Source of the DNA: Candidatus Omnitrophota bacterium
GTDB lineage: Bacteria > Omnitrophota > Gorgyraeia > 2-02-FULL-51-18 > JAGOUK01
Direction of reading: 5' to 3'
Length of the DNA stretch: 64,000 nucleotides
Assembly: GCA_047639455.1 (NCBI GenBank)
Contig: JBLINS010000002.1
Location: 226 to 64,225, forward strand
A program made the translations under genes and the position numbers. This document shows, piece after piece, positions 1 through 64,000 of the stretch. The notes beneath the pieces were generated by a model that saw only the letters and a program-made list of their open reading frames with translations, ran no database searches and was not told the origin of the DNA. Numbering within the stretch: position 1 is the first letter of the stretch; each line of letters begins with the position of its first letter.

Positions 1-2
1 TC

Positions 3-3000
3 ATGTCAGAATTAGCTGCTCTGGATTCGGAGGTATTATATTCCTTAGCAAGAACCCAAGATGAGCAATCGCTATGGTTGTTATCCGACAACCTCAAGCT
101 TTTAACCAATCTCATCGACTTCAAATTACAAAGTGAAGACTATACCCAAATCATTTCTAGAAAAGATGTTTTTGACATCACGAAGATTGCCGGGTTTATG
201 AATCAAAAAATACTAGAATTAAAAGATTATCAAGAAAAAGCCCTATTCCTAAAGAATGACTTCAAAGATATTATTAAGTCAGCGCAAAAGTTTTATGAAT
301 TAACTTTAACGAGAGATCAGGCCTTTATTCAAAATGCGATCAAGAAAATAGAGGCAGACGATAATGAAGCGTCAATAATGATAACCGGCGGGTATCATAC
401 CCCCAATTTAAAAAAACAACTCAAGGCCCAGAATATGTCATTCATATCTTTAACGCCTACAGTAACGCATGAGACCAACCGCCCACTTTACGAAGAGCTG
501 CTCCTCAATCAAAGCGTTAGAATCACATCGCCCAATAACGCTAATTCCATGTCATTACTTCCAGTCAGAATGACTAATTCTCCATTATCGTTCTCGACAC
601 TGGCCGGAGAATTAAATGTGGATGTTTTGAGTAGTTTGATTGAGAGTTCGAGAATGGCGGATTATGTGGGTGAGTTTGATGATGGGAAGACCATGAAGGC
701 CGGTACGAGGGCTTATTCTTTTGAGGGGGGCTTGGGCGAGTTAAATAAAGAGTATTGGAATATGTTGAATGAAGAGGATCAGGTTAATATACACATATTA
801 CTTTCGCAGAATGCTGCTAATGAGGAAAATAAACGTTCTTATGTTTATGAATTAATTCATCCGTTTAAGTGGAACCGGATCATGATAACGGAGGTTCAAA
901 TCAAAGGTTTTTATGTGAATCAATCCCAAACACCCGAGAGCCATGCGGGGAGGGGGAATGTTACTGCGAATCTCTTTGGTCCATCAAATCCTGATCCTGA
1001 GGGTGGACTAACACAAAAAGGCGCTGTTAATGAACATAGAATAGCAACTCAATTCTATGCCGATCACAAGCCTCTAAATGGAACTTTCTTAAAAGTGCCT
1101 TTAGGATGGGGCACATTCCCAAATATCAATTATAAAGATCAGCCCTTGGGGTTTGTCATTATGGGTACGCCTAAATTCATGACACGTCGCATGAAAGTAG
1201 AGGACATGATTTTTGGCAAGATATTAGATGGCCTATATCTCAATGGTTTGGGTTTGCGCGACCTACACAATTCAGGTATTGGACATGGATTTTATCATCC
1301 TGGGAATATGTCTTATAATTTGATAGACACTCCCAGCTCAACGGCCGATGTCAATTTGGCTGGCATTCATGATCTTGATAGTGCCTTTTGGCTTGAAGAA
1401 AAAGCGACTCAAAACAAAACCACTGTTGAGCGCATTATTATGGCGGATTTAATATATGCCTTAGTGCAGCTAGTCGATTTATCTGCCGATATAAAACGAA
1501 TGGATGAAAGCGGTTTAATTAATGCCAAAACAATAATAGATGCCTTTTTAGAAGGTTATTTTGCCTACCTTGATGACGACGAACATATAGACGAGGTAGT
1601 TAATAACTCAGCTCGAATTTTTGTAGATTATTATGATTTTCATGTGACTCAAATGAGGATCCTGAAACGTGATTCAGATAAGGTATTAGCATTCTTGCCA
1701 ACCTATCAAAAATTCATTTCTACTCAAACAGATTTACGCCTAATCAATCTCGCCGAAAAAATAATCGGCCTTTATTTGGGCGCCAGACTAAGCGCAAGAA
1801 CACCCAGCACCAATCCCATCTCAGACCAAACCATCAACCAAGCGCCCAATCCTTTTGGAGTTAGGATGGCGGAGGATGAGGACTTGAATTTGTTTGGTCA
1901 AATGGCTAAGTATTATTGGGAAGAACACTTTCCATCTTCTGTGCAATGGCATGTGGCGGGTACATTGGGAGCTTTGGCAGCTATGGATATTGATGAAATA
2001 AGGTCTATGAATATGGAAACCTTCTTGTACAAGCTAGGTGATTCTCTCAAGATAAAAGCCGTGATTTTGGACAAAGACAATAGGCGCCAAATAATGGATG
2101 CTTATGAGGCTAAATTTGGGGTGGCTTTTGAAGATATGGACACCTTGGTCAAAAATATTTACACCGATGTCACTGGGCCCGAAGAACCTAATGCGGCAGC
2201 GCTTTGGCAATTAAAGCATTATGTTCAGGCTATTCGCAGTAATATGCACGACGCCTTGAATAGCACGACTATATCCCTCGATCTCTTCGGTCATATCGAG
2301 ATTATTATGAGCATGCGCAAGTCACCTTATAAAAAAGAGCTCTTAGATTATATGCAAGGAGTGGGGGACATTCTTACTAGTCATTTTGACATACAGCCAG
2401 GGGTGGAGACTTATATTGTTTTTAATCGCGACATGATGATTCAGCAGCATATGTGGCAAAAGTCTATTGGCGTTGTTATGTTTGCTCAGCGCATCGCACA
2501 GAACTTACATGAGTTGGATGATGCTTTTGAATATCATTATCGCTTGTCAGGCCCGGAGGTGATTAAATTAGAGCTATTATTTGCTTTTGCCTTAGGCGGT
2601 CAAGAATTTGTGGAAGAAACCATTCACTTACAAAGACGCTTACACCAAAGACTTCGTCGATCTTATGACGGTAGTAACGAGACGGTGAGTTTGGAAGACG
2701 TTTTTCGATCAGCTCAGAAGGGTGAATTATTAAAGGAATTTGGTATCACGCCTTTTGTGGATGGGCGCGCTATTCAATGGTCCAATTATTGGGCTAAAGT
2801 TCAAGCGGATGATTGGGAATCCTCTCAGCGCGAAGATTGGGGGCGTGTTAAATCGTTGGCTTTAGATGTGATTAGTTCCAAAGAGGATGGCAATCCACTA
2901 CCTACGCTTGTGCTTGGTGGTAGCCGTGATCAATTTGAAGCCCTATCTTTAATGCAATCATTGCCGGATTCATCATTGGCCCATGTCATGCAAGCAAGTC

Positions 3001-6000
3001 GAGCACATGCATTGGCTCCGCAATCGGACTCAGGTAATTCGAATGGTGGCCAAATTACTTATTTAAGAGTTTCGCCAGAATTATTAACACGCCATGATTT
3101 TGAAGAGTCGAGGCCCCGCGTTGCGATTGCTTTTCAATCCATTGAACACACACCCATTGAAGAGGTATTGAGCACGCTATACCATGTGGGTGAGGATGAC
3201 TTAGAAATGCTGTGGGTAGTTGTTCCATGGGATTCAGATAATGCTTTTGAACGTCGCCAAATGATGCAGCACTTGGATGCCGATGTCGCGATAGCCCAGT
3301 TTGGCATTGATTATTTGAAAGGTGACTTAGACGACGTCGACTTTATCCAAGCATTGAATCGAATCCAGCAAGGATTAAATTCGTTTGGATTAGATGATGA
3401 GCGAGCTCAGCGCTTTGAGTCAGACATAGCGTCAATTGAGCTTGATCGCATTGAACAGGAACTCAGCGCATTACAAATTCAATTGTCAGTTTATTTGATT
3501 CCTAAGAGAGATGCTTATAGAGAACGATATAAGCCGATTACTGCTTATTCAGCGAATGCTTTTTCTGATAGGCGGGAAATACGAAAATCGTTTAGAAAGT
3601 TTGGCTTCGATGTCTCAAAAATTGAGCGTATTCAAAACGGCGACGATTCTAGTCTATTTATTGTACGAGCCAAAAAAGGCGCGGAACATAACCGTCTTTT
3701 GTATGAGGGTGATGTAGTCCAATCAGAACCGCTGACTGTACCTGACTATGCAAAACTTGTTAAGCTGCCCTCGTTTCAAATAGCAGCCCAGACTAGCCCT
3801 CCAACACTGGGGGAAAGTTCTCCTGATCCAGTTCAAGATCTTCCGCAAAAGCTTAGACGGGTGAAGTCCTTGACTATTAAAAAAGCTGATCCAATCTTAA
3901 GTGCGGACGAAGAAAGGGCTTTGCGAGGTGTGTGGCCTAATGTATTTGACGTTAACGTCAAAAATTCCAAATTAATTCAATTGTCTCAATTGGGGTTTGA
4001 GGTTTTTGTTGGAGGCAAGATTGAATTAATGAAAATGTTTTCGTCAAACTTACATAAGAATAAAATTTTTAAACAGATCAATCGTGCTGATGTGAATCGC
4101 TTAGAAAATGCGATACAAAACGTAATTGATAATTTAAGACAACATAGAGGGGACGTACCTAGAGGTCTAGAGCGAGGGCTGATTGGAGTGCGTATTGTGA
4201 ATAAAGAAGGTACCCCGTATTTACAATTCGTTTATTTGGATAATGGGCCAGGATTTGTTAATAAGGATAGCCGATCGAGAGTCCCGATATCCATAGCAGT
4301 TATTCAAGGTGAGCCTGGAGACTCACTTGGTGGCAAGGGTACAGGATTTTTGGGAGTCGGAACAACAGTCGTTGTGGGCGCAGCCGATAATATAACTTAC
4401 CGCGAGTACCACAAGAGTGAATCTTTAGAAAGCTATGAAGGATTCGAATGGAGTAAGCGCACTCAATCGGATGATGTTGTCAAAATATTTCATGATGCTG
4501 AATTACCTGTTCAAAAGAGTTTCTCAGGCGTCCAAATAATTTGGGAGGTTCAGTCTCGATTTGTTGATGGTGTGGAGCTTGAAGTTGAGGTTGATAGCGG
4601 ATCAGTTGAAGTGGCCGAGAAAAGAGTTGAAGAATTGACTGGTGGTGCAGCAGAAGCTAGCCTTCTTTCGGAAACACCCTCGCAACGTCAATCTCGACAT
4701 CAAAGATTTCGAGATAGCTTAATAAGAATGGAGATTGCTCCAGCTAAAGCTGCATTAATTGTAAATTTTATTGAGAGTGAATATATTTCGCACTTTCCTT
4801 GGTCGGTCCCATTAAAATCAATCGATTCTTTTCTGGAGCAATATATTCTCAAATTCTATTCAAATAGTTTAAGCACCTTCGTTGATGATCTGGGAGAAGT
4901 GGAGCTTCGCGAATATATTGAATCTGAAGTTGAGAAAAGTGTTTATGGAGAGGACGAGTCGGGTGACTCAATGGCTGCAAGGACGGCTGCGCCGCGTGAG
5001 GCCGAGGGCGAGAATCGGCAAGTTGTGGAGAGGGCATTGGATAGCGTGAGAAACTTGGAAGGTGTGGAAGTCATTGTCGGTGGTGTGAAGGGGGATATTG
5101 CAAGTGGGGATAAAGATGTTTTGGATATAGTCGATGAGCGTGGCTACGTTATAGAGCCTTCTCAGAAGGCAATGCAAAAGGAAGTCCATGCTCAAGGTCT
5201 TTGGCATCGTGTGGCGCATGTATATGTATTTACTCCGGACGGTCGATTGATTTTGCAAAGAAGATCTTTAGCCAAGCCTTTGTCTCCAGGCAAATTGCAA
5301 GTGTCCGCAAGTGGACGCGTGAATGCCGGAGAGTCTGCATTGGACGCTGTCCTCCGCGAAACTGAGGAAGAATTAGGCATTAACTTCTGGCCTGAAGAAT
5401 TGATTCGCATAGGCAAAGAAAATGGACTTAGACGATCGTATGATATTTCTGGTGGGGGTGCGAATAATGAATTCATCACAAGTTACGCAGTTAAACTGTC
5501 GAGTTCAGCCCAAGTAGATCAAATATCCAAAAAGTATAATTTATTAGAAACCCAAGATCTCTGGATTCTGCCTTGGGATACATTTGTGTCGACTGTAAAA
5601 AATGACAAAGACAAATCCATTTTTTCTAATAGCCTTCACGGACTTATTCACAACCCAGAATTATTGCAACAATTAACCGAGAGCCAATCGGACATGGATT
5701 CGACGAGCGGAGGGAGCTCTTTAGATGAAGATCGTGATGTTGGTGGGGTGCGGATGAGTCGGGAGGTTGAGCCGGATAGATTTTTATATCCTATGGCAGG
5801 AACATTATTTATGCAGCCAAGAGATTCAAAACGTGTGGATAAAAATTCATATGATGGTCAGTTTAGGAATGTGGGGCTAAACTTATTAGCAAACTCCGCG
5901 AATCCTATTTCAGGGTTAATTGATCAAGAGATAAAAACTAAAGGTCATATTATTGTGGCCGATATTGGAGCAGGCCGTCAATTGGCGCTAATGGAAGCCA

Positions 6001-7697
6001 AACAAGAATTTGGAGACCAGATCACGACAGTGGCAGTGGACGTGGAGAATCATTTAGAAAGGTTGCAGCCTGATTATATAAGCAATGTCGGCAAGAGGTT
6101 GGGCGTAGAATTGGACGAAACCCATCGCCCTGATTTTATACTTGCACCTTCGCGATCTGTTAAATTCAATGAACCACCAGACATCATTCTCGCTATACGG
6201 TCACTGCCATATGAAGAGGATCCGATGCTTGGATTTGAGAATCTATATAATCAATTAGCGGTTGATGGCACGTTCGTTGCCAGGTATTACCCTGATTTGC
6301 TCAAAAATTTTGATCCTTCAGGAAAAAGCAATTTTGATGAGCCTGATTGGCTATTTAAAGCGTTAACAGAATTAAAATCTAAAGGATTAATTGCCGGGGA
6401 ATTTAGAGCAGGCTTTGTTTTTATTAAAAAAATGTCAGCTAAACAAATCCGTATTAATTTGGAACGCGATGAAACGCGTATTAAAGTTCACCGAACCCAG
6501 CACAATAGCCTTGTTCGTGGAGATTATAAAATCACAGATGGCCATGAAGAGCTGGTGACTATCATTGATGATTCTAATCCACCAGGCGATGCTCCTAAAG
6601 GTGAGGCTAGGATGGCCAATCGAATTACGTCATTTTTAGATGACGAACTTGTCACGCAACATTTTGTAGATAGTTTAAAAGACTATAGTAATGCGGGCTC
6701 CGGGGATGAATTGCCAATATTCTTATATGGACTTTATTTGCAGCGGAATAAGTTCGACGGTAGGCATACGCTGCCATTAGGCTCAAGTCTCATAACACCT
6801 AAGGCGCTTCGTGATGAAAACGGAGAAATTACTTTATATTTAATGCCGGTGGGCACGCCGCTTGATCTTAGCCCGGAAGAAACCATGCTTAGCTCCATAT
6901 TCTTTGTCAAACTTAATGATGCTAGAGACCTTGTCCAAAGCTACCAGCATGATACAAAAGTTTTAGAGCAGAAATATGTACAAGGGAGTGCCGTGGCATA
7001 TCAATTAGAGCTTCGTTCAGCCCGACGAGATTTTGTTAATGATAAGCTTGGGTCAAAGGTATTTTCTTCTAAACGAACTGTGCCTAAAGCCGTTCATATT
7101 TTGGAATCCGCTTATAGTGCTGATATGGATGCCTTAGACATAGAGCAGCAACTGGATTTATTAATCCCTACATTGAAGCATATACATCAAGCGGCTCCTG
7201 AAGTGACTTTTTATTTGGACAAACGTTTTGCCCAACGCAGTTCAAGGGTTGAATACCTATTGAATAAATATAAAGTGAATGATTTTATTCACATTGGTGA
7301 CCCAATTGAATTAGCCGTGATCACGCTTGGTTCACTAGAAGCGGGTATTGGTATTCATATCGACATCAACCCAATTGAGGCTGATGAAATTCCTATGGGT
7401 TTGGCGAGCGCTCTATACCAAGGTATTGTTGAGGCAACTGCCTTAGTTGATATAGGCACACAAAAAATCGATTTTGATATAGTCGATGAAGCGGTTATTA
7501 GCGAATTAAGGCGCAGGCGCAATCAATACCTTAAAGATTCTATAGACGATAATATAACTTATTTACGTATATTAAGCGGCACGGCTCCCAAATCGTTGCG
7601 TCAAAAATTCCTATGGAGTATTGCTCAACAAATCCCCATTGAATTCATCATCCAGGCCGCGCAACGCACCATTAAATATGTGCAGAGATCTACTTAG
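3..7697 (+). CDS. Giant multidomain protein, 5'-partial (more than 2564 aa). It shares an N-terminal module with the second giant ORF and has kinase-like, GHKL-ATPase-like, NUDIX and SAM-methyltransferase-like motifs.
   Basis: Single uninterrupted ORF from the window edge to 7697. Translated motifs: HGFYHPGN...IHDLD (nt ~1290-1385), DNGPGF and GxGTGFLGVG (nt ~4238-4362), perfect Nudix box GRVNAGESALDAVLRETEEELGI (nt ~5309-5377), IVADIGAGRQ (nt ~5950-5977). aa ~125-170 are clearly homologous to aa ~485-530 of ORF 33741..41081. Confidence 0.75.
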   Translation: MSELAALDSEVLYSLARTQDEQSLWLLSDNLKLLTNLIDFKLQSEDYTQIISRKDVFDITKIAGFMNQKILELKDYQEKALFLKNDFKDIIKSAQKFYELTLTRDQAFIQNAIKKIEADDNEASIMITGGYHTPNLKKQLKAQNMSFISLTPTVTHETNRPLYEELLLNQSVRITSPNNANSMSLLPVRMTNSPLSFSTLAGELNVDVLSSLIESSRMADYVGEFDDGKTMKAGTRAYSFEGGLGELNKEYWNMLNEEDQVNIHILLSQNAANEENKRSYVYELIHPFKWNRIMITEVQIKGFYVNQSQTPESHAGRGNVTANLFGPSNPDPEGGLTQKGAVNEHRIATQFYADHKPLNGTFLKVPLGWGTFPNINYKDQPLGFVIMGTPKFMTRRMKVEDMIFGKILDGLYLNGLGLRDLHNSGIGHGFYHPGNMSYNLIDTPSSTADVNLAGIHDLDSAFWLEEKATQNKTTVERIIMADLIYALVQLVDLSADIKRMDESGLINAKTIIDAFLEGYFAYLDDDEHIDEVVNNSARIFVDYYDFHVTQMRILKRDSDKVLAFLPTYQKFISTQTDLRLINLAEKIIGLYLGARLSARTPSTNPISDQTINQAPNPFGVRMAEDEDLNLFGQMAKYYWEEHFPSSVQWHVAGTLGALAAMDIDEIRSMNMETFLYKLGDSLKIKAVILDKDNRRQIMDAYEAKFGVAFEDMDTLVKNIYTDVTGPEEPNAAALWQLKHYVQAIRSNMHDALNSTTISLDLFGHIEIIMSMRKSPYKKELLDYMQGVGDILTSHFDIQPGVETYIVFNRDMMIQQHMWQKSIGVVMFAQRIAQNLHELDDAFEYHYRLSGPEVIKLELLFAFALGGQEFVEETIHLQRRLHQRLRRSYDGSNETVSLEDVFRSAQKGELLKEFGITPFVDGRAIQWSNYWAKVQADDWESSQREDWGRVKSLALDVISSKEDGNPLPTLVLGGSRDQFEALSLMQSLPDSSLAHVMQASRAHALAPQSDSGNSNGGQITYLRVSPELLTRHDFEESRPRVAIAFQSIEHTPIEEVLSTLYHVGEDDLEMLWVVVPWDSDNAFERRQMMQHLDADVAIAQFGIDYLKGDLDDVDFIQALNRIQQGLNSFGLDDERAQRFESDIASIELDRIEQELSALQIQLSVYLIPKRDAYRERYKPITAYSANAFSDRREIRKSFRKFGFDVSKIERIQNGDDSSLFIVRAKKGAEHNRLLYEGDVVQSEPLTVPDYAKLVKLPSFQIAAQTSPPTLGESSPDPVQDLPQKLRRVKSLTIKKADPILSADEERALRGVWPNVFDVNVKNSKLIQLSQLGFEVFVGGKIELMKMFSSNLHKNKIFKQINRADVNRLENAIQNVIDNLRQHRGDVPRGLERGLIGVRIVNKEGTPYLQFVYLDNGPGFVNKDSRSRVPISIAVIQGEPGDSLGGKGTGFLGVGTTVVVGAADNITYREYHKSESLESYEGFEWSKRTQSDDVVKIFHDAELPVQKSFSGVQIIWEVQSRFVDGVELEVEVDSGSVEVAEKRVEELTGGAAEASLLSETPSQRQSRHQRFRDSLIRMEIAPAKAALIVNFIESEYISHFPWSVPLKSIDSFLEQYILKFYSNSLSTFVDDLGEVELREYIESEVEKSVYGEDESGDSMAARTAAPREAEGENRQVVERALDSVRNLEGVEVIVGGVKGDIASGDKDVLDIVDERGYVIEPSQKAMQKEVHAQGLWHRVAHVYVFTPDGRLILQRRSLAKPLSPGKLQVSASGRVNAGESALDAVLRETEEELGINFWPEELIRIGKENGLRRSYDISGGGANNEFITSYAVKLSSSAQVDQISKKYNLLETQDLWILPWDTFVSTVKNDKDKSIFSNSLHGLIHNPELLQQLTESQSDMDSTSGGSSLDEDRDVGGVRMSREVEPDRFLYPMAGTLFMQPRDSKRVDKNSYDGQFRNVGLNLLANSANPISGLIDQEIKTKGHIIVADIGAGRQLALMEAKQEFGDQITTVAVDVENHLERLQPDYISNVGKRLGVELDETHRPDFILAPSRSVKFNEPPDIILAIRSLPYEEDPMLGFENLYNQLAVDGTFVARYYPDLLKNFDPSGKSNFDEPDWLFKALTELKSKGLIAGEFRAGFVFIKKMSAKQIRINLERDETRIKVHRTQHNSLVRGDYKITDGHEELVTIIDDSNPPGDAPKGEARMANRITSFLDDELVTQHFVDSLKDYSNAGSGDELPIFLYGLYLQRNKFDGRHTLPLGSSLITPKALRDENGEITLYLMPVGTPLDLSPEETMLSSIFFVKLNDARDLVQSYQHDTKVLEQKYVQGSAVAYQLELRSARRDFVNDKLGSKVFSSKRTVPKAVHILESAYSADMDALDIEQQLDLLIPTLKHIHQAAPEVTFYLDKRFAQRSSRVEYLLNKYKVNDFIHIGDPIELAVITLGSLEAGIGIHIDINPIEADEIPMGLASALYQGIVEATALVDIGTQKIDFDIVDEAVISELRRRRNQYLKDSIDDNITYLRILSGTAPKSLRQKFLWSIAQQIPIEFIIQAAQRTIKYVQRST
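5309..5377 (+). other. Nudix box (GX5EX7REUXEEXGU) embedded in the giant ORF
   Basis: The translation GRVNAGESALDAVLRETEEELGI fits the canonical Nudix signature exactly. The upstream ...WHRVAHVYVFTPDGRLILQRR... is typical of a Nudix fold beta-strand region. Confidence 0.7.
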
Positions 7698-7976
7698 CCC
7701 TTAAGACTTAGTTTTTTTTGTTTTGGATAGCAAAATAAATACAAGTTCCGACCAGGGGGCAAAGAATCACAAATATCATCCATATGCACTTGGCCAATAA
7801 GTTCAATTTGGACTTGCCGATATATACTAGGGTGACCAAATCAATGATTATTATTAGGATTTCGAAAATTCGGAACATGAGATTTATTTGGGCTCTAATT
7901 GTCTAGATTTAGCTTGTTGTTTGCCAGTCGCGAGTTGTAGTATATCATTCTAAAGCAAGTTATACAGGGGATAAAT

Positions 7977-8240
7977 ATGAGCCAATCACATTCAAGAAGC
8001 GATAAACGTCATTTGAATCAAGTCATAGAAAAGAAAGCTACTCAAAAGCTGAATGCCATCCTTGCGGGGGCCATGGCTATTTTTGGTGCATTGATATGTT
8101 TAGTTATAGGTATTAGCCAAGGCTTTTCTATATACATTGCGCTCATAACCATTGTATTCGTTTTGGGCGGTATTTATTTAATGTATCGTGGATTTAAAAT
8201 CATAACCAAAGAAATAAAGGCCTTAAAAAATGAATCATAG
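7977..8240 (+). CDS. Small membrane protein (two predicted TM helices), hypothetical
   Basis: 87-aa ORF with two hydrophobic segments. AGGGG RBS-like sequence upstream. Confidence 0.4.
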   Translation: MSQSHSRSDKRHLNQVIEKKATQKLNAILAGAMAIFGALICLVIGISQGFSIYIALITIVFVLGGIYLMYRGFKIITKEIKALKNES

Positions 8241-8505
8241 TCAATATAGCCTAATCGTCATAGCCGTCCTTGTTTGCTCTATTTACGGGTCAAGTACAGT
8301 GCATGCCGCCGTTGTTAGCGATGAACGCACTAGTCTCATTTCTTCGGTTGTGGATATAGCTAAAGGTGCCAGTGATATTACAAAAGACGCCGTTAATTCT
8401 GCGTTTGGGCCAACGGGTAAATACCTAAATGACAGCACAACTATTAAAGATGAGTCTCTTCAGACTCGCCAAGCTCAAGTAAACAAGTCGACGACAACTT
8501 CTTGA
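8230..8505 (+). CDS. Small secreted hypothetical protein
   Basis: N-terminal signal-peptide-like segment (LIVIAVLVCSIYGSSTVHA). Confidence 0.4.
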   Translation: MNHSQYSLIVIAVLVCSIYGSSTVHAAVVSDERTSLISSVVDIAKGASDITKDAVNSAFGPTGKYLNDSTTIKDESLQTRQAQVNKSTTTS

Positions 8506-8512
8506 TGAGTGT

Positions 8513-8833
8513 ATGAAAAAAATATTGGCCTTGAGCCTGGCCTTAGCATCATTCACGATAATGACTCCCCAGGTTTGGTCAGCGGATCAAGTCGACTCTG
8601 CCGCCATAGGTTATCAATTGGGCTATAGTCAAGGTCAAGTTGAGCAAGTAGAGGGTATAGAGTCTCAAGACCCTAAAATCATACTAGACTCACCTATGTT
8701 TCAAGGAGGCTATCAACTTTTTGCAAATGAATATGGTCTCAATGATTCAGAATTTAGAGAGTCGTATACAAAAGGTTTTCACGCCGGTTATGCCGCTCAA
8801 GTTGACGCGAGTATTCCGCTGACCAATAATTAG
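8513..8833 (+). CDS. Small secreted hypothetical protein
   Basis: Signal peptide MKKILALSLALASFTIMTPQVWSA. No recognisable domain. Confidence 0.45.
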   Translation: MKKILALSLALASFTIMTPQVWSADQVDSAAIGYQLGYSQGQVEQVEGIESQDPKIILDSPMFQGGYQLFANEYGLNDSEFRESYTKGFHAGYAAQVDASIPLTNN

Positions 8834-9021
8834 GGCCCCGTAAATGAATAGCAGGTACATTTCTACCCCGATCTTCAGCCCATCTTTGTCCGGTCTTCAA
8901 TCGCTATTTCCTCAACGTACAATGGGTACGGCTCGAAAATTGTTCAATCAGATCGAACAAATTTGGACTAAATCTGAGCGCATAAATATACCGGTTATTC
9001 ATTTACGAACCCTCACAAAAC

Positions 9022-9714
9022 ATGTCTAAAAAATTAATAGCCTTCTCCACACTTATAATTAGCCTGCTTATTGGATTGGCATTGTTATTTGCATTCCACT
9101 ATAAAGAACAGTTGAGCGGGGGTGTAGAAAAACATTGGATTCAGGCATCAGCCAAAATGGGCATGGTGATTCTTGACGATAAGGGTTTATTGGCAACAGA
9201 TATATCCAAATTATTTTTATTCCAATTTGGTCAAGACAAGCGCGTTCATCGATTGGCGCGTGGTGTTATAGAGGGGCAACTGTATTATTGTTTTGATTTC
9301 ACGTCATCCAAACGCAAGTGGGGTAGCGCTACTTATCCGCAAAGTGCGACCGTGATAGCCTTTCCGCTTAAAGATGTGAATTTGCCTTTTTTTTGGCTCA
9401 AATATGGCGCTCGCAGGACATGGTATCGCAATATCTCCTTTAATGATTACCCTGCTTTTTCTGATAATTTTATTGTTTCAGGCCCTAATGAAAAGTCCAT
9501 TAAAGCTTTGTTTAATTCACATTTGAGGCGTTTATTCATCGATTTAACTAAGAGTAAATCGATGCGTAGCTTATCATTAGATAATATGCGCATGGACGGT
9601 GGTAAGGAATGGCTAATTGTTTATTCAGCCGATAAATACCTCCAATCACATGAATTGGCGCCCTGGATTAAGAGGGCCAGCCACATCAAAAAACAGCTTT
9701 TACGCTCAATTTGA
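9022..9714 (+). CDS. Membrane-anchored hypothetical protein
   Basis: 230-aa ORF with an N-terminal TM anchor (LIAFSTLIISLLIGLALLFAF). Confidence 0.45.
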   Translation: MSKKLIAFSTLIISLLIGLALLFAFHYKEQLSGGVEKHWIQASAKMGMVILDDKGLLATDISKLFLFQFGQDKRVHRLARGVIEGQLYYCFDFTSSKRKWGSATYPQSATVIAFPLKDVNLPFFWLKYGARRTWYRNISFNDYPAFSDNFIVSGPNEKSIKALFNSHLRRLFIDLTKSKSMRSLSLDNMRMDGGKEWLIVYSADKYLQSHELAPWIKRASHIKKQLLRSI

Positions 9715-9811
9715 ACCCTTTCCGACTAAGTGCTTAAAATTTGTTAAATTATTATATTTTTGTTAATATATATCTATTGAATTAACAGTGAATAACAGGT
9801 AAATTTAACTT

Positions 9812-10114
9812 ATGCACAACTATTTAATTAAGAAATTCACATTGGGCTTTATGGCACTAATAATCGCTTTGACATTATTAGTCCATGGGCCATTAAATGC
9901 TGAGGAATTAGAAGATAGTGCCGAAGTAGGTAATTCTCAATTCATCGTACAAACGGTAACGCCTCCAAATCAGGCCCTAGTGTCTATACCCATGACATCC
10001 CAAGGCGCAGTCTTTACGAGCCAAGCTAATAGGCCAGATAAGGCTTATTGGTTAGATTATTACCACCAACTCCTCGCTGACTCCCAAAAACAAGACCAAA
10101 CCACCGCAGAGTAA
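9812..10114 (+). CDS. Small secreted hypothetical protein
   Basis: 100-aa ORF with a signal-peptide-like N-terminus. Confidence 0.4.
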   Translation: MHNYLIKKFTLGFMALIIALTLLVHGPLNAEELEDSAEVGNSQFIVQTVTPPNQALVSIPMTSQGAVFTSQANRPDKAYWLDYYHQLLADSQKQDQTTAE

Positions 10115-10155
10115 TTCCTAATATCTCAAGATTAGAGTTCCATCTGTGGAGGCAT

Positions 10156-10256
10156 GCGCGTCATCATGAGCTGCGCGGAGCAAGCAGCGTAATGATCTCC
10201 CAGAGAAACCTTTTGCTGTGGGATTGTCGCGCCTGCTGCGCGGCTCACAATGACTC
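10156..10256. repeat. Dispersed short repeat (family copy 1) with an internal imperfect inverted repeat
   Basis: The core GTCATCATGAGCTGCGCGGAGCAAGCAGCGTAATGATC ... CTGCTGCGCGGCTCA closely resembles 17655-17760 and is related to the elements at 22171-22260, 33575-33630 and 59495-59630. Confidence 0.5.
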
Positions 10257-10451
10257 TAATAGACTATTAGATAGTAAATTTCTCTTAACAAATACGATTA
10301 AAAAACCAGCACTTTTCAACCTTTATGCCCAGGATGACGAACGTCACTTACTCCGCGCTTGCCACAGATTGACAAGAGTTGGTAGTGTCGGCTCTAGTGG
10401 TACAATATCTTCTGGTTTAGAGAGTATTTATATCATTGGGAGAATAGCATT

Positions 10452-10682
10452 ATGACAGAATGGCAGAAGAGTCCTTTTAAGATAGAAGTTAAAAATGGTG
10501 ACACCAAGGCTTTTTGTTTATGTGGCGCTTCACAAAACGGGCCATATTGCGATGGGTCACACCAAGGCACGGATAAAAGACCAGAAGTCATTAAATTTGA
10601 TGAAGACAAAACCATTTTTGTTTGTGGTTGCCAAAAGTCTGCCAAAGTACCATTTTGCGATGGAACACATAGTCAGTCATAA
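10452..10682 (+). CDS. CDGSH iron-sulfur domain protein (two CDGSH-type motifs)
   Basis: The translation contains CxC...CDGSH and CxC...CDGTH, the two-domain mitoNEET-like arrangement. Confidence 0.7.
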   Translation: MTEWQKSPFKIEVKNGDTKAFCLCGASQNGPYCDGSHQGTDKRPEVIKFDEDKTIFVCGCQKSAKVPFCDGTHSQS

Positions 10683-10753
10683 GCAGTCTGAATTAAGGAG
10701 TACAGAATGGGCAACGGCAATCATACCAGAAACATTAGCGCGCTAATATTCTA

Positions 10754-11389
10754 ATGGAAACCCTATCCCAAAATGCCGCCATACTTTTGATTGGCTGGGC
10801 ATCAGGTATTAACCTATACTTAACAGTGGCCTTAACAGGCATTTGTGGTCGCATGGGTTGGCTAACTTTGCCAGATAGCATGGACATTGTTCAAAGCCCT
10901 GTCATTATTGGTATAGCTATATTGCTTTATGCGGTTGAATTCTGCGCGGACAAAATCCCTGTGGTTGATTCAGCCTGGGATTCTTTGCACACCATAATTA
11001 GGCCAGCAGGTGCTTTGGTTATGGGATTTTTGGCCGGCTCAGAATATGGCCCTATAGCCCAAACGGTGATTGGTTTATCCACGGGTGCTATAGCTTTGGA
11101 AACGCATACGTTTAAAGCCACTAGTCGAGCGGCCATTAATTTGTCGCCAGAGCCGGTCACAAATATAGCCGCTTCCGTGACTGAGGACGTGGCTGTTGTG
11201 AGTGCATTTTGGTTTTTTATGCAACACCCCATCATCACTTCAATTGTTTTAATATTAACCCTAATAGGCGCTTTTTTTGTCATTATCTCCTTATGGAAAT
11301 TTGTGGCGGGATTATTTGGCGGAAAAAAAATATCCCCCGACCAATCACGGGAATTACGGGACCAGGTCCCAGAGGGACAGGTCCAGTGA
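10754..11389 (+). CDS. DUF4126-like integral membrane protein
   Basis: Multi-TM hydrophobic ORF. The stop codon lies in the loop of the 11354-11434 palindrome. Confidence 0.55.
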   Translation: METLSQNAAILLIGWASGINLYLTVALTGICGRMGWLTLPDSMDIVQSPVIIGIAILLYAVEFCADKIPVVDSAWDSLHTIIRPAGALVMGFLAGSEYGPIAQTVIGLSTGAIALETHTFKATSRAAINLSPEPVTNIAASVTEDVAVVSAFWFFMQHPIITSIVLILTLIGAFFVIISLWKFVAGLFGGKKISPDQSRELRDQVPEGQVQ

Positions 11390-11934
11390 ATTCGGAAGCA
11401 ACCGGACCTGTCCCTCTGGGACCTGGTCCCGTAAAGGCTACTTTTGGAGCAGGTTGTTTTTGGGGTGTAGAAAAAATATATGCTAAATTAAACGGTGTTC
11501 AAACCACATCCGTGGGTTATATTGGCGGCGCATCTGTTAATCCTAGTTATGAGGATATATGCACGGGCCGCACGGGACATGCTGAAGCAGTTCAAATAAC
11601 TTTTGATCCTCAAGTCATATCATATGGCGAATTGGTGAGTACTTTTTTTCAGTGGCATGACCCGACTACATTGAATCAACAGGGTCCGGACTGTGGATCA
11701 CAATACCGCTCCGCTATTTTTTATCATAATGAAGCGCAAAAAGAATATGCACATAAGGCCGTTGATTTATTAAATGCGACTAATATTTATCAAGCCCCTA
11801 TCACTACTCAAATTGAGGCGGCGCCCGAATTCTATTTAGCCGAAGACTATCACCAAGCTTATTTAGTCAAAAACCCCATGGGGTATTGCTCACATCGTTT
11901 GCAATACCCAAAAGTTGCCCAAATACTGCCTTAA
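11293..11934 (+). CDS. msrA: Peptide methionine sulfoxide reductase MsrA
   Basis: The GCFWG active-site motif and the downstream MsrA-typical sequence are present. The only in-frame start is the ATG at 11293, so the Gly/Pro-rich N-terminal extension is encoded by the palindrome. Confidence 0.8.
   Translation: MEICGGIIWRKKNIPRPITGITGPGPRGTGPVNSEATGPVPLGPGPVKATFGAGCFWGVEKIYAKLNGVQTTSVGYIGGASVNPSYEDICTGRTGHAEAVQITFDPQVISYGELVSTFFQWHDPTTLNQQGPDCGSQYRSAIFYHNEAQKEYAHKAVDLLNATNIYQAPITTQIEAAPEFYLAEDYHQAYLVKNPMGYCSHRLQYPKVAQILP
11354..11434. repeat. Perfect inverted repeat (31-bp arms, 19-nt loop) inside the overlapping coding regions
   Basis: 11354-11384 (TTACGGGACCAGGTCCCAGAGGGACAGGTCC) is the exact reverse complement of 11404-11434. 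The arms contain nested GGACC-A-GGTCC sub-palindromes. Confidence 0.85.
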
Positions 11935-12290
11935 TGCTTCGAGAAATAATCGGTTATATATCGATATTTTTTGGCGCCATTTGGCTTCTTAAGCCAGAGT
12001 GGTTGCGCGGCCGTATGGGACGCAAAGCTAATCGAAGAATCACTTGGTCTTTTTATTTATTTTTGATTTATTTATCTATGAATTATTTGGGTTTATTATT
12101 CAGGTTTGAGTCAGGCTTGATTCGCTCTGTCGGTGTTTTGGGCTTATTTGTGGTTAATGCTAACTTGCTACGCACCAAATCCAAAGCTTCTACTAAATTA
12201 ATTGAATTATTCAAGACTTGTCCACTCATCCTATTTAGATGTGTGGCAGCCCTCGGCCTATTGTCTGGCCTCTGGATGATTTACGCTTAA
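11934..12290 (+). CDS. Hypothetical membrane protein
   Basis: ORF with hydrophobic segments. ATG overlaps the msrA stop (TAATG). Convergent with the glycosyltransferase gene. Confidence 0.35.
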   Translation: MLREIIGYISIFFGAIWLLKPEWLRGRMGRKANRRITWSFYLFLIYLSMNYLGLLFRFESGLIRSVGVLGLFVVNANLLRTKSKASTKLIELFKTCPLILFRCVAALGLLSGLWMIYA

Positions 12291-13573
12291 ATCTTTCCCG
12301 GCTGAGTGCAGTCTAAGTCTCTGTAAAACATTAGTAAATCAAATGCGCTTAGATTTTGTTCAGCTTTTTCGTATTGGATGGAATTCAGTAGGGTATTGGC
12401 AACGGTTTCAATGGGCATATTGGCATAATAATGATCTCGGGCATAATGTACGTATTTCAAAACTCTGAAGCCATTGAACCATCTAAAAAAACGCGACACA
12501 AAGCGTGCTAATGAAGTTGAATTTAATTTAATTTCATTCAAGCGTTTTTCAAATCCACCAGGCTCACTTTGGCCTAAAAAATCCTGAATACTTTTTGGCA
12601 TTGAATCAATCTCTAGAGATGCGCTTGAATTAATCTCCCACAAGTGAGGTATATACTCTAGAAAAGTTTTTAAATCATTGAATATTTGAGGGTTGTAGGT
12701 GCTATAAACTTTTTGAGTGCTATCTAGCCATTGCTGAATGGCTTTGCCGGTACCAAAGGGAACTCGATGCGATGGGCGGCTCGATGGATAAATGGTTGTA
12801 GCGACGATATTCCTGAATTTGCCTAATGGGATGAGTTTGTGCAAAAAATAAAAATCTTCACCGGCTTTGCGTTTATTCATACCACCTTCAGATAAATAAC
12901 GTTTGGCAGTCACAGCCATACATGATCCTAAGGTGTGGTAAGCATGGGGATGCCCAGCATAAATTAGACCCCGAATATAATAGCGCAAAAATAATTCATA
13001 ATTAATAATGCCCACATATTCAGCTTCAGGCAAATCTCGTGTTAATGGATGTTCAAAATAAATGCTAGCGGCTTGACAGGCTTTGGACCCATTAAAACTA
13101 TGCTGAACCGCTTGAATGTAATTAGTCTGCACCTCACAGTCTGCATCCAAATTTAGGATAATTCCGTCCGGATGTTGAACAGAGCAAAGTCTTTGAGCGG
13201 CCAAATCCATGCCAATTTTTCGAGCCAAGCCGACACCAGCATCATTGACAGGCATTCGAGTCGCATCCAGACAATAGAATTTGAGTTGGTCATGCGTTTG
13301 GGCGGATGCCCACTTCAGGGCTGAGAGATAGGTATTGTGATTGTTTTTTTGAATATCAATGTTGTCGTCAACCGAATCATTAAGCACCACAAATACTTCT
13401 ACTAGTCCGCTAAAAGTTAGATTACGTGCAAGTGAGTCCAGAGTGCGAATGAGATTCACCTCATCATAACAGGGGATGATAATACATGTGTTCAGAGCTT
13501 CATCAGGGGCTTGTAATTGGGGTTCCATGCGCCGAATAAAGGTTTTTGTATTCAATATTGCCTGCGCACGCAT
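12287..13573 (-). CDS. Family-2 glycosyltransferase
   Basis: N-terminal GT-A fold signatures (IIIPCYDE..., VVLNDSVDDN, LDADCEV DxD-type motif). Confidence 0.7.
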   Translation of the reverse strand: MRAQAILNTKTFIRRMEPQLQAPDEALNTCIIIPCYDEVNLIRTLDSLARNLTFSGLVEVFVVLNDSVDDNIDIQKNNHNTYLSALKWASAQTHDQLKFYCLDATRMPVNDAGVGLARKIGMDLAAQRLCSVQHPDGIILNLDADCEVQTNYIQAVQHSFNGSKACQAASIYFEHPLTRDLPEAEYVGIINYELFLRYYIRGLIYAGHPHAYHTLGSCMAVTAKRYLSEGGMNKRKAGEDFYFLHKLIPLGKFRNIVATTIYPSSRPSHRVPFGTGKAIQQWLDSTQKVYSTYNPQIFNDLKTFLEYIPHLWEINSSASLEIDSMPKSIQDFLGQSEPGGFEKRLNEIKLNSTSLARFVSRFFRWFNGFRVLKYVHYARDHYYANMPIETVANTLLNSIQYEKAEQNLSAFDLLMFYRDLDCTQPGKI

Positions 13574-13603
13574 TATGATATAATTAACTTAGGGGTTGAG
13601 ATT

Positions 13604-13942
13604 ATGAGTTTATTTAAGGCAGTAATCCAAATTGTTTTAATCATAGTTATGAGCAGTTTAGCATATGCTGATCCACTCACAGGTAGAGATTGGCTAGCTT
13701 TGAATCCCGCAACCCAAAATCAACAGATACAGAATTTGGCTAAAGATGCACACCAAAATGGCATGCCGTTATCCAAAGATTATCGCGAATACACCCAGTT
13801 GATCCAATCGTATTTGACGGAAGACGAATTTTTGGCTGAGGACGGCTTGAACAATATATTTTTAGACGTTATTTATGAATTTGAGCCAAATTGCCGCGAT
13901 GCCATTGACCTAATACGAATGCCTACTTGGGGCAAAAGCTAA
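13604..13942 (+). CDS. Small secreted hypothetical protein
   Basis: In-frame ATG at 13604 preceded by AGGGG. Signal peptide MSLFKAVIQIVLIIVMSSLAYA. Confidence 0.4.
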   Translation: MSLFKAVIQIVLIIVMSSLAYADPLTGRDWLALNPATQNQQIQNLAKDAHQNGMPLSKDYREYTQLIQSYLTEDEFLAEDGLNNIFLDVIYEFEPNCRDAIDLIRMPTWGKS

Positions 13943-13945
13943 TCC

Positions 13946-14365
13946 ATGCACAAAATAATAATAATCGCCGTAGCTTTTATTTCAATGCTTTGTATAACTT
14001 CACTTAATACGCAAGCAAAAACCACCTTGGGAGGTAAGATTATTTCTCCCAATGACGTGGTCCAAAGCATAGAATGGACTAAAGCTGAATTAGGCCAAGA
14101 TATAGCCAAGCGAGACTTATTCATCAATAGCGTCTGCAGCCATCATATTATTCGTTTGAGCAAAAGTGAAGCGCCTCATACCCACCCCAATCGTGATTTG
14201 AGCATTATTATCCTAAGTGGTGCAGTTCATATGCATTATGGAGATAGAAAGATAGTTGCTAGACAAGGCGACGTTATCATTATTCCGCATGGTGAGGAAC
14301 ATTGGGCTGAAGTAGCAGCGAATAAAATTGCAGTTGCCTATGCTATTTTTACTCAAGCTGAATAA
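13946..14365 (+). CDS. Cupin-domain protein, secreted/periplasmic
   Basis: Signal peptide plus cupin motifs (HTHPNRDLSIIILSG ... GDVIIIPHGEEHWAE). Confidence 0.6.
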   Translation: MHKIIIIAVAFISMLCITSLNTQAKTTLGGKIISPNDVVQSIEWTKAELGQDIAKRDLFINSVCSHHIIRLSKSEAPHTHPNRDLSIIILSGAVHMHYGDRKIVARQGDVIIIPHGEEHWAEVAANKIAVAYAIFTQAE

Positions 14366-14386
14366 TATAGCTCACATTTAGCTGAA

Positions 14387-14402
14387 TGTGATCTATGTCA
14401 CA
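14387..14402. promoter_or_regulatory. CRP/FNR-type binding site TGTGA-N6-TCACA (TGTGATCTATGTCACA), ~90 bp upstream of the hemerythrin gene
   Basis: Perfect match to the CRP-family half-site consensus with 6-bp spacing. It overlaps a second inverted repeat, TCACATT-N6-AATGTGA (14372-14391). An identical 16-mer in reverse complement lies at 16164-16179. Confidence 0.6.
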
Positions 14403-14488
14403 GCATTTACTTCTCTCCTCAGGTATCATCTAATCAAGGTCATTAATACGATTTTTGAAAATGAGGCTTAGTTTGTTTAGGGGGTAGT

Positions 14489-14905
14489 ATGAAAAAAGAA
14501 ATCCATTGGAAGTTATCTTATTCAGTGGGAGTACTTGATTTAGACGTGCATCATCAAGGCTTGATTGAATATATGAATATATTAGATAATGCTGAGAATT
14601 ATAAACAGGATTTGGATGAAATGATATTGAAGACACTAAATGATTTGAGTCGCTATACTCAGTATCACTTCGATCAAGAAGAAAGTTATATGCGACGTCA
14701 TGATTACCCGGGCTTGAATGAGCATCTAGAGGAACACGCGCTTTTTAAGAATGAAATCGAGAACTTTAGTGTGGCCTACAAATTAGGGGATAAAGAAATA
14801 GCGCTTAAGGTAGCTAGTTTTTTAAAGACTTGGTTTATTAAACACATACTCACTATAGACAAGCAATACTCTGACTATTATAAGGAGCGCGGGATAAGCG
14901 TTTAG
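14489..14905 (+). CDS. Bacterial hemerythrin
   Basis: Hemerythrin iron-ligand pattern (W..SVG...DLDVHHQGL; HFDQEESYM...YPGLNEHLEEH; WFIKHILTID). Confidence 0.8.
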   Translation: MKKEIHWKLSYSVGVLDLDVHHQGLIEYMNILDNAENYKQDLDEMILKTLNDLSRYTQYHFDQEESYMRRHDYPGLNEHLEEHALFKNEIENFSVAYKLGDKEIALKVASFLKTWFIKHILTIDKQYSDYYKERGISV

Positions 14906-14908
14906 TTT

Positions 14909-15334
14909 CTAGAGAGATTTGGAATAACGGAATTTCATAAAAGCGACTCCACCTGCCAAAACGACCCGCCAAGCTAATTCTATTTTGTCATTGAATTTGG
15001 GGTCAAATTCTTTAACTGTATCGACGAGTGTATCAAGCCATATGTCATAAAACCGTGGTTCAATATTCAGTTTTTTTGCATTGTGTAAAGTAGCAATATG
15101 CTCTAATGGCTCATCTATGGCTCGCGAGGAGAAGAGATTCATCATATACAAAAGAGAAGCATGTAGCATTTTTTCTTGCCTATGCATATCAGCATCTGTG
15201 AACTTAGCTTTAATTTCGGGTGATTGAGCTATAAACTTCTTATAAAATTGACCATAAAATGCGTGGCTATCTGTGCCCTGAACGCGTTCCAAGCTATCAT
15301 TGAATATTTCGTCTAACTGCATAACTAAAACCAC
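14909..15334 (-). CDS. Single-domain bacterial globin
   Basis: Globin-fold signature stretches (FYGQFYKKFIAQSPEIKAKF..., proximal-His-containing HIATLHNAKKLNIEPRFYDIW). Convergent with the hemerythrin gene. Confidence 0.65.
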   Translation of the reverse strand: MVLVMQLDEIFNDSLERVQGTDSHAFYGQFYKKFIAQSPEIKAKFTDADMHRQEKMLHASLLYMMNLFSSRAIDEPLEHIATLHNAKKLNIEPRFYDIWLDTLVDTVKEFDPKFNDKIELAWRVVLAGGVAFMKFRYSKSL

Positions 15335-15464
15335 CTTGTCTCATCATATAGTGTTTTATTGGCCTCAAATTTAAGCATTCATGATAACACAAAGCTTCAT
15401 TGCGTAACCCCGGTTTAAGCTAACTATGCCCACGACACAGATATTGCTGTACAATGCAGGTACT

Positions 15465-16139
15465 ATGATTAACTTTGAAGATATCCATTTATTTAAGGGC
15501 GTGAACCCAAAAGCGCTCAAAGCTTTGGAAGCCAAAGCTATGCTGAGGAGTTTTGATAAGGGGCAGATTCTGTTTCGTAAAGAGGATGCTTGTAAGAGCA
15601 TATATTTCATTCAAGCCGGTGCTGTCAAAGTTTATAACTTATCCACATCTGGGCGAGAGCAAATATTGCATCAAATGGGTCCTGGAGAGTCCTGTGCTTG
15701 CCATGCTGGCTGTGGTGCGCAAACATGCTCTTCTTCTGCCGAAGCGATTGAAGATACAAAGGCTTGGCGTATATGGGCTGGCGACTACTCTGCATTTATT
15801 GCGGCCAATCCCAATAGTTTAGGCCAATTATGTGATAGTTTTGCTGAGCGCATACGTTCGTATTCCACTTTAATTGACGACTTGTCTCTTAAAGATACAC
15901 GCCAACGTCTGATTCGCTTTTTATTGGATATGACGCGTGCAGCCAAAGGCGAGACAGTCTCTGATGCAGATTTGTCGCTTGAGTTCACCCGTGAAGAAAT
16001 AGCTCAGCGTTTGGGAACTACTCGAGAGACAGTTGCGCGTAATTTGTCACTTTTAAAAAGAGAGGGCTTTATTGAAGTCAAGCCGCGCCACATTCGCATT
16101 CTTGACGTTGAAGGCCTTAAGAATATAGATCCCGCCTAA
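15465..16139 (+). CDS. Crp/Fnr-family transcriptional regulator with an internal Cys cluster (C-x-C-x3-C-x4-C)
   Basis: cNMP-binding-domain motifs (FDKGQILFRKEDA...YFIQAGAVKVY) and a C-terminal HTH (REEIAQRLGTTRETVARNLSLLKREGFI). CACHAGCGAQTC cluster in the sensory domain. Confidence 0.8.
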   Translation: MINFEDIHLFKGVNPKALKALEAKAMLRSFDKGQILFRKEDACKSIYFIQAGAVKVYNLSTSGREQILHQMGPGESCACHAGCGAQTCSSSAEAIEDTKAWRIWAGDYSAFIAANPNSLGQLCDSFAERIRSYSTLIDDLSLKDTRQRLIRFLLDMTRAAKGETVSDADLSLEFTREEIAQRLGTTRETVARNLSLLKREGFIEVKPRHIRILDVEGLKNIDPA

Positions 16140-16163
16140 ATAATCCTCGCTGCAACCAATAAC

Positions 16164-16179
16164 TGTGACATAGATCACA
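16164..16179. promoter_or_regulatory. CRP/FNR-type binding site TGTGACATAGATCACA inside a 22-bp palindrome, AACTGTGACATAGATCACAGTT
   Basis: Perfect TGTGA-N6-TCACA. The core is the exact reverse complement of the 14387-14402 site. It lies ~45 bp upstream of ORF 16225. Confidence 0.6.
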
Positions 16180-16224
16180 GTTATTCTTAGCTATATCCCG
16201 CATACTATAAACAGAGACAGAAAG

Positions 16225-16551
16225 GTGTGTGATGTTATGTGGCAAAACCCAGTTCACAAAAAGGCCTATTGGATGTGCATTGATGAGGATTTTAAGAAAA
16301 TGCTCGCTCAATTGATGGTTGCCGAAAGAGATGAAGAATCTGATTTATTTCGTTTTGAATTACATTTGAGAGACGCCGCCGAAATGGCTGTTTTTTCTGC
16401 TGAAGAACAAAAGATTATACGCGACATATACAAAGAATTAATGGTCGACACTGCGCGACATGCTAAAACCATTTATAAGATTTGTGATTTATTGAATGCA
16501 TTATATGAGCGAGAGACAGGGGGTAAGTCGTGCGAGACGAAGAAATCTTAA
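16225..16551 (+). CDS. Hypothetical protein (first half of a possible split ferritin-like pair)
   Basis: ORF directly downstream of the CRP box. Overlaps the next ORF by 22 nt in a different frame. Confidence 0.4.
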   Translation: MCDVMWQNPVHKKAYWMCIDEDFKKMLAQLMVAERDEESDLFRFELHLRDAAEMAVFSAEEQKIIRDIYKELMVDTARHAKTIYKICDLLNALYERETGGKSCETKKS

Positions 16552-16775
16552 CCTTATGGGAACACAGATTCAAACAAATAGTCAAACTTGAAGTTGAATC
16601 TAGTCAAGAATACCAGCACTTACTTAAGCGTTTTTCGCATTTATTGGATGGCACCAAGGTTAGAAAAATTATTCAAAAAATTATTCATGATGAAGACAAG
16701 CACGTCGCAATGTCAAAAAAACTTTTTGATATTGTCAAAAATGAAAAGAAACGTAGGCTTGAAAAGACGGAATAG
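16530..16775 (+). CDS. Hypothetical protein with two ExxH motifs (ferritin/rubrerythrin-like half-site)
   Basis: GTG start preceded by AGGGGG. EYQH and EDKH motifs ~35 aa apart. Confidence 0.4.
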   Translation: MRDEEILTLWEHRFKQIVKLEVESSQEYQHLLKRFSHLLDGTKVRKIIQKIIHDEDKHVAMSKKLFDIVKNEKKRRLEKTE

Positions 16776-16790
16776 AGGCAGTTTGAGAAT

Positions 16791-17318
16791 ATGAGTAATC
16801 GATACGAATATATCAATCAGCTAGAGGGTTGTGGCACAGGCATGTTGACAGCAACAGCCCAATTGAATGAATTAATATTGCAATTAGACCCTTCTAAAGA
16901 AGACGAATTCATGCGTGGCTGTTTGCTAGATATTCAGGCGAGCCTTGCGCGACTAGTCAAAGATATGACTAATCACATCAAGTTGGAAGAAAATATTTTC
17001 TTTCCTTTTGTCTCTACACATATACCTCGCTTGGATATGAGCATCCATTTACTCAAATCAGAACATGGTGATATTTTTAATGAGTTAAGCTACTTAGACG
17101 ATGCATTAATCCGCGGACTCAAGTCATCGCAAGGTTGTGTGTCAGATGTATTTGATGAATTGCACAAAATTGCTGCATGTTTAATGAATATAGTTCGCCA
17201 TCATGTCAATATTGAATCAAGATCAATGCATATGGCCATATTCGCCTATTTAAAACCGCGCGAATTGAATCTATTAAACAAAAAGTTAGACGATTATTCA
17301 TTACAAATAAAAAGTTGA
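16791..17318 (+). CDS. Hemerythrin HHE cation-binding domain protein (RIC/ScdA-like)
   Basis: Pattern H..LEENIFFP ... EHGDI typical of the HHE domain. Confidence 0.55.
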   Translation: MSNRYEYINQLEGCGTGMLTATAQLNELILQLDPSKEDEFMRGCLLDIQASLARLVKDMTNHIKLEENIFFPFVSTHIPRLDMSIHLLKSEHGDIFNELSYLDDALIRGLKSSQGCVSDVFDELHKIAACLMNIVRHHVNIESRSMHMAIFAYLKPRELNLLNKKLDDYSLQIKS

Positions 17319-17384
17319 ACCGTGCGTGTCGAGTTTTGTGCGTCTAGTATCCATAAGAACCTCACTCACTCGGCCCGCTCGTAG

Positions 17385-17765
17385 CATAGACTCTTTATTC
17401 ATCGTCCACTCACCACCACTGCTCCGAGTGCCCCAGGATGACGGTCTTCTCTAATTTATAAATTCTAGACACATAGAATTATACGCTCTCGCATGGCTTC
17501 TCTCACAAGACCAGGTGTAAGGTGTCACGATTAAGGTAGCATCACCACCCTATGACACAATCATCACAAAGTGTTGGTCCTGGGCTTGTAATTATGCGCA
17601 ATAAAATGTGCTAAGTCTTAAAAATATAAAAAAACACTACCACGTCCTCAGCATGTCATCGTGAGCTGCGCGGAGCAAGCAGCGTGACGATCCCCCAGAA
17701 AAAGCTTTTGCTGGGAGATCCTTACGTCGCTTGCTCCGCGCGACTCAGGATAACGTTGTGACCTA
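17385..17765. repeat. Cluster of dispersed repeat elements (degenerate copy A of a longer element)
   Basis: The blocks CCACTGCTCCG...CAGGATGACGGTCTTCTCTAATTTATAAATTCTAGACACATAGAATTATAC, GACACAATCATCACAAAGTGT and GTCATCGTGAGCTGCGCGGAGCAAGCAGCGTGACGATC...ACGTCGCTTGCTCCGCGCGACTCAGGATAACG all recur at 18590-19060 and 10156-10256. Confidence 0.5.
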
Positions 17766-18047
17766 AATTGTGAAATATTGCACCAGGTCTCGTAAAATGT
17801 GTTTATGTGTGAAAGAAATAATTAGATAAGTTATGATTTGAGTATTTTGTTAACTTAGTTTGTGTTAAAAAATCAAAATACGGATTTATATTATCAATTG
17901 TATTGATTTTGAATCAAATAGTGTGGTATTTTCAATCTTCTGAGGGATAAAAAGACATTTATTCAAAATCAAGCATTGAACTAGGTATATTTCAGTATAT
18001 TTTAATATATTTTAGTATTATCTAAGATTAAAGAGGGCGGTATTGTA

Positions 18048-18578
18048 ATGGAAAAAAGAGATATTGAGAGAGAAGAGCGTATGTTTCAGATGATGGAGCG
18101 AATTGCTATGTCACTCGAAAAAGTTGTTGAGGGCCAAATGGCCGTGATTGAAGCTAGTAAAGAATTAGTTGATCGTAGGGCTGGGGTTGGGAGTCGACGT
18201 GCGATTTTAGAGGATAGACGTAGTCAAAGTGCGATTGATCGCCGTGCCGCTGAAGGTTTGCCGGCATTACCGCTTCAATCTAATGGCAATGGTAATAACG
18301 AAGCCTTAGAGGACCAAACAACTACGAGCAATGGCGCTTTTGAGCACCCTAGTGTATTAACTGCGACACAAGTAGCGCGCATGCTGAATACTTCTAAAGG
18401 CACTGTATATCTTTGGGTCAATCAAAACAAAATTCCTTTTATCAAAATTGGTGGCTCCATCCGTTTTCCTGAAGATGAAATTCATAGATGGATATCTAAT
18501 GGCACAGTTTTAGAAAAACCGTCTAGTAGTGCACGCCGCATCCAGAGAAGAACTTCCGAGAGCACCAACCCAGCATAG
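18048..18578 (+). CDS. Excisionase-family (HTH_17/MerR-like) DNA-binding protein with an N-terminal coiled-coil region
   Basis: C-terminal LTATQVARMLNTSKGTVYLWVNQNKIPFIKIGGSIRFPEDEIHRWI matches the excisionase-type HTH pattern. Confidence 0.6.
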   Translation: MEKRDIEREERMFQMMERIAMSLEKVVEGQMAVIEASKELVDRRAGVGSRRAILEDRRSQSAIDRRAAEGLPALPLQSNGNGNNEALEDQTTTSNGAFEHPSVLTATQVARMLNTSKGTVYLWVNQNKIPFIKIGGSIRFPEDEIHRWISNGTVLEKPSSSARRIQRRTSESTNPA

Positions 18579-18589
18579 ATTATCTCTTT

Positions 18590-19060
18590 AGCTCACCCGT
18601 CATCCTGGACACAATACTCACAAAGTGTGGGTTTTAGTGTTGGTTTTTTAAAAGCAGGTTGTAAGAATACTTGTCAGAAAGTAAATTAAGCACGTCATTG
18701 TGAGGAGCAATTACGACGGTGAGTGCCCGACGAATAAGGAGGGCTTGCTACGAACGGGCCGATTCGGTAAGGCCCTTGTAGATCCCACAGCAAAAGGCTT
18801 TCATAGCTACGCATGGATCCTGCTTTGCGGCTTCTGGGAGATCCTCATACCACTGCTCCGCGCCTGTCTGCCGACAGGTAGATGGTTCAGGACGACAGTC
18901 TTCCCCAATTCATAAATTCCAGACACACAGAATTGCACAAGAATGCTTTTAAGTTGATCAATGTTGACCTATTAAGAGTCTCTTCTGGGGGATCCTCACG
19001 CCTGGCAAACAGCGCCAGACTCAGGATGACGGGGCGGCCTAGTTCCGAAATATCTCATGT
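18590..19060. repeat. Cluster of dispersed repeat elements (degenerate copy B)
   Basis: Shares ~80-85% identical blocks with 17385-17765 (e.g. CAGGACGACAGTCTTCCCCAATTCATAAATTCCAGACACACAGAATTGCAC; GACACAATACTCACAAAGTGT). Contains the reverse complement of the GAAACCTTTTGCTGTGGG block of 10200-10220. Confidence 0.45.
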
Positions 19061-19320
19061 TGATGCATCTCACGACCACAAGATGGACTCAGCTCTTTTG
19101 TGCTGGAACTCCAGTCACACAAAACTTGACACACTCTCCACACGTTTAAGCTCACCACCCCCCCCAATAATAGAGCTTTAGTGAAATAATTAATGTTAAG
19201 CACTTGAAAATGATAAGAATTGCATGTATATTACTATAAAAGAGTTAAAAAGTAGTAAATTAGATATAATATATAAACAAAATAGTACAAATTTGACACA
19301 TTGAACGGAGGTAGGGAATT

Positions 19321-19560
19321 ATGAGCTCAATAAATAAACTTGGGAGTGATTTGATGAAGCTTAAGGAGATATCGGCATATATACACGTACACCCAATGAC
19401 GATTTATCGGCTCTTGAATAGCAGGAAATTGCCTGGGTTTAAGGTTGGCGGACAATGGCGGACTAAAAAGATAATTTTGGACGAATGGTTGCGAGATAAT
19501 TCCGAATTTGTAGAAATTGAAATCAAGGCGAATATGCGCTCTAAGAGCGTTAAAGCCTGA
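19321..19560 (+). CDS. Excisionase-family HTH DNA-binding protein (small)
   Basis: LKEISAYIHVHPMTIYRLLNSRKLPGFKVGGQWRTKKIILDEWL matches the HTH_17 pattern. GGAGG-like RBS upstream. Confidence 0.6.
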   Translation: MSSINKLGSDLMKLKEISAYIHVHPMTIYRLLNSRKLPGFKVGGQWRTKKIILDEWLRDNSEFVEIEIKANMRSKSVKA

Positions 19561-19571
19561 AGGAGAGAGAA

Positions 19572-19790
19572 ATGGAAGAGATTGATATGGCTAGATGCGG
19601 ATATTGCTTCAGTTTATTTGATGGTAAACAAGATGCTGATGAAGACGCGCTGCAAGTATGCGACGACTGTTCATTTGATTCTGATGCGAAGCTATTGCAT
19701 TTGGTTTGTGCTGAATGTGGCGTGCAATTAGAAGGTGTATCCGAAGACTATCGCTGCTCTCACTGTGGATCCTGGACAGCTGGACATTAG
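19572..19790 (+). CDS. Small cysteine-rich zinc-ribbon protein
   Basis: Four CxxC pairs (CGYC...CDDC...CAEC...CSHC). RBS AGGAGAGAG upstream. Confidence 0.45.
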   Translation: MEEIDMARCGYCFSLFDGKQDADEDALQVCDDCSFDSDAKLLHLVCAECGVQLEGVSEDYRCSHCGSWTAGH

Positions 19791-20007
19791 CTGGGATTCT
19801 AATGCATAGTTCCAACGCCTAGTAATCAGAAGCAGCATATTTATTCAATTAACCCAGCTAGTTCGTAGAGTCTTTCTAACTCTTGAATTTATGACTACAT
19901 ATACCCTAATGCTGGTACCCTCAAATCTTCGACCTTATTTCAGATAATTTGCTATAATCAAACTTAATATTTATATTTAATGATCAGTATGGTCGGGGAG
20001 AAGAATT

Positions 20008-20577
20008 ATGAAGTATTTTGGGTATTTACTCGCGGGTATGCTTACTCTTTTTGTGCTAAGCCCTGGTGCCCACGCCAAGGAAGCAGAATTAGTGGATGGA
20101 GTTTATGAAGTCCAGGGTGATAGTAATTTGATGACGCAAAAAGCTACTCTTAAAGAGGGTGAGTTGAATGGCTCTACCAAAAGTTTTTATGAAAGCGGAG
20201 AATTAAAATCCCTTTATCAGTTTAAGAATGGCAAGTTGCATGGCATAGTCAAACAATACGCAGAAGATGGTCGCCTATTGTCCGAAAATGAATATAGAAA
20301 TGGAAAACGTTTTGGTGTTTCACGAGCCTATTATGACAATGGTAAGTTGCGTTATGAACTCAATGTACAAAATGGCGCTATGGCAGGCGCTGCCAAAATG
20401 TATTATGAAGATGGCAAATTAAAACGCAAGGCTCAATTCAAAGACAATCAATTAGATGGCGTTGAACAATGGTTTCATAAAAACGGACAATTGTGGGAAG
20501 AGCGCCAATGGTCTATGGGGCAGCGTGGTGATACATTGCGATCTTTTGATGAAAGTGGCCTAGAGATAGCGTTATGA
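20008..20577 (+). CDS. Secreted MORN-variant (YwqK-like) repeat protein
   Basis: Signal peptide and repeated G-x-x-K/E-x-Y-Y-x-N-G-K-L motifs. Confidence 0.55.
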   Translation: MKYFGYLLAGMLTLFVLSPGAHAKEAELVDGVYEVQGDSNLMTQKATLKEGELNGSTKSFYESGELKSLYQFKNGKLHGIVKQYAEDGRLLSENEYRNGKRFGVSRAYYDNGKLRYELNVQNGAMAGAAKMYYEDGKLKRKAQFKDNQLDGVEQWFHKNGQLWEERQWSMGQRGDTLRSFDESGLEIAL

Positions 20578-21482
20578 AACATAGCTGCTTATATCAATGC
20601 GCCAGTTTTTTTATAGTTGGATTAATGCTTTTGATGCCCGCATCTGCTCAAGCAACACATCGCTATGAGTATTCGCTAAAAAATGGCCAGACGCAAGAAA
20701 GAGGTAATCGTTACGCCGATAGTATTAATACAGCTCCGATATCGATACCGATTTCAAGACAAGGGCAAGTGTTAGCTTCAAAGTCCATAATCGTGCAGCC
20801 GCCCGATTTATCTACAGCATTCACCATAGTGAAGACGGATGCCGGAGTATCCAAGAGGACAACAAATTCAACCACGCCACAAATATTGACTGCCGGCCAA
20901 CCTCTGAGTGCAGGAGATCGCTTGTACCTTGCGGGTGGTTCTAGGACTATCGTGGCATTGGATAAAACATTCAAGAATCTATTAGAATTGCGGGGCCCGG
21001 CGGAAGTTGAGGTGATATCAACCAATTTGAATCAATGGTTATTGCACTCCGGAAAGATTGTCGTTATACTCGATAACCCTGACTTAAAAGCTATTGTAGA
21101 GATCTCAACGCGACATGCTTTTGCCAGGGCGCAGGAAGCTCTTTTTATGGTACAGGCGCATGCGGATGGTGCTCGTTTTGCTAACTTAAGCGGCTCACTA
21201 TTTGTGCAGGGTAGAGATTATGCAACTGGCGCATTATTGTTTGAATTCGGGGATTTGGACCCGGGTCAATCTATCGATTTTGGTGATAACCGCACTCAAT
21301 CTGAAGAAATCACAGCACTTGCTTATGCCGATGAATTATTGATTCGCGATTCAAGGCAGAGGGGTGAATTAGCGCGTGCGCCCTATGAGTTGGTTTTTGA
21401 TAGAACTGAATTCATTGAGAACACACGCCTCAAAGCTCAAGCGGACTATCAAAAATTGCAGAATACGCTTGTGAGCAAATAA
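20574..21482 (+). CDS. Secreted hypothetical protein, possibly with a FecR-like beta-sandwich domain
   Basis: Signal peptide. The FecR-like assignment is weak. Confidence 0.35.
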   Translation: MKHSCLYQCASFFIVGLMLLMPASAQATHRYEYSLKNGQTQERGNRYADSINTAPISIPISRQGQVLASKSIIVQPPDLSTAFTIVKTDAGVSKRTTNSTTPQILTAGQPLSAGDRLYLAGGSRTIVALDKTFKNLLELRGPAEVEVISTNLNQWLLHSGKIVVILDNPDLKAIVEISTRHAFARAQEALFMVQAHADGARFANLSGSLFVQGRDYATGALLFEFGDLDPGQSIDFGDNRTQSEEITALAYADELLIRDSRQRGELARAPYELVFDRTEFIENTRLKAQADYQKLQNTLVSK

Positions 21483-21533
21483 GAACAAAAATAATGATAG
21501 TCACTAAAAAAATTAATGAATTGGAGTTCAGGG

Positions 21534-22145
21534 ATGGCAACTAATCTAAGTTTTAAGGAAATTGTTGAGCAGCGCCATGCAGCCAAAGGTTTTAATGATC
21601 AAGTTATTTCGGATGCGCTTATGGCTGAATTAGTAGAAATGATTCGATTGACACCGACTTCATTTAACTTACAGCCCTGGAAAGTTAAAGTGGTTACAGA
21701 ACAGAGTGTTAAAGACCAGCTCTTACCCGCATCCTGGAAACAGCCCCAAGTGACGACTTGTTCACATTTATTGGTATTTTGCGCAAATATGCGCCTAAAC
21801 GAATTGGCCGACAAATTAGAATCTCAAATGTTGGCTGACGGTACTCCGGAAGCAACGGTTAGTTTTTTTATTGGCATGATACGTCAATGGGTATCAAGCT
21901 TAGATGCCAATGGCCAATTGGTTTGGGCTCAGAAGCAGGTTTATATCGCATTGAGTCATGCCATGAATGGAGCCAAAGCGCTTGGATTTGACTCTTGTCC
22001 GATGGAGGGTTTCGTCCCGGTAGATTATAGTCGTATATTAGAACTTCCTGATGATTTGGTCCCAACCGTTGTTTTGCCTTTGGGCTATACCGATACACCC
22101 TCTCGGACCAAGTTAAGATTCAAAACCGAGGATATGTTTTTTTAA
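21534..22145 (+). CDS. NAD(P)H nitroreductase-family protein (NfsB-like)
   Basis: N-terminal FNLQPWKVKVV and overall similarity to NfsB-type nitroreductases. GGAG RBS 7 nt upstream of the ATG at 21534. Confidence 0.75.
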   Translation: MATNLSFKEIVEQRHAAKGFNDQVISDALMAELVEMIRLTPTSFNLQPWKVKVVTEQSVKDQLLPASWKQPQVTTCSHLLVFCANMRLNELADKLESQMLADGTPEATVSFFIGMIRQWVSSLDANGQLVWAQKQVYIALSHAMNGAKALGFDSCPMEGFVPVDYSRILELPDDLVPTVVLPLGYTDTPSRTKLRFKTEDMFF

Positions 22146-22170
22146 AGTAATTTTTTATTAAGCTAGTGTG

Positions 22171-22260
22171 ACCACTCAGGTATCGTCATTGCGAGAAGCG
22201 CGTAGCAGCGCCGTGGCAATCTTAGACTTTTAAAACGAGATTACTTTGCTGACAATGACA
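22171..22260. repeat. Dispersed short repeat (family copy)
   Basis: GTCATTGCGAGAAGCGCGTAGCAGCGCCGTGGCAATCTTAG is near-identical to 33581-33622 and related to the 59600-59630 tail. Confidence 0.5.
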
Positions 22261-22313
22261 ACATCTGAATAGTTACAAGTCAATTGATGTATTAAAATAT
22301 TTATAAGATTGAT

Positions 22314-22472
22314 ATGCCAAAAAAATTTAGATTCAAGTGTCAGTTTTTGTGCCCGAAATGCCAAAAGAAATTTCCCAAAATGGGAGCATGCATACCCAAA
22401 ACATGTCCCGCCTGCGATTATTCCGGCAAGTCATTCGAGCTAATAAAGAAAATTGATCTAAGTATTAAATAA
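22314..22472 (+). CDS. Small (52 aa) zinc-ribbon protein, not in the ORF track
   Basis: ATG...TAA ORF encoding MPKKFRFKCQFLCPKCQKKFPKMGACIPKTCPACDYSGKSFELIKKIDLSIK with CxxC...CxxC pairs. Confidence 0.35.
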   Translation: MPKKFRFKCQFLCPKCQKKFPKMGACIPKTCPACDYSGKSFELIKKIDLSIK

Positions 22473-22528
22473 CCCATAAATAATTGATAAGTAACTCACG
22501 AACCTTGTCTTTATTTAAATGAATAGGT

Positions 22529-24583
22529 GTGCAAGTGAACAAGACGATTGAAGATATTCCTGAGGCAAGCCAAACCCCATTCAAACATCAATATCATAAC
22601 CAAGAGTTTGTGGATAGTTATGCCTGGCTTAAAGATAGAGATTCAGCTAATACCCGCGCTCATTTAGAAAAAGAAAATAAATATTTTGATTCAGTTATGA
22701 GTTCTGAGGATGATAATCGCCAGCGCTTATATGCTGAAATGGTGGCCAGAATCAAGGAGACGGATCAGTCTGCTCCAGAAAAAGATGGCGAATATGTCTA
22801 TTACTCACGAACTCTAAAAGGTGAGCAATATTCCATATGTTGTCGCAAGAAGACCATTGCGATGGACACTGAAGAAGTTATTTTGGATTTGAATAAGCTA
22901 GCCAAGGGCCATGATTTTTTTGACTTAGGCATTTCGGATATTAGCTCGAATCATCAGATTCTTGCCTTTTCAACCGATGTCACGGGTGATGAAATTTATA
23001 CCATACGTTTTAAAGACTTGATTAGTGGTGAATTGCTTGATGATGAGCTGACTGGCACTTGTCAGGTTTCAGAATGGGCTGAAGACAATCGTACTTTTTT
23101 CTATGGTGTTTTGGATGACTTGAAACGGCCTTATAAAATAATGCGGCATGAATTAGGAACCGAGCAAGGTCAGGACGTCGAGGTTTATGTAGAAAAGGAT
23201 GATGCCTTTTTTGTCAATATATACAAAACCAAAGATTCCAAGTATTTGATTATTGAGTCTGAAAGCAAAAATACAACCGAAGCTAGGTATGTGAACACTC
23301 AGGATACGCATGCAGAGTTTGAGGTATTCGAACCTCGTCGCGGCAATCATGAGTATTCCGTAGACCATCACGAAAATGGTTTTTATATCTTAACCAATGA
23401 TCAGGCCGAAAACTTTCGCTTGATGTCATGCCCAGACAAAGCAACGGGTATTCAACATTGGCAAGAGGTTCTTGAACATAGACCTAATACAAAATTAGAG
23501 GATATGGATATCTTCAAAGATTTTTTAGTTGTGCATGAACGCACTCAGGGCTTGATGCAAATCCGCGTGACAAACTTATCAAGCGGTCAGGTTCATTATG
23601 TAAAATTTGATGAACCGATATACACTTTGGATGAGGGCTCCAATCCAGAATATGACACCCAATTATTACGCTTTCATTATTGCTCATTAATTTCGCCGCA
23701 TACTGCCTATGATTATAATATGGGCTCTAAAGAGCGTGTCATTGTCAAAACCCAAGAGATTATGACTGGGTATGACAAAAGTCTATATATGACACAACAA
23801 GTTATGGCCCAATCCAAAGATGGAACGTTAATTCCGATTTCCCTAGTGATGCGTAAGGACAGGCCGGCGAGTGGTCCTTTGCATTTATACGGGTATGGGT
23901 CCTATGGCATCACAATAGACCCTACGTTTTCATCCATACGGCTTAGTTTATTGGATAGGGGCATTGCCTTTGCGATTGCGCATGTGCGTGGGGGTGGCTA
24001 TTTGGGCAGGCCTTGGTATATGAATGGCAAGCTAACGAGCAAACAAAATACATTCGATGATTTTATTGCATGTGCAGAACATTTGATAAATGAGAAGGTC
24101 ACAACAAAAGACCAATTAATTATTTCTGGGGGAAGTGCGGGTGGACTATTGGTGGGGGCCACGCTCAATCAAAGACCAGATTTATTTTTAGGCGCCATTA
24201 CGCATGTGCCTTTTGTTGATGTGGTGAACACAATGATGGACGAAGCATTGCCATTAACGATCACCGAATATGATGAATGGGGAGATCCACACGATAAACA
24301 AGTTTTTGATCGACTGCTCACCTATTCTCCTTATGAAAATATAAGTGCGCAACATTATCCTCATATTATGGTGACTGCAGGTTTGAATGATAGCCGTGTT
24401 CAATATTGGGAGCCAGCCAAGTGGGTGGCTAAACTGCGAACACACAAAACGGACACCAATACCTTGATTTTAAAGACACATATGCAAGCTGGGCATGCGG
24501 GCCCATCAGGTCGTTATGAATATATTCGTGAAGTTGCTCTTGATTATGCCTTTATGCTAAAAATATGGAAGATAAAGGTTTGA
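22529..24583 (+). CDS. ptrB: Oligopeptidase B / S9A prolyl-oligopeptidase-family serine protease
   Basis: Beta-propeller N-terminal region and a C-terminal alpha/beta hydrolase with GGSAGGLLVGA (the GGSxGG nucleophile motif). Confidence 0.8.
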   Translation: MQVNKTIEDIPEASQTPFKHQYHNQEFVDSYAWLKDRDSANTRAHLEKENKYFDSVMSSEDDNRQRLYAEMVARIKETDQSAPEKDGEYVYYSRTLKGEQYSICCRKKTIAMDTEEVILDLNKLAKGHDFFDLGISDISSNHQILAFSTDVTGDEIYTIRFKDLISGELLDDELTGTCQVSEWAEDNRTFFYGVLDDLKRPYKIMRHELGTEQGQDVEVYVEKDDAFFVNIYKTKDSKYLIIESESKNTTEARYVNTQDTHAEFEVFEPRRGNHEYSVDHHENGFYILTNDQAENFRLMSCPDKATGIQHWQEVLEHRPNTKLEDMDIFKDFLVVHERTQGLMQIRVTNLSSGQVHYVKFDEPIYTLDEGSNPEYDTQLLRFHYCSLISPHTAYDYNMGSKERVIVKTQEIMTGYDKSLYMTQQVMAQSKDGTLIPISLVMRKDRPASGPLHLYGYGSYGITIDPTFSSIRLSLLDRGIAFAIAHVRGGGYLGRPWYMNGKLTSKQNTFDDFIACAEHLINEKVTTKDQLIISGGSAGGLLVGATLNQRPDLFLGAITHVPFVDVVNTMMDEALPLTITEYDEWGDPHDKQVFDRLLTYSPYENISAQHYPHIMVTAGLNDSRVQYWEPAKWVAKLRTHKTDTNTLILKTHMQAGHAGPSGRYEYIREVALDYAFMLKIWKIKV

Positions 24584-25026
24584 GTAAAAAAAATAAAGTA
24601 GTTATATTTGATATTGATGGAACCTTATCAAATTGCGAACATAGGCAACATTTCTTAGAGGCTGAGCCAAAGGACTGGACTAATTTTTTCAAATCAGCTG
24701 AACACGACGAGCCTATTGAGCCAATGCACGGTTTGCTTACTTTATTAAAAGCAACTGGGGATATAGATATCGTTTTATGTACGGGCAGGGCAGAACGAAT
24801 GCGACCCTTAACATTGAAGTGGCTAGAACAGCATAAAGTAATTTTTGATGAATTGCATATGCGACCTGATTCAGATAGACGCAGTGATGCTTTGGTGAAG
24901 AAAGAAATGATACAAATCATTGGCAGAGAAAGAATTTGGTTTGTTGTGGATGATAGAAATCAGGTTGTCCAAATGTGGCGCAAAGAAGGCTTATTATGCC
25001 TGCAATGCGCCGATGGAAACTTTTAG
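24565..25026 (+). CDS. HAD-superfamily phosphatase-like protein
   Basis: N-terminal VVIFDIDGTL (HAD motif I) and a downstream WFVVDDR-type motif. Confidence 0.5.
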   Translation: MEDKGLSKKNKVVIFDIDGTLSNCEHRQHFLEAEPKDWTNFFKSAEHDEPIEPMHGLLTLLKATGDIDIVLCTGRAERMRPLTLKWLEQHKVIFDELHMRPDSDRRSDALVKKEMIQIIGRERIWFVVDDRNQVVQMWRKEGLLCLQCADGNF

Positions 25027-25038
25027 GAGAAGACTTTA

Positions 25039-25653
25039 ATGATAGGTATAATTTGTCCGAGTACTTTTGAGTTTGATCATTTGAATATCGTTAATCAAGA
25101 TGCGGATATCGATATTATTTGTTCGGGCATGGGAAAAGTTAGAGCTGCTTTGGCTTGCCATCATTTAGTGAATCGTAATACCCAATTAGATTATATACTC
25201 CTAATAGGCTTTGCTGGGGCGCTGAGCCCTACTTTGGCTATTGGCGATTTGATCGAGCCAACTAACTTCATTGAACAAGATTATAATGCTGAGCCTTTGG
25301 AATCTTTTCCAAATAGAGTTAAGCGCGCTCCATTCAAAAAGCTACATAGTGAAGCTAAGGATGCGGTTATGCTAACGCAAGACCGTTTTTTGACACATAA
25401 TCCTTATACAGACTTAGCGTCACAACCTGGGTATGAAAGCATAGCTTGCGACATGGAGTCTTATGCCGTGGCTTATTGCAGTCAAGAGCTCAAAATACCT
25501 TTTTCAGCTTTAAAATTTATCTCTGACAATGCGGATAGCGATGCAGACCATGACTTTTTGGGCAATTGCGAACGCTTGGCACCCAAATTTAATGCTACGG
25601 TTAATGAGGCTATTCAAACAATCCAACAAAGATTGGTGAATAAGGTTTCGTGA
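25039..25653 (+). CDS. MTA/SAH-nucleosidase-family protein (candidate futalosine hydrolase, MqnB-like)
   Basis: PNP_UDP_1-type pattern (IGIICPSTFE...SGMGKVRAA...IGFAGAL...CDMESYAVAYC...ISDNAD). Immediately upstream of a UbiD-family gene, with a 4-nt overlap. Confidence 0.55.
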   Translation: MIGIICPSTFEFDHLNIVNQDADIDIICSGMGKVRAALACHHLVNRNTQLDYILLIGFAGALSPTLAIGDLIEPTNFIEQDYNAEPLESFPNRVKRAPFKKLHSEAKDAVMLTQDRFLTHNPYTDLASQPGYESIACDMESYAVAYCSQELKIPFSALKFISDNADSDADHDFLGNCERLAPKFNATVNEAIQTIQQRLVNKVS

Positions 25654-27530
25654 TGGCCTATAGTAGTTTATTAGACTGTGTTAATGACTTAGAGTCCAAA
25701 AATCTACTCATTCGCATTGATGATGAGGTGGACCCCAATTTGGAAATTGCTGAGATTCAACGTCGGGCATATAAAGCTAAAGCCCCAGCCATTCTCTTGA
25801 CGCGGGTTAAAGGATCAAAATTTCGCGTACTAATCAATCTATACGGAACTGAGCAGAGGACTAATTATCTCTTTCACAAGACCTTGTCTGGCGTTCAGCA
25901 GGCGATCCGCATGAAAACAACACCTGGTGAATTACTTAGTGAAGCTTTTGGCATTGGCTCAAAACATATGCAATTAGGCAAGTTAACTGATGTGATGAAA
26001 TCAGCTCGATACACTTTACCAAAACAAGTGGCACCGCAAAAGGCGCCCGTATTTAAAAATGAAATTAGTTTAAACGAGTTGCCAATGCTTCGATCTTGGC
26101 CTCTGGACGGTGGTGCCTTTATTACTTTACCGCAAGTTTTTACGCGCGACCCAGAATCGAAGGATGTCAAACGTTCTAATATGGGTATGTATCGCATTCA
26201 ATTAGCAGGCAATGAATACGAGCCGAATCAGGAAGTAGGACTGCACTATCAAATCCACAGAGGTATAGGCATACATCATCAAAAAGCGATTTCAATGAAA
26301 AAGCCTCTCAAAGTGAGTATATTTATTGGCGGTCCGCCAGCACATGCCTTTGCAGCAGTTATGCCTTTGCCTGAATCCGTCCCAGAAATATTTTTTGCCG
26401 GCATGTTGGCCGGTAGACGTTGGCGTTATGCATTGCATGAGGATGCAGTCATTTCAGCCGATGCCGATTTTTGTATTACAGGTACATTAGTGGACGGTGT
26501 GACTAAGCCTGAGGGCCCGTTTGGCGATCACCTGGGCTATTACAGTCTTAAACATCAATTCCCTGTTATGCGTGTTGAACATGTTTATCATAGGGACGGC
26601 GCAATTTGGCCCTACACTGTTGTTGGCCGACCCCCGCAAGAGGACACGCATTTTGGTGCTTTGGTTCACAAAATAGCCGGACCCGCTTTACCAAGCCAAA
26701 TTCCAGGTGTGAGTGCCGTGAATGCTGTTGATGCAGCTGGTGTACATCCTTTATTACTAGCGATTGGTTCGGAGCGTTATATTCCTTACGAAAAACTCAT
26801 CCCACGTGAGATTTTGACTCAAGCGAATGCGATTCTGGGATTTGGACAATGCTCTTTAGCTAAGTATTTGTGGATTATTGATGGTACTGGCAGTGACGCC
26901 GTCCCGGACATTTCAGACATCAAAGCCTTTTTAATTTATGCATTGGAGCGCATTGATTTTGCTAGAGACCTGCACTTTCAAACAAGCACAACTATGGATA
27001 CATTGGATTATTCTGGCACAGCGGTGAATCAAGGCTCCAAAGTTGTTATTGCAGCAGCTGGAGCACCTATTCGTGAACTCATTACAAAATTGCCCAAAGA
27101 TCTTTCTCTACCTAAAGGCTTAAATAATCCTAAGTGGGTATTGCCTGGCGTCGTGGCTGTGAATGCCCCACCGCATAATGACTCGGAGAAGAGCATTGCT
27201 TGGCTCAAAGGTGTGAGTGAGTTTTCGGACTGGTTGAAGGGCATTGCTTTGGTTGTTTTGGTGGATGATAGTAATTTTGTCAGTGAATCTTTGGATAATT
27301 TTATATGGGTTAGCTTCACGCGTTCTAATCCATCACACGATTGCCACGGCAATCAAGCGCATATCTCAAATAAACATTGGGCCTGCGACGCGCCTTTAAT
27401 CATAGATGCGCGCATAAAAAAGCACCATGCGCCCATTCTTGAAGAAGACCCTAAAGTCACTCAGCGCATAGACGCGTTATGTGAATCGAATTCAGTGCTT
27501 AGGTCGGTCTTAAAGGTTCAAAAAGATTGA
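25650..27530 (+). CDS. UbiD-family (prenylated-FMN-dependent) decarboxylase
   Basis: N-terminal UbiD signature (LESKNLLIRIDDEVDPNLEIAEIQRR...APAILLTRVKGSKFRVLINLYGTEQR). Longer than canonical UbiD. Confidence 0.7.
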   Translation: MMAYSSLLDCVNDLESKNLLIRIDDEVDPNLEIAEIQRRAYKAKAPAILLTRVKGSKFRVLINLYGTEQRTNYLFHKTLSGVQQAIRMKTTPGELLSEAFGIGSKHMQLGKLTDVMKSARYTLPKQVAPQKAPVFKNEISLNELPMLRSWPLDGGAFITLPQVFTRDPESKDVKRSNMGMYRIQLAGNEYEPNQEVGLHYQIHRGIGIHHQKAISMKKPLKVSIFIGGPPAHAFAAVMPLPESVPEIFFAGMLAGRRWRYALHEDAVISADADFCITGTLVDGVTKPEGPFGDHLGYYSLKHQFPVMRVEHVYHRDGAIWPYTVVGRPPQEDTHFGALVHKIAGPALPSQIPGVSAVNAVDAAGVHPLLLAIGSERYIPYEKLIPREILTQANAILGFGQCSLAKYLWIIDGTGSDAVPDISDIKAFLIYALERIDFARDLHFQTSTTMDTLDYSGTAVNQGSKVVIAAAGAPIRELITKLPKDLSLPKGLNNPKWVLPGVVAVNAPPHNDSEKSIAWLKGVSEFSDWLKGIALVVLVDDSNFVSESLDNFIWVSFTRSNPSHDCHGNQAHISNKHWACDAPLIIDARIKKHHAPILEEDPKVTQRIDALCESNSVLRSVLKVQKD

Positions 27531-27602
27531 CTTTAAAAATTAACTCGAATAATAGTCCAAAAATTGTGATAATGCTGACTTTGTCAGGCGTGAGGTTTGT
27601 TG

Positions 27603-28100
27603 ATGTCAGAATATAAATGTCCTATATGCAATTCGTCCAAAAGTCCAGATGACGTCTTTTTTGGAGGCGCATCCACAACCTCAATCATTTGTTGCAAAAG
27701 TTGTTCCAAGGGATTTTTAGATGACCATTCGACTATTAACAAAAACCCCCTATTAGCAACGAGACTCGCTTTTCGGCGTGTATTGCAAGATATTAAAGGT
27801 ATCGAAATTGTTAGTGTGCAGCTTAATGACCCTGCGCGCCATGAACTCACATTCAAAAAATCTGATTTAGACGAATGGAATGAAGCTCTTAAAAAAGTAT
27901 TTGGGCCCATTGCCAAGAACATAGGCGAAGAATGTGACGCTGAGCAAAAAAAAGCTTGTCGTCCGCATGGTGGTATCAGAAAACACCAAATCCTTTATAT
28001 GAAAAAATTTGTTAGCCACACCTTAATTGCCATGATTTGGCAATGGGCTGATAGAGATTTGGCCTCATTGAAGTTAATCGTCGAGCCGCAACCCAGGTGA
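27603..28100 (+). CDS. Hypothetical protein with an N-terminal Cys-rich zinc-ribbon-like segment
   Basis: CPIC...CCKSC motif. No other recognisable domain. Confidence 0.35.
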   Translation: MSEYKCPICNSSKSPDDVFFGGASTTSIICCKSCSKGFLDDHSTINKNPLLATRLAFRRVLQDIKGIEIVSVQLNDPARHELTFKKSDLDEWNEALKKVFGPIAKNIGEECDAEQKKACRPHGGIRKHQILYMKKFVSHTLIAMIWQWADRDLASLKLIVEPQPR

Positions 28101-28125
28101 CTTGCTCTAAAAACGATTATTAAAT

Positions 28126-28854
28126 ATGAAGCTCAATAAAGATGTGGCATGGATTAAAGGCGCATTATTCATTATCATATCAAGTCTCATTTATGTAGCG
28201 GATGTGAGTGCTGCAAGTACAGCATTTGATGCCGGTACATTAGAACGTGATATTATCGCCTCATACCCCGCAACTGATTTAAGGACTTATCACTTGTCTG
28301 AATCAGTCAATTCGTATACTTTTAAATCAAATTCAACGCCTGCAATGACTTTTTATTTTAAGAATAAGTTGTTGATTAAAGGCCTGCGTGATGATCGCCA
28401 TGAAATAGTTAGGCAATATTTAAGCGAGTTTTGCGCAACTTCACTAAAACAGCAATTTAGTTTTGTTTATGATGCATTGTTCCAAATTATGGAGGCATTG
28501 CCTGATGATGTATTTTGGGAAATAACGAAGCGAGATTTTCCTATTATTTTTACAGAAATATTCTCCTCAGGTAATGCAAGTTTAGCTAATTCCTCAGCGA
28601 CACGAAGCATGCCAATGGATCCGCCTACTTTCATGAATGGGTTTTGGCTCGTGAAATTAGGGTCAAACTTAGAGGCTAGCCAAAATATTTTGGCCATAAA
28701 GGGCGTTATTGCCCATGAAATCGCACATCGATATTTGAACCATAGTCACGGGAACGGTGAATCTGGGGAGCGCGCTGCGAATCGCCTGATTCAAACATGG
28801 GGTTTGAAGGCTGAATATGTGGCGGCTAAGGCAGAGTTTGGTCATGCAAGCTAA
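28126..28854 (+). CDS. Secreted putative zinc metallopeptidase (HExxH)
   Basis: Signal peptide and the single HEIAH motif followed by ...NHSHGNGESGE. Confidence 0.45.
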   Translation: MKLNKDVAWIKGALFIIISSLIYVADVSAASTAFDAGTLERDIIASYPATDLRTYHLSESVNSYTFKSNSTPAMTFYFKNKLLIKGLRDDRHEIVRQYLSEFCATSLKQQFSFVYDALFQIMEALPDDVFWEITKRDFPIIFTEIFSSGNASLANSSATRSMPMDPPTFMNGFWLVKLGSNLEASQNILAIKGVIAHEIAHRYLNHSHGNGESGERAANRLIQTWGLKAEYVAAKAEFGHAS

Positions 28855-30073
28855 AGTTTGGCCCACTATTATTATTGGTGCAGGGGCCGCTGGTTTAATG
28901 ACCGCAATACAGCTCGGACGTTGTAAAAAAGATGTATTATTATTGGACAGCCGCAAACGAATTGGCGCCAAAATCCTTATGTCGGGTGGCACAAGATGCA
29001 ATTTAACTAATCGCCGCGTGACACATTTAGACTATGCGACCGAAAATCCATCTATATTAAGATCCATTCTAAAGCAATTCTCATCTAAAGAAGCCATTGA
29101 TTTCTTTGCTGATATTGGCGTTGATGTTGACGTAGAAGCTAGCGGCAAGTATTTTCCTAAGTCACATTCGGCCCAAACAGTATTAGATGCATTAATGGTG
29201 GAACTCGAGAATGTAGGCATTGATTTGCACACAGAAAAGCGGGTTACGCAAATAGAAAAAAAAGAGCAACTATTTTGTGTGACTGGAGAATCTTTTGAGT
29301 ACATGGCCGAGAGAATCGTTTTGGCTACTGGCGGACTTTCTTTTCCATCTACAGGCAGTGATGGCGGCGGCTTGAGTATATCCAGCGCTCTTGGACATCA
29401 AATGATTGAGACAACGCCCGCATTAGTGCCTTTACTGACAACAGACAAAATATGGAAATCCCTTTCTGGACTAACCTTGCCCGTATGTCTAACTCTTAAA
29501 ACCAAAGCTAAAAAGGCTCAATCTGTACAAGGCTCTTTTTTATTCACGCATTTTGGATTTAGCGGACCAAGTGTATTAAATATAAGTCGTTATTGGTTGC
29601 GCTTACGTGATAAACAAAACAGCACATTAACGGTTAATTTTTTACCTGAAATGAGCTATGAACGTCACGAAGAAGTGATATTAGAATTACAAAAGTCCAA
29701 ACCTACTTTAAATATGAAAAATTATTTGAAGCAATATCTGCCAGAACGACTTGCTAGCGCAGTATTAAAAAAGGCGCATATTTTGCCAAATATTTCTATG
29801 GCACATTTGAAGCGAGAGCTAAGAATTGCTTTGCTGACTCAATTACATGCAAGCCCGCTCAATATAAGCGGATCTATGGGTTATGCAAAGGCGGAGGTAA
29901 CGGCCGGCGGCGTTAGTTTGAATGAAGTATCACGTAAGTCATTGGAATCAAACAGGTTAAAAGGACTTTATTTTTGCGGAGAAATTCTTGATGTCGATGG
30001 ACATATCGGTGGATTTAATTTTCAATGGGCTTGGAGCAGTGCTACGGTAGTCGCTAAAGCACTTTGTGCGTGA
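28844..30073 (+). CDS. HI0933/BaiN-like FAD-dependent flavoprotein
   Basis: N-terminal Rossmann motif IIIGAGAAGLMTAIQL...LLLDSRKRIGAKILMSGGTRCNLTN, characteristic of HI0933-family proteins. Confidence 0.75.
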   Translation: MQAKVWPTIIIGAGAAGLMTAIQLGRCKKDVLLLDSRKRIGAKILMSGGTRCNLTNRRVTHLDYATENPSILRSILKQFSSKEAIDFFADIGVDVDVEASGKYFPKSHSAQTVLDALMVELENVGIDLHTEKRVTQIEKKEQLFCVTGESFEYMAERIVLATGGLSFPSTGSDGGGLSISSALGHQMIETTPALVPLLTTDKIWKSLSGLTLPVCLTLKTKAKKAQSVQGSFLFTHFGFSGPSVLNISRYWLRLRDKQNSTLTVNFLPEMSYERHEEVILELQKSKPTLNMKNYLKQYLPERLASAVLKKAHILPNISMAHLKRELRIALLTQLHASPLNISGSMGYAKAEVTAGGVSLNEVSRKSLESNRLKGLYFCGEILDVDGHIGGFNFQWAWSSATVVAKALCA

Positions 30074-30111
30074 ATTTGGAATTTGGTCTTTATATCGTGT
30101 AAGCTTTAGGT

Positions 30112-30420
30112 ATGATGAGACAAGCGCAATTTATTGTTGGCCAAGTTATTCACCATATAGAGTTCGAGTATCGTGGTGTTATCATTGGGATTGATTCCGA
30201 ATGCAAAGCATCTGAAGAATGGTATGCTGAAAATACGGATCAGCCAAATTGTGACCAACCTTGGTACCACATCCTAGTTCACTCAGAAACACATATGACT
30301 TATGTGCCTGAAGAATACTTAAAGCAATCCGAAAGCGAAGAAGTTGTTAAGCACCCCATGCTTATGCATTTTTTCACTAGTTATGCTAACGGCCGTTACT
30401 TCAAAGAGTCTTTAAACTAA
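30112..30420 (+). CDS. hspQ: HspQ/YccV-like hemimethylated-DNA-binding domain protein
   Basis: FIVGQVIHHIEFEYRGVIIGIDSE...PWYHILVH matches the HspQ/YccV pattern. Confidence 0.6.
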   Translation: MMRQAQFIVGQVIHHIEFEYRGVIIGIDSECKASEEWYAENTDQPNCDQPWYHILVHSETHMTYVPEEYLKQSESEEVVKHPMLMHFFTSYANGRYFKESLN

Positions 30421-30426
30421 TCTCTA

Positions 30427-30466
30427 AATTCAATTTAATTCAATTTAATTCAATTTAATTCAATTC
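30427..30466. repeat. Tandem repeat, 4 copies of the 10-bp unit AATTCAATTT
   Basis: Read directly from the sequence: AATTCAATTT x3 then AATTCAATTC, in the hspQ / FecR-like intergenic region. Confidence 0.85.
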
Positions 30467-30521
30467 ATTTGCTTTGTAATCCCAAAACTAGGATAATTTC
30501 TTGCATAAACAGGAGGAATAT

Positions 30522-31148
30522 ATGAAGAACGTTTTAACTACATTTGCAATAGTGCTAGGTTTGATATTGGCGATACCGTCGCAAGCGAGCGCTAATCGAG
30601 TTGTCGTATCGCATTTGGATGGAGAAGCGTCTATTTTTCGAGAAGATGGACACCATGCAGCCAGCGTTGGTTTGGAATGTTTGCAAAATGACATTATTGG
30701 AGTGTCTAGTGGCGGCATGCTAGATCTATCATTTAACCAAAATGCAGGTAGCCGTTTTTTGGCAAATACTCAAGCCACTTTGAATCACGTTGATCCAGAT
30801 AATGCCCGATTAACAATTTTGCAAGGTAATGTTATTCTCAATGTCGATAAACTGAAACCCGGCCAAAGTTTCGCTATGGAGACACCAATGGCGACAGTTT
30901 GGGCGAGCGGGGCTAAGTTTTGGGGCCGCGTATTGCCGCCTAGCGCCTTAGAAAATGGCATTGTGGCAACGGTTGCTGTTCTAGAAGGTGCTGTGCGAAT
31001 ACAACCTATAGGTTCTGACCAAATGGTGGACCTTAAAGCAGGTCAGGCGGTGGACATATCGAAAAAGGGTATACCAACGATTAGACCGGCTTTACAGGCT
31101 GAGCTTGATGCTATGGCCATGGCTAACGAAATCGCCATTTCGGTATAA
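30522..31148 (+). CDS. Secreted FecR-like domain protein
   Basis: AGGAGG RBS 5 nt upstream of the ATG at 30522. Signal peptide. FecR-like pattern (VSHLDGEASIF ... TILQGNVILNV ... LEGAVRIQP). Confidence 0.45.
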   Translation: MKNVLTTFAIVLGLILAIPSQASANRVVVSHLDGEASIFREDGHHAASVGLECLQNDIIGVSSGGMLDLSFNQNAGSRFLANTQATLNHVDPDNARLTILQGNVILNVDKLKPGQSFAMETPMATVWASGAKFWGRVLPPSALENGIVATVAVLEGAVRIQPIGSDQMVDLKAGQAVDISKKGIPTIRPALQAELDAMAMANEIAISV

Positions 31149-31917
31149 GTTAATTAAAAAATTTAGCACCACAATCCCTATAATCTTCTTCGGAGTTATT
31201 TTTTACGGCATGTTTGCCGTGCAAAATGCTTGGGCGGTCACTTACTCGTCCGCCAATGCCCCTCAATTATCTTTAGTCGAGTTATATACGTCTGAGGGGT
31301 GTAGCAGCTGCCCTCCTGCTGATAAAAAAATGTCGGACTTTACAAGAGATAAGGGATTGTGGGATAGCTTTGTTCCGATAGCCTTTCATGTTGATTATTG
31401 GGATCGCCTAGGTTGGAAAGATAAATACGCCAATAGCAGCTTTGCTGATCGACAAAGAGAATATGCTAATCTTTGGCAATCAAAATACACTTATACACCT
31501 GGGTTTGTGGTGAGTGGCCTTGAATGGGATCGATGGCGAAATCAGGCGCGGCCCAAAAAAACATCTATGAATAAGGGCGTATTGACAGCTACAGATATTG
31601 GCCCTTACGAATTCAATGTGTCTTATGACCAGCCTTTGGAGCAAGGTCATTCTTGGAAGGCGCATGCGGTACTTATGGGATTCAATTATGATTCTCCTAT
31701 ACGTGCGGGTGAAAATCGCGGTAAAAAATTAAGGCATGATTTTGTTGCCCTTGATTTAAAACACAAAATAATGCTTAAAAAAAATTCGTACTTTGAGGCA
31801 CGGTTCAAATTAAACGTACCACCAAATTTAGAGACAGATAAATACGCAGTTGTTTTTTGGATTGAGTCATCGGAATTACAAAAGCCAATTCAAGTCACGG
31901 GTGGATACTATGGTTAG
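31105..31917 (+). CDS. DUF1223 thioredoxin-like protein (secreted)
   Basis: The motif ELYTSEGCSSCPPAD is typical of the DUF1223 family. An N-terminal hydrophobic segment is present. The exact start is uncertain because the ORF overlaps the upstream gene. Confidence 0.6.
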   Translation: MMLWPWLTKSPFRYKLIKKFSTTIPIIFFGVIFYGMFAVQNAWAVTYSSANAPQLSLVELYTSEGCSSCPPADKKMSDFTRDKGLWDSFVPIAFHVDYWDRLGWKDKYANSSFADRQREYANLWQSKYTYTPGFVVSGLEWDRWRNQARPKKTSMNKGVLTATDIGPYEFNVSYDQPLEQGHSWKAHAVLMGFNYDSPIRAGENRGKKLRHDFVALDLKHKIMLKKNSYFEARFKLNVPPNLETDKYAVVFWIESSELQKPIQVTGGYYG

Positions 31918-31937
31918 TGCGAGGTTAAAAAAATAAT

Positions 31938-32606
31938 ATGCATGTATATGCGCACCGCGGTGCACGTCTTGAAGCTACTGAAAATAGTTTAGAAGCATTT
32001 CGACTAGCTGCAGAATTAGGGGTGGATGGAATTGAGACGGATGTCCAAAGAACGGTCGATGGCGCATGGGTATTAATGCATGATGATTACGTATTAATTA
32101 ATGAAAGTTATGTATATGTACGTCAATTAACATTGAGTGAACTTAAGAAAAGCGTCGCTGCCGACGTAGTTCTTTTGGACGAATTGTTAGATGACGTTGG
32201 TCAAGGCCTGCCCATATTGCTTGATATTAAGCAAAATGATATTGCCTATGATTTGGCAAAAAAAATATTTATAGAGAATAAATTTGAGCATATTGAGATA
32301 TCTTCGTTTAGACATGAAGATATTAAATTGATAACCCAACATTACACCCAAATCAAAACATCCATCATCGTTGCGTCCATGCCATTGCGTCCAGAGATTT
32401 GTGTGCAAGCTGTTGGTGCCAAAGGCATTAGCTTGGTCCGCACGGCACTAACTCAAAGAGGTATTGATAGCTTGCAAAAAGCAAAGATAGACATCAAAAT
32501 TTATACGGTTAATGATATTAATGAAGCCCAAATGTTCAAAGATATGAATATTAATGCGGTTATTACCGACGACCCCAGACGAATTATGAACGTCTCAAAA
32601 AAGTAG
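31938..32606 (+). CDS. Glycerophosphodiester phosphodiesterase-family protein
   Basis: N-terminal HRGARLEATENSLEAFRLAAELGVDGIETDVQRTVDGAWVLMHD (GDPD catalytic motif). Confidence 0.75.
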   Translation: MHVYAHRGARLEATENSLEAFRLAAELGVDGIETDVQRTVDGAWVLMHDDYVLINESYVYVRQLTLSELKKSVAADVVLLDELLDDVGQGLPILLDIKQNDIAYDLAKKIFIENKFEHIEISSFRHEDIKLITQHYTQIKTSIIVASMPLRPEICVQAVGAKGISLVRTALTQRGIDSLQKAKIDIKIYTVNDINEAQMFKDMNINAVITDDPRRIMNVSKK

Positions 32607-32769
32607 CATCGAGCAGGAACGCTGTTATTACTTGATATATTCAGGATCCATGTTTACAATGTGTTTATAGTTAGCAAGTCATTGTTAGCTAACTTAAATG
32701 CGAGTTAGAAATAATAAAGCAGTCGACACAATAGAAGCGGTAGAAATATTAAAAACGGAGATACTAAAT

Positions 32770-33048
32770 ATGTCAATGGGTAAAGGTGATTTAACAGAAG
32801 CAATTGCAAAAAAAGCAGAGATTTCAAAAGCTCAGGCCGCCGAAATTTTGAACATAACAATCGATACAATTCAAGGATCATTGAAAAAGGGTAAGAAAGT
32901 TTCTATTACTGGTTTTGGTACTTTTGTAGTACGCAAACGCAAAGCTCGCACTGGTCGCAATCCACAAACTGGCAAAGCCATTAAAATTGCTGCTAAAAAA
33001 GTTGCTGCTTTTAAAGCCGGAGCTACATTAAAAAGCGCAGTTAATTAA
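32770..33048 (+). CDS. HU/IHF-family DNA-binding protein
   Basis: The ATG at 32770 has a GGAG RBS. GDLTEAIAKKAEISKAQAAEILN...ITGFGTFVVRKRKARTGRNPQTGKAI is the canonical HU fold signature. Confidence 0.85.
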   Translation: MSMGKGDLTEAIAKKAEISKAQAAEILNITIDTIQGSLKKGKKVSITGFGTFVVRKRKARTGRNPQTGKAIKIAAKKVAAFKAGATLKSAVN

Positions 33049-33072
33049 GTTATAAATTCAAAAATAAAAAAA

Positions 33073-33104
33073 CGCCGTAGAGACTCTCTACGGCGTTTTT
33101 TTTA
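33073..33104 (+). terminator. Rho-independent terminator downstream of the HU gene
   Basis: 10-bp perfect stem CGCCGTAGAG / CTCTACGGCG with a 3-nt loop, followed by TTTTTTTTT. An A-run precedes it, so it may work in both directions. Confidence 0.8.
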
Positions 33105-33264
33105 TTTGGTACCGCTTACTATTGAGGGGAAGTAGTCGGCGCCATGTTCATCTCACTCACGAGAAGAGTAGTTCTAACTAAGTATTAAGCCAATACCATT
33201 GAGAAAACAACATCCGTTTGATAATTGCCACTAGGTTGATCAACTGGGATGAGCTCACTCGCGC

Positions 33265-33411
33265 TTACATCACCAATGCGTCAACAACCGCAGCGCTTAT
33301 TGGTATTACTGGGCTATTTGCCCCATGATTACCCCCACCCATAGCAAAAGCCATGGCCGTGATCATTAATGCCATTGTAAGCGTGAGTCCGACAGTGAGT
33401 GAGCGTTTCAT
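33265..33411 (-). CDS. Small (48 aa) hydrophobic peptide ORF with a strong RBS, not in the ORF track
   Basis: Minus-strand ATG preceded by AGGAGG at 7-nt spacing. It encodes MKRSLTVGLTLTMALMITAMAFAMGGGNHGANSPVIPISAAVVDALVM. Confidence 0.3.
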   Translation of the reverse strand: MKRSLTVGLTLTMALMITAMAFAMGGGNHGANSPVIPISAAVVDALVM

Positions 33412-33574
33412 GAATTAACCTCCTAAGGTTAAATAAATAACTTTCAAAAGATCTTATGAAAATAGTTTATCATGTTTAGTGGGCTTGTCAACATAAATAA
33501 ATTTATTTGTTAAGTTTCATATCATTCTCCCAATACATCCATGCACGCGCGCATATACTGAGGACGTTTACTAA

Positions 33575-33630
33575 TTAACGTCATTGCGAGAAGCGCGCAG
33601 CAAGCGACGTGGCAATCTAGGGTTATGCTG
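33575..33630. repeat. Dispersed short repeat (family copy) upstream of the giant ORF
   Basis: ACGTCATTGCGAGAAGCGCGCAGCAAGCGACGTGGCAATCTAGGG, near-identical to 22187-22225. Confidence 0.5.
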
Positions 33631-33740
33631 ATATCACTAAACTCAATCTAATTTACTATTACAAGTTATTCCTTGCACGACTTGCTTGAGTGTAAATCGA
33701 GCAAAAAAAACCCCCGAGACCCTTTAAAACGCCCATTCTA

Positions 33741-36700
33741 TTGGGTATACTTCCTTATATGTTTATATATACGAATTCTATATATACAGTATCCCGAATA
33801 ATTAAATCTATTAGTCTATTAATCATCTTTTTGATGACTGTGGAACAATTATGCTTTGCTGCTCCCGTGGGCCAATTAGGGTCATCCTTGACACAATTAA
33901 TAGGGTCTCAGAACAAGCCTCAAACGCTCCTTTCTTTAGTGGATTTGGTTCAAAACCCAGTTAACATTAAGCCCACCTTTAAATACGCCCATGTTCAGAA
34001 TATTCATCAAGGTACGAATGGAAAATTAATCATTCATATTCAGGATGCGCATGCAAACTTTTCTGGTCAAATGAATTTGGCCAAAACTATAGATGACTTA
34101 ATGACCAAATATGGAATTAAATTGGTATTGGCAGAAGGTGGCGAAGGAGACGCTTCACTTTCAACTTTACGATCAAAAATGACCACAAGAGATATGGATG
34201 CAGCAGCTAATCGTCTACTTATGGATGGCATGATAGCTGGTCATGAATATTTGGATTTGACATCCAAACACAAAATGAAATTAGTCGGCATAGAAAATAA
34301 AGAATTGTATTTGAGCAATTTAAAGGCCTATAGCGAATTAACCCAAACAAGAAAAAAAATCACGGCTCACTTGCACAAAATAAAAGTGGCCATTCAACGC
34401 TTGAAGAACAAACTTTATTCCAAAGATATATTGGAGTTAGAGTCCATAGAGGAATTCAATAAACAATTTGAGGCTTTGCTCCAATTAAATGATGGGCGCA
34501 TTCAATTAAGCACATACCCACAAATGCAATTATTAAAGAATCTTAAATCAGAAGAAAAGCTAATTGACTTCGATAGACTTAATCTCGAAAGAGAAGCTCT
34601 TTTTGACCTATTGTCCGCAAAAGGTCAAAGCGAAGCTTTGAGGAAATTAGTCCAAGACATGAGGCAAGGCCAGTCTTCTCAAATCACACAGTCCTTTAAT
34701 ATGCGCAAGCTATTTGAATTAGCTCATCAGAATCAAATCCAAATGCAAAGATTCTACAATCTCCAAAAATACAATGATTATCTAAAAGAATTTGTCCAAT
34801 TGGATTTTAATCATCTGTTGGAAGAAGTCGATGAATTTCAAACCCTGCTCTACCAGAACTTATTCCAAGGAGAGAAAGACCCATCTATCTTGAGGGCAAT
34901 AGACGTGTATAAAGATCTTTTAGATAAAGCCACCCAAATTCAAATGACGTCACGAGAGTTTCAAACCTTTATGGCGAATGAAGAGAAATTCGACGAAGAA
35001 GCCTGGCAAGCCTTTTTGAACCAAAAGCTATTAGACTTAGAATATTACGACAATCTCATCCCTTTTAAAGAAGAACTCACCGAATTCAAGCAAAAACTAA
35101 AGAATTTTTACCGACTAGTGAACCAAAGGGATGAAGCCTTTATCCAAAATATAAGCAAAGTCCTAAACCAAGAAGATGAACAAGCGGCCTTCTTAGTAAC
35201 TGGAGGTTACCATACCCAAAACCTCACCAAGCTTGTGCAAGCAGAGGGCTACTCATTCATCACCCTAAGCCCCAAAGTCACTTCAGAAACAAATCACCAA
35301 CAATACGAATCTCTTCTACTCAAAGAATTGAACCAATCAATCTCTAGTGGCGCTCAAACAAAGTCACCCATGCAAGTCATAACCACAACCCTAGTCCAAA
35401 CCCTATCCCGCATGTCTCAAGTTCGCATCCCCGAATACGCTAGAAGATTCTCTAATGAAAGATTTGGTCAAGTTGCTCAAATGATTGTGGACCCACGAAG
35501 TGCTTCCAGGATGACTAATTATCCAAACAAGCATATATTTAATGATTACGCTTCTATGATTCAGTGGCTTAAGATTGAGTTGGGAATGGACGATGAGCAA
35601 ATTGGCGTTGTGATCGTAGATGGTCCTGCTGCTTCTGGAAAGAAAGCTGTAGCGAAACACTTGTCGGATAATGGTGAGGTTGCTCATTTCAAAATGGATG
35701 GTTTTGCGTCTCAAGCTATGAGAAACGCACTGGCTCTGGCATTAGGTTTCTTTATAGGCCCTCTCTTATTGGGTCGTTTTTTGGATCGATTCATATTGAG
35801 GTTTTTTCATGACCATGAGGCTATCTTAGATCTTAAGCAACAAATAGCACATGCTATAAAACAAGTGGAAGAATCGAATGCCGAATCCGTAGAGGTTTCT
35901 CCACAGTATGGATTCAAAAATCTGGATCCAGAGTCTGCTATCAAAGCAATGCAGGATTCAAAGCAAACTGTAAAGAAGAGCTCCACAATTATTGTTTCTG
36001 GTCTTAGGGGAAAAGAGCTTCTTGGGACGGGCATGCCTCAGCAGCAATCCATATTGGTCACAACCGATTGGAACACCACATACAATCGTTACCAGGATCG
36101 ACAGACACAAGGAAATTCAAAACAATTTTGGCCATGGGCTTTAATACGTCAATTCACTGCTAGTTTTAAGTGGGAAGAGTCTTTCTTTGCCCGACGTCAA
36201 AACGAATATGATTTTGTAATCGACTCAACCAACATCGACCGCCCTACCGTGATTGATCAAAGAAACCTAACGACTGACTCAACGAGAATGAGCCCTAACT
36301 CAGTACCATTTGAAGGTAGAGCGCGAATGTCGAATCCGAACAATGATTCTTTACCTTTACCAGCTGGTGTTGATGGATATATTGTTGATCCTGGTGCAGA
36401 GGGGTCAGGCCGTGACTTGCCGATAAGTAAAAGTGGAGCGCGGATGACGAGTTCTTCCACTGAGCATGTAGCTGAAGAGGTGCCCGACCCTTTGGCTACA
36501 GGCGAGGATGGCGCAAGCTTAGCGGAAAAAAAGAAAGTTACGGGCAAGCGACCTGGCAGGGTTAGGCAAGTAGGTCACGTACCACTTGAATCTAAGAATT
36601 TTAATTTGATTATGGAATTTATTAAGAGATATCGCAAGATTGATTCCGACACCATTGAATATTCTACTTATTTAAGGGGAATCAATCCTCTCTTAGAAAC

Positions 36701-39700
36701 ATTACGACAAGAACCCAGGGCTCGAAGAAAGGAAACCAGAGCTCTCTTAGCCTTAACAGAAGGTTTTATCCAAAAGAAAAGCCATATTCAACCCACGCTA
36801 GATGAAATCATGGCCGTTGCCGTAGCTTCTTTTTCTATACCTTTAAATTCGCACCTCTTGGTGATTTATGCTTTAACATTAAAAATGCTTGATATGACAG
36901 GCAAAGATTTACTGAATGCCCAACAAATCAGTCAATTTGAAAAAGAATTACACGCATTAGTAGATCTTTATTCTTCCAAACATCCTCAGGAGAAAAATAT
37001 TAACTTAGCAACAATCATCAGACAAATTCTCTCAATACAAATGAAGGATAGTAAATCAAACTTATTATCACAGTCGCAATGGCACTTCTCTTCTGCCCTC
37101 CAAAGCGAGTTAGCCAAAATTGAATTACAAGAAATGGGTCAAGCATTACGACACGACCCTTCTGAATCTATTGGGCGAATTCAAACCTCTCATCACGCTT
37201 TAAAATTGGGAGCTCAAAATAATCAAATTGCCAATGTCGTTGATTGGACTCATGGATTAATGAGTCAGGATCATCGGGTTCGCAGAATGATTCGATCTCA
37301 TGAAGCATCCGAAATTCCTGCTAAATCCTCAATACAAAATGCGCTTCAACCAACAGTTAATGCAGTTAATGATAATTTGGACACATTGATTTTATGGACT
37401 CTAGAAGCCCTTAAAAAAGATGACTCAAATAATCAAACACGTGATAAGAAAAAACCCTTAATCGCTCAAACTGGTGTATCTCGATATGGACTGTCCTGCA
37501 AATCTGGCTCCGCTTGCAATCAAGCTGCGGCTCGGTGGAATGATGAACACACCCTCGATGACATTCTCGAATCAAGGGAATTGTTAGAAGAATTTAGTAT
37601 GCATATTGGTCAAACAAATCAAAGCCACGCCTCATTTACGCTTAACTACGGTCAAATATACGAACATACATTGCAACGCTTAATATACTTAAGAGCTGCG
37701 GACTTTCCATTCGATGCCTCGGATTCCGATGCCGAAAGCATTTCTGCGAATCTGGATCAGATCAAGTCGTTATTGCCGAAAGAATATTTCAAGATTTATA
37801 AACTCATCGTTTCAGGTACTGCAAGCAATTCACTAAAGGCGATCCAATTAATGGAGGCTAGTCAGTGGCTGAACGAATCATTGTTAGCAGAACTGTATCA
37901 ATATATTTCCAGAGATTTATTAAGCAAGGTTTTTGTTCACCAAGATGAAGCTTCTATTGAGGAAATAAAAATAATTTCTAAAGACAATAATGATGGAATC
38001 ATAGTGAACGTTAATCCAAACGGTTTGGCCGAAGTCTTCATTGACAATAGACAATATTTTGATAATCCTCGGATGATCACGATACCATTGCCCGATCACG
38101 CTGGTTCACAAGTGAGACTAAGAGCTCAGCGCGATTCAAGATCATTCTTATGGCTACACGCATTTTCTGTGAGTGAGGACTTATTCTTAGGCCAATTCTT
38201 TTACGACTCGGAAAGGCGTGAAATGTTACATGAAAAAAAACACTTTAAGTCCAGAGTCCTCAAAGGTCATGAGGGAGTTCCTGATATGCCCGACTCGGTA
38301 CCCGTAACTATGCAGAAAAATGAAATGGGTAATTATTTTGCATTTAAATATGAGGACAAAACCTATAACCTTTCACGCCCCTATGAGGCTCGTTATAAAG
38401 GTATACGCGATGATGCTGATCTGCAAACAATTCATATACGAATCATCCGTCAGCAAAACAAGGACTATGTTTATGGCTTCTTAAATCCGGACGACGAATT
38501 AGCCTCGGATGCTTTTGCCAAATGGTTATGGGTACCCAGCAAGGACGGTGGCCGTCATCGATTTGAAGCTGAATACTTTTATGTTCCTGGAACTAAATTA
38601 TGGTTTTACCATTTACTCCGCAATAATATCACTACCTCTAGAATCTACCAGGCTAGGATTGATTTAGATGACAAAGGACAAGCTATTATTCACAAAGAAT
38701 TAAAATTACGCTTAGGGGATATGTTTAAAGGTGGGGGCCAGAATATGCCTTCAGAAGCCCTTATGACAAACACATTAGCTGACCCATCGCGCGTGGATAT
38801 TTATGATGCACCTGAATCTGAGGACAAAAAAGAAAGAGGCAGTTTTGATCCGCGTCAAATGAGATTCATTGCTAGTAAATATTATTCTAAACCTCGCAGC
38901 ATGTTCCAGCGGGATTGGCAAATCGTAACGCAAAGACATAATGAATTTCTATCAGACTCCAATCTCATAGTTCCTAACCCTGACCCCGTTGTGGTTAGAA
39001 TGCCCATTGGTGTTGATACTAGAGCCAAAACCGGTCACCCCAAGCATATTATTGATACACCCACAGGCAAGCCCATTACATTCGAAAAAACCGAACATGT
39101 TGATGAGCTTGTTATGATTCGCTTTAATCAATTCAAAATGAATGGAAGAATACAGCGTGGCATTGAGCTCATCGCGCTGTCAGAAGACTTTGTACCCAAG
39201 TTTTTGATAAGACGCGGTTATTATCACGCACCGGGTGATGAATTTAAATGGCAAAGCCCTCGCAGGAGAAAATCTTATACCATTGAAGAAAGATATCAAA
39301 TTGAAGAAGTCCTGATTCATACAGGTTATCTAGGATCCTTCGTTCATCATATGACAATCAAAGCGGATTATCTGACTCGCGAATTTGTTCAAATGGTGAA
39401 TAATGAATTGCAATTAGCTCAAATAGATGTAGAAAAAGTACTTGATGAATACAATCATGTCTTAACTGAATTGGACAAAATTAAGGCATTCCTACTCAAG
39501 CAAAATTGGGAATCTTCAGAAATGGATAAACACTTTGGCCGAATCAGTGATGTCATTAGCCCCGTTTATCGTCAAGCCATCGATCAAGTTCAAAGGAATC
39601 AGCAAACTTATCCCATTGGAACACGTGTCAGGTTTAGGCATCGCAAAGCGACTGTGGAGGGTTATCAATCAATAGAGGGTGGAGTAATTCTTATTACCCT

Positions 39701-41081
39701 AAAAATGGATGACATGAAAAGAAAGCCAAATCTTGAGGACCGCCTCGAAACCTATTCCCTAAGCTCCATAGTCGAGGAATTGCAATTTCTTCCCATTCAA
39801 CAGCACCCAACCCAATCAGACACCACCACTCACCCGCCCTCGAATGATGACCACGCAAGATTAGCCGCACCGCAGTTAACTTCATCTGAGGATTCAGGCC
39901 CCAACTTGGCTACATTTGATAGCAGAGCAACAAGATTAGCTGGTTCTAATAGCATTTCTAAGAAATCAATTGTTGGAGAGGATATCTTTAAGCAAATATT
40001 ATTAGCTGTGGATTTGGATTTACCGGTGAGGGGGGCTTTGGTGCCGGAATTGAAGTCTTTGTTTGTGCGGTGGTTTGGCCGGGCACGTGTAGAAGAGGAT
40101 GTTTATGCGATTGGTCATTCTGGTAATCGCTTTTCTCGGGTGAGGATATATTCTTTGGGAGCTAAAGGCTACCATGTATTGGATGAGGTGACGGGTGAGC
40201 GTCTTAATATTTCTTTGGAAGAAATAGCGGCTTATAGATTGGATTTGAAGAAGAATGGTTCACAACCAGAGTCAATTATGCAAAGACTAGGAGATGCCGA
40301 CTTTAGTTATAATGCCTTGGAATTGAAGTCTAGTATTAAACGGTCTCTAGCTCTTCTTAGACAAGGCATTGGGGTTGTGGCCGCATTACCTAAAAAGCTA
40401 GTGCGTTTTAAGATGGTGACTGATTTTGCGAGCATTAAATCTGCTATTGGGCAGAATATGGAATATTTGTATGTGATGAGTGAGGATAGGCGTTTTAGTC
40501 AAAGAGCGTCACATGTCTTTATTGGAACCGTTGAGGACCAATTGGCATTGGATGCGTATAGAGAGAACTTGGATGGAGATGCGGACTTCTTAGGCTTTGT
40601 GAATCAAATTCAAATTGTGGGTTTGGCGGATATTCTACGTAATTATGATGTCAATTCTAGTCCTCGAATTGTCTTTGCGAGCACACCCAAAAGTTTTGAA
40701 CGGGCTTATGCTTCGAATAAGGACTTTAGACGCTTAGTGGACGTGGATTTGGTTTCAATAGCGCCTACCAGCGCGGCAGCGAATAATGAGCTATTGGATA
40801 TGCTGAATTTATTGAATACAGCTGATATATTGGCTCATTGGGCACAATTATCACAAGAAGAGCAAGCTGAGCATCAAGTGCATATTGGACGCTATCTGAA
40901 ACGTGCTTATCAAATTGATGGGTCTAGAGAGCATATTGATTCCCTAAGCTATGCTTCAGGCTTTGAGGAAGACACACACTGGTATCAACGGATTAGCTTG
41001 CCACCCTTAGGGCGCTATGTGGATGCTATATTTCATAGCTTTATTCCCACGATTCGCAATGCTGTATTGGCCTCAGCTTAG
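33741..41081 (+). CDS. Giant protein (2446 aa) with an N-terminal signal/TM segment, a module shared with the first giant ORF, and a Walker-A-like motif
   Basis: Uninterrupted 7.3-kb ORF with a hydrophobic N-terminus (IIKSISLLIIFLMTVEQLCFAAPVG). aa ~440-530 are homologous to the start of ORF 3..7697 (FLVTGGYHTQNL...FITLSPKVTSETNHQQYESLLL). GPAASGKK at nt 35622-35645. Confidence 0.8.
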   Translation: MGILPYMFIYTNSIYTVSRIIKSISLLIIFLMTVEQLCFAAPVGQLGSSLTQLIGSQNKPQTLLSLVDLVQNPVNIKPTFKYAHVQNIHQGTNGKLIIHIQDAHANFSGQMNLAKTIDDLMTKYGIKLVLAEGGEGDASLSTLRSKMTTRDMDAAANRLLMDGMIAGHEYLDLTSKHKMKLVGIENKELYLSNLKAYSELTQTRKKITAHLHKIKVAIQRLKNKLYSKDILELESIEEFNKQFEALLQLNDGRIQLSTYPQMQLLKNLKSEEKLIDFDRLNLEREALFDLLSAKGQSEALRKLVQDMRQGQSSQITQSFNMRKLFELAHQNQIQMQRFYNLQKYNDYLKEFVQLDFNHLLEEVDEFQTLLYQNLFQGEKDPSILRAIDVYKDLLDKATQIQMTSREFQTFMANEEKFDEEAWQAFLNQKLLDLEYYDNLIPFKEELTEFKQKLKNFYRLVNQRDEAFIQNISKVLNQEDEQAAFLVTGGYHTQNLTKLVQAEGYSFITLSPKVTSETNHQQYESLLLKELNQSISSGAQTKSPMQVITTTLVQTLSRMSQVRIPEYARRFSNERFGQVAQMIVDPRSASRMTNYPNKHIFNDYASMIQWLKIELGMDDEQIGVVIVDGPAASGKKAVAKHLSDNGEVAHFKMDGFASQAMRNALALALGFFIGPLLLGRFLDRFILRFFHDHEAILDLKQQIAHAIKQVEESNAESVEVSPQYGFKNLDPESAIKAMQDSKQTVKKSSTIIVSGLRGKELLGTGMPQQQSILVTTDWNTTYNRYQDRQTQGNSKQFWPWALIRQFTASFKWEESFFARRQNEYDFVIDSTNIDRPTVIDQRNLTTDSTRMSPNSVPFEGRARMSNPNNDSLPLPAGVDGYIVDPGAEGSGRDLPISKSGARMTSSSTEHVAEEVPDPLATGEDGASLAEKKKVTGKRPGRVRQVGHVPLESKNFNLIMEFIKRYRKIDSDTIEYSTYLRGINPLLETLRQEPRARRKETRALLALTEGFIQKKSHIQPTLDEIMAVAVASFSIPLNSHLLVIYALTLKMLDMTGKDLLNAQQISQFEKELHALVDLYSSKHPQEKNINLATIIRQILSIQMKDSKSNLLSQSQWHFSSALQSELAKIELQEMGQALRHDPSESIGRIQTSHHALKLGAQNNQIANVVDWTHGLMSQDHRVRRMIRSHEASEIPAKSSIQNALQPTVNAVNDNLDTLILWTLEALKKDDSNNQTRDKKKPLIAQTGVSRYGLSCKSGSACNQAAARWNDEHTLDDILESRELLEEFSMHIGQTNQSHASFTLNYGQIYEHTLQRLIYLRAADFPFDASDSDAESISANLDQIKSLLPKEYFKIYKLIVSGTASNSLKAIQLMEASQWLNESLLAELYQYISRDLLSKVFVHQDEASIEEIKIISKDNNDGIIVNVNPNGLAEVFIDNRQYFDNPRMITIPLPDHAGSQVRLRAQRDSRSFLWLHAFSVSEDLFLGQFFYDSERREMLHEKKHFKSRVLKGHEGVPDMPDSVPVTMQKNEMGNYFAFKYEDKTYNLSRPYEARYKGIRDDADLQTIHIRIIRQQNKDYVYGFLNPDDELASDAFAKWLWVPSKDGGRHRFEAEYFYVPGTKLWFYHLLRNNITTSRIYQARIDLDDKGQAIIHKELKLRLGDMFKGGGQNMPSEALMTNTLADPSRVDIYDAPESEDKKERGSFDPRQMRFIASKYYSKPRSMFQRDWQIVTQRHNEFLSDSNLIVPNPDPVVVRMPIGVDTRAKTGHPKHIIDTPTGKPITFEKTEHVDELVMIRFNQFKMNGRIQRGIELIALSEDFVPKFLIRRGYYHAPGDEFKWQSPRRRKSYTIEERYQIEEVLIHTGYLGSFVHHMTIKADYLTREFVQMVNNELQLAQIDVEKVLDEYNHVLTELDKIKAFLLKQNWESSEMDKHFGRISDVISPVYRQAIDQVQRNQQTYPIGTRVRFRHRKATVEGYQSIEGGVILITLKMDDMKRKPNLEDRLETYSLSSIVEELQFLPIQQHPTQSDTTTHPPSNDDHARLAAPQLTSSEDSGPNLATFDSRATRLAGSNSISKKSIVGEDIFKQILLAVDLDLPVRGALVPELKSLFVRWFGRARVEEDVYAIGHSGNRFSRVRIYSLGAKGYHVLDEVTGERLNISLEEIAAYRLDLKKNGSQPESIMQRLGDADFSYNALELKSSIKRSLALLRQGIGVVAALPKKLVRFKMVTDFASIKSAIGQNMEYLYVMSEDRRFSQRASHVFIGTVEDQLALDAYRENLDGDADFLGFVNQIQIVGLADILRNYDVNSSPRIVFASTPKSFERAYASNKDFRRLVDVDLVSIAPTSAAANNELLDMLNLLNTADILAHWAQLSQEEQAEHQVHIGRYLKRAYQIDGSREHIDSLSYASGFEEDTHWYQRISLPPLGRYVDAIFHSFIPTIRNAVLASA

Positions 41082-41174
41082 CCTACCCTAGCCCAACCAT
41101 TTTAACACCCCAGGGGTGTTAAAATGGTTGGGGTTTGAGCGAATAAATGTTGTAAATGTTGTACAATAGCCATC

Positions 41175-42056
41175 ATGAAAAAAATGACAATTACTTTCAC
41201 CTTAATACTGCATGCTATTTGTTTCCTAGGGCCTTTAGATGCCCACGCCTCGAGTAAAGGCGTCTTAGCCAAATCATCCATTTCAAGAATTGAGTCTGTG
41301 GATGCTGTTGCAATGGCGGCACAGGAATTACGTCAAAAAAAATTAGACTATGGAATCCAAAGCATTGAGGCAGTTGATGCCATGGCTGATTTAGCCCAAG
41401 TTTATGAAGATGCGGGTCGAAATTCCCAGGCAGAACTTTTTTATGCGCGCTCATTGTTGATGTATCAAAAGATTTATGGTCATTCGGATGTCAGAACAGC
41501 CAGAATTATGTATCGCGTGGCTTCGAGCTATTTGCACATGGGCACACCCCAAGAAGCGCTTAAGTTATATAGGAGGTCTCTGGTTATTACGGAGGCTGAG
41601 TATGGACCAACAGACATAAGGGTAACCGCGTCACTTGGTGGATTAGCCGAAACATATAAAGCCTTAGGTATGTATACAGAATCGCTTGAAGCATTCCAGC
41701 GTGTATTGGATTTGTTGGACATAAAGAATGCCGATTACCGTGCCGGCGTGATATCGTCTTATACACACATAGCTGATATTTATTTAAAGCAAGGTGAGTT
41801 TGAAAAATCAGAGCTAACCCATTACTCCTTAATCCATACTTTAGAATTAGAATTTGGTAAACAGCATTGGCAAATAGCACCCTTATTTAATAATTTGGGG
41901 AATTTGTATAAACAATGGAAAAAGGCTGATCAGGCTGTAGTCGCCTATGAAGAATCCTTGAATATATTATTAAAACACTTTTCTCCCGATCACCCCGAAG
42001 TGCAATTGGTTATGACTAATTTAGATCAATTGTTTGTTGCCAAAGAGTCCTTTTAA
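41175..42056 (+). CDS. Secreted tetratricopeptide-repeat protein
   Basis: Signal peptide plus several TPR-like 34-residue repeats (A..Y...G....A...Y..sL pattern). Confidence 0.65.
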   Translation: MKKMTITFTLILHAICFLGPLDAHASSKGVLAKSSISRIESVDAVAMAAQELRQKKLDYGIQSIEAVDAMADLAQVYEDAGRNSQAELFYARSLLMYQKIYGHSDVRTARIMYRVASSYLHMGTPQEALKLYRRSLVITEAEYGPTDIRVTASLGGLAETYKALGMYTESLEAFQRVLDLLDIKNADYRAGVISSYTHIADIYLKQGEFEKSELTHYSLIHTLELEFGKQHWQIAPLFNNLGNLYKQWKKADQAVVAYEESLNILLKHFSPDHPEVQLVMTNLDQLFVAKESF

Positions 42057-42059
42057 TTC

Positions 42060-43271
42060 ATGAGCTCAACTCCAGAGCTGTTTACTTTATTCGGCGTATA
42101 TTTCATTGGCTTAGGCTTGAACTTGACGCCATGTGTATACCCCATGCTCTCCGTTACCGCTTCAATCTTTGCTAGACGCACAGACACTCAATTAAGTTTG
42201 GCTTTTTTCAAAGCTCTAGTTTATGTATTAGGCATTGTATGCATGTACACCATACTGGGTGTTTTGGCAGCCTTGGGCGGTGGTGTGTTTGGAGAGTGGT
42301 TGCAGAATAAGTGGGTTTTAATACTAATAGCCACATGCATATTTATTTTTGCTTTAGCCATGTTTGGAGTCTGGCGTATTGAAGCGCCTGGTTGGCTAAT
42401 TAATAAATTAGGCAGCAAATCAACACTGGGTTGGTTGGGGCTATTTTTATCAGGGTTATTTGTGGGTATTATTGCCGCGCCTTGCATCGGGCCACCAGTG
42501 GCGGCTTTATTAACACATGTAGCATCAAAGGCCGACCCTGTTTATGGATCCAAAATCTTTTTTGTTATGGCTATGGGTTTGGGCACGCCTTATTTAATTT
42601 TAGGAACCTTTTCACATTTATTAAGCCGATTGCCTAAGTCAGGCGCATGGATGATATGGGTTGAGCGAGTCTTTGGGTGTATTTTGCTCACAATTTCAGC
42701 CTATTATTACCTCGTGGCTTTGTATCCGAAGGGCATACATTATTTATTACCCATAGCTACTTTGGTCAGCTCTGTGTATTTGGGATTCTTTCAGCGCTCA
42801 GGTGATGAGAAGCGGTTTTTTTATTTACTGAAACGAATAGCAGCTGTTGTGATTATTATAGTGATGGTGCCTCTGTACAGGCCAACTGGCGCAACTCAGG
42901 TAGAGTGGCAGAATTACACTCCCCCAACCTTTGAGTCCGCTTTAAGCAATGGCAAGCCTATGCTTTTGGATTTTTATGCGGATTGGTGTATACCTTGTCA
43001 CGAAATGGACCAAACCACCTACAGGAACTCAGAAGTCATTCAATTACTCAATGGTTTTGATCGCATTAAGGTGGATTTGACGGACGGCGATGATGTTGCC
43101 ACCAAGGCTATGGCTAGGAAATACCTCATTATAGGCATGCCTACGACTGTATTCATTGACTCAGAGGGCAAGGAGATCAAGGATGCACGCGCTATTGGCT
43201 ATGTATCCGCGTCAAATATGATTCAAATTTTGACTTCTATAAAGTCAAATTCTTATAAAGAAAATCAATAG
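42060..43271 (+). CDS. dsbD: DsbD/CcdA-type thiol:disulfide interchange membrane protein with a C-terminal thioredoxin domain
   Basis: Multi-TM core with conserved Cys-containing helices (LTPCVYPML; IAAPCIGP). C-terminal DFYADWCIPCHEMD (CxxC thioredoxin motif). Confidence 0.75.
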   Translation: MSSTPELFTLFGVYFIGLGLNLTPCVYPMLSVTASIFARRTDTQLSLAFFKALVYVLGIVCMYTILGVLAALGGGVFGEWLQNKWVLILIATCIFIFALAMFGVWRIEAPGWLINKLGSKSTLGWLGLFLSGLFVGIIAAPCIGPPVAALLTHVASKADPVYGSKIFFVMAMGLGTPYLILGTFSHLLSRLPKSGAWMIWVERVFGCILLTISAYYYLVALYPKGIHYLLPIATLVSSVYLGFFQRSGDEKRFFYLLKRIAAVVIIIVMVPLYRPTGATQVEWQNYTPPTFESALSNGKPMLLDFYADWCIPCHEMDQTTYRNSEVIQLLNGFDRIKVDLTDGDDVATKAMARKYLIIGMPTTVFIDSEGKEIKDARAIGYVSASNMIQILTSIKSNSYKENQ

Positions 43272-43437
43272 TTATTAACTATAATTAACTATACTTACAC
43301 CAAAAAGCCCACTTTTTCTTCACCACTCATTTCATGTCCCAAAATCCCTAAAAGGGTTAAATTTAATATTCACACTTGGCGTTTTATCTGATAGACTGTG
43401 GGGCTCTAGTCAGGTAATTACGTTCGATTGTGGGGTT

Positions 43438-44706
43438 ATGTTGGAAGCTAAAGAATCCATTGCTTGTGTTGTTTTAGCCGCGGGAGCGGGAACACGAATG
43501 AAGAGCAAGACTCCCAAAGTCCTTCAACTCATGTGTGGATTGCCGGTACTAGGACATATACTCAATACCTTGGATGAATTAGGTATTGAGAAAGTAACGA
43601 CTGTTGTTGGTCATCAAAAAGAATTGGTGACAGAGTTCGTTAGCGAAAGGGCCGAGGTGGTCGAACAAATACCACCTCGCGGAACAGGCCACGCTCTTTT
43701 ACAAGCCAAGACTCCTTTGGGAGATTTTATTGGCACTATAATTGTTGTTTGCGGTGATGCACCGCTCATTACTGCGCAATCCTTGCGTCAGTTAGTCCAA
43801 AAAAGAATTCAACATCAAGCTGCTTGTGTCGTATTGACCTTTGATGCGCCCTCACCAAAAGGTTATGGTCGTATTATTAAGGACGAGCAAGAGCAAATTA
43901 TTGGCATTATTGAAGAAGCGAATGCAAATACTGACCAAAAATTAATTACTGAAGTGAATTCAGGCGCTTATTGCTTTGATGCGCAAAAATTATTTAATGT
44001 ATTAGATCAGCTCAAACCTGATCCGATAAAGAACGAAATTTATTTAACAGATGCTGTCGCCATTATGGCTAAAGAATCCAAAGTTGTGGCAGTTAAGACG
44101 GATGATTATCGCGAGACCTTAGGGATTAATTCGCAAAAGGATTTAGCAACGGTGACAAAAATTAAGAAACAACAAGTTTTGGATGGCTTAATGGCTCAAG
44201 GCGTTAAGATTGTGGATGAGGCGACTACCTATATATCAGTGGATGTTCAAATAGGCCAAGATACGGTGATTCACCCTAATACGGTTATTGAAGGCCCTGT
44301 TAAGATTGGCGAGAATTGTCAAATTGGACCATTTGCACGTATTCGTCCAGGCGTCGTTATTGAAGATGGGGCAGTTATAGGAAACTTCGTAGAAATTAAT
44401 CGCAGTCATATTGGAAAAAATAGTTTAGTTAAACATTTGTCATATTTGGGTGATGCCAAAATAGGCGCTGATGTGAATATAGGCGCTGGCACAATTACAG
44501 CCAATTTTGATGGCCAGAACAAATATGAAACCATTATTGAAGACGGTGCATCTATTGGCAGCGGCACAGTTTTGATAGCACCAGTACATGCTGAGCCGGG
44601 AGCCGTTACTGGAGCCGGAGCCGTAGTGACAAAGAATACCAAAATTAAATCTAAACAAACTTTTGTTGGCATGCCAGCTAAAGTAGTCAAGAAGAAGGAG
44701 AAATAA
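43438..44706 (+). CDS. glmU: Bifunctional UDP-N-acetylglucosamine pyrophosphorylase / glucosamine-1-phosphate N-acetyltransferase
   Basis: N-terminal nucleotidyltransferase motif (VVLAAGAGTRMKSKTPKVL) and C-terminal left-handed beta-helix hexapeptide repeats. Confidence 0.85.
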   Translation: MLEAKESIACVVLAAGAGTRMKSKTPKVLQLMCGLPVLGHILNTLDELGIEKVTTVVGHQKELVTEFVSERAEVVEQIPPRGTGHALLQAKTPLGDFIGTIIVVCGDAPLITAQSLRQLVQKRIQHQAACVVLTFDAPSPKGYGRIIKDEQEQIIGIIEEANANTDQKLITEVNSGAYCFDAQKLFNVLDQLKPDPIKNEIYLTDAVAIMAKESKVVAVKTDDYRETLGINSQKDLATVTKIKKQQVLDGLMAQGVKIVDEATTYISVDVQIGQDTVIHPNTVIEGPVKIGENCQIGPFARIRPGVVIEDGAVIGNFVEINRSHIGKNSLVKHLSYLGDAKIGADVNIGAGTITANFDGQNKYETIIEDGASIGSGTVLIAPVHAEPGAVTGAGAVVTKNTKIKSKQTFVGMPAKVVKKKEK

Positions 44707-44709
44707 TTC

Positions 44710-45666
44710 ATGAGCATGGGAAGTAAATTAATTTTACTTAGCGGGAATGCAAATCGTTCTTTAGCGCAAGAAATTGCTGAATATTTATCGATTCCATTAT
44801 CTGATGCAATTGTGAGTTCTTTTTCTGAGGGCGAAAGTCGTGTCCAAATTCTGGATGATGTGCGTGGAGCTGATGTTTTTGTCATTCAGCCAACAAGCCC
44901 ACCAGTGAATCAGAATTTGATGGAATTATTAATTATGATGGATGCTCTAAAGAGAGCTTCGGCAGATCGAATCACTTGTGTGCTGCCATATTACGGGTAT
45001 GCACGACAAGATCGCAAAGATAGGCCTCGCGTCCCGATTTCAGCCAAATTAGTAGCCAATTTATTAACTTCCGCTGGGGCTAGCCGCGTCTTAACTATGG
45101 ACTTGCATGCCGGCCAAATCCAGGGATTCTTTGACATACCCCTAGACCATTTGTATGCGGTGAACGTATTCATGGATCACTTTGAACGCTTGAATATTGA
45201 AGATAAAGTTGTTGTGTCACCCGATGTTGGCGGTATCAAAATGGCCCGAGCTTATGCTAAAAAATTCAATGCTGATTTGGCCATTGTGGACAAGCGCCGT
45301 GCAGAAGATGGTGATACAGAGGTGATGAATATCTTAGGTACTGTCAAAGATAAAAATGTCATTATGGTTGATGATATTTGCGCAACAGCAGGCTCATTGT
45401 GTAATGCGGCTGAGGCGGTCAAATTAGCGGGTGCTAAAAAGATTTATGCAGCGATTTCGCATCCCATTCTTTCGGGTCCAGCATATGAGAGAATTGAAAA
45501 AGCGCCTATAGATCAATTGTGTGTGACTAATTCAATTCCGATACCGGAAGATAGACCTTGTGGCAAGATTAAAGTTTTGAGCATAGCGCCCTTATTGGGT
45601 GAAGCAATTCGTAGAATTTATCATTCTGAATCTGTAAGCGGCCTATTTGGTTCGCATATTATCTAG
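44710..45666 (+). CDS. prs: Ribose-phosphate pyrophosphokinase
   Basis: Full-length PRPP synthetase signature (LLSGNANRSLAQEIA...; the DLHAGQIQGFFDIPLDHLYA motif; PRPP-binding loop VDDICATAGSL). Confidence 0.9.
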   Translation: MSMGSKLILLSGNANRSLAQEIAEYLSIPLSDAIVSSFSEGESRVQILDDVRGADVFVIQPTSPPVNQNLMELLIMMDALKRASADRITCVLPYYGYARQDRKDRPRVPISAKLVANLLTSAGASRVLTMDLHAGQIQGFFDIPLDHLYAVNVFMDHFERLNIEDKVVVSPDVGGIKMARAYAKKFNADLAIVDKRRAEDGDTEVMNILGTVKDKNVIMVDDICATAGSLCNAAEAVKLAGAKKIYAAISHPILSGPAYERIEKAPIDQLCVTNSIPIPEDRPCGKIKVLSIAPLLGEAIRRIYHSESVSGLFGSHII

Positions 45667-45692
45667 TTTTTAGTTTAAAAGAGGAGAAAGTA

Positions 45693-46361
45693 ATGGAAAG
45701 AGTTTTAATGGCAGTAAAGGAACGTGCAGTTAGCGGAAAGAGTCCTAATCGCACTATGAGGAATGAAGGCATTGTACCCGGAATTGTGTATCACAAACAT
45801 GAGCCTTCCGTGGCCATCGCATTGAATATAAAAGAATTAACTAAGAACTTAAGAACTGAAGCGGGACGTAATATATTAATCGATTTAAATATTAATGAAT
45901 CGACCGCTAAAGACAATAAGACCGTTGTGGTAAAAGAAATTCAATACCATCCAGTTAGCGGACATATGATTCATGTCGACTTTCATCAAATATCATTAGT
46001 AGACAAAATTAAAGTAGTCGTAGCTGTTTTTGTTACGGGTACTCCAGACGGAGTTAAAAACGAGGGTGGTGTTGTAGAATTGCACGCTCGTGAGCTCGAA
46101 GTCGAATGTTTGCCTACAAGTATGCCAGATCGTATTGAGGTTAAAGTGGATCACTTAAAGCTAAATGAATCTTTGCATGCTAGCGATATAGTGCTACCAG
46201 AGGGTGTGTCTATATTATCTGAGGCCGAAACAGTCATTGCTCAGGTTGTGCTGCCGCATGTTGAAGAAGCAGCAGCGACTGAAGAAGGTGAAGACGCTGC
46301 TCAGCCTGAAGTTATCGGCGCTAAGCCAGATGAAGCTGAGGCTGGAGAAGCTAAGAAATAA
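45693..46361 (+). CDS. rplY: Ribosomal protein L25 (Ctc-form, long)
   Basis: L25/Ctc N-terminal pattern (R...GKSPNRTMRNEGIVPGIVY) and an acidic C-terminal extension. Conserved prs-rplY-pth synteny. Confidence 0.8.
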   Translation: MERVLMAVKERAVSGKSPNRTMRNEGIVPGIVYHKHEPSVAIALNIKELTKNLRTEAGRNILIDLNINESTAKDNKTVVVKEIQYHPVSGHMIHVDFHQISLVDKIKVVVAVFVTGTPDGVKNEGGVVELHARELEVECLPTSMPDRIEVKVDHLKLNESLHASDIVLPEGVSILSEAETVIAQVVLPHVEEAAATEEGEDAAQPEVIGAKPDEAEAGEAKK

Positions 46362-46372
46362 GAATATAGATT

Positions 46373-46993
46373 GTGAAACTAATTGTTGGATTAGGGAATC
46401 CTGGGAAGAAATACTCAGGAACTCGGCATAATGTTGGATTCGAGGTGCTCGATTTTTTTTGCGACACTTTAGACAAGCGACGAATAGTAAAAGCGCAAAA
46501 AATAAAAACAGTGACTCAGGATGGAAATCGCGTACGATTTTCTATTCAAGAATTTGAGTCCAAGGATGGTTTGGATTCGATTGTGGTCATTAAACCCGAA
46601 AATTATATGAATCTTTCGGGCTGGACAGTCAAATTCTGTGTTAATGAATATTTATTAGATGCAGATGACTTTATTATTGTTGCAGATGACATTGCATTGC
46701 CAATTGGCAAAATTAGATTTAGGGAAAAGGGTTCCTCGGGTGGCCAGAAAGGCATCCAATCGATAATTGATGAATTAGGAACTCAGAACTTTAGTCGTTT
46801 GCGAATTGGAATACAGTCTGAAGAGAATGTGGGTGATTTGGCTGATTTTGTTCTAAAGCCTTTTATGCTTAGTGAACATAAGCAAATTAATCAGGTGGTT
46901 GAGACCGCAGCCCTTAGTTTGAATACATGGATTGATCGCGGGATGCCCGCTGCCATGAATGATTTTAATGGGAATATTAACGATAAGGAGTAG
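46373..46993 (+). CDS. pth: Peptidyl-tRNA hydrolase
   Basis: GTG start. N-terminal KLIVGLGNPGKKYSGTRHNVGF is the Pth signature. Confidence 0.85.
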   Translation: MKLIVGLGNPGKKYSGTRHNVGFEVLDFFCDTLDKRRIVKAQKIKTVTQDGNRVRFSIQEFESKDGLDSIVVIKPENYMNLSGWTVKFCVNEYLLDADDFIIVADDIALPIGKIRFREKGSSGGQKGIQSIIDELGTQNFSRLRIGIQSEENVGDLADFVLKPFMLSEHKQINQVVETAALSLNTWIDRGMPAAMNDFNGNINDKE

Positions 46994-46995
46994 AA

Positions 46996-47466
46996 ATGAA
47001 TAAGTATGAGGCAATGTTTGTATTTGTTGGGTCTGCGAGCGCTGACGCTTTAACTAAACAAATGCAAACAGTTCAAACAACTATCACTGAATGTGGTGGA
47101 AAAATAACACAAGTTGATGAATGGGGTAAGAGAAAATTAGCTTACTTAGTTAATAAGGTTGCAGAAGGCCATTACTTACTAGTTTATTTTGAAAGCGAAC
47201 CAAGCGCTATTGATGAAATGAATAAAAAGTATAAGTTCAATACAGACATTATTAAATGCATGATTCTTTCGTATGATCCTCTGCAGGATAAACAAAAAGA
47301 AATCAAGGCTGCAAAAGAAGCTAGAGCTAAGTTTGAAGAAGATGAGCGTGCTGTATCTGAATCTACACCTGCTGCTGCACCTGTTGCTGCTGCATCTGAA
47401 GCCACGCCTGTTGCTGCTGCGTCTGAAGCTACGCCTGAAGCTGCACCTGAAGCGGTTTCGGAGTAA
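46996..47466 (+). CDS. rpsF: Ribosomal protein S6 with a repetitive Ala/Glu/Pro-rich C-terminal tail
   Basis: S6 N-terminal fold sequence (YEAMFVFVGSAS...GGKITQVDEWGKRKLAY). The tail PVAAASEATPVAAASEATPEAAPEA is encoded by a near-perfect DNA tandem repeat (47365-47440). Confidence 0.85.
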   Translation: MNKYEAMFVFVGSASADALTKQMQTVQTTITECGGKITQVDEWGKRKLAYLVNKVAEGHYLLVYFESEPSAIDEMNKKYKFNTDIIKCMILSYDPLQDKQKEIKAAKEARAKFEEDERAVSESTPAAAPVAAASEATPVAAASEATPEAAPEAVSE

Positions 47467-47504
47467 TTTTGAATTTAAATATACTCAACTCATGGAGGTG
47501 ACAC

Positions 47505-47987
47505 ATGGCATCATTTAATAGAGTATTTTTAATGGGTAACTTAACAAGAGACCCAGAATTAAAATACATCCCTAGTGGCAGTGCAGTGGCGACATTTAGT
47601 TTAGCGATTAATAGAGTGTATCGCTTACAAACAGGCGAAAAAAAAGAAGAAACTACTTTTTTACGAATTGTCGTTTGGGGAAAAATGGGTGAAAACTGTG
47701 CGCAATATCTCAAAAAAGGTAGTGCTGCATTTGTTGAGGGGCGAGTTGTAGCTCGTAATTGGGATGCTCCGGATGGTAGTAAACGAACCACCACTGAAGT
47801 CATTGCGACCGCAGTTCAATTTTTAAATAGCAAAACAGGTGTTGCTGTTAGCGAAGAGGGCTATGGTCAATCATCAGCACCATCCCAATCAGCACCAAAA
47901 AAAGAACCGTTAGAAGAAATTTCATTAGACATGCCATCCGAACCGCCTACAGGCAAAGGTGATGGTAGTGATGTGGTTCCATTTTAA
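47505..47987 (+). CDS. ssb: Single-stranded DNA-binding protein
   Basis: OB-fold N-terminus (NRVFLMGNLTRDPELKYIPSGSAVATFSLAINR), a Gly/Ser/Pro-rich linker and a C-terminal ...DVVPF tail. Confidence 0.85.
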   Translation: MASFNRVFLMGNLTRDPELKYIPSGSAVATFSLAINRVYRLQTGEKKEETTFLRIVVWGKMGENCAQYLKKGSAAFVEGRVVARNWDAPDGSKRTTTEVIATAVQFLNSKTGVAVSEEGYGQSSAPSQSAPKKEPLEEISLDMPSEPPTGKGDGSDVVPF

Positions 47988-48017
47988 GTTTGATTAGTTA
48001 ATTACAAGGAGAAGATA

Positions 48018-48281
48018 ATGGCAGTTTTTGCTGGAAAAAAGAAAACAGATTTAAAAGGTAAGCGTAAGAAAAAAGTCTTTCGCAAAAAAGTTTGTAAATT
48101 ATGCGCTGATCGCATAGTTCACATAGATTACAAGGATGCATCTCGCCTTCAGCGTTATATCACTGAAAAAGGCAAGATCATTAGCAGCAAAATTAATGGT
48201 AATTGCGCTAAATGTCAGCGTCGATTAGCGACCGCTATTAAGCGTGCACGTCAAATCGCTTTATTGCCATATTCTGGCTAA
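48018..48281 (+). CDS. rpsR: Ribosomal protein S18
   Basis: [50 protein letters not shown] is the S18 signature. Confidence 0.9.
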
Positions 48282-48365
48282 TATTTACTATTTCAATAGT
48301 CACGTTAGTTGTAATACTTAATAATAGTTCTTAATCTTGAATAATTATTTGTAAAGAGGTGAGAT

Positions 48366-48974
48366 ATGAAGATTGTATTAAATAAAAATATAGAAAACGT
48401 CGGTTCAGTTGGTGACGTTGTTGCTGTTAAGGACGGTTTTGCCAGAAATTTTTTAATTCCTGAGGGATCGGCTGTATTGGCAACACCTGGTAATATCAAA
48501 GTAATCGAACAAGAGAAATCGCAAGAAATTGCCGTTGAGAAAAAAAATCGTGTTGAAGCCGAAAAAATAGCCGAAAAAATTCGCACATTAACATTAAGTC
48601 ATGAAGTTAGTGTGGGTGAAGAGGGTAAGTTGTTTGGCGCTGTTACAGCTATTGATATCGTACAATTATTAGGAGCTGCTGGCGTTGAAGTGGATAAGAA
48701 AAATATCCGTATGGCTAAGTCTATCCGTAAAATTGGTGAATATGATATCGAAGTACGCTGCTATAACAGTGTTAAGGCGATATTTAAATTTTGGGTTTTA
48801 GACAAAGATAAAGATGCTAAAGAAGCTAAGGCAGAAGCTGTAGCATTAGCTGCTAAAGAAGCTGCAGAAATTGCTAAAAAGGCTGCTGAAGCCGAGGCTG
48901 CTGCTAATCCAGAATCTACCGAAGTTGAAGCAGAAGCATCTACGGAAACTGTTGATAAAGCAGAATCTAAATAA
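48366..48974 (+). CDS. rplI: Ribosomal protein L9 with a ~55-aa Ala/Lys/Glu-rich C-terminal extension
   Basis: L9 N- and C-domains are recognisable (MKIVLNKNIENVGSVGDVVAVKDGFARNFLIP...). They are followed by KDKDAKEAKAEAVALAAKEAAEIAKKAAEAEAAANPESTEVEAEAS. Confidence 0.85.
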   Translation: MKIVLNKNIENVGSVGDVVAVKDGFARNFLIPEGSAVLATPGNIKVIEQEKSQEIAVEKKNRVEAEKIAEKIRTLTLSHEVSVGEEGKLFGAVTAIDIVQLLGAAGVEVDKKNIRMAKSIRKIGEYDIEVRCYNSVKAIFKFWVLDKDKDAKEAKAEAVALAAKEAAEIAKKAAEAEAAANPESTEVEAEASTETVDKAESK

Positions 48975-48988
48975 GGACAACTAATTCC

Positions 48989-50368
48989 ATGGATATGGAG
49001 ACTATAGATCCTCCTGTTGTTGGCGGTAAGGTGCCTCCTCAAAATGTGGAAGCTGAATCAGCTGTCTTAGGTTCAGCCTTGCTGGATGATGCTGTTATAC
49101 CACTTATTATTGAGCGCCTTTCAGCTGACGCTTTTTACCACCCGCCTCATCGAAAAATATTCGAAGTCATGGTGAGCTTGTTTGAAGACAATCTCGCTAT
49201 TGACTACATCACTCTCACGGAGCGCTTGTCTAAAGGCGGCTTTGTTGAGCAGGTGGGTGGCGCGGCTTATTTGACGGAATTATCTTCAGCAGTACCTACA
49301 AGTGCTAATGTTGAATATTACATTCAAATCGTGCACGAAAAATCTATCCTCAGACGCTTAATCGCCACTTCTACCAAAATAGCGACTGGTTGTTATGAAA
49401 CAGGCACTAATCCCAGTGAATTATTAGATAGTGCTGAGAAATCGATATTTGAAATAGCCGGCGAGCGCTTTGGCAGTGAAGCTATGGTGCTTAAAGATAT
49501 TGTTCATAATTGCATCGAAAATATTGATCGCCTATATCAGCGCAAAGAAAACATTACTGGTATACCAACAGGCTTTCATCAATTTGATGTACAAACGGCT
49601 GGATTACAGCCTTCAGATTTAATCATTATTGCCGCACGTCCAGCTATGGGTAAGAGTTCTTTCGTAGTTAATATTGCCGAACATGTCGGTATTATAGAGC
49701 AAGTGCCGACAGCTATTTTTAGTTTAGAAATGTCAAAAGAGCAATTAACACAACGTATGCTATGCTCGCAAGCGCGCATTAACGCCCACAAGGTACGCAC
49801 AGGCTTCTTAGCTCAATCTGATTGGCCCAAGTTGACTGAAGCTGCAAATAAATTATCTAAAGCCCCCATCTATATCGACGACTCACCGGGTATATCCGTT
49901 TTGGAACTTAGAGCCAAAGCTAGACGTCTTAAAGCTCAGTTTGATATCCAATTAATTATTTTGGACTATATGCAATTAATGGGTTCAGAAGGGCGCACTG
50001 AGAATCGCCAACAAGAAATTTCGACGATTAGCCGCTCCATGAAGGCATTGGCTAGGGAATTGCACGTGCCTGTAGTTGTGATTAGTCAATTATCTCGAGC
50101 AGTTGAAAGTCGGACTGATCATCGTCCACAATTATCGGATTTGCGTGAATCAGGTTCTATTGAGCAAGATGCAGATGTGGTGATTATGCTGACGCGTGAG
50201 GAATACTATAAACCAACTGAAGAAAATCGCGGTCAGGCCGATGTAATCATAGCTAAACAGCGCAATGGGCCAGTTGGCGATATTAAACTCGCATTCATTA
50301 AAGAGCTCACTCGATTCGAAAATTTGGCTGTGCCAAGATACGATTCAGCTATGCCGAATGAGGTATAG
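48989..50368 (+). CDS. dnaB: Replicative DNA helicase DnaB
   Basis: N-terminal DnaB domain (PPQNVEAESAVLGSALLD) and a RecA-like C-terminus with Walker A (AARPAMGKSSF) and Walker B (LIILDYMQLM). Confidence 0.9.
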   Translation: MDMETIDPPVVGGKVPPQNVEAESAVLGSALLDDAVIPLIIERLSADAFYHPPHRKIFEVMVSLFEDNLAIDYITLTERLSKGGFVEQVGGAAYLTELSSAVPTSANVEYYIQIVHEKSILRRLIATSTKIATGCYETGTNPSELLDSAEKSIFEIAGERFGSEAMVLKDIVHNCIENIDRLYQRKENITGIPTGFHQFDVQTAGLQPSDLIIIAARPAMGKSSFVVNIAEHVGIIEQVPTAIFSLEMSKEQLTQRMLCSQARINAHKVRTGFLAQSDWPKLTEAANKLSKAPIYIDDSPGISVLELRAKARRLKAQFDIQLIILDYMQLMGSEGRTENRQQEISTISRSMKALARELHVPVVVISQLSRAVESRTDHRPQLSDLRESGSIEQDADVVIMLTREEYYKPTEENRGQADVIIAKQRNGPVGDIKLAFIKELTRFENLAVPRYDSAMPNEV

Positions 50369-50485
50369 AATCATCTCGCAACAGACTATGTGGTGTGATA
50401 TATTATTTTACTTAAATAGCACCATACGCGATGCCTAAAACATTAGAATAACTAACGGCAAAGACCCCAGGGAAAAAAATCAGCA

Positions 50486-52798
50486 ATGACCAAAAATAAA
50501 ACCGTATTAACGACTTTACTCATTACAATGTGTTTGACGTTAGGATTTACGCACTCAGCCTTAGCTGAGGACGTCAAGGTTGTTTCAGCTATCGAAATAG
50601 AAGGAAATGACACAGTTGCTCAACAAACTATATTGAGCCAAATTCGGACTGTGCCTGGTCGACCCTTAAATCAATCTTTATTAAGCGAAGACTTGAAGCG
50701 TTTGTATAGCTTGGGTTTTTTTCGCGATGTACAAATTCGTCAAGTCGATGATGCAAGTAGTCAAATTATATTACGCTTTTTAGTTAAAGAAAAAGCGATT
50801 CTCGGCAAAATCACTATTGCTGGTAATAGTCAGATTAAAGAAAGGGCCATTCGTGATGTATTGCGAGCTAAAACGGGTGACTTTTTTGACGAACAAACCA
50901 TACGACGGGATATAGACTCGGTTAAAAAGATATATGAGGCCAAAGGTTTTTATGATATCAATGTAACGCATGAATTAGAGTTTGATGACATTAATAATCA
51001 AGCCGAACTTATTATCCGCGTTGATGAAGGTGTTAAGGTCGTGATCAAAAGCATCACTTTTGAGGGCATGAATTGGTTTAAGCCCGCCAAGATTCTTAAA
51101 AGCATAGAAACCAAATCTCGTGGTTGGTATGGCCTTATTAGCGGCTTACTCAAAGAGGATGCGCTTGATATTGACATTCAGCGAATTCGCTCCATGTATG
51201 ACGAAGAAGGTTTTAGTGATGCCAAGATTGGACACCGACTTGATGCAACTGATGAACCTGGCCAGGTTAATTTGATTTTTGAAATTAATGAGGGCCGCCA
51301 ATACCTAGTCGGAACCATTGATTTTCAGGGCAATCAACTATTTTCCAATACTGCCTTAATTTCCGCTTCGGCCACTAAACCTGACTCACCTTTTTCTAGA
51401 CGTGGTTTGCGTCAAAACGTTTCTGATATCCAAGACTTGTATTTTGAAAAAGGGTATATGAATGCGCGCATCATCTTTGATTCGTCCTTTAATGATGAAA
51501 CTGGACGGGTTGATTCGATTTATAAAATAACTGAGAATAGCATCACTTATGTGAATCGCATTAAAATAATGGGTAATACCAAAACAAAGGATATAGTCAT
51601 ACGACGTGAGTTGCGCGTTTATCCAGGTGAGCCGTTTAACGGCGCTTCGCTAAAGCGATCTAAGGAGAGATTGTTTAATTTGGGTTACTTTGAAGAAGTT
51701 CAATTTGACACAGAAGACACGGAGAAAAAAGATCACAAGAACTTAATCGTGTCGATTAAAGAGCAGAAGACCGGCGAATTTAGTTTTGGCGGTGGTTTTA
51801 GTTCTATAGACAAAGCGTTAGGGTTTGTTCAAATACGCCAACGTAATTTTGATCATGGTAATTACCCATCGTTCACAGGTGCTGGAGAAGATTTGTCCGT
51901 TAGATTGCAACTAGGTACTGTTCGGTCACAGGGCGAATTATCCTGGACTGATCCATGGTTTATGGGGCATCCTTTTTCGCTTGGATTTGATTTATTCAAA
52001 CGCGAGTCTTCTCGAACCCGTAGTTCTGGACTTTTCTTTGATGAAGATAGGCAGGGTGGAAGACTGCGCATTGGTAAAGAATTAAGTGATTTTGATATTG
52101 TGAACGCATCGTATGCATATGAACAGGTTGATATTTCTGATGTGCCTGATGACGCATCTGCGGATTTGCAAGCTGAAGAAGGTGAAACTAATGTTTCTAG
52201 ATTGGCGCTGAACCTGACACGCGATAAACGTGACAATCGCTTTGTGCCAACAAATGGATACCTTCTATCAGGTAGCAGCGAGCTTGCTGGTGGTTTTTTG
52301 GCTGGTGATCGTGATTTTTGGAAGATGAGCGGATTAGCTGCTGGTTATTGGCCGCATAGAGGCGATAATGTCATTGAGCTCAAACTACGCGGCGGAATTT
52401 CTGACGCTTATGATGATTCCGAAAAAGTGCCGATATTTGAAAGATATTATGCTGGTGGTGCCAATACAATACGTGGTTACAAAGAGCGCCGGGTTGGCCC
52501 TAGAGACACTGGCACGGGAGATCCAATTGGTGGCGAAGCTTATTGGGTGGCCAATGCTGAATACACATTTCCAATTGTAGAAGGCGTGCTTAAGGCTGCT
52601 GCATTTTATGATATTGGTGCAGTTGATGCCACAATTGATGACTTTGGAGCAGGGGACATAGCACAGGGCATAGGTATGGGCGTGCGCATCAAAACTCCTA
52701 TTGGCCCTGTCAAAATTGATGCTGGGTTTCCGATAAATGACGTTGAGGGTGAGGATAAAGAAGTGCGTTTCTATTTTAATATGAGCCGTGGTTTTTAG
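50486..52798 (+). CDS. bamA: Outer-membrane protein assembly factor BamA
   Basis: Signal peptide, POTRA-like repeats and a C-terminal beta-barrel ending in an aromatic residue (…FYFNMSRGF). Confidence 0.85.
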   Translation: MTKNKTVLTTLLITMCLTLGFTHSALAEDVKVVSAIEIEGNDTVAQQTILSQIRTVPGRPLNQSLLSEDLKRLYSLGFFRDVQIRQVDDASSQIILRFLVKEKAILGKITIAGNSQIKERAIRDVLRAKTGDFFDEQTIRRDIDSVKKIYEAKGFYDINVTHELEFDDINNQAELIIRVDEGVKVVIKSITFEGMNWFKPAKILKSIETKSRGWYGLISGLLKEDALDIDIQRIRSMYDEEGFSDAKIGHRLDATDEPGQVNLIFEINEGRQYLVGTIDFQGNQLFSNTALISASATKPDSPFSRRGLRQNVSDIQDLYFEKGYMNARIIFDSSFNDETGRVDSIYKITENSITYVNRIKIMGNTKTKDIVIRRELRVYPGEPFNGASLKRSKERLFNLGYFEEVQFDTEDTEKKDHKNLIVSIKEQKTGEFSFGGGFSSIDKALGFVQIRQRNFDHGNYPSFTGAGEDLSVRLQLGTVRSQGELSWTDPWFMGHPFSLGFDLFKRESSRTRSSGLFFDEDRQGGRLRIGKELSDFDIVNASYAYEQVDISDVPDDASADLQAEEGETNVSRLALNLTRDKRDNRFVPTNGYLLSGSSELAGGFLAGDRDFWKMSGLAAGYWPHRGDNVIELKLRGGISDAYDDSEKVPIFERYYAGGANTIRGYKERRVGPRDTGTGDPIGGEAYWVANAEYTFPIVEGVLKAAAFYDIGAVDATIDDFGAGDIAQGIGMGVRIKTPIGPVKIDAGFPINDVEGEDKEVRFYFNMSRGF

Positions 52799-52848
52799 TA
52801 TTTGTAATTTTAATTGTTTAGTCAATCTGTACGTAAAAGGAGAACAAA

Positions 52849-53346
52849 ATGAAAACAAAGAGTATATTTTTAGTATTTGCAATCACGATTAGTATAGCAT
52901 TCGCCATGAATTCATCAGCCGCAGCACAAACGGTGGGCTATGTGAATTTATCAAAAGTATTTGACGCATATAATAAAACAAAAGAATTCGACGCTAATTT
53001 ACAAACGGAAGCTGAAGCAAAGCGTGGCGAAAGAGACGCTATTGTTGAGGGTATTAAGAGTTTGAGAGACGACTTGGAATTATTAAGCGCTGACGGCCGT
53101 GCCGAGAAGCAAGGTGAAGTTGATGCACGCGTACAAGAGCTGCAAGCCTTTGATAATGACAGTCGTTTGGAATTAAGGCGCAAAAGAGATACTATGATTC
53201 GCGATATCCTTAAAGAAATTGATGATATCATTCAAGAGTACGGCAAAGAAAATGGATATGATTACATCTATAACGACCGTATTCTTTTATACAAAACCGA
53301 TCAAAGCGATTTGACTGAGACCATTACCGAAATTCTAAATGGCTAA
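52849..53346 (+). CDS. skp: Periplasmic chaperone Skp (OmpH)
   Basis: Signal peptide and the OmpH-like N-terminus VGYVNLSKVFDAYNKTKEFDANLQTEAEAK. Position between bamA and lpxD. Confidence 0.7.
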   Translation: MKTKSIFLVFAITISIAFAMNSSAAAQTVGYVNLSKVFDAYNKTKEFDANLQTEAEAKRGERDAIVEGIKSLRDDLELLSADGRAEKQGEVDARVQELQAFDNDSRLELRRKRDTMIRDILKEIDDIIQEYGKENGYDYIYNDRILLYKTDQSDLTETITEILNG

Positions 53347-54385
53347 TTCCAGTTCCACTGCCTCAATCATATCGATTTCTTTAGCAGAAATTAATCAAAT
53401 GGTTGGCGGCGAATCCGCCGACTTTGAAGCCATTCATATCACCGGAGCATGCAGTCTTCAAGACGCAGGCTCCGGTGATATTGCTTATGCCAGTGGCAAG
53501 GCTCAAAATGCTTTATTAAAGCGAACTCAGGCCAGTGCCGTCATCGTTGCATTGGATTCGGAGTATTCAGCCAAACCAGTCATACGAGTCGCTAACCCAG
53601 CCAAAGCTTTTTTAGCCATCTTACGTTTGTGGCATACAGGCACAGAAAAATTAGCAAAAGAGGGCATCCATAAGAGCGCCGTTGTTGATGAAACCGCCAA
53701 AATTGGTCAGCGCGTATTTTTGGGTCCCGGTGTGATTGTCGATGAGAATGCTCAGATTGGCGATGGTTGCACGATATTAGCCAATACCTATATTGGTGCT
53801 AACGTTACGCTAAAAAATGATGTTCTAATATTTGAAAATGTCACTATAAGTGAAGACACAATCATTGATCAATTAGTAACCATACATGCAGGCGTCGTTA
53901 TTGGTTCGGATGGATTCGGCTATGAGAGAATTGATGATGTTTATATTAAAGTACCTCAGCGTGGTAATGTGTTGATTGAACAAAATGTTGAAATAGGTGC
54001 TAATACCTGCATAGATCGTGCCCGTTTTGGAACGACACGCATTAAGCAGGGGACCAAAATCGATAACTTGGTCCAAATAGGTCATAATGTTACCATTGGC
54101 GAAAGATGTCTTTTGGTATCCCAAGTCGGCATTGCTGGTTCGTCCGAACTGGGCGATGACGTAGCACTTGGCGGACAAGTCGGTGTTTCGGGTCATATTA
54201 AAATTGGCCCGCGCACTCAAATAGCGGCTCAGAGCGGCGCTTATACCAATATCGGGTCTGATCAAATCTTATTAGGTAGCCCGCCAAGGCCTTTTCGTAA
54301 AGAAAAAGAAATCATTGTTTATACATCTCGCCTACCGCAGTTATTCAAAGAAGTGCGTGAAATTAAAAAAAAGCTTTCTGAGTAA
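53339..54385 (+). CDS. lpxD: UDP-3-O-acylglucosamine N-acyltransferase
   Basis: LpxD N-terminal domain followed by extended hexapeptide repeats. Synteny skp-lpxD. Confidence 0.85.
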   Translation: MANSSSTASIISISLAEINQMVGGESADFEAIHITGACSLQDAGSGDIAYASGKAQNALLKRTQASAVIVALDSEYSAKPVIRVANPAKAFLAILRLWHTGTEKLAKEGIHKSAVVDETAKIGQRVFLGPGVIVDENAQIGDGCTILANTYIGANVTLKNDVLIFENVTISEDTIIDQLVTIHAGVVIGSDGFGYERIDDVYIKVPQRGNVLIEQNVEIGANTCIDRARFGTTRIKQGTKIDNLVQIGHNVTIGERCLLVSQVGIAGSSELGDDVALGGQVGVSGHIKIGPRTQIAAQSGAYTNIGSDQILLGSPPRPFRKEKEIIVYTSRLPQLFKEVREIKKKLSE

Positions 54386-54388
54386 TAA

Positions 54389-55243
54389 ATGCGACTTCAA
54401 CGTACAATTCGGGAATCGGGTCAAATATTAGGTTTAGGCGTTCATTCGGGTGAAGAGTGTTGTCTTAAGTTTAAGCCGCTACCAGAAAATTCGGGCATTG
54501 TTTTTTGTCGCAAAGATTTGGCAGAAGAAATGACTTGGGTCGTTGGTCAGCCGGGATTTGAGACTCCATTAAATGGAGATCTTCGTCAGACTACCCTTGG
54601 TTCCGATACAGGTTCTATTAAAACTATTGAACATTTGATGGCCGCACTCTGGGCTTTGGGTATATGTAATCTATCTATAGAGGTAATGGGTGGCGAAATA
54701 CCTATCCTGGACGGTAGCAGCCTTGATTTTATTAATGCGTTCAATGATATGGGAATAATAGATCAGACTGTAACTAAGCCGGAGTTCGTCTTAAAAGAAC
54801 CTTTATTTGTGTCTGGAAAGCAGTCTGCAATATTGGCCTTACCGAGCGCCGGGTTTAGCATTACCTATACACTAGATTACCCGCACCCACAATTAAAGGC
54901 GATGACATTAGCTATCAATATAAATCCTGAAGAATTTATTGAAAAAATCGCGCCAGCTAGGACATTTTGTACAAAAGATGAGGCCCAGCAACTTTTGGAT
55001 TTAGGCTATGGTAAGGGTGCGAATACTAACAATACATTAGTCCTGGCTGAAGATGGTCCAATTGAGAATGTGTTGCGGTTTGACAATGAGCCGGTGCGTC
55101 ACAAGATATTGGATTTGGTAGGCGATTTAAGCCTATTAGGGTATGATTTTAAAGCCCAAATTATTGCGATACGAAGTGGCCATGCATTGAATCATGCATT
55201 GCGAGCAAAAATACTTAAAACGAGTCAACTACAAGCTAATTGA
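54389..55243 (+). CDS. lpxC: UDP-3-O-acyl-N-acetylglucosamine deacetylase
   Basis: LpxC signatures (RQTTLGSDTGSIKTIEHLMAAL; KILDLVGDLSLLGYDFKAQIIAIRSGHALNH). Confidence 0.85.
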   Translation: MRLQRTIRESGQILGLGVHSGEECCLKFKPLPENSGIVFCRKDLAEEMTWVVGQPGFETPLNGDLRQTTLGSDTGSIKTIEHLMAALWALGICNLSIEVMGGEIPILDGSSLDFINAFNDMGIIDQTVTKPEFVLKEPLFVSGKQSAILALPSAGFSITYTLDYPHPQLKAMTLAININPEEFIEKIAPARTFCTKDEAQQLLDLGYGKGANTNNTLVLAEDGPIENVLRFDNEPVRHKILDLVGDLSLLGYDFKAQIIAIRSGHALNHALRAKILKTSQLQAN

Positions 55244-55275
55244 AATTTGATAAATTTATTTTAAGGGAGTGAACA

Positions 55276-55737
55276 ATGGCTGAGAGTACATTATTTGATC
55301 CATATCAAATGCCCATGGATCAAGAAGGTATAAAAAAAATAATTCCGCATCGCGACCCTTTTCTTTTGGTTGATCGAATCACTTCTTTAACTGAAGATAG
55401 CGTGATTGGTGAAAAAACATTAAGCGGTGAAGAGGATTTTTTTAGAGGCCATTTTCCAAGCAAGCCAGTCATGCCGGGCGTCTTAATGATTGAGGCATTG
55501 GCGCAAGTTACAGGCGTTATGATTTGTTCACGGCCTGATTTTCGTAATCGCATGGGATTTTTTGCATCCATTAATAAAGTTAAGTTCAGAGAAATGGTTA
55601 GTCCTGGCAGCACTTTGCGCCTCGAATCTATTAAAGTTCGTGAGAAGAAAATGTTTTATATTGCGCAAGCAAGGGCAATGTTGGGCGACAAAATGGCATG
55701 TGAAGCTGAAATTATGCTGTATATGGATGTACAATGA
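55276..55737 (+). CDS. fabZ: 3-hydroxyacyl-ACP dehydratase FabZ
   Basis: Hot-dog-fold signature (ILPHRDPFLLVDRI...; HFPSKPVMPGVLMIEALAQV). Confidence 0.9.
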   Translation: MAESTLFDPYQMPMDQEGIKKIIPHRDPFLLVDRITSLTEDSVIGEKTLSGEEDFFRGHFPSKPVMPGVLMIEALAQVTGVMICSRPDFRNRMGFFASINKVKFREMVSPGSTLRLESIKVREKKMFYIAQARAMLGDKMACEAEIMLYMDVQ

Positions 55738-56531
55738 TTGCTCACTCTACCGCGATTATTTCTCCCAAAGCACGTATTGATGATGATGTTGAGGTAGGTC
55801 CTTTTTGCATTATTGGTGATGACGCCGTTATTGGTTCTGGAACCAAAATCGAGTCCCACGCGGTTATAGAGGGGCATACTACCATTGGTAAAAATAACAT
55901 TTTGGGCGTTGGTTCTGTTATTGGCGGTTTGCCGCAAACAAAATCTTATGATGGTGAAGAATCTTATGTGAAGATTGGTGATTCTAATCATATCCGCGAA
56001 TATGTCACTATTCATCGCGGTAGCCACGGCACTCGTACCACAAAAATAGGTGATTCAAATTATCTTATGGCTTACTCTCATTTAGGACATGATGTTCAAG
56101 TGGGTAATCACGCAGTTGTAGCTAATGGTGCGATGATGGGCGGCCATGTAACAATTGGGGATAACGCCATTGTTGGCGGGCTTGTGGGCGTGCATCAATT
56201 TCAGCGCATTGGACGGTTTGCTATGGTTGGAGCGATGAGTCGTATTAGTTTTGATGTGCCACCTTTCTCGATTGTTGACGGTAATCCGAATGCCTTAGGT
56301 GGTGTTAACACAACTGGACTAAAGCGTGCAAATTTTTCGGTGGATGACATTCGCCAAATTCGAAATAGTTTTAAGCAACTATTTTTTTCTGACAAATTAT
56401 TCAAAGATGCGGTTGCTGAGGCCAAAATCAAGCAAGCTGATTGTGTGTATATGAAGGAATTATTGGATTTTATTAAGGATACCAAGAGATCAGTGATTAC
56501 ACGTAGAAAATCTAGTTCACATGCTGCATAA
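55734..56531 (+). CDS. lpxA: Acyl-ACP--UDP-GlcNAc O-acyltransferase
   Basis: N-terminal IHSTAIISPKARIDDDVEVGPFCIIG, hexapeptide repeats and a C-terminal helical domain. Confidence 0.9.
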   Translation: MIAHSTAIISPKARIDDDVEVGPFCIIGDDAVIGSGTKIESHAVIEGHTTIGKNNILGVGSVIGGLPQTKSYDGEESYVKIGDSNHIREYVTIHRGSHGTRTTKIGDSNYLMAYSHLGHDVQVGNHAVVANGAMMGGHVTIGDNAIVGGLVGVHQFQRIGRFAMVGAMSRISFDVPPFSIVDGNPNALGGVNTTGLKRANFSVDDIRQIRNSFKQLFFSDKLFKDAVAEAKIKQADCVYMKELLDFIKDTKRSVITRRKSSSHAA

Positions 56532-57378
56532 TTTATTTAAATTCAAATTAAGCGCTTTACCGAATCCCAAAAAACATTGCTTGGGTGTCGTCGCAGCTTC
56601 AGGAAAATTGCCTATCCAAATTCTGGAAAATGCGAAGTCCCAGGGATATAGACTAATTGTATTGGGTGTTGAATTAAAGGATGATCGAGTTGAGGCGCTG
56701 GCAGATGAATATCTAGCGGTTAAAATGACTGAGGGTCAAAAGGCTTTGGATTATTTGGTCACCGCTGGCGTCAAACACTTAGTTTTATGCGGCAAATTTC
56801 CAAAAACGGATTTTGCTAGTCATTATAAGCCGGATTCTTTGATTGCTGGTACATTGAAAAAAACTCTGAACGGCAAAGGTGATGATGGTATTTTAAAAGC
56901 AATATCAGGCTTATTGCGATTAAAGGGCATAAAGGTTTTGCCAATACTACCTTTTTTAATCCATGCTGCTGCACCTAAGGGTGTTTTGACCAAAACAAAA
57001 CCAACCCAAGCGCAATTCACTGATTTGGCATTTGGTTTTCGTATGGCCAAAAAGATTGGTCGATTAGATATTGGTCAAACGGTGGTGATTAAAAATGAAG
57101 TTGTTTTGGCGGTAGAAGCTATTGAGGGCACCGATGCTACCATTAGGCGCATTAATGAATTTAACTCAGAAGGTGCAGCGGTTGTAAAAGTCTCTAAGCC
57201 ACAACAAGAATTAAGATTTGATATGCCCGTGATTGGCTTGAGCACTATAGAAAGTTTGATTGCAGCCAAATGTGCTTGCATTGGTATTGAGGCTGGTAAG
57301 ACGTTATTAGTGGATCAAAGCGACGTTATTGAATTGGCTGACAAAAATCAAATTTGTGTAGTAGGGATTACGCAATGA
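56521..57378 (+). CDS. lpxI: LpxI-type UDP-2,3-diacylglucosamine hydrolase (DUF1009)
   Basis: N-terminal LGVVAASGKLPIQIL and LVLCGKFPKTDF resemble the LpxI/DUF1009 motifs. Located directly after lpxA. Confidence 0.6.
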   Translation: MLHNLFKFKLSALPNPKKHCLGVVAASGKLPIQILENAKSQGYRLIVLGVELKDDRVEALADEYLAVKMTEGQKALDYLVTAGVKHLVLCGKFPKTDFASHYKPDSLIAGTLKKTLNGKGDDGILKAISGLLRLKGIKVLPILPFLIHAAAPKGVLTKTKPTQAQFTDLAFGFRMAKKIGRLDIGQTVVIKNEVVLAVEAIEGTDATIRRINEFNSEGAAVVKVSKPQQELRFDMPVIGLSTIESLIAAKCACIGIEAGKTLLVDQSDVIELADKNQICVVGITQ

Positions 57379-58067
57379 CAGGCAGAGTATTAATTATTGG
57401 GCCCAAAGATGCAGATATGGATGCATTATTGGAATACGTAAAAAAGGAATCGCATTTTATACCTCGGCTTGTTGATTTATCAGACATCAATGAGGAAGCG
57501 ATATTAGCCTTTAAGCCGGACATCATTATTTTTAATGCAGGCGCAAGTCCTGAGACGGCAATTAAATTCTTTGATCGCTTTATGAAACTTGATTCCCTTA
57601 AAGACTTGCCCTGTCTAATTGCAGTGGAAGAAGATAAAATTATTTCGGCATCCAATTCATTGCCCATGGGTGTAGCTGATATTGTTGCTAAGCCAATACG
57701 ACCTTTTGAAGTTGTTGCCAAGATGCAATTGCTATATCGCAAGACACATAGAATATCAGACACATCTATAATTCGCTCTGCTGAATTAGAAATTGATATA
57801 TCTAAATACGAAGTTAGGGTGAGTGGCAAAAAAGTTGATTTAACATATACGGAGTATGAATTATTAAAATTCTTGGCTAGTAATCCAGGCCAGGTGTTTG
57901 GGCGGGACCTATTATTGAATAAGGTTTGGGGCTATGATTATTTTGGTGGCGCCAGAACTGTTGATGTTCATGTTAGGCGCTTGAGATCAAAGTTAGAAAC
58001 TAATACTGGCAGATATATTGAAACTATTCGACATATCGGATATAAATTTGTGCATGAAGAAGAGTGA
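57375..58067 (+). CDS. Atypical OmpR-family response regulator (receiver domain with Asn at the phospho-acceptor position)
   Basis: C-terminal winged-helix (LTYTEYELLKFLASNPGQVFGRDLLLNKVWG...RTVDVHVRRLRSKLE). The N-terminal receiver-like domain keeps the K-P motif (AKPIRPFE) but has ...PDIIIFNAG where the phosphorylatable Asp normally sits. Its ATG overlaps the lpxI stop (ATGA). Confidence 0.75.
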   Translation: MTGRVLIIGPKDADMDALLEYVKKESHFIPRLVDLSDINEEAILAFKPDIIIFNAGASPETAIKFFDRFMKLDSLKDLPCLIAVEEDKIISASNSLPMGVADIVAKPIRPFEVVAKMQLLYRKTHRISDTSIIRSAELEIDISKYEVRVSGKKVDLTYTEYELLKFLASNPGQVFGRDLLLNKVWGYDYFGGARTVDVHVRRLRSKLETNTGRYIETIRHIGYKFVHEEE

Positions 58068-58082
58068 GTAGCGGAGTGAATC

Positions 58083-59471
58083 ATGGGTAAGAAAATAATA
58101 AAAGCAACGAATAAAAAAAGTAATCTCAAACTTAAAGAAGATGCTATTAGATTTTTGGTTAACAAAGCACGTCAAGGTGATGTCAAATTCATACGCATTT
58201 GGTTCACTGACATACTTGGGGCGTTAAAGAGTTTTGCGATCACAATAGACGTATTAGAAAATTCTTTAATGGATGGTATTGGCATTGATGGATCAGCCAT
58301 AGAGAGTTTTGCAAGATCTGAAGAACACGATATGGTTGCGATTCCGGATATAAGTACCTTTGAAATTCTGCCGTGGAGACCTAGTGAAAACGCGGTTGCG
58401 CGTATGTTTGCTGATATTCATTATGTGAACAAAAAACCTTTTGAGGGTGACCCGCGTCATTGCCTAAAAAATCAATTGAAGTTGGCTAAGAGTCTAGGTT
58501 ATACATTTTATGTTGCTCCAGAGATTGAGTATTTTTATTTCAAATCTTCAACTAACCCTGAGCCTGTTGATAATGGAGGTTATTTTGATTTAACACCGCT
58601 CGATACGGGCAGTGATTTGAGGCGGCAGACGGTTTTGATGCTCGAAGCTATGGGTATAAGCGTGCACTCTAGTCATCATGAAGTTGCTCCTAGCCAACAC
58701 GAAATTGGCTTAAGACATATGGATGCCATGACTATGGCGGATAATGTCATGACCTATCGACTCGTAGTGAAAGAAATTGCTTTAAAACACGGTTTGCATG
58801 CCACATTTATGCCTAAACCTATTGAAAAGCAAAATGGTAATGGCATGCATATTCACCAGTCGCTATTTGGTGTTTCGAGTAAGGGTGAACACAATGCTTT
58901 CTATGACGCTAAAGATAAATACAGCTTATCAAAAGTCGGACGCAGTTACGTAGCCGGCCTTCTCAAGCATGCCCGCGAAATGGCAATAGTCACAAATCAA
59001 TGGGCTAATTCATACAAACGTCTTGTGAGTGGATATGAGGCTCCAACTAATATACTTTGGGGCCAAAGAAACCGCTCGGCATTAGTTCGCATTCCTATGT
59101 ACCAAAAGGGCAAAGAAAATTCCATGCGCGCAGAGTTTCGTTCCCCTGACCCAGCCTGTAACCCATACCTCGTTTTTAGCGTTATGTTAGCAGCGGGTCT
59201 AAGAGGTATCCAAAAGTCCTATAAATTGGAAGATGCCTTAGAAGAAGACGTAACTCAATGGTCAGCGGATAAGAAGAAACGAACAGGAGTGACGGAGTTG
59301 CCAACTAATTTGGGCGAAGCAATTCGCGTGGCTGAAGATTCTGCTTTTTTACGTGAGGCTTTGGGCGAACACATCACAACCAGCTTAATTGCCAATAAAA
59401 AAATTGAGTGGGACCAATACTGCCGCCATATCTCCCAATACGAAATTCAAAAAGACTTACCTAACCTATAA
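58083..59471 (+). CDS. glnA: Glutamine synthetase
   Basis: GS signatures (GIDGSAIESFAR...; KPIEKQNGNGMHIHQSLF; the downstream ATP/glutamate-binding regions). Confidence 0.85.
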   Translation: MGKKIIKATNKKSNLKLKEDAIRFLVNKARQGDVKFIRIWFTDILGALKSFAITIDVLENSLMDGIGIDGSAIESFARSEEHDMVAIPDISTFEILPWRPSENAVARMFADIHYVNKKPFEGDPRHCLKNQLKLAKSLGYTFYVAPEIEYFYFKSSTNPEPVDNGGYFDLTPLDTGSDLRRQTVLMLEAMGISVHSSHHEVAPSQHEIGLRHMDAMTMADNVMTYRLVVKEIALKHGLHATFMPKPIEKQNGNGMHIHQSLFGVSSKGEHNAFYDAKDKYSLSKVGRSYVAGLLKHAREMAIVTNQWANSYKRLVSGYEAPTNILWGQRNRSALVRIPMYQKGKENSMRAEFRSPDPACNPYLVFSVMLAAGLRGIQKSYKLEDALEEDVTQWSADKKKRTGVTELPTNLGEAIRVAEDSAFLREALGEHITTSLIANKKIEWDQYCRHISQYEIQKDLPNL

Positions 59472-59494
59472 CGCGATTCAAAAGACATTTAGAC

Positions 59495-59630
59495 TACGTC
59501 ACAACAATTCGTCACCGCCTGCCGGCAGGCGAGGCGCGCGTAGGCCGGTTACACTCTAGTTCCACCGGCATTAGGTGTCTCGCTGTGAGGCTCGCACCGT
59601 CACAGCAACGCGGCAATCTAAGCTAAATAT
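59495..59630. repeat. Dispersed repeat-related element with internal palindrome CGCCTGCCGGCAGGCG, between convergent glnA and lpxB
   Basis: The tail GTCACAGCAACGCGGCAATCTAAG resembles the ...GCAGCGCCGTGGCAATCTTAG tails at 22207-22225 and 33603-33620. Palindrome at 59517-59532. Confidence 0.4.
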
Positions 59631-60727
59631 GTAAGTATTTCGTCCGCCGCACGATCACAAGCGCCAACTTCCCCTAGCAACAACACGGAGGCTTTTAAAT
59701 CAGATTTAACAGCCTCATACTTAGTGCCATCCTCAAGCCAATCATTAACGATGGAAGTTATATTGGGTGTAGTGAAGTTTTCTTGAACTAATTCAGGTAC
59801 GATTTCTTTATTAGCTAATATGTTAGGAAGGCCGATGTATTTAGTTTTGATGAGCGGACGCATGATTAAGGAATCAAAAGAGCGCATTTTGTAAACTATA
59901 ACAATAGGTAAGTGATGTACGGCGCATTCTAATGTGACCGTTCCGGAGCTAGCAATACCTATATGTGACTGTTGAATATGATCTGCAGCCCGACCTTCGA
60001 CTAATTCTATGCCATTGGAGACAAAATCCTTATATAGAGCTGCTTTGAGGGCCGGCGCTTTGAGGACTTTGAATATAAGCTCAGGGTGTTTATTTCTAAG
60101 TGCATTAACTGTTTCAATTAAAGTTGCTTGATGGATATGTAATTCATTAGTTCGAGATCCGGGTAGGATTAAGATTTGTTTTACATTAGTGATTGGCTTA
60201 GTATCAGGTATAGCCACTTGATGTTCGGGCATGTCCTTAATCGGATGACCTACAAAGGTGGCGGGGCAATTATGTTTTTTATAAAACTCTTCTTCAAATT
60301 TGAATATAACTAAACATTTTTTAAAAAGTCGACGCATTAAATGAATACGTTTTTGCTTCCAAGCCCAAACTTGGGGACAAATATAATAAATCATGGGAAT
60401 ATTTAATTTGCTAAATTTTTTTGCTAAGCGTAGGTTGAATCCGGGATTATCAATAAAAATAATTAAATCAGGCTTCACTTCCGCCACCTGTCGTTCCACG
60501 TCTTTAAACAATTTAAGGAATTGCGGCAATAGTTTAAGCACAGGCACTATTCCAGTGGCATGCACATGACCTACATCGATAAAAGTTTTGGGGTGGCATG
60601 CTTTGAGGTTGTCACTACCCATGGCATGAATTTCTAATTCGGGCTGCACTTTTTGTAACGCTAAAAATAAATTAGCACCATGGATATCGCCTGAAGATTC
60701 CCCAGTGATGATGAATATTTTTTTCAT
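59618..60727 (-). CDS. lpxB: Lipid-A-disaccharide synthase
   Basis: N-terminal KIFIITGESSGDIHGANL and overall LpxB pattern. Confidence 0.85.
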   Translation of the reverse strand: MKKIFIITGESSGDIHGANLFLALQKVQPELEIHAMGSDNLKACHPKTFIDVGHVHATGIVPVLKLLPQFLKLFKDVERQVAEVKPDLIIFIDNPGFNLRLAKKFSKLNIPMIYYICPQVWAWKQKRIHLMRRLFKKCLVIFKFEEEFYKKHNCPATFVGHPIKDMPEHQVAIPDTKPITNVKQILILPGSRTNELHIHQATLIETVNALRNKHPELIFKVLKAPALKAALYKDFVSNGIELVEGRAADHIQQSHIGIASSGTVTLECAVHHLPIVIVYKMRSFDSLIMRPLIKTKYIGLPNILANKEIVPELVQENFTTPNITSIVNDWLEDGTKYEAVKSDLKASVLLLGEVGACDRAADEILTYLA

Positions 60728-60768
60728 AAGTAATTATAAACTATTAGAACCTCAAGCTGTATATAGCT

Positions 60769-61710
60769 TTATACGAGCGATCCAGTTTTGGACTGAATTT
60801 GATCAAGAATTTGTAGGGCTACGGCTAATGCGGCACGGCCATCACGGCCATCAACTTGTGGTTTGATATTATTGTGAATTGCATGCGTGAATGCTTTGAT
60901 TTCCTCTTCAAGAGGGTTGGTTTTGCGAATATCAACAGGCATATACACAGACTCACTAATTTGTGCGCTTTCTTTGGTAAAAGTTTGCGCTTCTTGCCGG
61001 TAGTAATCGAGTGAAATATAACGCCGCTCTTCAAATATCCTTATTTTCCTAAGCCTTTTTTGAGCCATGCGACTAGCCGTCAAATTTCCTACAGCGCCAC
61101 TCTCGAATAATATTCTCGCATTGGCAAAGTCTTCGCTATCAGAAATAACAGTCATACCCATGGCATGTATTTCTTTAACAGGTGAGTCGGCAAAGTAGAG
61201 CAAGATATCGATATCATGAATCATCAAATCTAATATGACGCCGACATCGCTAATACGGGGGTCGTAAAAACCAATGCGATCACACTCAATATAAATAGGT
61301 TTTTTGACTATTTTTTTGACAGCACTTATTGCGCCATTAAATCGCTCTATATGACCTGTTTGTAAGACTAAGTTCTGTTTTTGAGCAATGTCGATTAAAT
61401 CATCCGCATCTTCAAGTTTGGCGGTTATGGGCTTTTCGATTAATAAGTGGATACCAGCTTCTAATAGGGGCACAGCTACTTTGTGGTGATGAATTGCGGG
61501 TGTGCACACACTTGCGGCATCAACCGCTTTTTTCATGGCTTCTGGGGTTTCAAAAGCTATAACACCTAGGTTATCAGCTAGCTGCTTAGCCTTGTCTGGC
61601 TGAGTATCATAAACTCCCACAAGATTGACATCCGGAATTCGATTATAGATTTCAGCATGACGAGTGCCTAAGACACCACAGCCAATAACGCCTACATTGA
61701 AATTTTTCAT
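60769..61710 (-). CDS. Gfo/Idh/MocA-family NAD(P)-dependent oxidoreductase
   Basis: N-terminal Rossmann motif (VGVIGCGVLGTRHAE...) and the EKP motif (LIEKPIT) typical of this family. Co-directional with and adjacent to lpxB. Confidence 0.75.
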   Translation of the reverse strand: MKNFNVGVIGCGVLGTRHAEIYNRIPDVNLVGVYDTQPDKAKQLADNLGVIAFETPEAMKKAVDAASVCTPAIHHHKVAVPLLEAGIHLLIEKPITAKLEDADDLIDIAQKQNLVLQTGHIERFNGAISAVKKIVKKPIYIECDRIGFYDPRISDVGVILDLMIHDIDILLYFADSPVKEIHAMGMTVISDSEDFANARILFESGAVGNLTASRMAQKRLRKIRIFEERRYISLDYYRQEAQTFTKESAQISESVYMPVDIRKTNPLEEEIKAFTHAIHNNIKPQVDGRDGRAALAVALQILDQIQSKTGSLV

Positions 61711-61788
61711 GGGCGAATTATAACATATAGATCTCTCAAGTACGAGAGCAGGCTATTACTGTGGGACCCGCATGCTATAATATCGGAC

Positions 61789-63609
61789 ATGAAAAACTAC
61801 TTAAGACTTATTAGCTTTGTGAGACCGCATATCAAGATATTGGGCTTAGCTGCTGTATGTATGTTCACGACCACTTTATTCAAGAATTCACCGATAGCCT
61901 TAATCATACCTGTATTTGATCGCATATTTGCCAATAAGCCCATTATTGTCCCTGATCGTCAAAGGTTGCCCCAATTTCTATTAGATGTGATTGACCGTCT
62001 GAATGCTATGGACCCACTAACTTTACTGGGGGCTATTGTGGTGATTTCTGTTGTCATGACTACGGTGTTTGCCATATCACGTTATTTGCAAACTATTTTA
62101 ATGAATGAGGTGGGCCATAGAGTCACTCGTGACATACGTTTACAGCTTTATGCCAAAATGATTCACTTGCCTTTGAGATTCTTCGGCAAACAAAGGGCGG
62201 GGGATTTGGTTTCGCGGATCACTTATGACACGGGTGTGGTGCGAGATGCAATTGCCGAAGGTCTATTGGACGTGATTTTGCAACCCATGGAATTGATTGC
62301 CAATATTGTTATGCTCTTAAGTATACGCTGGGCATTTGGCATACCTTGGTCTTTGGTTTTGATCATAACCGTTGTTTTGCCTTTGGTGGCATATCCTATA
62401 ATTCGGATTGGCAAAGCCCTAAAAAAAATTAGTACCACAGCCCAGAAATCCATGGCCGACATCAACTCGTCTTTATTCGAATCCGTTAGCGGAGTGAGGG
62501 TGGTTAAGGCTTTTGGGATGGAAAGCTATGAAGAAAAACGATTTGCAAAATCGAACCACCATTATTACGCGAGCATGATGAAATTAATTAAACGCAATCA
62601 ATTGATTCAACCTTTGACAGATATAGTGAACGTGATTTGTGGGGCCACGATATTGTGGTTGGGCGGTCGGCTGGTTTTGTCTTCGCAAATGTCGCCGGGT
62701 GCGTTCTTTGCTTTTTCAGCCGCTTTATTTTCTATTTTTCGCCCATTCAAGCGTTTGAGCCGACTCTACGGGATAAATCAAATGGCGCTGGCTGCAGGTG
62801 AGCGCGTATTTGCGATTATGGATGAGCATAATGAGATTCAAGAAATAGAAAAGCCTATTTACTTGCCTGGCATTAAAAAATCTATTCAATATTCTAATGT
62901 AGATTTTGAATATGAAAAGGACCAACCCATACTCAAGAAAATTAACTTTGAATTAAAAGCTGGTCAAATATTGGCCGTTGTAGGATCCAGCGGATCTGGC
63001 AAATCTACGCTATTGAATCTATTACCTCGATTTTATGACCCCATATCTGGAGAAGTGCGCATAGATGGCGTGGCAGTCAATCAAGTCGCCAAACAAAGCT
63101 TGATGAACTTGATTGGTATTGTGACACAAGAAACAATTCTTTTTAATGACACTGTTGCCGCAAATATCGCTTACGGTCAAAGTCATATAGATCAGGCCAA
63201 AATAGAAGAAGCTGCGCGCATAGCTAATGCTAGCGATTTCATTCAAGCTCTCCCCAATGGATATCAAACACGCGTGGGCGATCGAGGCTTTAAGTTATCT
63301 GGAGGCGAAAAACAAAGGATAGCTATAGCGCGTGCCATTTTAAAAAACCCACCCATACTTATGCTAGATGAAGCCACAAGCTCTTTAGATGCAGAGAGTG
63401 AGCAATTGGTCCAAAAGGCCATTCATGAGCTCATGCAAGGTCGTACGGTCTTGGTTATAGCACATCGCTTATCTACTATTAAAGATGCGGATAGAATTCT
63501 TGTTCTAAAAGACGGGTGCATAGTCCAAGAAGGTCAGCATGATGAATTATTGAGTGAAGCGGGCGACTATAAAAAACTTTATGACTTGCAATTCGCTTCG
63601 ACTCAATAG
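61789..63609 (+). CDS. msbA: ABC transporter permease/ATPase of the MsbA (lipid A flippase) type
   Basis: Six-TM N-terminal domain plus NBD with Walker A (GSSGSGKST), the ABC signature (LSGGEKQRIAIARA) and Walker B (ILMLDEATS). Confidence 0.8.
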   Translation: MKNYLRLISFVRPHIKILGLAAVCMFTTTLFKNSPIALIIPVFDRIFANKPIIVPDRQRLPQFLLDVIDRLNAMDPLTLLGAIVVISVVMTTVFAISRYLQTILMNEVGHRVTRDIRLQLYAKMIHLPLRFFGKQRAGDLVSRITYDTGVVRDAIAEGLLDVILQPMELIANIVMLLSIRWAFGIPWSLVLIITVVLPLVAYPIIRIGKALKKISTTAQKSMADINSSLFESVSGVRVVKAFGMESYEEKRFAKSNHHYYASMMKLIKRNQLIQPLTDIVNVICGATILWLGGRLVLSSQMSPGAFFAFSAALFSIFRPFKRLSRLYGINQMALAAGERVFAIMDEHNEIQEIEKPIYLPGIKKSIQYSNVDFEYEKDQPILKKINFELKAGQILAVVGSSGSGKSTLLNLLPRFYDPISGEVRIDGVAVNQVAKQSLMNLIGIVTQETILFNDTVAANIAYGQSHIDQAKIEEAARIANASDFIQALPNGYQTRVGDRGFKLSGGEKQRIAIARAILKNPPILMLDEATSSLDAESEQLVQKAIHELMQGRTVLVIAHRLSTIKDADRILVLKDGCIVQEGQHDELLSEAGDYKKLYDLQFASTQ

Positions 63610-63949
63610 TTGAGTTTATGTGCATTTATATTTAGCTAGCAATAGTTAACAATAACTATCAAAAAAAACATAAGCAACCGAATCAATACCTCAATTTTTT
63701 TTAAACACTTAATATTGAAAAGTTGTTCAATTGAGGTGATTCAAATAGCCATTTTAACTTGTAAATAAGGACTTGCCCTAAGCTAACCAACCCAGTATAA
63801 TACGGCAACTTAGAGCCTACCCCTATAATTATAGATGCTACTCATACGGCCTAAGAATCTATTGGTTTAAACCGATAAAATGTCTTTGTTAATATTCAAT
63901 CAATTTTTTGTGCATTGAGGCTTAAGCCTTGCATGATAAGGAGGAAACT

Positions 63950-64000
63950 TTGTCTCAAGAACTAGCAGATCAATTATTAGAAGCTGGCGTTCATTTTGGA
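63950..64000 (+). CDS. rpsB: Ribosomal protein S2, 5' end only
   Basis: AGGAGG RBS then a TTG start. The translation SQELADQLLEAGVHFG matches the conserved S2 N-terminus. Truncated by the window edge. Confidence 0.65.
   Translation, partial: MSQELADQLLEAGVHFG

Follow-up and report, generated by a model that had tools for sequence, protein, structure and literature searches.

What does a perfect inverted repeat do at the boundary of two protein-coding genes, and how did it come to lie there? These questions are raised by an 81 bp palindrome at positions 11354–11434 of a 64 kb window (the whole stretch of 64,000 nt analysed here, from an Omnitrophota metagenome-assembled genome, MAG), where it spans the end of a gene for a DUF4126 membrane protein and the beginning of msrA. 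A sequence-only reading of this DNA had described the palindrome as an in-frame insertion of the Rickettsia palindromic element (RPE) type, translated in two frames within an overlap of the two genes.

Anatomy, composition and reality of the palindrome

Arm matching, folding and GC content define a GC-rich element, assigned to neither strand, of two 31 nt arms separated by a 19 nt loop. On the + strand, the left arm (11354–11384) and the right arm (11404–11434) are exact reverse complements, with 31 of 31 positions paired and neither G-U pairs nor mismatches, and the loop, AGTGAATTCGGAAGCAACC (11385–11403), holds a GTGA start/stop overlap and an EcoRI-type GAATTC. The arms and the loop length are as the sequence-only reading had given them. 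The left arm consists of TTAC, GGGACC-A-GGTCCC (11358–11370), AGA and a degenerate unit, GGGAC-A-GGTCC (11374–11384). The nested sub-palindromes that had been noticed earlier are likewise present, in the form GGGACC-A/T-GGTCCC at 11358–11370 and 11418–11430, and each arm is made up of this 13 nt hairpin unit (GGGACC-W-GGTCCC) and a degenerate copy of it, giving four unit copies per element. Two repeated palindromic units per arm are improbable for arbitrary coding sequence (a chance of about 1%, by rough estimate). No second match to the arm, with up to three mismatches, was found in the 64 kb window, and none arose in 100 shuffles. An integron attC site was considered and rejected because the GTTRRRY core is absent.

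The GC content of the element is 60.5%, as against 40.6% for the window, which places it in the top 0.25% of 81 nt windows, and both arms reach about 65% in this 40.6% GC contig. At this extreme of composition, neither arm resembles native coding sequence. Folding of the element gives −81.7 kcal/mol as RNA (z −8.6) and −40.8 kcal/mol as DNA (z −11.9). An intrinsic terminator on the + strand was rejected for want of a U-tract; a scan of 10000–12600 found no Rho-independent terminator on this strand, and no T-run follows 11434. None of the Rfam 15 families was detected in the window at the gathering threshold, the only matches over the element being generic miRNA hairpins far below that threshold.

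The palindrome is real, and an assembly error is not obvious. A JGI contig of 22 kb is identical to the 65 kb NCBI contig over the 6,636 bp surrounding the palindrome, although the two assemblies probably share the same reads. A perfect inverted repeat, present in a single copy in a MAG, is what a fold-back chimera introduced during amplification or assembly might look like. However, the element is internal to the 65 kb contig, recurs unchanged in the separately assembled JGI contig, and is flanked by intact, correctly phased genes with a canonical GTGA in the loop, and we consider an artefact of this kind very unlikely.

Coding frames and the start codon of msrA

The DUF4126 gene (10754–11389, + strand) encodes 211 aa, with the Pfam domain at aa 10–177 finishing about 69 nt before the palindrome. 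The left arm encodes the final 11 codons, LRDQVPEGQVQ, and the stop codon, TGA at 11387–11389, lies in the loop; the position of the stop had been read correctly from the letters, but the number of codons supplied by the element is 11 and not 13. Read in the DUF4126 frame, the right arm closes with TAA. Homologues of DUF4126 have C-terminal tails of 0 to 29 aa that show no conservation. Read-through of the loop TGA as selenocysteine was rejected because a SECIS-like stem at an appropriate distance is absent; to our knowledge, DUF4126 is not among the known selenoproteins.

For msrA, the sequence-only reading had required initiation at an ATG at 11293–11295 (+ strand), and had missed a loop GTG at 11386–11388 that is in the MsrA frame and shares bases with the DUF4126 stop as GTGA. 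The source contig's own gene call uses this GTG and gives a product of 182 aa (11386–11934, + strand). An SD-like motif, GAGGGA (11372–11377, + strand), lies 8 nt 5′ of the GTG and wholly within the 31 bp stem; for comparison, the CDGSH ATG at 10452 has GGGAGA 8 nt ahead of it, and AAGGAG lies 5′ of the uORF ATG at 10707. The alternative ATG is preceded by CTCCTT and has no SD motif, and a start there would leave 93 nt read in two frames, across a DUF4126 transmembrane helix that is conserved. Given the GTG and its GTGA overlap, neither the ATG start nor the 93 nt dual-coded overlap is necessary. We therefore conclude that msrA most plausibly initiates at GTG 11386, and that the translated overlap of the two genes is probably 4 nt.

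If the GTG start is assumed, the final 36 nt of the DUF4126 gene (its stop codon and the 11 codons before it) and the opening 49 nt of msrA lie within the element. The right arm encodes MsrA leader residues 7–16, GPVPLGPGPV, together with the first base of the Lys-17 codon, and the frame across the element reads ...TGPGPRGTGPVNSEATGPVPLGPGPV-KATFGAGCFWG. The Pfam PMSR domain starts on the final base of the palindrome (at about 11434), and the element sits between the Pfam-defined ends of the DUF4126 and PMSR domains, which puts it precisely between the cistrons as judged by their conserved domains. The N-termini of MsrA relatives are variable, and the leader of 16 codons is unconserved.

These observations bear on whether the palindrome is an RPE-like insertion translated in two frames, with MsrA initiating at ATG 11293 and carrying a Gly/Pro-rich N-terminal extension. 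The msrA frame has no stop between 11209 and the far end of the element, the 81 bp correspond to 27 codons, four of the six frames are free of stops, and in-frame fusions are known for RPEs (PMC10969869). The junction is nevertheless a normal one in its GTG, SD-like motif and GTGA overlap, the ATG carries the costs given above, and no homologue of the Gly/Pro-rich extension was found among 150 representative MsrA relatives. The element is internal neither to DUF4126 nor to MsrA, occurs once in the window, measures 81 bp and comes from an Omnitrophota MAG. A dual-frame insertion is, in our judgement, unlikely, and what survives of the idea is that the element looks like a GC-rich palindromic repeat of imported origin, from which two genes take codons for their unconserved ends. 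A collagen-like repeat was rejected because there is no G-X-Y period.

The two frames might instead be joined by −1 frameshifting or transcriptional slippage. An A8 run (11323–11330, + strand) contains the heptamer A_AAA_AAA (11323–11329) in the DUF4126 frame, and a shift here would produce a DUF4126-linker-MsrA fusion for which the palindrome would serve as stimulator and as Gly/Pro-rich linker. The heptamer is correctly phased in the DUF4126 frame (X_XXY_YYZ), a −1 shift would enter the msrA frame, which is open up to the domain (hypothetical junction peptide, LFGGKKNIPRPITG), and a very stable hairpin lies downstream. However, the stem begins 24 nt from the heptamer, whereas established −1 signals, such as those of dnaX and IS911, have their stimulators at a spacing of 5–9 nt. 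A8 runs are frequent, with 16 of them on the window's + strand, a normal GTGA junction is present, and fusions of DUF4126 to MsrA were absent among the top DUF4126 and MsrA relatives and from a search with the hypothetical fusion. We regard programmed fusion as exceedingly improbable, and place hardly any credence in the proposal that the A8 heptamer and the palindrome form an unconventional recoding cassette, by which a fraction of ribosomes would produce a membrane-tethered DUF4126-MsrA protein, with the palindrome providing the linker as well as a stimulatory or pausing structure. Among the long MsrA matches, the top ones were MsrA-MsrA tandems, and others were fused to MsrB, SOUL or DCC1-like domains.

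Origin of the element

The explanation that we favour, and whose chances we would put at about even, is that the element is a palindrome of the REP-doublet (REPIN/BIME) or MITE kind, a putative member of a repeat family, lying on the DUF4126/msrA boundary. We infer an imported, repeat-family origin for it. A local origin would instead have a template switch or fold-back replication (quasi-palindrome 'correction', inverted duplication) create the second arm in situ, with no repeat family involved, the hairpin being kept since its RNA regulates msrA via coupling, stability or processing. The 31/31 identity of the arms is the outcome of recent DNA-level copying under this account, the element is absent from every collection searched as well as being single-copy in 64 kb, and the stop/start overlap lies within the loop as though the junction had pre-existed. 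In situ copying should, however, preserve native composition, whereas the arms are GC-rich relative to the flanking genes; the arms are themselves built of a repeated palindromic unit, and the genome carries other palindromic repeat families. One such family, also GC-rich, unrelated to the element and intergenic, is present in the window in at least two full and three partial copies. We view a local origin as possible but doubtful.

Several observations count against the repeat reading. The copy number of the element in the 64 kb window is one, with up to three mismatches allowed, and no match was found in the collections searched; REPINs normally lie outside genes and are imperfect, whereas the element has no mismatches and extends into two coding sequences; and attempts to reconstruct an empty site gave no clean one. 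A density of one per 64 kb is compatible with tens of copies per genome. The full-arm pattern, GGGACCAGGTCCCNNNGGGACNGGTCC, had no match in GTDB representative genomes or JGI metagenome contigs, two sets that do not include the source genome or its close relatives. BLASTN of 11340–11450 against plasmids and phages returned no match, nor was there a match to the element in IMG/VR. As the source genome lies outside the sets searched, these negatives say little about copy number within it.

A 17-mer core of the element, TTACGGGACCAGGTCCC, was found at 23 genome loci, 32 metagenome loci and no viral loci, which is about the level of chance. Among these loci are multi-copy intergenic repeats of Bacillus alkalicola and of Gaiellaceae MAGs, built on the same 13 nt hairpin; these were rejected as homologues because only that hairpin is in common, and as the likeness covers just a 6 nt half-site and palindromy, it may reflect convergence. 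A three-frame peptide search of the element gave no match, a weak negative in that the source's own proteins were likewise not recovered. We found no literature match for the core sequence of the element. No transposase or RAYT was found among the 25 window ORFs scanned against Pfam, a further point against the repeat reading.

Comparison with MsrA and DUF4126 relatives, which had been proposed with the sequence-only reading as a check on insertion, yielded no related junction in which an insertion would be visible. The closest DUF4126 homologues share no more than 61% protein identity, are not adjacent to msrA and lack synteny, which makes an insertion or empty-site comparison impossible. When the empty site was reconstructed in silico, removal of 81 bp left a gene overlap of about 100 nt, and removal of 79 bp (the element and a TA duplication) fused both ORFs; a normal gene junction was never obtained after deletion of 81, 79 or 101 bp.

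Predicted coupling of MsrA synthesis to translation of the upstream gene

Translation of DUF4126 runs 11 codons into the left arm and ends at the TGA in the loop, and msrA would start at the overlapping GTG, using a putative SD sequence, GAGGGA, supplied by the left arm; the first 16 msrA codons, an unconserved leader, would traverse the loop and the right arm and so reach the conserved domain. Within the operon transcript, the 31 bp stem (about −80 kcal/mol) is predicted to bury the msrA ribosome-binding site, such that free 30S subunits would be unable to start there. A ribosome translating DUF4126 would have to melt the left arm in order to reach the stop in the loop, and this melting would expose the GTG and allow termination-reinitiation. 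MsrA synthesis may be strictly coupled to DUF4126 translation in this way, a prediction that rests, as does the GTG start, on the logic of the sequence. Translational coupling had been raised earlier as an alternative to the insertion and proves the better fit of the two, with a stop/start overlap in the loop and the putative SD within the stem, as a proposal from sequence and folding rather than as a demonstrated mechanism.

Termination-reinitiation coupling is documented for overlapping gene pairs (Huber et al. 2019, PMC6728339). Stop/start overlaps of 1–8 nt also occur in eight further co-directional gene pairs of the window, and the remaining two junctions of the DUF4126-msrA operon are each TAATG. 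At one of these, the msrA stop is overlapped by the ATG of the last gene of the operon, an ORF of 118 aa without a Pfam match (11934–12290, + strand). The 31 bp duplex could also be a target for RNase III or a barrier to 3′ exonucleases, as with intercistronic REPs and Correia elements.

Significance

If our preferred reading of a repeat-derived, coupling palindrome is true, this locus offers a clean case from nature in which a REP/MITE-like palindrome has become part of the coding sequence at the ends of two neighbouring genes, with their stop/start overlap in its loop, and expression of MsrA, an oxidative-damage repair enzyme, should depend strictly on translation of the upstream membrane protein. 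It would also be a further case of a short palindromic repeat element, here from the Omnitrophota, an uncultured phylum for which we found no earlier description of such repeats. The locus also calls for caution in annotation, as the probable msrA start codon lies inside a palindrome. Were the fusion reading true, a locus with two products under regulation would have arisen from the repeat element. No new class of mechanism is involved and the locus is a modest curiosity, of use as a testable instance in which repeat DNA would impose translational coupling through structure.

Comparison with known systems

In architecture, the element resembles REPINs and BIMEs, in which two inverted GC-rich units with palindromic cores of their own are separated by a spacer and form one long hairpin (Bertels & Rainey 2011, PMC3116915). 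It is also like them in size (about 80–110 bp) and in its location between genes of an operon. In E. coli REPs a 5′ tetranucleotide, GTAG, abuts the hairpin, and TTAC occupies the corresponding place in the element. In contrast, a genome carries tens to hundreds of REPINs, which are imperfect and lie outside genes, whereas the present palindrome has perfect arms, occurs once in 64 kb and runs into two coding sequences.

As with RPEs, the palindrome is translated within host proteins and most of its frames are open (PMC10969869). By description, however, RPEs are about 100–150 bp long, multi-copy and Rickettsia-specific, which sets apart an 81 bp element that is single-copy in the window of an Omnitrophota MAG. 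RPEs also lie inside ORFs with host protein on both sides, whereas here the element forms the C-terminal end of one gene product and the N-terminal end of the next.

MITEs of the Correia and ERIC type give rise to mRNA duplexes from their terminal inverted repeats, with RNase III cleavage or altered stability or expression of cistrons as a consequence (PMC10969869), and the inverted repeats of the element are similarly predicted to be able to fold as a long mRNA duplex. Such MITEs constitute defined families with TA target-site duplications and many copies, whereas the sole candidate TA (or TTA/TAA) of the element lies within the palindrome.

At the sequence level, the junction is like those of coupled gene pairs (PMC6728339), with a 4 nt GTGA overlap of stop and start and an SD-like motif, 8 nt upstream, inside the preceding gene. 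The predicted likeness extends to structure-gated coupling, in which a downstream ribosome-binding site is sequestered until a ribosome on the upstream gene opens the structure. The atpHA junction of E. coli is an example of such gating. In structure-gated pairs the sequestering structure is an evolved, imperfect RNA fold, whereas in this locus it would be a perfect, 31 bp, DNA-level palindrome.

Finally, intercistronic REPs are said to act as mRNA stabilisers at malE-malF and in the his transport operon (work attributed to Newbury et al., 1987). A hairpin between the DUF4126 and msrA cistrons could, in the same manner, guard the upstream mRNA from 3′–5′ decay and set differential expression of the two genes. 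Classical REP stabilisers occupy untranslated spacers, whereas the 5′ arm of this element is translated, and ribosomes would therefore melt the stem repeatedly.

Anatomy and stability of the palindrome

Direct reading of 10400-12300 places the left arm of the element, TTACGGGACCAGGTCCCAGAGGGACAGGTCC, at 11354-11384 and the right arm, an exact reverse complement of the left, at 11404-11434. A 19-nt loop, AGTGAATTCGGAAGCAACC, separates them. An inverted-repeat scan returned the identical pair, confirming the 31-bp-arm palindrome described in the sequence-only reading. With up to three mismatches allowed, the two arms are the sole matches to the arm sequence in the 64-kb window, and 100 dinucleotide-preserving shuffles gave none. 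Each arm carries a 13-nt sub-palindrome, GGGACC-W-GGTCCC (11358-11370 and 11418-11430, nowhere else in the window), and a degenerate second copy of this unit, GGGAC-A-GGTCC (11374-11384 in the left arm), so that the element comprises four hairpin units in inverted arrangement, with centre spacings of 15, 30 and 15 nt. The GC content is 60.5% against a window mean of 40.6%, within the top 0.25% of 81-nt windows. Predicted folding energies were -81.7 kcal/mol for 141 nt of RNA around the element (shuffles -43.2 ± 4.5; z -8.6) and -40.8 kcal/mol for the 81-mer as DNA (z -11.9). An assembly or amplification artefact is a very improbable source of this structure, because two assemblies are concordant (the 65-kb NCBI contig that supplied the window and a 22-kb JGI contig agree at every base over the 6,636 bp around the element) and the flanking genes are intact and in phase.

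Reading frames and the msrA start

ORF listing and Pfam searches identified a CDGSH protein (10452-10682), the DUF4126 membrane protein (10754-11389, domain at residues 10-177) and MsrA, whose PMSR domain starts at about 11434, on the final base of the palindrome; next on the plus strand comes a 118-aa ORF (11934-12290). The DUF4126 frame crosses the left arm into the loop as TTA CGG ... CAG TGA, and the arm therefore supplies 11 codons (LRDQVPEGQVQ), not the 13 counted previously, while the stop (TGA, 11387-11389) does fall in the loop as proposed. The accompanying claim that MsrA must initiate at the ATG at 11293 is contradicted by an in-frame GTG at 11386-11388, which overlaps the DUF4126 stop as GTGA. 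This GTG is preceded, with an 8-nt spacer, by GAGGGA (11372-11377), which resembles the GGGAGA before the CDGSH start and the AAGGAG before a small upstream ORF, and the stored gene call of the source contig begins msrA at GTG 11386 (182 aa). The ATG at 11293 has no Shine-Dalgarno (SD) sequence, and a start there would demand 93 nt of dual coding over the conserved final transmembrane helix of DUF4126. Neighbouring genes in this contig usually join through overlapping stop and start codons, with overlaps of 1-8 nt in eight other co-directional gene pairs in the window, and the two other junctions of the operon (uORF to DUF4126 and msrA to the 118-aa ORF) are both TAATG. The uORF (10707-10754) has 15 codons, MGNGNHTRNISALIF, behind a strong SD (AAGGAG), and ends in a TAA that overlaps the ATG of DUF4126, which has no SD of its own. 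Overlapping stop and start codons chain the whole operon of uORF, DUF4126, msrA and 118-aa ORF.

We now consider the earlier proposal of an RPE-type insertion tolerated in two frames unlikely, because the two genes meet in a GTGA overlap, ATG 11293 has no SD and the 64-kb window contains one copy of the element. More doubtful still, indeed the least probable of the alternatives, is a -1 frameshift or slippage at A_AAA_AAA (11323-11329) that would fuse DUF4126 to MsrA through a Gly/Pro-rich peptide: 24 nt separate this heptamer from the stem, A8 runs are frequent (16 on the plus strand of the window), positive charge in the C-terminal tail points to a cytoplasmic end, and the top relatives include no DUF4126-MsrA fusion. 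A query with the hypothetical fusion also found none, a weak negative in a non-exhaustive homologue search whose composite queries, holding the source's own DUF4126 and MsrA verbatim, missed both.

The locus comes from a 'Candidatus Omnitrophota bacterium' MAG, and its nearest DUF4126 homologue is 61% identical. DUF4126 homologues have unconserved C-terminal tails of 0 to 29 residues. The best single-domain relatives of MsrA (~56% identical) have N-termini of 2 to ~90 residues, some with signal peptides and none resembling the Gly/Pro-rich segment. Both coding pieces derived from the element thus fall in freely variable protein regions. The three nearest DUF4126 homologues with usable contigs have no msrA downstream, and public data contained no orthologous 'empty site'.

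Origin of the element

The element occurs once in the 64-kb window, a density at which a genome could still contain tens of copies. No match was found in Rfam or the searched literature, for the full-arm pattern in GTDB representatives or JGI metagenome contigs (the source genome lies outside both), or by BLASTN of 11340-11450 in plasmids and phages. The fact that no second copy is known favours local formation of the palindrome, a plausible alternative to which we give a minor share of probability. We nevertheless favour import of a repeat-type element over a home-grown origin, because the arms are GC-rich and internally built of a repeated palindromic unit, features not expected of a template-switch copy of native coding sequence, and because the window also holds an unrelated family of GC-rich palindromic repeats, GTCATCRTGAGCTGCGCGGAGCAAGCAGCGTRAYGATCYCCCAGARAAA.... 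Two full copies of this second family (10159-10250 and 17648-17761; 88% identical over 65 nt) are each imperfect, intergenic palindromes of ~100 bp, and partial copies lie at 18974-19001, 22181-22207 and 33576-33610. All are in or near intergenic DNA, one is ~200 bp upstream of the CDGSH-DUF4126-msrA operon, and the family has no Rfam match.

With the 17-mer TTAC+GGGACCAGGTCCC, GTDB representatives gave 23 matches and metagenome contigs 32, approximately the chance level. These include genuine multi-copy intergenic repeats with the 13-nt hairpin GGGACCWGGTCCC as core, for which neither an Rfam family nor a literature search for the core sequence gave a match. In Bacillus alkalicola (JCM 17098; matching loci L006, L021 and L025), 24 kb contain at least 10 copies, frequently paired into inverted doublets 27 nt apart and adjoining DoxX paralogues, HisZ and HAD genes. 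In Gaiellaceae MAGs and similar 70%-GC metagenome contigs (L014, L018, L020, L023, L024, L028 and L029-L060), a ~31-bp palindrome on the same core, cTTTACGGGACCWGGTCCCGTAAAGAAg, recurs, and in several 70%-GC soil contigs it appears to encode the final residues and TAA stop of a conserved gene. Because what these repeats share with the Omnitrophota element stops at the 13-nt core, the economical reading is that a small GC-rich hairpin arose convergently. We treat them as a lead and exclude them as evidence for the Omnitrophota element; they do show that such hairpin units act as REP-like repeats elsewhere.

Possible effects on expression

Structure-limited translation initiation is an established principle, and here the stop/start overlap lies in the loop of an extremely stable stem that contains the SD-like motif. 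The stem may block de novo initiation at msrA. Because ribosomes ending DUF4126 necessarily melt the left arm and cover the loop, they could reinitiate at the GTG 1 nt upstream, by the termination-reinitiation described for overlapping gene pairs (PMC6728339). A blocked de novo start combined with reinitiation would couple MsrA output to DUF4126 translation. Intercistronic REPs are also known as barriers to 3' decay. The 31-bp duplex exceeds the roughly two helical turns needed by RNase III, and MITE stems in mRNAs are known substrates of this enzyme (PMC10969869). RNase III cutting or a 3'-decay barrier could shift the balance between the two cistrons.

The stem is not an intrinsic terminator on the plus strand, because no U-tract follows it. 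Read on the minus strand, a small stem, TTCCCGTGATTGGTCGGGGG, and a T8 run (opposite A8) come after the large hairpin, at 11323-11353. This is the sole terminator-like site in 10000-12600, and it could stop antisense read-through from the convergent family-2 glycosyltransferase gene. The last 4 nt of this gene (minus strand, ending at 12287) are shared with the 3' end of the 118-aa ORF (12287-12290), leaving no room for terminators between them. Elsewhere, the palindrome at 33061-33107, AAAATAAAAAAACGCCGTAGAGA t TCTCTACGGCGTTTTTTTTATTT, resembles a bidirectional intrinsic terminator in the inverted-repeat scan. A perfect 20-nt-arm palindrome at 41092-41132, CCCAACCATTTTAACACCCC g GGGGTGTTAAAATGGTTGGG, in a 93-nt gap after a 2,446-aa ORF (33741-41081), lacks a T-run and might serve as a terminator or stabiliser; a second giant ORF (3-7697, 2,564 aa) runs from the window edge. 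Genes linked to redox and O2 are abundant at 10452-22145 (CDGSH Fe-S protein, MsrA, cupin, two hemerythrins, globin, Crp/Fnr-type regulator and nitroreductase), which suggests an oxidative-stress island around the element.

Comparison with known elements

Our best explanation, held with moderate confidence, is a REP-doublet (REPIN/BIME) or MITE-like palindromic element at the DUF4126-msrA boundary. Its anatomy fits the published definition of hairpin-forming REP doublets (PMC3116915). Unlike the extragenic elements of that definition, it overlaps coding sequence. REP doublets are also multi-copy, and one copy in the 64-kb window is compatible with a multi-copy family in the genome. Short palindromic, intercistronic repeat-like elements that affect neighbouring cistrons are already well known as a kind; this case is unusual in its perfect 31-bp arms, in a loop that carries a start codon as well as a stop codon, and in its occurrence in Omnitrophota.

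What the first reader, a model, noticed from the sequence alone, without database searches (positions are those of the whole stretch)
13946..17318. Two identical perfect CRP-type palindromes, a Cys-cluster Crp/Fnr regulator and haem/diiron genes point to a small O2/NO/redox-stress regulon.
The 16-mer TGTGATCTATGTCACA (14387-14402) and its exact reverse complement TGTGACATAGATCACA (16164-16179, inside the 22-bp palindrome AACTGTGACATAGATCACAGTT) both match the CRP/FNR half-site consensus TGTGA-N6-TCACA perfectly. The first lies ~90 bp upstream of a bacterial hemerythrin gene. The second lies ~45 bp upstream of an operon encoding two small overlapping ORFs (ExxH motifs, ferritin/rubrerythrin-like) and an HHE hemerythrin-domain (RIC/ScdA-like) protein. 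Between the two sites sits a Crp/Fnr-family regulator whose sensory domain contains CACHAGCGAQTC (C-x-C-x3-C-x4-C), a candidate metal/Fe-S/haem ligand set unlike the N-terminal Cys cluster of E. coli FNR. A globin gene converges on the hemerythrin gene, and a secreted cupin lies just upstream. A CDGSH [2Fe-2S] protein and MsrA lie 3-5 kb upstream. The arrangement suggests a self-contained sensor-regulator-effector module for oxygen, NO or oxidative stress.
Basis: partly seen in the sequence, partly recalled or inferred. Interest (0 to 1): 0.7.

Follow-up and report, generated by a model that had tools for sequence, protein, structure and literature searches.

The report
Four-cysteine Crp/Fnr regulator with hemerythrin targets
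This stretch of an uncultivated Omnitrophota genome carries a CRP-like switch protein with four invariant cysteines where relatives bind cAMP, plus two matching DNA docking sites placed to turn on iron-protein genes; the cassette recurs across the phylum and has not been studied.

Summary
TGTGATCTATGTCACA (14387-14402) and its reverse complement (16164-16179) are the only TGTGA-N6-TCACA sites in 64 kb, against 0.07 expected. They score 10 bits above every other position.

- The regulator (15465-16139, 224 aa) belongs to a discrete clade found almost only in Omnitrophota.
- In that clade Cys43, Cys77, Cys79 and Cys88 are 100% conserved, as is the CRP-type recognition helix R-E-T-V-A-R.
- In 50 of 65 related loci the same palindrome lies just after the regulator's stop codon.
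- A TAnnnT -10 element follows exactly 21 nt later. This puts the site centre near -41.5, the class II activator geometry. Both window promoters share it.
- The usual downstream gene is the HHE hemerythrin-domain protein, often with the two half-ferritin ORFs.

The cysteines replace the cAMP-binding cassette (Cys88 aligns with CRP Arg82). They differ from FNR's cysteines. A metal or Fe-S sensor is likely but unproven, and the signal (O2, NO or Fe-S status) is open. The globin, cupin, CDGSH and MsrA genes have no site.

Verdict: a new variant of a known kind, of moderate interest.

The parts
14387..14402 (.). Operator site 1, TGTGATCTATGTCACA, followed by G at 14403
   Evidence: The homologous position in L001 carries CGTGATACATATCACA. 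It matches the family logo tGTGAC-N4-GTCACA-G.
14424..14429 (+). Predicted -10 hexamer TATCAT of the bacteriohemerythrin promoter. It starts exactly 21 nt after site 1, so the site centre lies near -41.5.
   Evidence: Sequence. L001 has TATTAT at the same spacing. The family logo shows T-A-n-n-n-T at site positions 38-43. 60 of 81 family sites have TAnnnT at exactly this spacing. No transcription start site was measured.
14489..14905 (+). Bacteriohemerythrin (138 aa), predicted target of site 1
   Evidence: NF033749 110.8 bits against a cut-off of 84; PF01814. Conserved with its site in L001.
14909..15334 (-). Single-domain globin converging on the hemerythrin gene. It is a neighbour with no operator site and is not shown to be regulated.
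   Evidence: PF00042 26.2 bits against 22. It is deleted in L001, leaving a 70-bp 3' remnant. No site lies upstream.
15465..16139 (+). Crp/Fnr-family regulator of the four-cysteine clade (224 aa)
   Evidence: PF00027 + PF13545. Homologues and clade definition. AF2 model pLDDT 84.5 with a Crp fold.
15591..15728 (+). Segment encoding the invariant cysteines: Cys43 (15591-15593), Cys77 (15693-15695), Cys79 (15699-15701), Cys88 (15726-15728). It also holds the lineage-specific Cys83.
   Evidence: 120 of 120 homologues have Cys at these four positions; Cys83 occurs in 5 of 120. In the alignment with CRP, Cys88 matches Arg82, Cys77 matches Ile70 and Cys43 matches Ala36.
16023..16040 (+). Recognition helix R187-E188-T189-V190-A191-R192, equivalent to CRP R180-E181-x-x-x-R185
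   Evidence: R187, E188, T189 and R192 are invariant in 120 of 120; V190 is kept in 119 and A191 in 118. The correlation of R180/E181 with the G and A of TGTGA is described in PMC1274295.
16164..16179 (.). Operator site 2, TGTGACATAGATCACA, followed by G at 16180
   Evidence: L001 has TGTGACATACATCACA at the same place. This position, just after the regulator stop, is the one conserved in 50 of 65 family loci.
16201..16206 (+). Predicted -10 hexamer CATACT of the ORF1-ORF2-HHE operon, 21 nt after site 2
   Evidence: Sequence. Identical in L001. Family spacing. Predicted only.
16237..16551 (+). ORF1 (104 aa): two-helix protein with an acidic run in helix 1 (DEE in the window, EEEE(E) in the family consensus) and a (D/E)-T-x-x-H motif with invariant His75. 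It is a degenerate paralogue of ORF2.
   Evidence: Alignment A3. hhalign against ORF2 gives 72% probability. Found in 16-20 family loci next to ORF2. No Pfam family.
16530..16775 (+). ORF2 (81 aa): half-ferritin, rubrerythrin-like helix-loop-helix. Glu21 and Tyr28 are invariant; Glu55-x-x-His58 is at least 90% conserved.
   Evidence: Alignment A2. The profile hits de novo di-iron four-helix bundles (9u78 at 2.7e-10; 2hz8 at 1.6e-4), EncC and bacterioferritin. NCBI names it 'rubrerythrin'.
16791..17318 (+). HHE hemerythrin-domain protein (175 aa), the clade's signature target gene
   Evidence: PF01814 36.9 bits against 25.3. A homologue lies directly downstream of the regulator in 47 of 64 loci, 40 of them with the site in between. 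Conserved His/Glu.

Best explanation
The region is a one-component sensor-regulator cassette that is conserved across the candidate phylum Omnitrophota.

The regulator (15465-16139) is a Crp/Fnr-fold dimeric transcription factor. Its recognition helix is the CRP type (R-E-T-V-A-R), and it binds the palindrome (T/A)GTGA(C/T)-N4-(G/A)TCAC(A/T). In the window this palindrome occurs twice. Each copy sits exactly 21 nt upstream of a -10-like hexamer, so the site centre lies near -41.5. The regulator therefore most likely acts as a class II activator, replacing most of the -35 element. Its predicted targets are the bacteriohemerythrin gene and the ORF1-ORF2-HHE operon (two half-ferritin helical proteins and a hemerythrin-domain protein).

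The regulator gene has its own promoter and no site, so it is probably made constitutively and switched post-translationally. The switch is most likely a tetra-cysteine site (Cys43, Cys77, Cys79, Cys88). This site occupies the place of the cyclic-nucleotide phosphate-binding cassette. It probably holds an Fe-S cluster, or another redox-active metal centre, whose state would be relayed to the DNA-binding domain by the same route cAMP uses in CRP. The signal could be O2, NO or Fe-S/iron status.

Status of each step:
- Shown here by comparison: the clade, its invariant residues, the operator, the promoter geometry and the target genes.
- Inferred: activation rather than repression, the cofactor, and the signal.
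For: Site statistics in the window:
- 2 sites against 0.07 expected.
- 10-bit gap to the next best position.

Footprint in a 91%-identical syntenic relative:
- Both sites, the following G and both -10 hexamers are kept at the same spacing while the flanks diverge.

Family-wide evidence:
- 42 perfect sites in 789 kb of related loci.
- 50 of 65 loci have a site with at most 1 mismatch within 300 nt after the regulator stop, against 0.019 expected per locus.
- The logo is tGTGAC-N4-GTCACA-G-a, followed by T-A-n-n-n-T at site positions 38-43.
- 60 of 81 sites have TAnnnT exactly 21 nt away.
- No canonical -35/-10 promoter is detected at these positions in the window.
- The HHE homologue lies directly downstream in 47 of 64 loci. 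ORF1/ORF2 homologues occur in 16-20 loci.

Regulator residues:
- R187, E188, T189 and R192 are invariant. They correspond to the CRP residues known to specify the G and A of TGTGA (PMC1274295).
- Cys43/77/79/88 are Cys in 120 of 120 homologues.
- They are also Cys in every full-length representative down to 181 bits in a scan of 1.84 billion proteins, and in none of the lower-scoring Crp/Fnr proteins.
- Cys88 aligns with CRP Arg82 and Cys77/79 with Ile70-Leu73.
- In the AF2 model the only isolated beta-bridge residues in this region are 42, 76 and 87, each next to one of the cysteines. This suggests, but does not prove, that they are close in space.

Other site-preceded genes in related loci:
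- NirK, CoxB, BioB, three IscR/SufR-like Rrf2 regulators, HemA and c-type cytochromes.
- These fit a redox, respiration or Fe-S theme.
Against: - There are no experimental data for any member of this clade.
- No coordinates of the model could be read, so clustering of the four thiols in space is inferred from topology only.
- Four cysteines could equally hold structural zinc.
- A site overlapping the -35 region can also repress. The conserved G-A-C after the site resembles the last half of a -35 hexamer, so RNA polymerase might bind without the regulator.
- Only 64 kb of this genome is available, so the regulon is incomplete.
- 15 of 65 related loci lack a recognisable site at the expected place.
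- The bacteriohemerythrin target is seen only in the window and its closest relative.
Confidence: 0.62

Rival explanations
1. The regulator, sites and targets are as in the best explanation, but the four cysteines do not hold an Fe-S cluster. They bind structural zinc, or they act as a thiol/disulfide redox switch or a thiophilic-metal sensor (Cu, Zn, Cd, As).
For: Tetra-cysteine sites are common zinc sites. Several site-preceded genes in relatives encode copper proteins (NirK, CoxB). A secreted protein with a C-D-E-H-H-x-C motif is preceded by a site in 5 of 5 cases. Thiol-based switching is known in the family from CprK and FLP (my own knowledge). Extra, partly conserved cysteines occur at positions 24, 98 and 132.
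Against: The site replaces the effector pocket itself, which argues for a regulatory rather than purely structural role. The dominant targets are iron, haem and Fe-S proteins: HHE, half-ferritins, HemA, BioB and IscR-like regulators.
Confidence: 0.25
2. The regulator is a repressor. It binds over the -35 region and blocks RNA polymerase until the signal removes it, as proposed for Desulfovibrio desulfuricans HcpR2.
For: The site overlaps the -35 position. Conserved G-A-C at site positions 17-19 could be the 3' half of a -35 hexamer, with a 17-nt spacer to the -10. HcpR2 is modelled as a repressor whose Fe-S cluster is damaged by NO (PMC5701242).
Against: The register between site and -10 is fixed to the nucleotide in 60 of 81 sites across proteins only 40-47% identical to the window's. 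This is what face-of-helix activator contacts require; steric occlusion does not need it. The -35 'TT' is always replaced by the site's 'CA'. In the window only G remains of the -35-like triplet.
Confidence: 0.2
3. The sensor is haem-based, as in CooA, DNR or Porphyromonas HcpR, with one cysteine or histidine as the axial ligand.
For: The window protein's His80 aligns with CooA His77, the proximal haem ligand, and Cys83 aligns with CooA Cys80. The CooA sequence was verified against 1FT9. Many diverse clade members have C-A-C-H. HemA and cytochrome genes are frequent neighbours.
Against: Position 80 is Asn in most members. Four invariant cysteines are more than a haem site needs. The N-terminal Pro2 ligand of CooA is absent.
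Confidence: 0.1
4. The palindromes are bound by another CRP-type protein of the cell (for example a true cAMP-CRP), or they are chance or repeat sequences. Their nearness to this regulator gene would then be coincidental.
For: TGTGA-N6-TCACA is the generic CRP consensus. The window does contain a dispersed GC-rich repeat.
Against: The site follows the regulator gene in 50 of 65 loci from a whole phylum, against 0.019 expected per locus. The sites are not part of the dispersed repeat. They are conserved in L001 while their flanks diverge.
Confidence: 0.03

Closest known systems
Escherichia coli CRP (CAP) at class II promoters
   Same: Same fold. Same recognition residues R-E-x-x-x-R and the same TGTGA-N6-TCACA half-sites. 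Site centred near -41.5, overlapping the -35 region.
   Different: The cAMP ligands are gone: Arg82 is replaced by Cys88, and the Gly71-Glu72 region by C-A-C. The regulon is a small iron/redox set, not catabolic genes.
FNR (E. coli, Aliivibrio fischeri), the [4Fe-4S] oxygen sensor
   Same: A Crp/Fnr-fold activator with four conserved cysteines. Class II promoter geometry. Relatives' sites precede respiratory and haem genes: CoxB, NirK, HemA and cytochromes.
   Different: FNR's ligands are three cysteines in an N-terminal extension plus Cys122. This clade has no such extension, and Trp101 aligns with Cys122. FNR reads TTGAT-N4-ATCAA with E-x-x-S-R; this clade has R-E-T-V-A-R and reads TGTGA.
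Desulfovibrio HcpR1/HcpR2, and the HcpR, DNR and NnrR regulons for nitrosative stress
   Same: HcpR1 binds a perfect TGTGA-N6-TCACA (PMC5701242). Predicted HcpR regulons often include hemerythrin-, ferredoxin- and cytochrome-like genes and dnrN/ytfE (PMC1274295). HcpR2 is reported to use an Fe-S cluster. The nearest non-clade sequences in the global scan have RER/PER/SER recognition helices. That is the R180-to-Ser/Pro substitution pattern described for the HcpR1 branch.
   Different: No hcp gene was seen next to any clade member among the genes annotated. [quoted passage not shown] The four-cysteine pattern stops abruptly at the clade border.
RIC / YtfE / ScdA / DnrN di-iron repair proteins
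   Same: The HHE target has a hemerythrin-like His/Glu di-iron signature. It is the signature target of a stress-type regulator, as ytfE/dnrN is for NsrR, DNR and HcpR. NCBI names it YtfE.
   Different: It scores 24 bits against a cut-off of 205 for TIGR03652, and 23 against 254 for YtfE, matching only the C-terminal (di-iron) part of those models. It is therefore a separate HHE family.
Encapsulated ferritin (EncFtn/EncB/EncC) and designed 'Due Ferri' helix-loop-helix di-iron proteins
   Same: ORF2 is an 81-aa two-helix unit with one Glu in helix 1 and E-x-x-H in helix 2. This is the ligand set that builds a di-iron site across a dimer.
   Different: No encapsulin shell gene or targeting peptide was seen. 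ORF2 is always paired with a degenerate partner, ORF1, in which the E-x-x-H glutamate is replaced by Thr/Ser. This suggests a heterodimer with an asymmetric metal site.

Membership tests
Crp/Fnr superfamily | N-terminal cNMP-binding-type beta-roll, a long dimerisation helix and a C-terminal HTH_Crp_2 domain | tested here: met
   PF00027 63 bits and PF13545 72 bits. AF2 model with pLDDT 84.5. Best PDB matches are T. thermophilus CAP 4ev0 and M. tuberculosis CRP.
cAMP-CRP (equivalog NF008732) | cAMP-contacting residues Gly71/Glu72 and Arg82/Ser83 in the phosphate-binding cassette, and an equivalog-level score | tested here: not met
   61 bits against a cut-off of 266. Arg82 is replaced by Cys88, and the Gly71-Leu73 region by C-A-C.
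cAMP-CRP (DNA specificity only) | Recognition helix R180-E181-x-x-x-R185 reading TGTGA-N6-TCACA | tested here: met
   R187/E188/R192 are invariant in 120 of 120. The cognate motif is enriched next to the gene.
FNR (subfamily NF008365) | N-terminal Cys-x2-Cys-x5-Cys plus Cys122; E-x-x-S-R recognition helix; TTGAT-N4-ATCAA sites | tested here: not met
   76 bits against a cut-off of 228. No N-terminal extension; Trp aligns with Cys122; the helix is R-E-T-V-A-R.
CooA | Haem ligands His77 (Cys75 in the ferric form) and the N-terminal Pro2 | tested here: not met
   The window His80 aligns with His77, but the position is Asn in most of the clade. There is no Pro2.
HcpR (Desulfovibrio type) | Regulator adjacent to or controlling hcp (hybrid cluster protein); TGTGA-N6-TCACA site | tested here: inconclusive
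   The site type matches. No hcp gene was found among the annotated neighbours or targets, but not every ORF of every locus was scanned.
Fe-S cluster-containing transcription factor | Cluster detected by spectroscopy or iron/sulfide analysis; ligand residues required for function | not testable with these tools
   Only the four invariant cysteines and their position in the fold are known.
Bacteriohemerythrin (NF033749) | Score above the curated cut-off; H, HxxxE, H, HxxxxD ligand pattern | tested here: met
   110.8 bits against 84. The sequence contains HH(21-22), H60-x3-E, H79/H82 and H118-x4-D123.
RIC / YtfE (TIGR03652, NF008221) | A full-length match to the RIC model (N-terminal part plus C-terminal di-iron domain) with an equivalog-level score | tested here: not met
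   24.3 bits against 204.7, and 22.7 against 254. Only the C-terminal (di-iron) part of the models is matched. The public annotation 'YtfE (RIC family)' is an over-call.
Ferritin-like / rubrerythrin superfamily (ORF2) | Four-helix bundle with two E ... E-x-x-H halves | tested here: inconclusive
   ORF2 has one half only: Glu21 and Glu55-x-x-His58. Hits are weak: EncB 18 bits against 90, DUF455 18 against 34. The profile hits designed di-iron bundles and EncC. Oligomer state is unknown.

The most novel reading that the evidence does not exclude
The four invariant cysteines hold an Fe-S cluster inside the former cyclic-nucleotide pocket. That would be a separate origin of Fe-S sensing in the Crp/Fnr superfamily, after the N-terminal cluster of FNR and the C-terminal cluster of Bacillus Fnr. 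In this version the cluster physically replaces cAMP and drives the same allosteric path. With its always-adjacent hemerythrin-domain target, it would be the main O2/NO/Fe-S-status switch of the uncultivated phylum Omnitrophota.
Probability: 0.4. Interest if true: 0.72.

Novelty: new variant of a known kind. Interest (0 to 1): 0.55.

Why it matters
Omnitrophota are widespread in groundwater and sediments, are largely uncultivated, and essentially nothing is known about their gene regulation. This cassette gives a concrete, testable regulator-operator-target triplet that is conserved through the phylum. It includes an exact operator logo and promoter geometry, so regulons can be predicted directly from metagenome-assembled genomes.

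For students of metalloregulators, it offers a Crp/Fnr protein whose effector pocket has been rebuilt from four cysteines. If these hold a cluster or metal, it would show how the cAMP allosteric mechanism can be re-used for redox sensing.

It also flags three uncharacterised small metalloprotein families as probable stress or iron-handling proteins:
- the HHE protein;
- the ORF1/ORF2 half-ferritin pair;
- a secreted C-D-E-H-H-x-C protein.

Tried and rejected
- **Rfam and tRNA scans of the whole window** found nothing.
- **Possible third site upstream of the CDGSH gene** (10334, 1 mismatch in the core). Rejected: it is not conserved in L001 and lies inside a dispersed GC-rich repeat.
- **Relaxed searches for more sites in the window.** 1 mismatch gave none. 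The weight-matrix scan showed no other candidate above 9.5 bits.
- **Duplication as the cause of the identical 16-mers.** Rejected as a needed explanation: the flanks share nothing beyond one G, and in L001 the two sites differ.
- **Autoregulation.** No site lies upstream of the regulator in the window or in most relatives. Only L010, L021 and L042 have a site in a divergent intergenic region.
- **Reading AF2 coordinates to measure Cys-Cys distances.** No coordinate file is exposed, so only secondary structure could be used.
- **Literature.** Searches for HcpR, Crp with cysteine, Omnitrophota with hemerythrin, and Crp/Fnr with conserved cysteine and Fe-S found no description of this clade. The library lacks many subscription papers, including the primary HcpR1/HcpR2 biochemistry paper. 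Absence there is not proof.
- **Intrinsic terminators.** None were predicted that would define operon ends.
- **Window's own species in the genome collection.** The one-genome-per-species scan did not return it, so the genome-wide regulon could not be scanned.

Full report

Yes. TGTGATCTATGTCACA lies at 14387-14402 and its exact reverse complement at 16164-16179.
- They are the only two matches to TGTGA-N6-TCACA in the 64-kb window. 0.07 are expected, and none of 100 dinucleotide-preserving shuffles reaches two.
- Allowing one mismatch adds nothing.
- With a weight matrix derived from related loci, both score 19.6 bits and the next best position scores 9.5.

- a cupin with a signal-peptide-like start (13946-14365);
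- a bacteriohemerythrin (14489-14905; NF033749 110.8 bits, cut-off 84);
- a globin on the opposite strand (14909-15334);
- a Crp/Fnr regulator;
- two small overlapping ORFs;
- an HHE hemerythrin-domain protein (16791-17318);
- CDGSH and MsrA genes 3-5 kb upstream.

Exact look-up shows the window comes from a Candidatus Omnitrophota metagenome-assembled genome.

Small corrections:
- The regulator starts at 15465 (224 aa) and ORF1 at 16237 (104 aa), judged from all homologues.
- The '22-bp palindrome' is an 8+6+8 inverted repeat.

**2. Closest relative**

L001 carries a 91%-identical regulator and is syntenic. Both sites are present at the homologous positions: CGTGATACATATCACA before the hemerythrin gene and TGTGACATACATCACA before ORF1. 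Their flanks diverge.

The spacers are not identical to each other in L001. The 16/16 identity in the window is therefore not a conserved property; the GTGA...TCAC core is.

The globin gene is deleted in L001, leaving a 70-bp remnant of its 3' end. It is a dispensable neighbour.

**3. The regulator belongs to a discrete, phylum-wide clade**

- A search of 5.8 billion proteins gave 243 homologues. The best 120 are 40-47% identical to the window protein apart from the 91% relative, and the few that carry a source name are from Omnitrophota.
- All of them share G-R-E-Q-I-L ... P-G-D-T-C-A-C-N-P-G-x3-W-x-C.
- Cys43, Cys77, Cys79 and Cys88 are cysteine in 120 of 120. R187, E188, T189 and R192 are likewise invariant (V190 in 119, A191 in 118).
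- The window's Cys83 occurs in 5 of 120. A cysteine at position 98, common in the clade (78 of 120), is absent from the window protein.
- A profile scan of 1.84 billion representatives found the four-cysteine pattern in every full-length hit down to 181 bits, about 30 clusters at 50% identity. It was absent in every lower-scoring Crp/Fnr protein. The clade border is sharp.
- The next-best sequences have ordinary effector loops (G-D-F-F-A-E ... F-D-G-G-x-Y-P-A-S-A) and RER, PER or SER recognition helices. That is the R180-to-Ser/Pro substitution pattern reported for the HcpR1 branch (PMC1274295).

**4. The palindrome is this regulator's operator**

A scan of one genome per species returned 71 clade loci, almost all Omnitrophota MAGs.
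- These loci, together with the few more distant ones fetched (789 kb in all), contain 42 perfect TGTGA-N6-TCACA sites.
- In 50 of 65 loci with enough downstream sequence, a site with at most one mismatch lies between 20 nt before and 300 nt after the regulator's stop codon. The background rate predicts 0.019 per locus.
- This is exactly the position of site 2 in the window.
- The recognition-helix residues match those of CRP that specify the G and A of TGTGA.

**5. Promoter geometry**

The logo of the 50 sites is tGTGAC-N4-GTCACA, then G (48 of 50) and a/c. After a non-conserved stretch comes T-A-n-n-n-T at site positions 38-43, which is exactly 21 nt after the site.
- Of 81 clade sites, 60 have TAnnnT at precisely that spacing.
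- The window has the same arrangement twice: TATCAT at 14424-14429 and CATACT at 16201-16206. L001 has TATTAT and CATACT.
- With a start about 7 nt after the -10, the site centre falls near -41.5, the classic class II position of CRP and FNR activators. There the activator overlaps and substitutes for the -35 element.
- A generic sigma-70 scan finds no -35/-10 promoter at these positions.
- The conserved G-A-C after the site can be read as the 3' half of a -35 hexamer. This leaves a repressor model open. However, a register fixed to the nucleotide across such diverged genomes is what an activator needs. I rate activation at about 0.7.

**6. Targets**

- The HHE protein's homologue is the gene directly downstream of the regulator in 47 of 64 loci, 40 of them with the site in between.
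- Homologues of ORF1 and ORF2 follow it, or are divergently transcribed from a site, in 16-20 loci.
- In the window the order is ORF1-ORF2-HHE, with overlapping or 15-nt-spaced genes. This is one operon.
- ORF2 has an invariant Glu21 and Tyr28 and a nearly invariant Glu55-x-x-His58. Its profile hits designed di-iron helix-loop-helix bundles, EncC and bacterioferritin. It is a half-ferritin that must pair to form a metal site.
- ORF1 is a degenerate paralogue (hhalign 72%). It has an acidic run in helix 1 and (D/E)-T-x-x-H.
- The HHE protein is only distantly related to RIC/YtfE (24 bits against a cut-off of 205), despite its public name.
- The bacteriohemerythrin target is specific to the window lineage.

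Other genes preceded by sites in related loci:
- copper nitrite reductase (above its curated cut-off);
- cytochrome oxidase subunit II;
- biotin synthase and two other radical-SAM proteins;
- three IscR/SufR-like Rrf2 regulators;
- HemA and c-type cytochromes;
- HSP20 and a PAS-GGDEF protein;
- a small secreted protein family with a C-D-E-H-H-x-C motif.

Frequent neighbours are HemA, multihaem cytochromes and an Fe-S/NrfD module. The theme is iron, haem and Fe-S proteins together with respiration of O2 and nitrogen oxides.

**7. The sensor**

I aligned the regulator with CRP, FNR and CooA. The CooA sequence was checked against 1FT9; the CRP and FNR sequences were entered from memory and not checked. 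The alignment places the cysteines as follows.
- Cys88 falls on CRP Arg82, Cys77 on Ile70, Cys79 beside Glu72/Leu73, and Cys43 on Ala36 at the start of strand beta-3.
- Three cysteines thus rebuild the phosphate-binding cassette.
- The fourth comes from the strand that pairs with beta-6 in the cNMP fold. This pairing is established topology of the domain and my inference here.
- In the AF2 model (pLDDT 84.5) the loop is the least confident part of the beta-roll. The only isolated beta-bridge residues there are 42, 76 and 87, each adjacent to a cysteine. That fits their being neighbours.
- Coordinates could not be read.
- FNR's N-terminal cysteines and Cys122 are absent. CooA's Pro2 is absent, and its His77 equivalent is not conserved.

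I therefore propose a tetra-cysteine metal site, most likely an Fe-S cluster, that replaces cAMP as the allosteric effector. I rate Fe-S at about 0.4-0.45, zinc or a thiol switch at about 0.25-0.3, and haem at about 0.1. Whether the active form is holo, oxidised, nitrosylated or apo cannot be told from sequence. Nor can O2, NO or Fe-S/iron status be distinguished as the signal.

**8. What is not part of it**

- The cupin lies upstream of site 1.
- The globin has no site and is variably present.
- CDGSH and MsrA have no conserved site. The one near-match at 10334 lies in a dispersed GC-rich repeat and is absent from L001.

**9. Comparison with known systems and novelty**

The cassette works like a CRP/FNR class II activator, and its regulon logic resembles the HcpR, DNR, NnrR and NsrR nitrosative-stress regulons. 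Those regulons also include hemerythrin-like and dnrN/ytfE genes.

It fails the membership tests for cAMP-CRP, FNR and CooA. The HcpR test is inconclusive.
- No solved structure is closer than 28% identity.
- No curated NCBIfam model reaches its cut-off.
- No paper in the searchable library describes the clade.

I classify it as a new variant of a known kind.

Noticed in passing
window 17320-17790 (hairpin 17648-17761); also about 10170-10360 and about 33593: About 450 nt of GC-rich non-coding DNA lies after the HHE gene and is absent from the syntenic relative. It contains a 114-nt imperfect hairpin. Its core, GCGCGGAGCAAGC, recurs 7 times in the window against 0.72 expected. This looks like a dispersed MITE/REP-like palindromic element. 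It has no Rfam match.
   Followed up: partly
window 14909-15334 (-) compared with L001 9887-10000: The globin gene is present in the window but deleted in the 91%-related genome, which keeps only a 70-bp remnant of its 3' end. In L001 the hemerythrin gene therefore ends 113 nt before the regulator gene and could read through into it.
   Followed up: yes
L005 6745-7050, L018 8166-8474 (and 5151-5447), L026 7339-7644, L031 3896-4201, L061 3326-3634: A family of secreted proteins of about 100 aa has a conserved C-D-E-(H/N/D)-H-x-C motif and no Pfam family. Every one of the five members is preceded by the regulator's operator. It is a candidate periplasmic metal-binding member of the regulon.
   Followed up: partly
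window 16530-16775 and 16237-16551: ORF2 is a natural 81-aa helix-loop-helix with the same ligand pattern as the de novo designed 'Due Ferri' di-iron proteins, which are its best PDB profile hits. It is always paired with a degenerate partner, ORF1, in which the E-x-x-H glutamate is Thr/Ser. This suggests an asymmetric heterodimeric metal site.
   Followed up: partly
window 15447-15467; L001 9984-10003: The regulator's own conserved -10-like TACAAT ends only about 9 nt before its ATG in the window (about 8 nt in L001). This suggests a leaderless or very short-leader mRNA.
   Followed up: no
proteins P0151, P0153, P0156-P0160 and others: Many proteins of about 900 aa with four tandem cNMP-binding-type domains score highly against the regulator profile. 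This architecture was not explored here.
   Followed up: no
L001 1-2622: The syntenic relative's locus begins inside a gene called as 5,247 residues with no Pfam hit, a giant protein. The corresponding upstream part of the window was not examined.
   Followed up: no
window 17800-18047 and 18048-18578; L001 12210-12737: An excisionase-type HTH_17 gene is preceded by a highly conserved AT-rich region with a 15-nt inverted repeat (17903-17917 / 17958-17972). It is conserved in L001. No integrase or tRNA lies nearby, so its role is unclear.
   Followed up: no

Follow-up and report, generated by a model that had tools for sequence, protein, structure and literature searches.

ORF 2, the second of two giant open reading frames in the 64,000-nt stretch of Omnitrophota DNA analysed here (the window), is best read, with somewhat better than even confidence, as encoding an exported modular polyprotein of ~2440 aa in which a TIKI-like head is followed by linker-separated modules and a conserved tail, and which is possibly processed at the linkers. 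The gene is genuine: as described in an earlier note on this DNA, the frame is open throughout on the + strand from 33741 to 41081, a single uninterrupted ORF of 2446 codons counted from TTG. What defines the ORF 2 protein escaped that note: the family it belongs to, its TIKI-like head, the motif that punctuates its linkers and its tail. The features referred to below are as follows.

3..7697, + strand: giant ORF 1, second family member, its 5′ end cut by the window edge
33741, + strand: TTG, mechanical start of ORF 2
33759..33866, + strand: predicted Sec-type signal peptide MFIYTNSIYTVSRIIKSISLLIIFLMTVEQLCFA followed by the cleavage point and AP, with probable start M7 (from homologue N-termini)
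33834, + strand: ATG (M32), publicly annotated start, within the hydrophobic core of the leader
33867..35375, + strand: family-defining N-terminal module (head), residues ~43-545
35406-35417, + strand: additional SRMS, residues 556-559, conserved in the closest relatives
35505..35516, + strand: linker motif 1, S-R-M-T, residues 589-592, directly past the N-terminal module
35517..36281, + strand: P-loop module, residues 593-847, with linker motifs on both flanks
35622-35645, + strand: Walker-A-like GPAASGKK, residues 628-635
Residues 663-681, within the P-loop module: hydrophobic insert ALALALGFFIGPLLLGRFL (hydropathy)
36282..36449, + strand: low-complexity linker with TRMS (848), ARMS (861) and GARMT (900)
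36450..39854, + strand: central cargo region, residues 904-2038, no recognisable domain
39855..39941, + strand: linker with H-ARLA (2039) and A-TRLA (2064)
39942..40988, + strand: C-terminal module, residues ~2068-2416, a small beta-rich part and then a Rossmann-like alpha/beta domain
40989..41081, + strand: family-wide C-terminal tail …RISLPPLGRYVDAIFHSFIPTIRNAVLASA, then the stop codon

An identical protein has been deposited from a Candidatus Omnitrophota MAG (P0001, 2415 aa), and a second assembly also carries it. Homologues (86) match just the N-terminal ~23% of ORF 2, and a profile of the head retrieved 10,272 protein clusters at E<=1e-3, the match being N-terminal in every case, in proteins of 1.4-7.4 kaa (the longest among the matches listed is 7364 aa). 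Single genomes hold at least 4-8 copies. The family is very large, multi-copy and mostly from Omnitrophota; with more than 10,000 clusters it is missing from both Pfam and NCBIfam, a gap that is now flagged, and no Pfam domain reaches threshold in ORF 2 itself. Cargo domains found in its relatives include GGDEF, receiver, PGK, PGM, methyltransferases, HATPase_c, GNAT, starch synthase and NUDIX, and one relative contains SecA domains.

The publicly annotated start, M32, truncates the hydrophobic leader. Because this leader is conserved in the N-termini of homologues, the true start is probably ATG 33759 (M7), and the error is likely systematic in public annotations of the family. Shine-Dalgarno use is patchy across the window and therefore does not discriminate between the candidate starts. 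The ORF 2 leader is laid out as …SRIIK, SISLLIIFLMTV and EQLCFA↓AP, where the arrow marks the predicted cleavage point, and its charged n-region, h-region and c-region with small residues at −3 and −1 are those expected of a substrate for Sec and signal peptidase I. The same parts recur family-wide: a K/R n-region, a hydrophobic core of ~12 residues, a polar Q-E/D and then A-x-A↓A-P, with the consensus F..Q[ED][LVI][AS]xA↓AP (A at −1 in 89%, A/S at −3). A hydrophobic 11-mer was present in 162 of 175 complete relative N-termini, preceded by K/R in 158 of the 162. Judged from these sequences, the ORF 2 protein is probably Sec-exported. The hydrophobic N-terminal stretch pointed out earlier is thus present, conservation of the leader across the family supports the suggestion of a secreted or membrane-anchored protein, and the same conservation argues against the proviso that a start further downstream would leave no signal peptide. 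A lipoprotein leader was rejected, there being no lipobox and no Cys conserved among homologues. A Kyte-Doolittle scan found further moderately hydrophobic segments at residues 663-681 and 1024-1042, which could alter the topology of the protein.

The head consists of an alpha/beta core split by an all-helical insertion of ~250 aa (residues ~190-445, nt ~34308-35075), and its AF2 model is confident, with a pLDDT of 85 and a pTM of 0.79. Invariant residues are Q101, D102, H104, Q110, E132, G183, E185, Y190, Y457, R463, G488, G489, H491 and P511. The invariant or near-invariant constellation D102-x-H104, E132 (+28), R463 and H491 (+28 from R463) has the 2His/2Glu-type spacing of TIKI/erythromycin-esterase hydrolases, with Asp for the first Glu; the catalytic residues of the MARTX effector RRSP are E3900-x-H3902, E3930 (+28), R4001 and H4030 (+29), and those compared in Bcr135 are H85/E113. 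Like the TIKI/TraB-PrgY-GumN/Ere/ChaN proteins, the head has an alpha/beta core with its putative catalytic residues at strand ends, and the acid-x-His, the Glu 28 residues on and the Arg ~28 before the second His are common to both. It is unlike them in the Asp, in the helical insertion within the core and in sharing its chain with a signal peptide and a cargo thousands of residues long.

Weak fold and profile matches of the head point specifically to the TIKI superfamily, none of them statistically significant by sequence or by structure. Foldseek placed four structures of this superfamily in the top 50 with E-values of at least 0.7, its weak matches including Bcr135, EreC and ChaN. After removal of the helical insert, ChaN, DUF5694 and TraB were the Pfam families most often matched, all below threshold. 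The best Pfam match of the head was PF04187 (ChaN; E=0.002, 18.6 bits vs a cut-off of 27.7), with PF01963 and PF18950 weaker; hhalign against E. coli YbaP (TraB family) gave a probability of 0.3%, and PDB sequence searches with head profiles returned just coiled-coil noise or one unrelated protein. A hydrolase fold of the TIKI/TraB/erythromycin-esterase superfamily is probable. We do not file the head as a member of the superfamily; it probably has this fold and works like it.

Downstream of the head, variable modules are separated by a short linker motif, [G][AST]R[LM][AST], copies of which lie at residues 589, 848, 861, 900, 2039 and 2064 of ORF 2. The earlier statement that no motif is recognisable in the remaining ~1800 aa is therefore wrong, since the motif recurs at these six sites and is joined by the family-wide tail. 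Across the family 748 sites were observed vs 85 in shuffles; the median distance between sites is 293 aa, and Gly occupied −1 at 49% of sites, though it lay outside the search pattern. The four most enriched 4-mers of the family are GARM (20x), ARMA (16x), GARL (11x) and ARLA (8x). Among 86 relatives the Arg in the column of motif 1 is kept in 72%, and the distance from GGYH to the first motif is 60-160 aa in 64% of relatives. The strict motif is missing from 57 of 198 relatives, some of which carry variants such as G[AT]R[AV]. Linker motifs sit in low-pLDDT segments of AF2 models (the linker at 39855..39941 is disordered, with pLDDT below 50), and in three relatives Pfam domains lie whole between consecutive motifs.

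Two other origins of the motif were rejected. Its density in ORF 2 is 9-fold above that of the window's remaining 41 proteins, which excludes a proteome-wide compositional artefact. The Arg codons (AGG, AGA, CGA, CGG and CGC) and Leu codons (TTA and CTA, neither of them a start codon) vary among the motif copies, so the signal is at the protein level, and this codon use speaks against a nucleotide-level origin as an internal Shine-Dalgarno sequence plus start codon. The motif may be a point of proteolytic processing.

The first module past the head contains the sequence likened earlier to the Walker A of nucleotide kinases, and GPAASGKK is indeed encoded at nt 35622-35645. A bare GxxxxGK is expected 0.33 times per shuffle of ORF 2 and occurs at least once in 28% of shuffles; the bare motif is therefore not beyond chance. 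Canonical [AG]xxxxGK[ST] is absent from the entire ORF 2 protein, and in GPAASGKK a Lys occupies the Mg-binding Ser/Thr position. What raises the motif above chance is its wider context alone, in which colinear sub-threshold matches to four P-loop-kinase Pfam families lie at segment positions 34-58 (Cytidylate_kin), 33-71 (Hydin_ADK), 128-199 (AAA_18) and 180-219 (AAA_33). These four matches to residues 593-847 have E-values of 0.003-0.45, all under the Pfam cut-offs (given in brackets for AAA_18, 18.5 bits [29.4]; AAA_33, 16.9 [27]; and Cytidylate_kin, 16.2 [26]), and the NCBIfam cmk model scored 13.5 vs a cut-off of 135 on ORF 2. The module also has weak KaiC and CMP-kinase matches in the PDB. 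It resembles P-loop NMP/nucleoside kinases in the succession of beta-strand, G-x4-G-K and helix and in colinear weak matches over ~190 residues, and differs from them in the Lys and in an insert of ~70 residues with a hydrophobic core. No relative of the module was found among 198 family proteins, it is missing even from the closest relative, P0002, and a metagenome scan found no close relative. Homologue searches with the P-loop module and the central region returned nothing, but they missed the identical deposited protein too and are uninformative. Support for the kinase likeness is weak: colinear sub-threshold matches within a discrete module of ~255 aa speak for it, and the Lys, the lack of module relatives and a chance-level motif against it. 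On sequence grounds the region is probably a divergent, inactive NMP-kinase-like P-loop domain, and probably one degenerate cargo module rather than the key to the ORF 2 protein.

The central region (904-2038) has no Pfam match below E=0.05, and within it residues 1387-1864 resemble residues 1826-2288 of P0004 (23% identity, E=1e-34). The C-terminal module is common to one subfamily only, with 55% identity to P0002 and ~32-35% to P0150, P0004 and P0192; iterated HMM searches gave just 5-7 relatives, so that family-wide homology was not found. Its AF2 model has a pLDDT of 58 (core 70-86) without a significant fold match, and the only PDB matches of its profile were to GCN4 fusion tags. The tail that follows is a family-wide feature of ~30 residues with the consensus L…A(R)(L/M)A..[RK]A[VI]xx[AS]A. 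It closes ~74% of members (…RA[VI]xx[AS]A): of 199 family proteins, 147 have [AS][ALVIM] as their last two residues and 146 have Ala as the last.

In the proposed mechanism, the leader would direct Sec passage across the inner membrane and the protein would act in the envelope or outside. The head would be a hydrolase of the TIKI/erythromycin-esterase type, the linker motif a site of proteolytic processing or recognition at which the string may be cut into separate modules, and the head the candidate protease for these cuts. Functionally, such a protein would be analogous to MARTX toxins. Because Lys replaces the Mg-binding Ser/Thr, the P-loop module is read as a degenerate nucleotide-binding or pseudo-kinase cargo and not as an active kinase. 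Cleavage at the motif is purely inferred. A further-reaching form of this proposal is distinctly unlikely. In it GAR[LM]A would be the processing site of phylum-wide Sec-exported polyproteins, cut by their own TIKI-like head, possibly between Leu and Ala as for TIKI and MARTX proteases, and mixtures of enzymes and pseudo-enzymes would be set free at the cell surface or inside host or prey cells. If the cut falls after the small residue before Arg, the -[AS]A tail would resemble the C-termini of released modules.

Among other explanations, it is possible, if on the unlikely side, that ORF 2 encodes an uncleaved membrane-tethered scaffold, with a signal-anchor or a re-threaded chain, whose covalently linked modules would serve the inner membrane as a regulatory or multi-enzyme platform and in which GAR[LM]A would be a flexible-linker or docking motif. 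The cargo of relatives consists of typical cytoplasmic enzymes and signalling domains, many relatives have hydrophobic segments past the head (ORF 2 has two), a 2026 Omnitrophota survey takes most giant proteins as membrane-anchored, and the putative head is the sole protease candidate in ORF 2. However, a positive-inside leader with a conserved A-x-A↓A-P predicts cleavage and export, many other relatives lack any second hydrophobic segment, and a pure spacer needs no five-residue motif kept across very divergent paralogues. A type-I-secretion-like or MARTX-like substrate, whose tail would be an uncleaved C-terminal signal and whose N-terminal helix a retention or anchor element, is quite improbable. 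Here the conserved ends and variable central cassettes recall the MARTX layout, and in the tail an amphipathic helix leads to a terminal -ASA, -SAA or -RAA, which resembles the end of E. coli HlyA (…NSITLTASA); LDAVTSIF residues make up 60% of the last 50 residues vs 54% protein-wide and 66% in HlyA, an enrichment under 1 SD. RTX repeats and a C80 protease are absent, there are no T1SS genes within the window, and no short feature of the family is better conserved than the leader and its A-x-A site, whereas T1SS substrates normally carry no Sec-type leader.

Still less probable, and very much so, is the reading that GPAASGKK forms the centre of an active nucleotide or nucleoside kinase and that this kinase activity is the main function of a secreted protein. 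The four P-loop kinase families are matched colinearly, if weakly, and the local VDGPAASGKKAVAKHL is closely like CMP-kinase N-termini; against this stand the substituted Lys, the scores below curated cut-offs, the chance-level motif and the absence of the module from P0002, and an exported kinase would be without ATP unless delivered into another cell. A surface adhesin or autotransporter, the outcome that the earlier note had named as refuting its reading, has large size and a signal peptide in its favour, but ORF 2 showed neither tandem repeats nor adhesin domains nor a beta-barrel, and its C-terminal domain is modelled as alpha/beta; the 'autotransporter' PDB matches are to GCN4 fusion tags only, with no such Pfam matches. 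An artefactual or fused ORF was rejected, the same architecture recurring in thousands of independent assemblies and the identical protein occurring on a second one. Either of these readings is hardly credible.

The exported polyprotein reading places ORF 2 beside two kinds of known system. MARTX toxins have conserved termini around a variable series of effector cassettes; the linkers between cassettes are cleaved after Leu. Both they and the ORF 2 family are multi-thousand-residue proteins with conserved ends and a variable middle, the export of ORF 2 being predicted and its cleavage inferred, and the linker motif places Leu/Met before a small residue where MARTX proteins are cleaved after Leu. 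ORF 2 differs in having a Sec-type leader and, by Pfam and NCBIfam, no RTX repeats or C80 cysteine protease domain, and its family carries mostly metabolic and signalling enzymes where MARTX proteins carry known toxins. The giant proteins of Omnitrophota (the 'multi-enzyme metabolic cluster' of Nielsen & Lui 2026; the Archaeovorins of West-Roberts et al. 2023) come from the same phylum, commonly have an N-terminal signal peptide, as in the ORF 2 family, and string together unrelated enzyme domains from the same Pfam set as the ORF 2 relatives; Archaeovorins also have SecA domains, as does one relative. Published giants measure 10-30 kaa or more, whereas ORF 2, at 2446 aa, is below the catalogue criterion of >=10,000 aa (20 kb ORF). 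In the accessible portions of these two papers, neither the shared head nor the GAR[LM]A motif nor the common tail is described. One of them states that cleavage points are unknown, and whether giants are cut is a question raised explicitly in the literature.

Huge multi-domain proteins of this phylum are a recognised puzzle. Omnitrophota are ubiquitous, uncultured, host-dependent nanobacteria, and export would fit the host-dependent lifestyle reported for them. Export is awkward for the GGDEF, receiver, PGK, PGM and methyltransferase cargo of relatives, which requires cytoplasmic cofactors. A shared head whose putative hydrolase-type active site is intact, a motif that punctuates the chain at domain boundaries and a common tail offer a first testable 'grammar' for giants: the motifs can guide where proteomics should seek neo-termini and how giants are split for structure prediction, and the invariant head residues are targets for mutation. 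If the further-reaching form of the proposal is true, bacteria would be using secreted 'polyproteins' as a strategy, and giant proteins would be computationally divisible into units.

Within the window, the previously noticed module common to both giant ORFs was recovered at 38% identity over 143 aa (E=2e-24), and giant ORF 1 contains the end of the N-terminal module and a NUDIX domain as cargo; it carries the linker motif three times and has …IKYVQRST as its tail-like end. No secretion-system or partner gene was found in the 64 kb, in agreement with the earlier remark that none lay nearby, and the sole ABC exporter, which is MsbA-like, adjoins lpxB. Downstream of ORF 2 lie, as previously described, genes for a TPR protein whose N-terminus resembles a signal peptide and for a DsbD_TM+thioredoxin protein. 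At other loci of the family the only recurrent upstream block was nuoA-B-CD (15 of 80 loci), rejected as a conserved partner and regarded as housekeeping synteny. The gene for P0002 has a different context, beside another giant gene.

The giant reading frame described in the earlier note is single and unbroken at 33741..41081 (+), with 2446 codons counted from TTG 33741 (the origin of the residue numbers used here), and GPAASGKK lies exactly where that note had placed it, at nt 35622-35645 (residues 628-635). An identical protein, P0001, has been deposited as a hypothetical protein from a Candidatus Omnitrophota MAG, and the ORF 2 protein is present on a second assembly too. The public start of P0001 (2415 aa) is M32, inside a conserved signal peptide and midway along the hydrophobic stretch that had been noticed as a signal or anchor. 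That proposal is supported, the leader layout being kept in 162 of the 175 relatives with complete N-termini: these 162 have a hydrophobic 11-mer ahead of the first conserved domain, preceded by K/R in 158 and followed by a small-x-small site in 160. The leader consensus of relatives with complete N-termini is L-L-L-x-x-[ATS]-F-x-x-Q-[ED]-[LVI]-[AS]-x-A/A-P (slash, cleavage), with Ala at position -1 in 89%. Read from M7, ORF 2 matches this consensus (MFIYTNSIYTVSRIIK-SISLLIIFLMTV-EQLCFA/AP), so that its true start most likely lies upstream of the annotated M32, with ATG 33759 as the best candidate; Shine-Dalgarno use is patchy in this genome and does not tell the candidate starts apart. As judged from its sequence, the leader has the n/h/c layout of a Sec signal peptide with a predicted signal peptidase I cleavage, and the charge distribution predicts export of the part that follows it. 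The E. coli OmpA signal peptide likewise ends AQA/AP. Six database relatives (P0004, P0017, P0018, P0023, P0031 and P0032) also appear N-terminally truncated by gene callers which, with the M32 start of P0001, suggests that start-codon mis-calls may be systematic in the family.

The conserved N-terminal module, or head (residues ~43-545), is probably a TIKI/erythromycin-esterase hydrolase fold with a predicted intact active site. An AlphaFold2 model built on a 29-sequence alignment (pLDDT 85, pTM 0.79) shows an alpha/beta core with strands ending at conserved residues, split by an all-helical insertion of ~250 residues. Invariant or near-invariant positions are Q101, D102, H104, Q110, E132, G183, E185, Y190, Y457, R463, G488, G489, H491 and P511, a pattern that matches the arrangement of catalytic residues reported for TIKI-superfamily proteins.

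Conserved head residues of ORF 2 and catalytic residues of the MARTX effector RRSP and of Bcr135 (PMC6254334)
Acid-x-His: ORF 2, D102-x-H104; RRSP, E3900-x-H3902; Bcr135, H85
Glu: ORF 2, E132 (+28); RRSP, E3930 (+28); Bcr135, E113 (+28)
Arg before second His: ORF 2, R463; RRSP, R4001; Bcr135, not stated in PMC6254334
Second His: ORF 2, H491 (+28); RRSP, H4030 (+29); Bcr135, not stated in PMC6254334

A Foldseek search of the head model against the PDB (350,000 chains) returned nothing below E=0.1; the top 50 chains include Bcr135 (3b55, 2rad), EreC (6xcs) and ChaN (2g5g). No Pfam or NCBIfam model covers the head. With the helical insert removed, the Pfam families matched by most members are ChaN/Cofac_haem_bdg (E=0.002), DUF5694 and TraB_PrgY_gumN, all sub-threshold, and hhalign gave no match to the one TraB-family sequence compared, E. 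coli YbaP. The Foldseek and Pfam results are consistent with a TIKI-type head, if weakly so, and the head is not filed here as a formal member of the superfamily.

In a word-indexed database, 86 relatives of 1.4-4.2 kaa align to the first 18-26% of ORF 2 only. Nearly all are labelled Omnitrophota, with a few Auribacterota, Elusimicrobia, Desulfosarcina and Bacillota, and their variable modules (cargo) include methyltransferases, protein kinases, NUDIX, HD, FHA, M23, DnaJ, GGDEF, cNMP-binding, GNAT, HATPase_c, receiver, PPDK, PGK, PGM, GAPDH, glycogen phosphorylase or synthase, HEAT and SecA domains. An exhaustive head profile search found 10,272 clusters (defined at 50% identity) at E<=1e-3 and 7,232 at E<=1e-30; the best 150 of the 10,272 matches all begin within the first ~50 residues, with one two-stretch match at 283, and proteins among these 150 reach 7,364 aa. 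Single genomes carry at least 4-8 copies. The window holds two members, ORF 2 and ORF 1 (3..7697), the latter cut by the window edge and sharing the end of the head with ORF 2; ORF 1 has a NUDIX domain at residues 1735-1825 (E=3e-10), a weak match to HATPase_c, three copies of the linker motif and an end resembling the tail, …IKYVQRST. The family consists of multi-copy paralogues that differ in cargo and have no partner genes linked to them. At L082 14200-19725 (contig JBGCVJ010057894.1), the closest relative, P0002, is directly followed by another giant gene (3279 aa, running past the end of the locus), which encodes CofD and phosphoglucomutase domains, and family members can therefore stand in tandem. 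One paralogue lineage adjoins divergent nuoA-nuoB-nuoCD in about 15 genomes (upstream 3 kb; L001, L005, L009, L012, L013, L020 and other loci); these genes were set aside as a functional partner, the conserved adjacency being orthologous synteny with housekeeping genes.

A linker motif, [G][AST]R[LM][AST], was first spotted while reading homologues and then checked by unbiased 4-mer enrichment: in the family's variable regions, GARM (20x), ARMA (16x), GARL (11x) and ARLA (8x) head the list of over-represented 4-mers. At sites chosen by [AST]R[LM][AST] alone, the unselected -1 position is Gly in 49%, and the flanks are rich in Pro, Ser, Ala and Asp, as linkers are. The 198 family proteins contain 748 AR[LM][AST] sites, versus 85 in shuffles, at a median spacing of 293 aa (interquartile range 165-538). 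Among motif-bearing proteins where GG[YFH]H was located, the first motif falls 60-160 residues past GGYH, right behind the head, in 64%.

Domains lying whole between consecutive motifs, and motif sites of ORF 2
Relative 1: GGDEF 2693-2814, motifs at 2653 and 2897
Relative 2: methyltransferase 2499-2615, motifs at 2441 and 2698
Relative 3: aldose epimerase 731-918, motifs at 613 and 1090
ORF 2: 589 (SRMT), 848 (TRMS), 861 (ARMS), 900 (GARMT), 2039 (ARLA), 2064 (TRLA)

The ORF 2 sites fall in segments disordered in AlphaFold, and the 41 remaining proteins of the window contain the motif at a ninefold lower frequency. Arg and Leu codons vary among these sites and TTA/CTA are not start codons, which rules out a DNA-level origin; the signal is therefore in the protein. 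The strict form is absent from 57 of the 198 family proteins, some lineages lacking it or having variants. In P0009 and other relatives G-[AT]-R-[AV] appears to replace GAR[LM]A (in P0009, SGTRAT, SGTRAV, AGARVF and PGARVR).

The motifs at 589 and 848 flank a 255-residue unit that carries GPAASGKK and aligns colinearly, at sub-threshold scores, with four P-loop kinase families.

Matches of the 255-residue unit (segment numbering)
Cytidylate_kin: segment 34-58, profile 2-26, E 0.009
Hydin_ADK: segment 33-71, profile 2-40, E 0.45
AAA_18: segment 128-199, profile 41-114, E 0.003
AAA_33: segment 180-219, profile 102-141, E 0.008

PDB matches are weak (KaiC, E=0.08; CMP kinase, E=1.1), and neither the 198 family members nor a metagenome scan yielded a relative of the module. 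The nucleotide-kinase-like Walker A of the earlier note is weakly supported: the colinear kinase-family matches speak for it, whereas Lys stands where the Mg2+-binding Ser/Thr belongs and GxxxxGK by itself turns up in 28% of shuffles. Under the KaiC alignment the module also lacks both catalytic Glu residues and the Asp of Walker B. An insert of ~70 residues contains a hydrophobic stretch (663-681) that is broken by Gly and Pro and suggests a buried element rather more than a membrane helix. On these features we read residues 593-847 as a genuine but divergent P-loop kinase-like cargo module, probably inactive.

The C-terminal residue is Ala in 146 of 199 family proteins and the end is [AS][ALVIM] in 147; most of the others are probably cut short by contig ends. 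Aligned from the C-terminus, the final ~20 residues read L-x3-L-x2-A-(R)-(L/M)-A-x-[RK]-A-[VI]-x-x-[AS]-A, and ORF 2 ends …IPTIRNAVLASA. This tail resembles the …NSITLTASA end of E. coli HlyA (PMC3417381), and is marginal by the T1SS compositional criterion (60% LDAVTSIF versus 54% background). The ~350-aa domain before it is common only to ORF 2 and the relatives P0002 (55%), P0150, P0004 and P0192; it is modelled at pLDDT 58, rising to 70-86 in a Rossmann-like core, and a fold search with the model gave no significant match.

Omnitrophota giants that combine a signal peptide with a series of unrelated enzymes have already been described, in accounts whose consulted sections cover proteins of 10-20 kaa or more (Nielsen & Lui 2026; West-Roberts et al. 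2023). Within those sections, and in a limited search, there is no mention of a shared N-terminal module, linker motif or C-terminal tail, and one study calls the cleavage points unknown. ORF 2 itself is one ordinary family member, and its interest lies in the family grammar that it exposes: a leader, a head with a conserved active-site-like constellation, domain-sized modules between motif-bearing disordered linkers, and a tail, all of which are established.

We infer that the ORF 2 protein is exported by Sec; onward export may use, for example, type II systems such as those reported near Omnitrophota giant genes. The motif linkers would serve for proteolytic processing or for specific recognition, and the head is the obvious enzyme candidate. 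TIKI1 takes eight N-terminal residues off Wnt3a. The site, SYPIWWSL/AVGP, would be a Leu-Ala bond. The Leu/Met plus small residue of the linker is suggestive of a cleavage site, by analogy with this TIKI1 cut and with the MARTX cysteine protease, which cuts after Leu between effector cassettes (PMC5218395). Alternatively, a cut after the small residue preceding Arg would leave each freed module ending …G-A, resembling the native …S-A end. The main rival to such processing is an uncleaved, membrane-tethered multi-domain scaffold, which fits the fact that much of the cargo is cytoplasmic in character, and also how larger giants of the Omnitrophota are currently viewed.

The neighbours of ORF 2 are housekeeping genes, in a stretch of diderm chromosome.

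Genes around ORF 2
Upstream: HU, GDPD, DUF1223, FecR-like gene
Downstream: TPR protein with signal-like N-terminus, then DsbD+thioredoxin, GlmU-like, PRPP synthetase, L25
More distant: BamA, LpxD, LpxB, MsbA-like ABC exporter, DnaB, GlnA

The downstream TPR and DsbD-type genes are as the first reading had them, and its view that no secretion partner adjoins ORF 2 agrees with the lack of a secretion system nearby in the window. After the HU gene, a perfect 17-bp stem flanked by T/A runs (33066-33102) forms a bidirectional intrinsic-terminator-like hairpin, so that ORF 2 would have its own promoter within the 640-bp gap. Divergent from ORF 2, a 48-aa ORF (33265-33411, - strand) with a strong Shine-Dalgarno AGGAGG starts signal-peptide-like (MKRSLTVGLTLTMALMITAMAFA…), and the second assembly (L081) has a gene call for it too. 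The repeat GTCATTG[CT]GAG has seven copies in the window at <=1 mismatch, versus 0.8 expected (10244, 14046, 18694, 22185, 33580, also 40671 and 47799), of which at least that at 33580 is intergenic; a longer, 39-nt element upstream of ORF 2 (33579-33617) is single-copy in the window at <=3 mismatches and looks like a REP-like intergenic element. ORF 2 also stands apart from its surroundings in composition: across 34000-40000 the AT skew is +0.09 to +0.14, versus about 0 to 0.06 elsewhere, and the GC skew is slightly negative between positive flanks.
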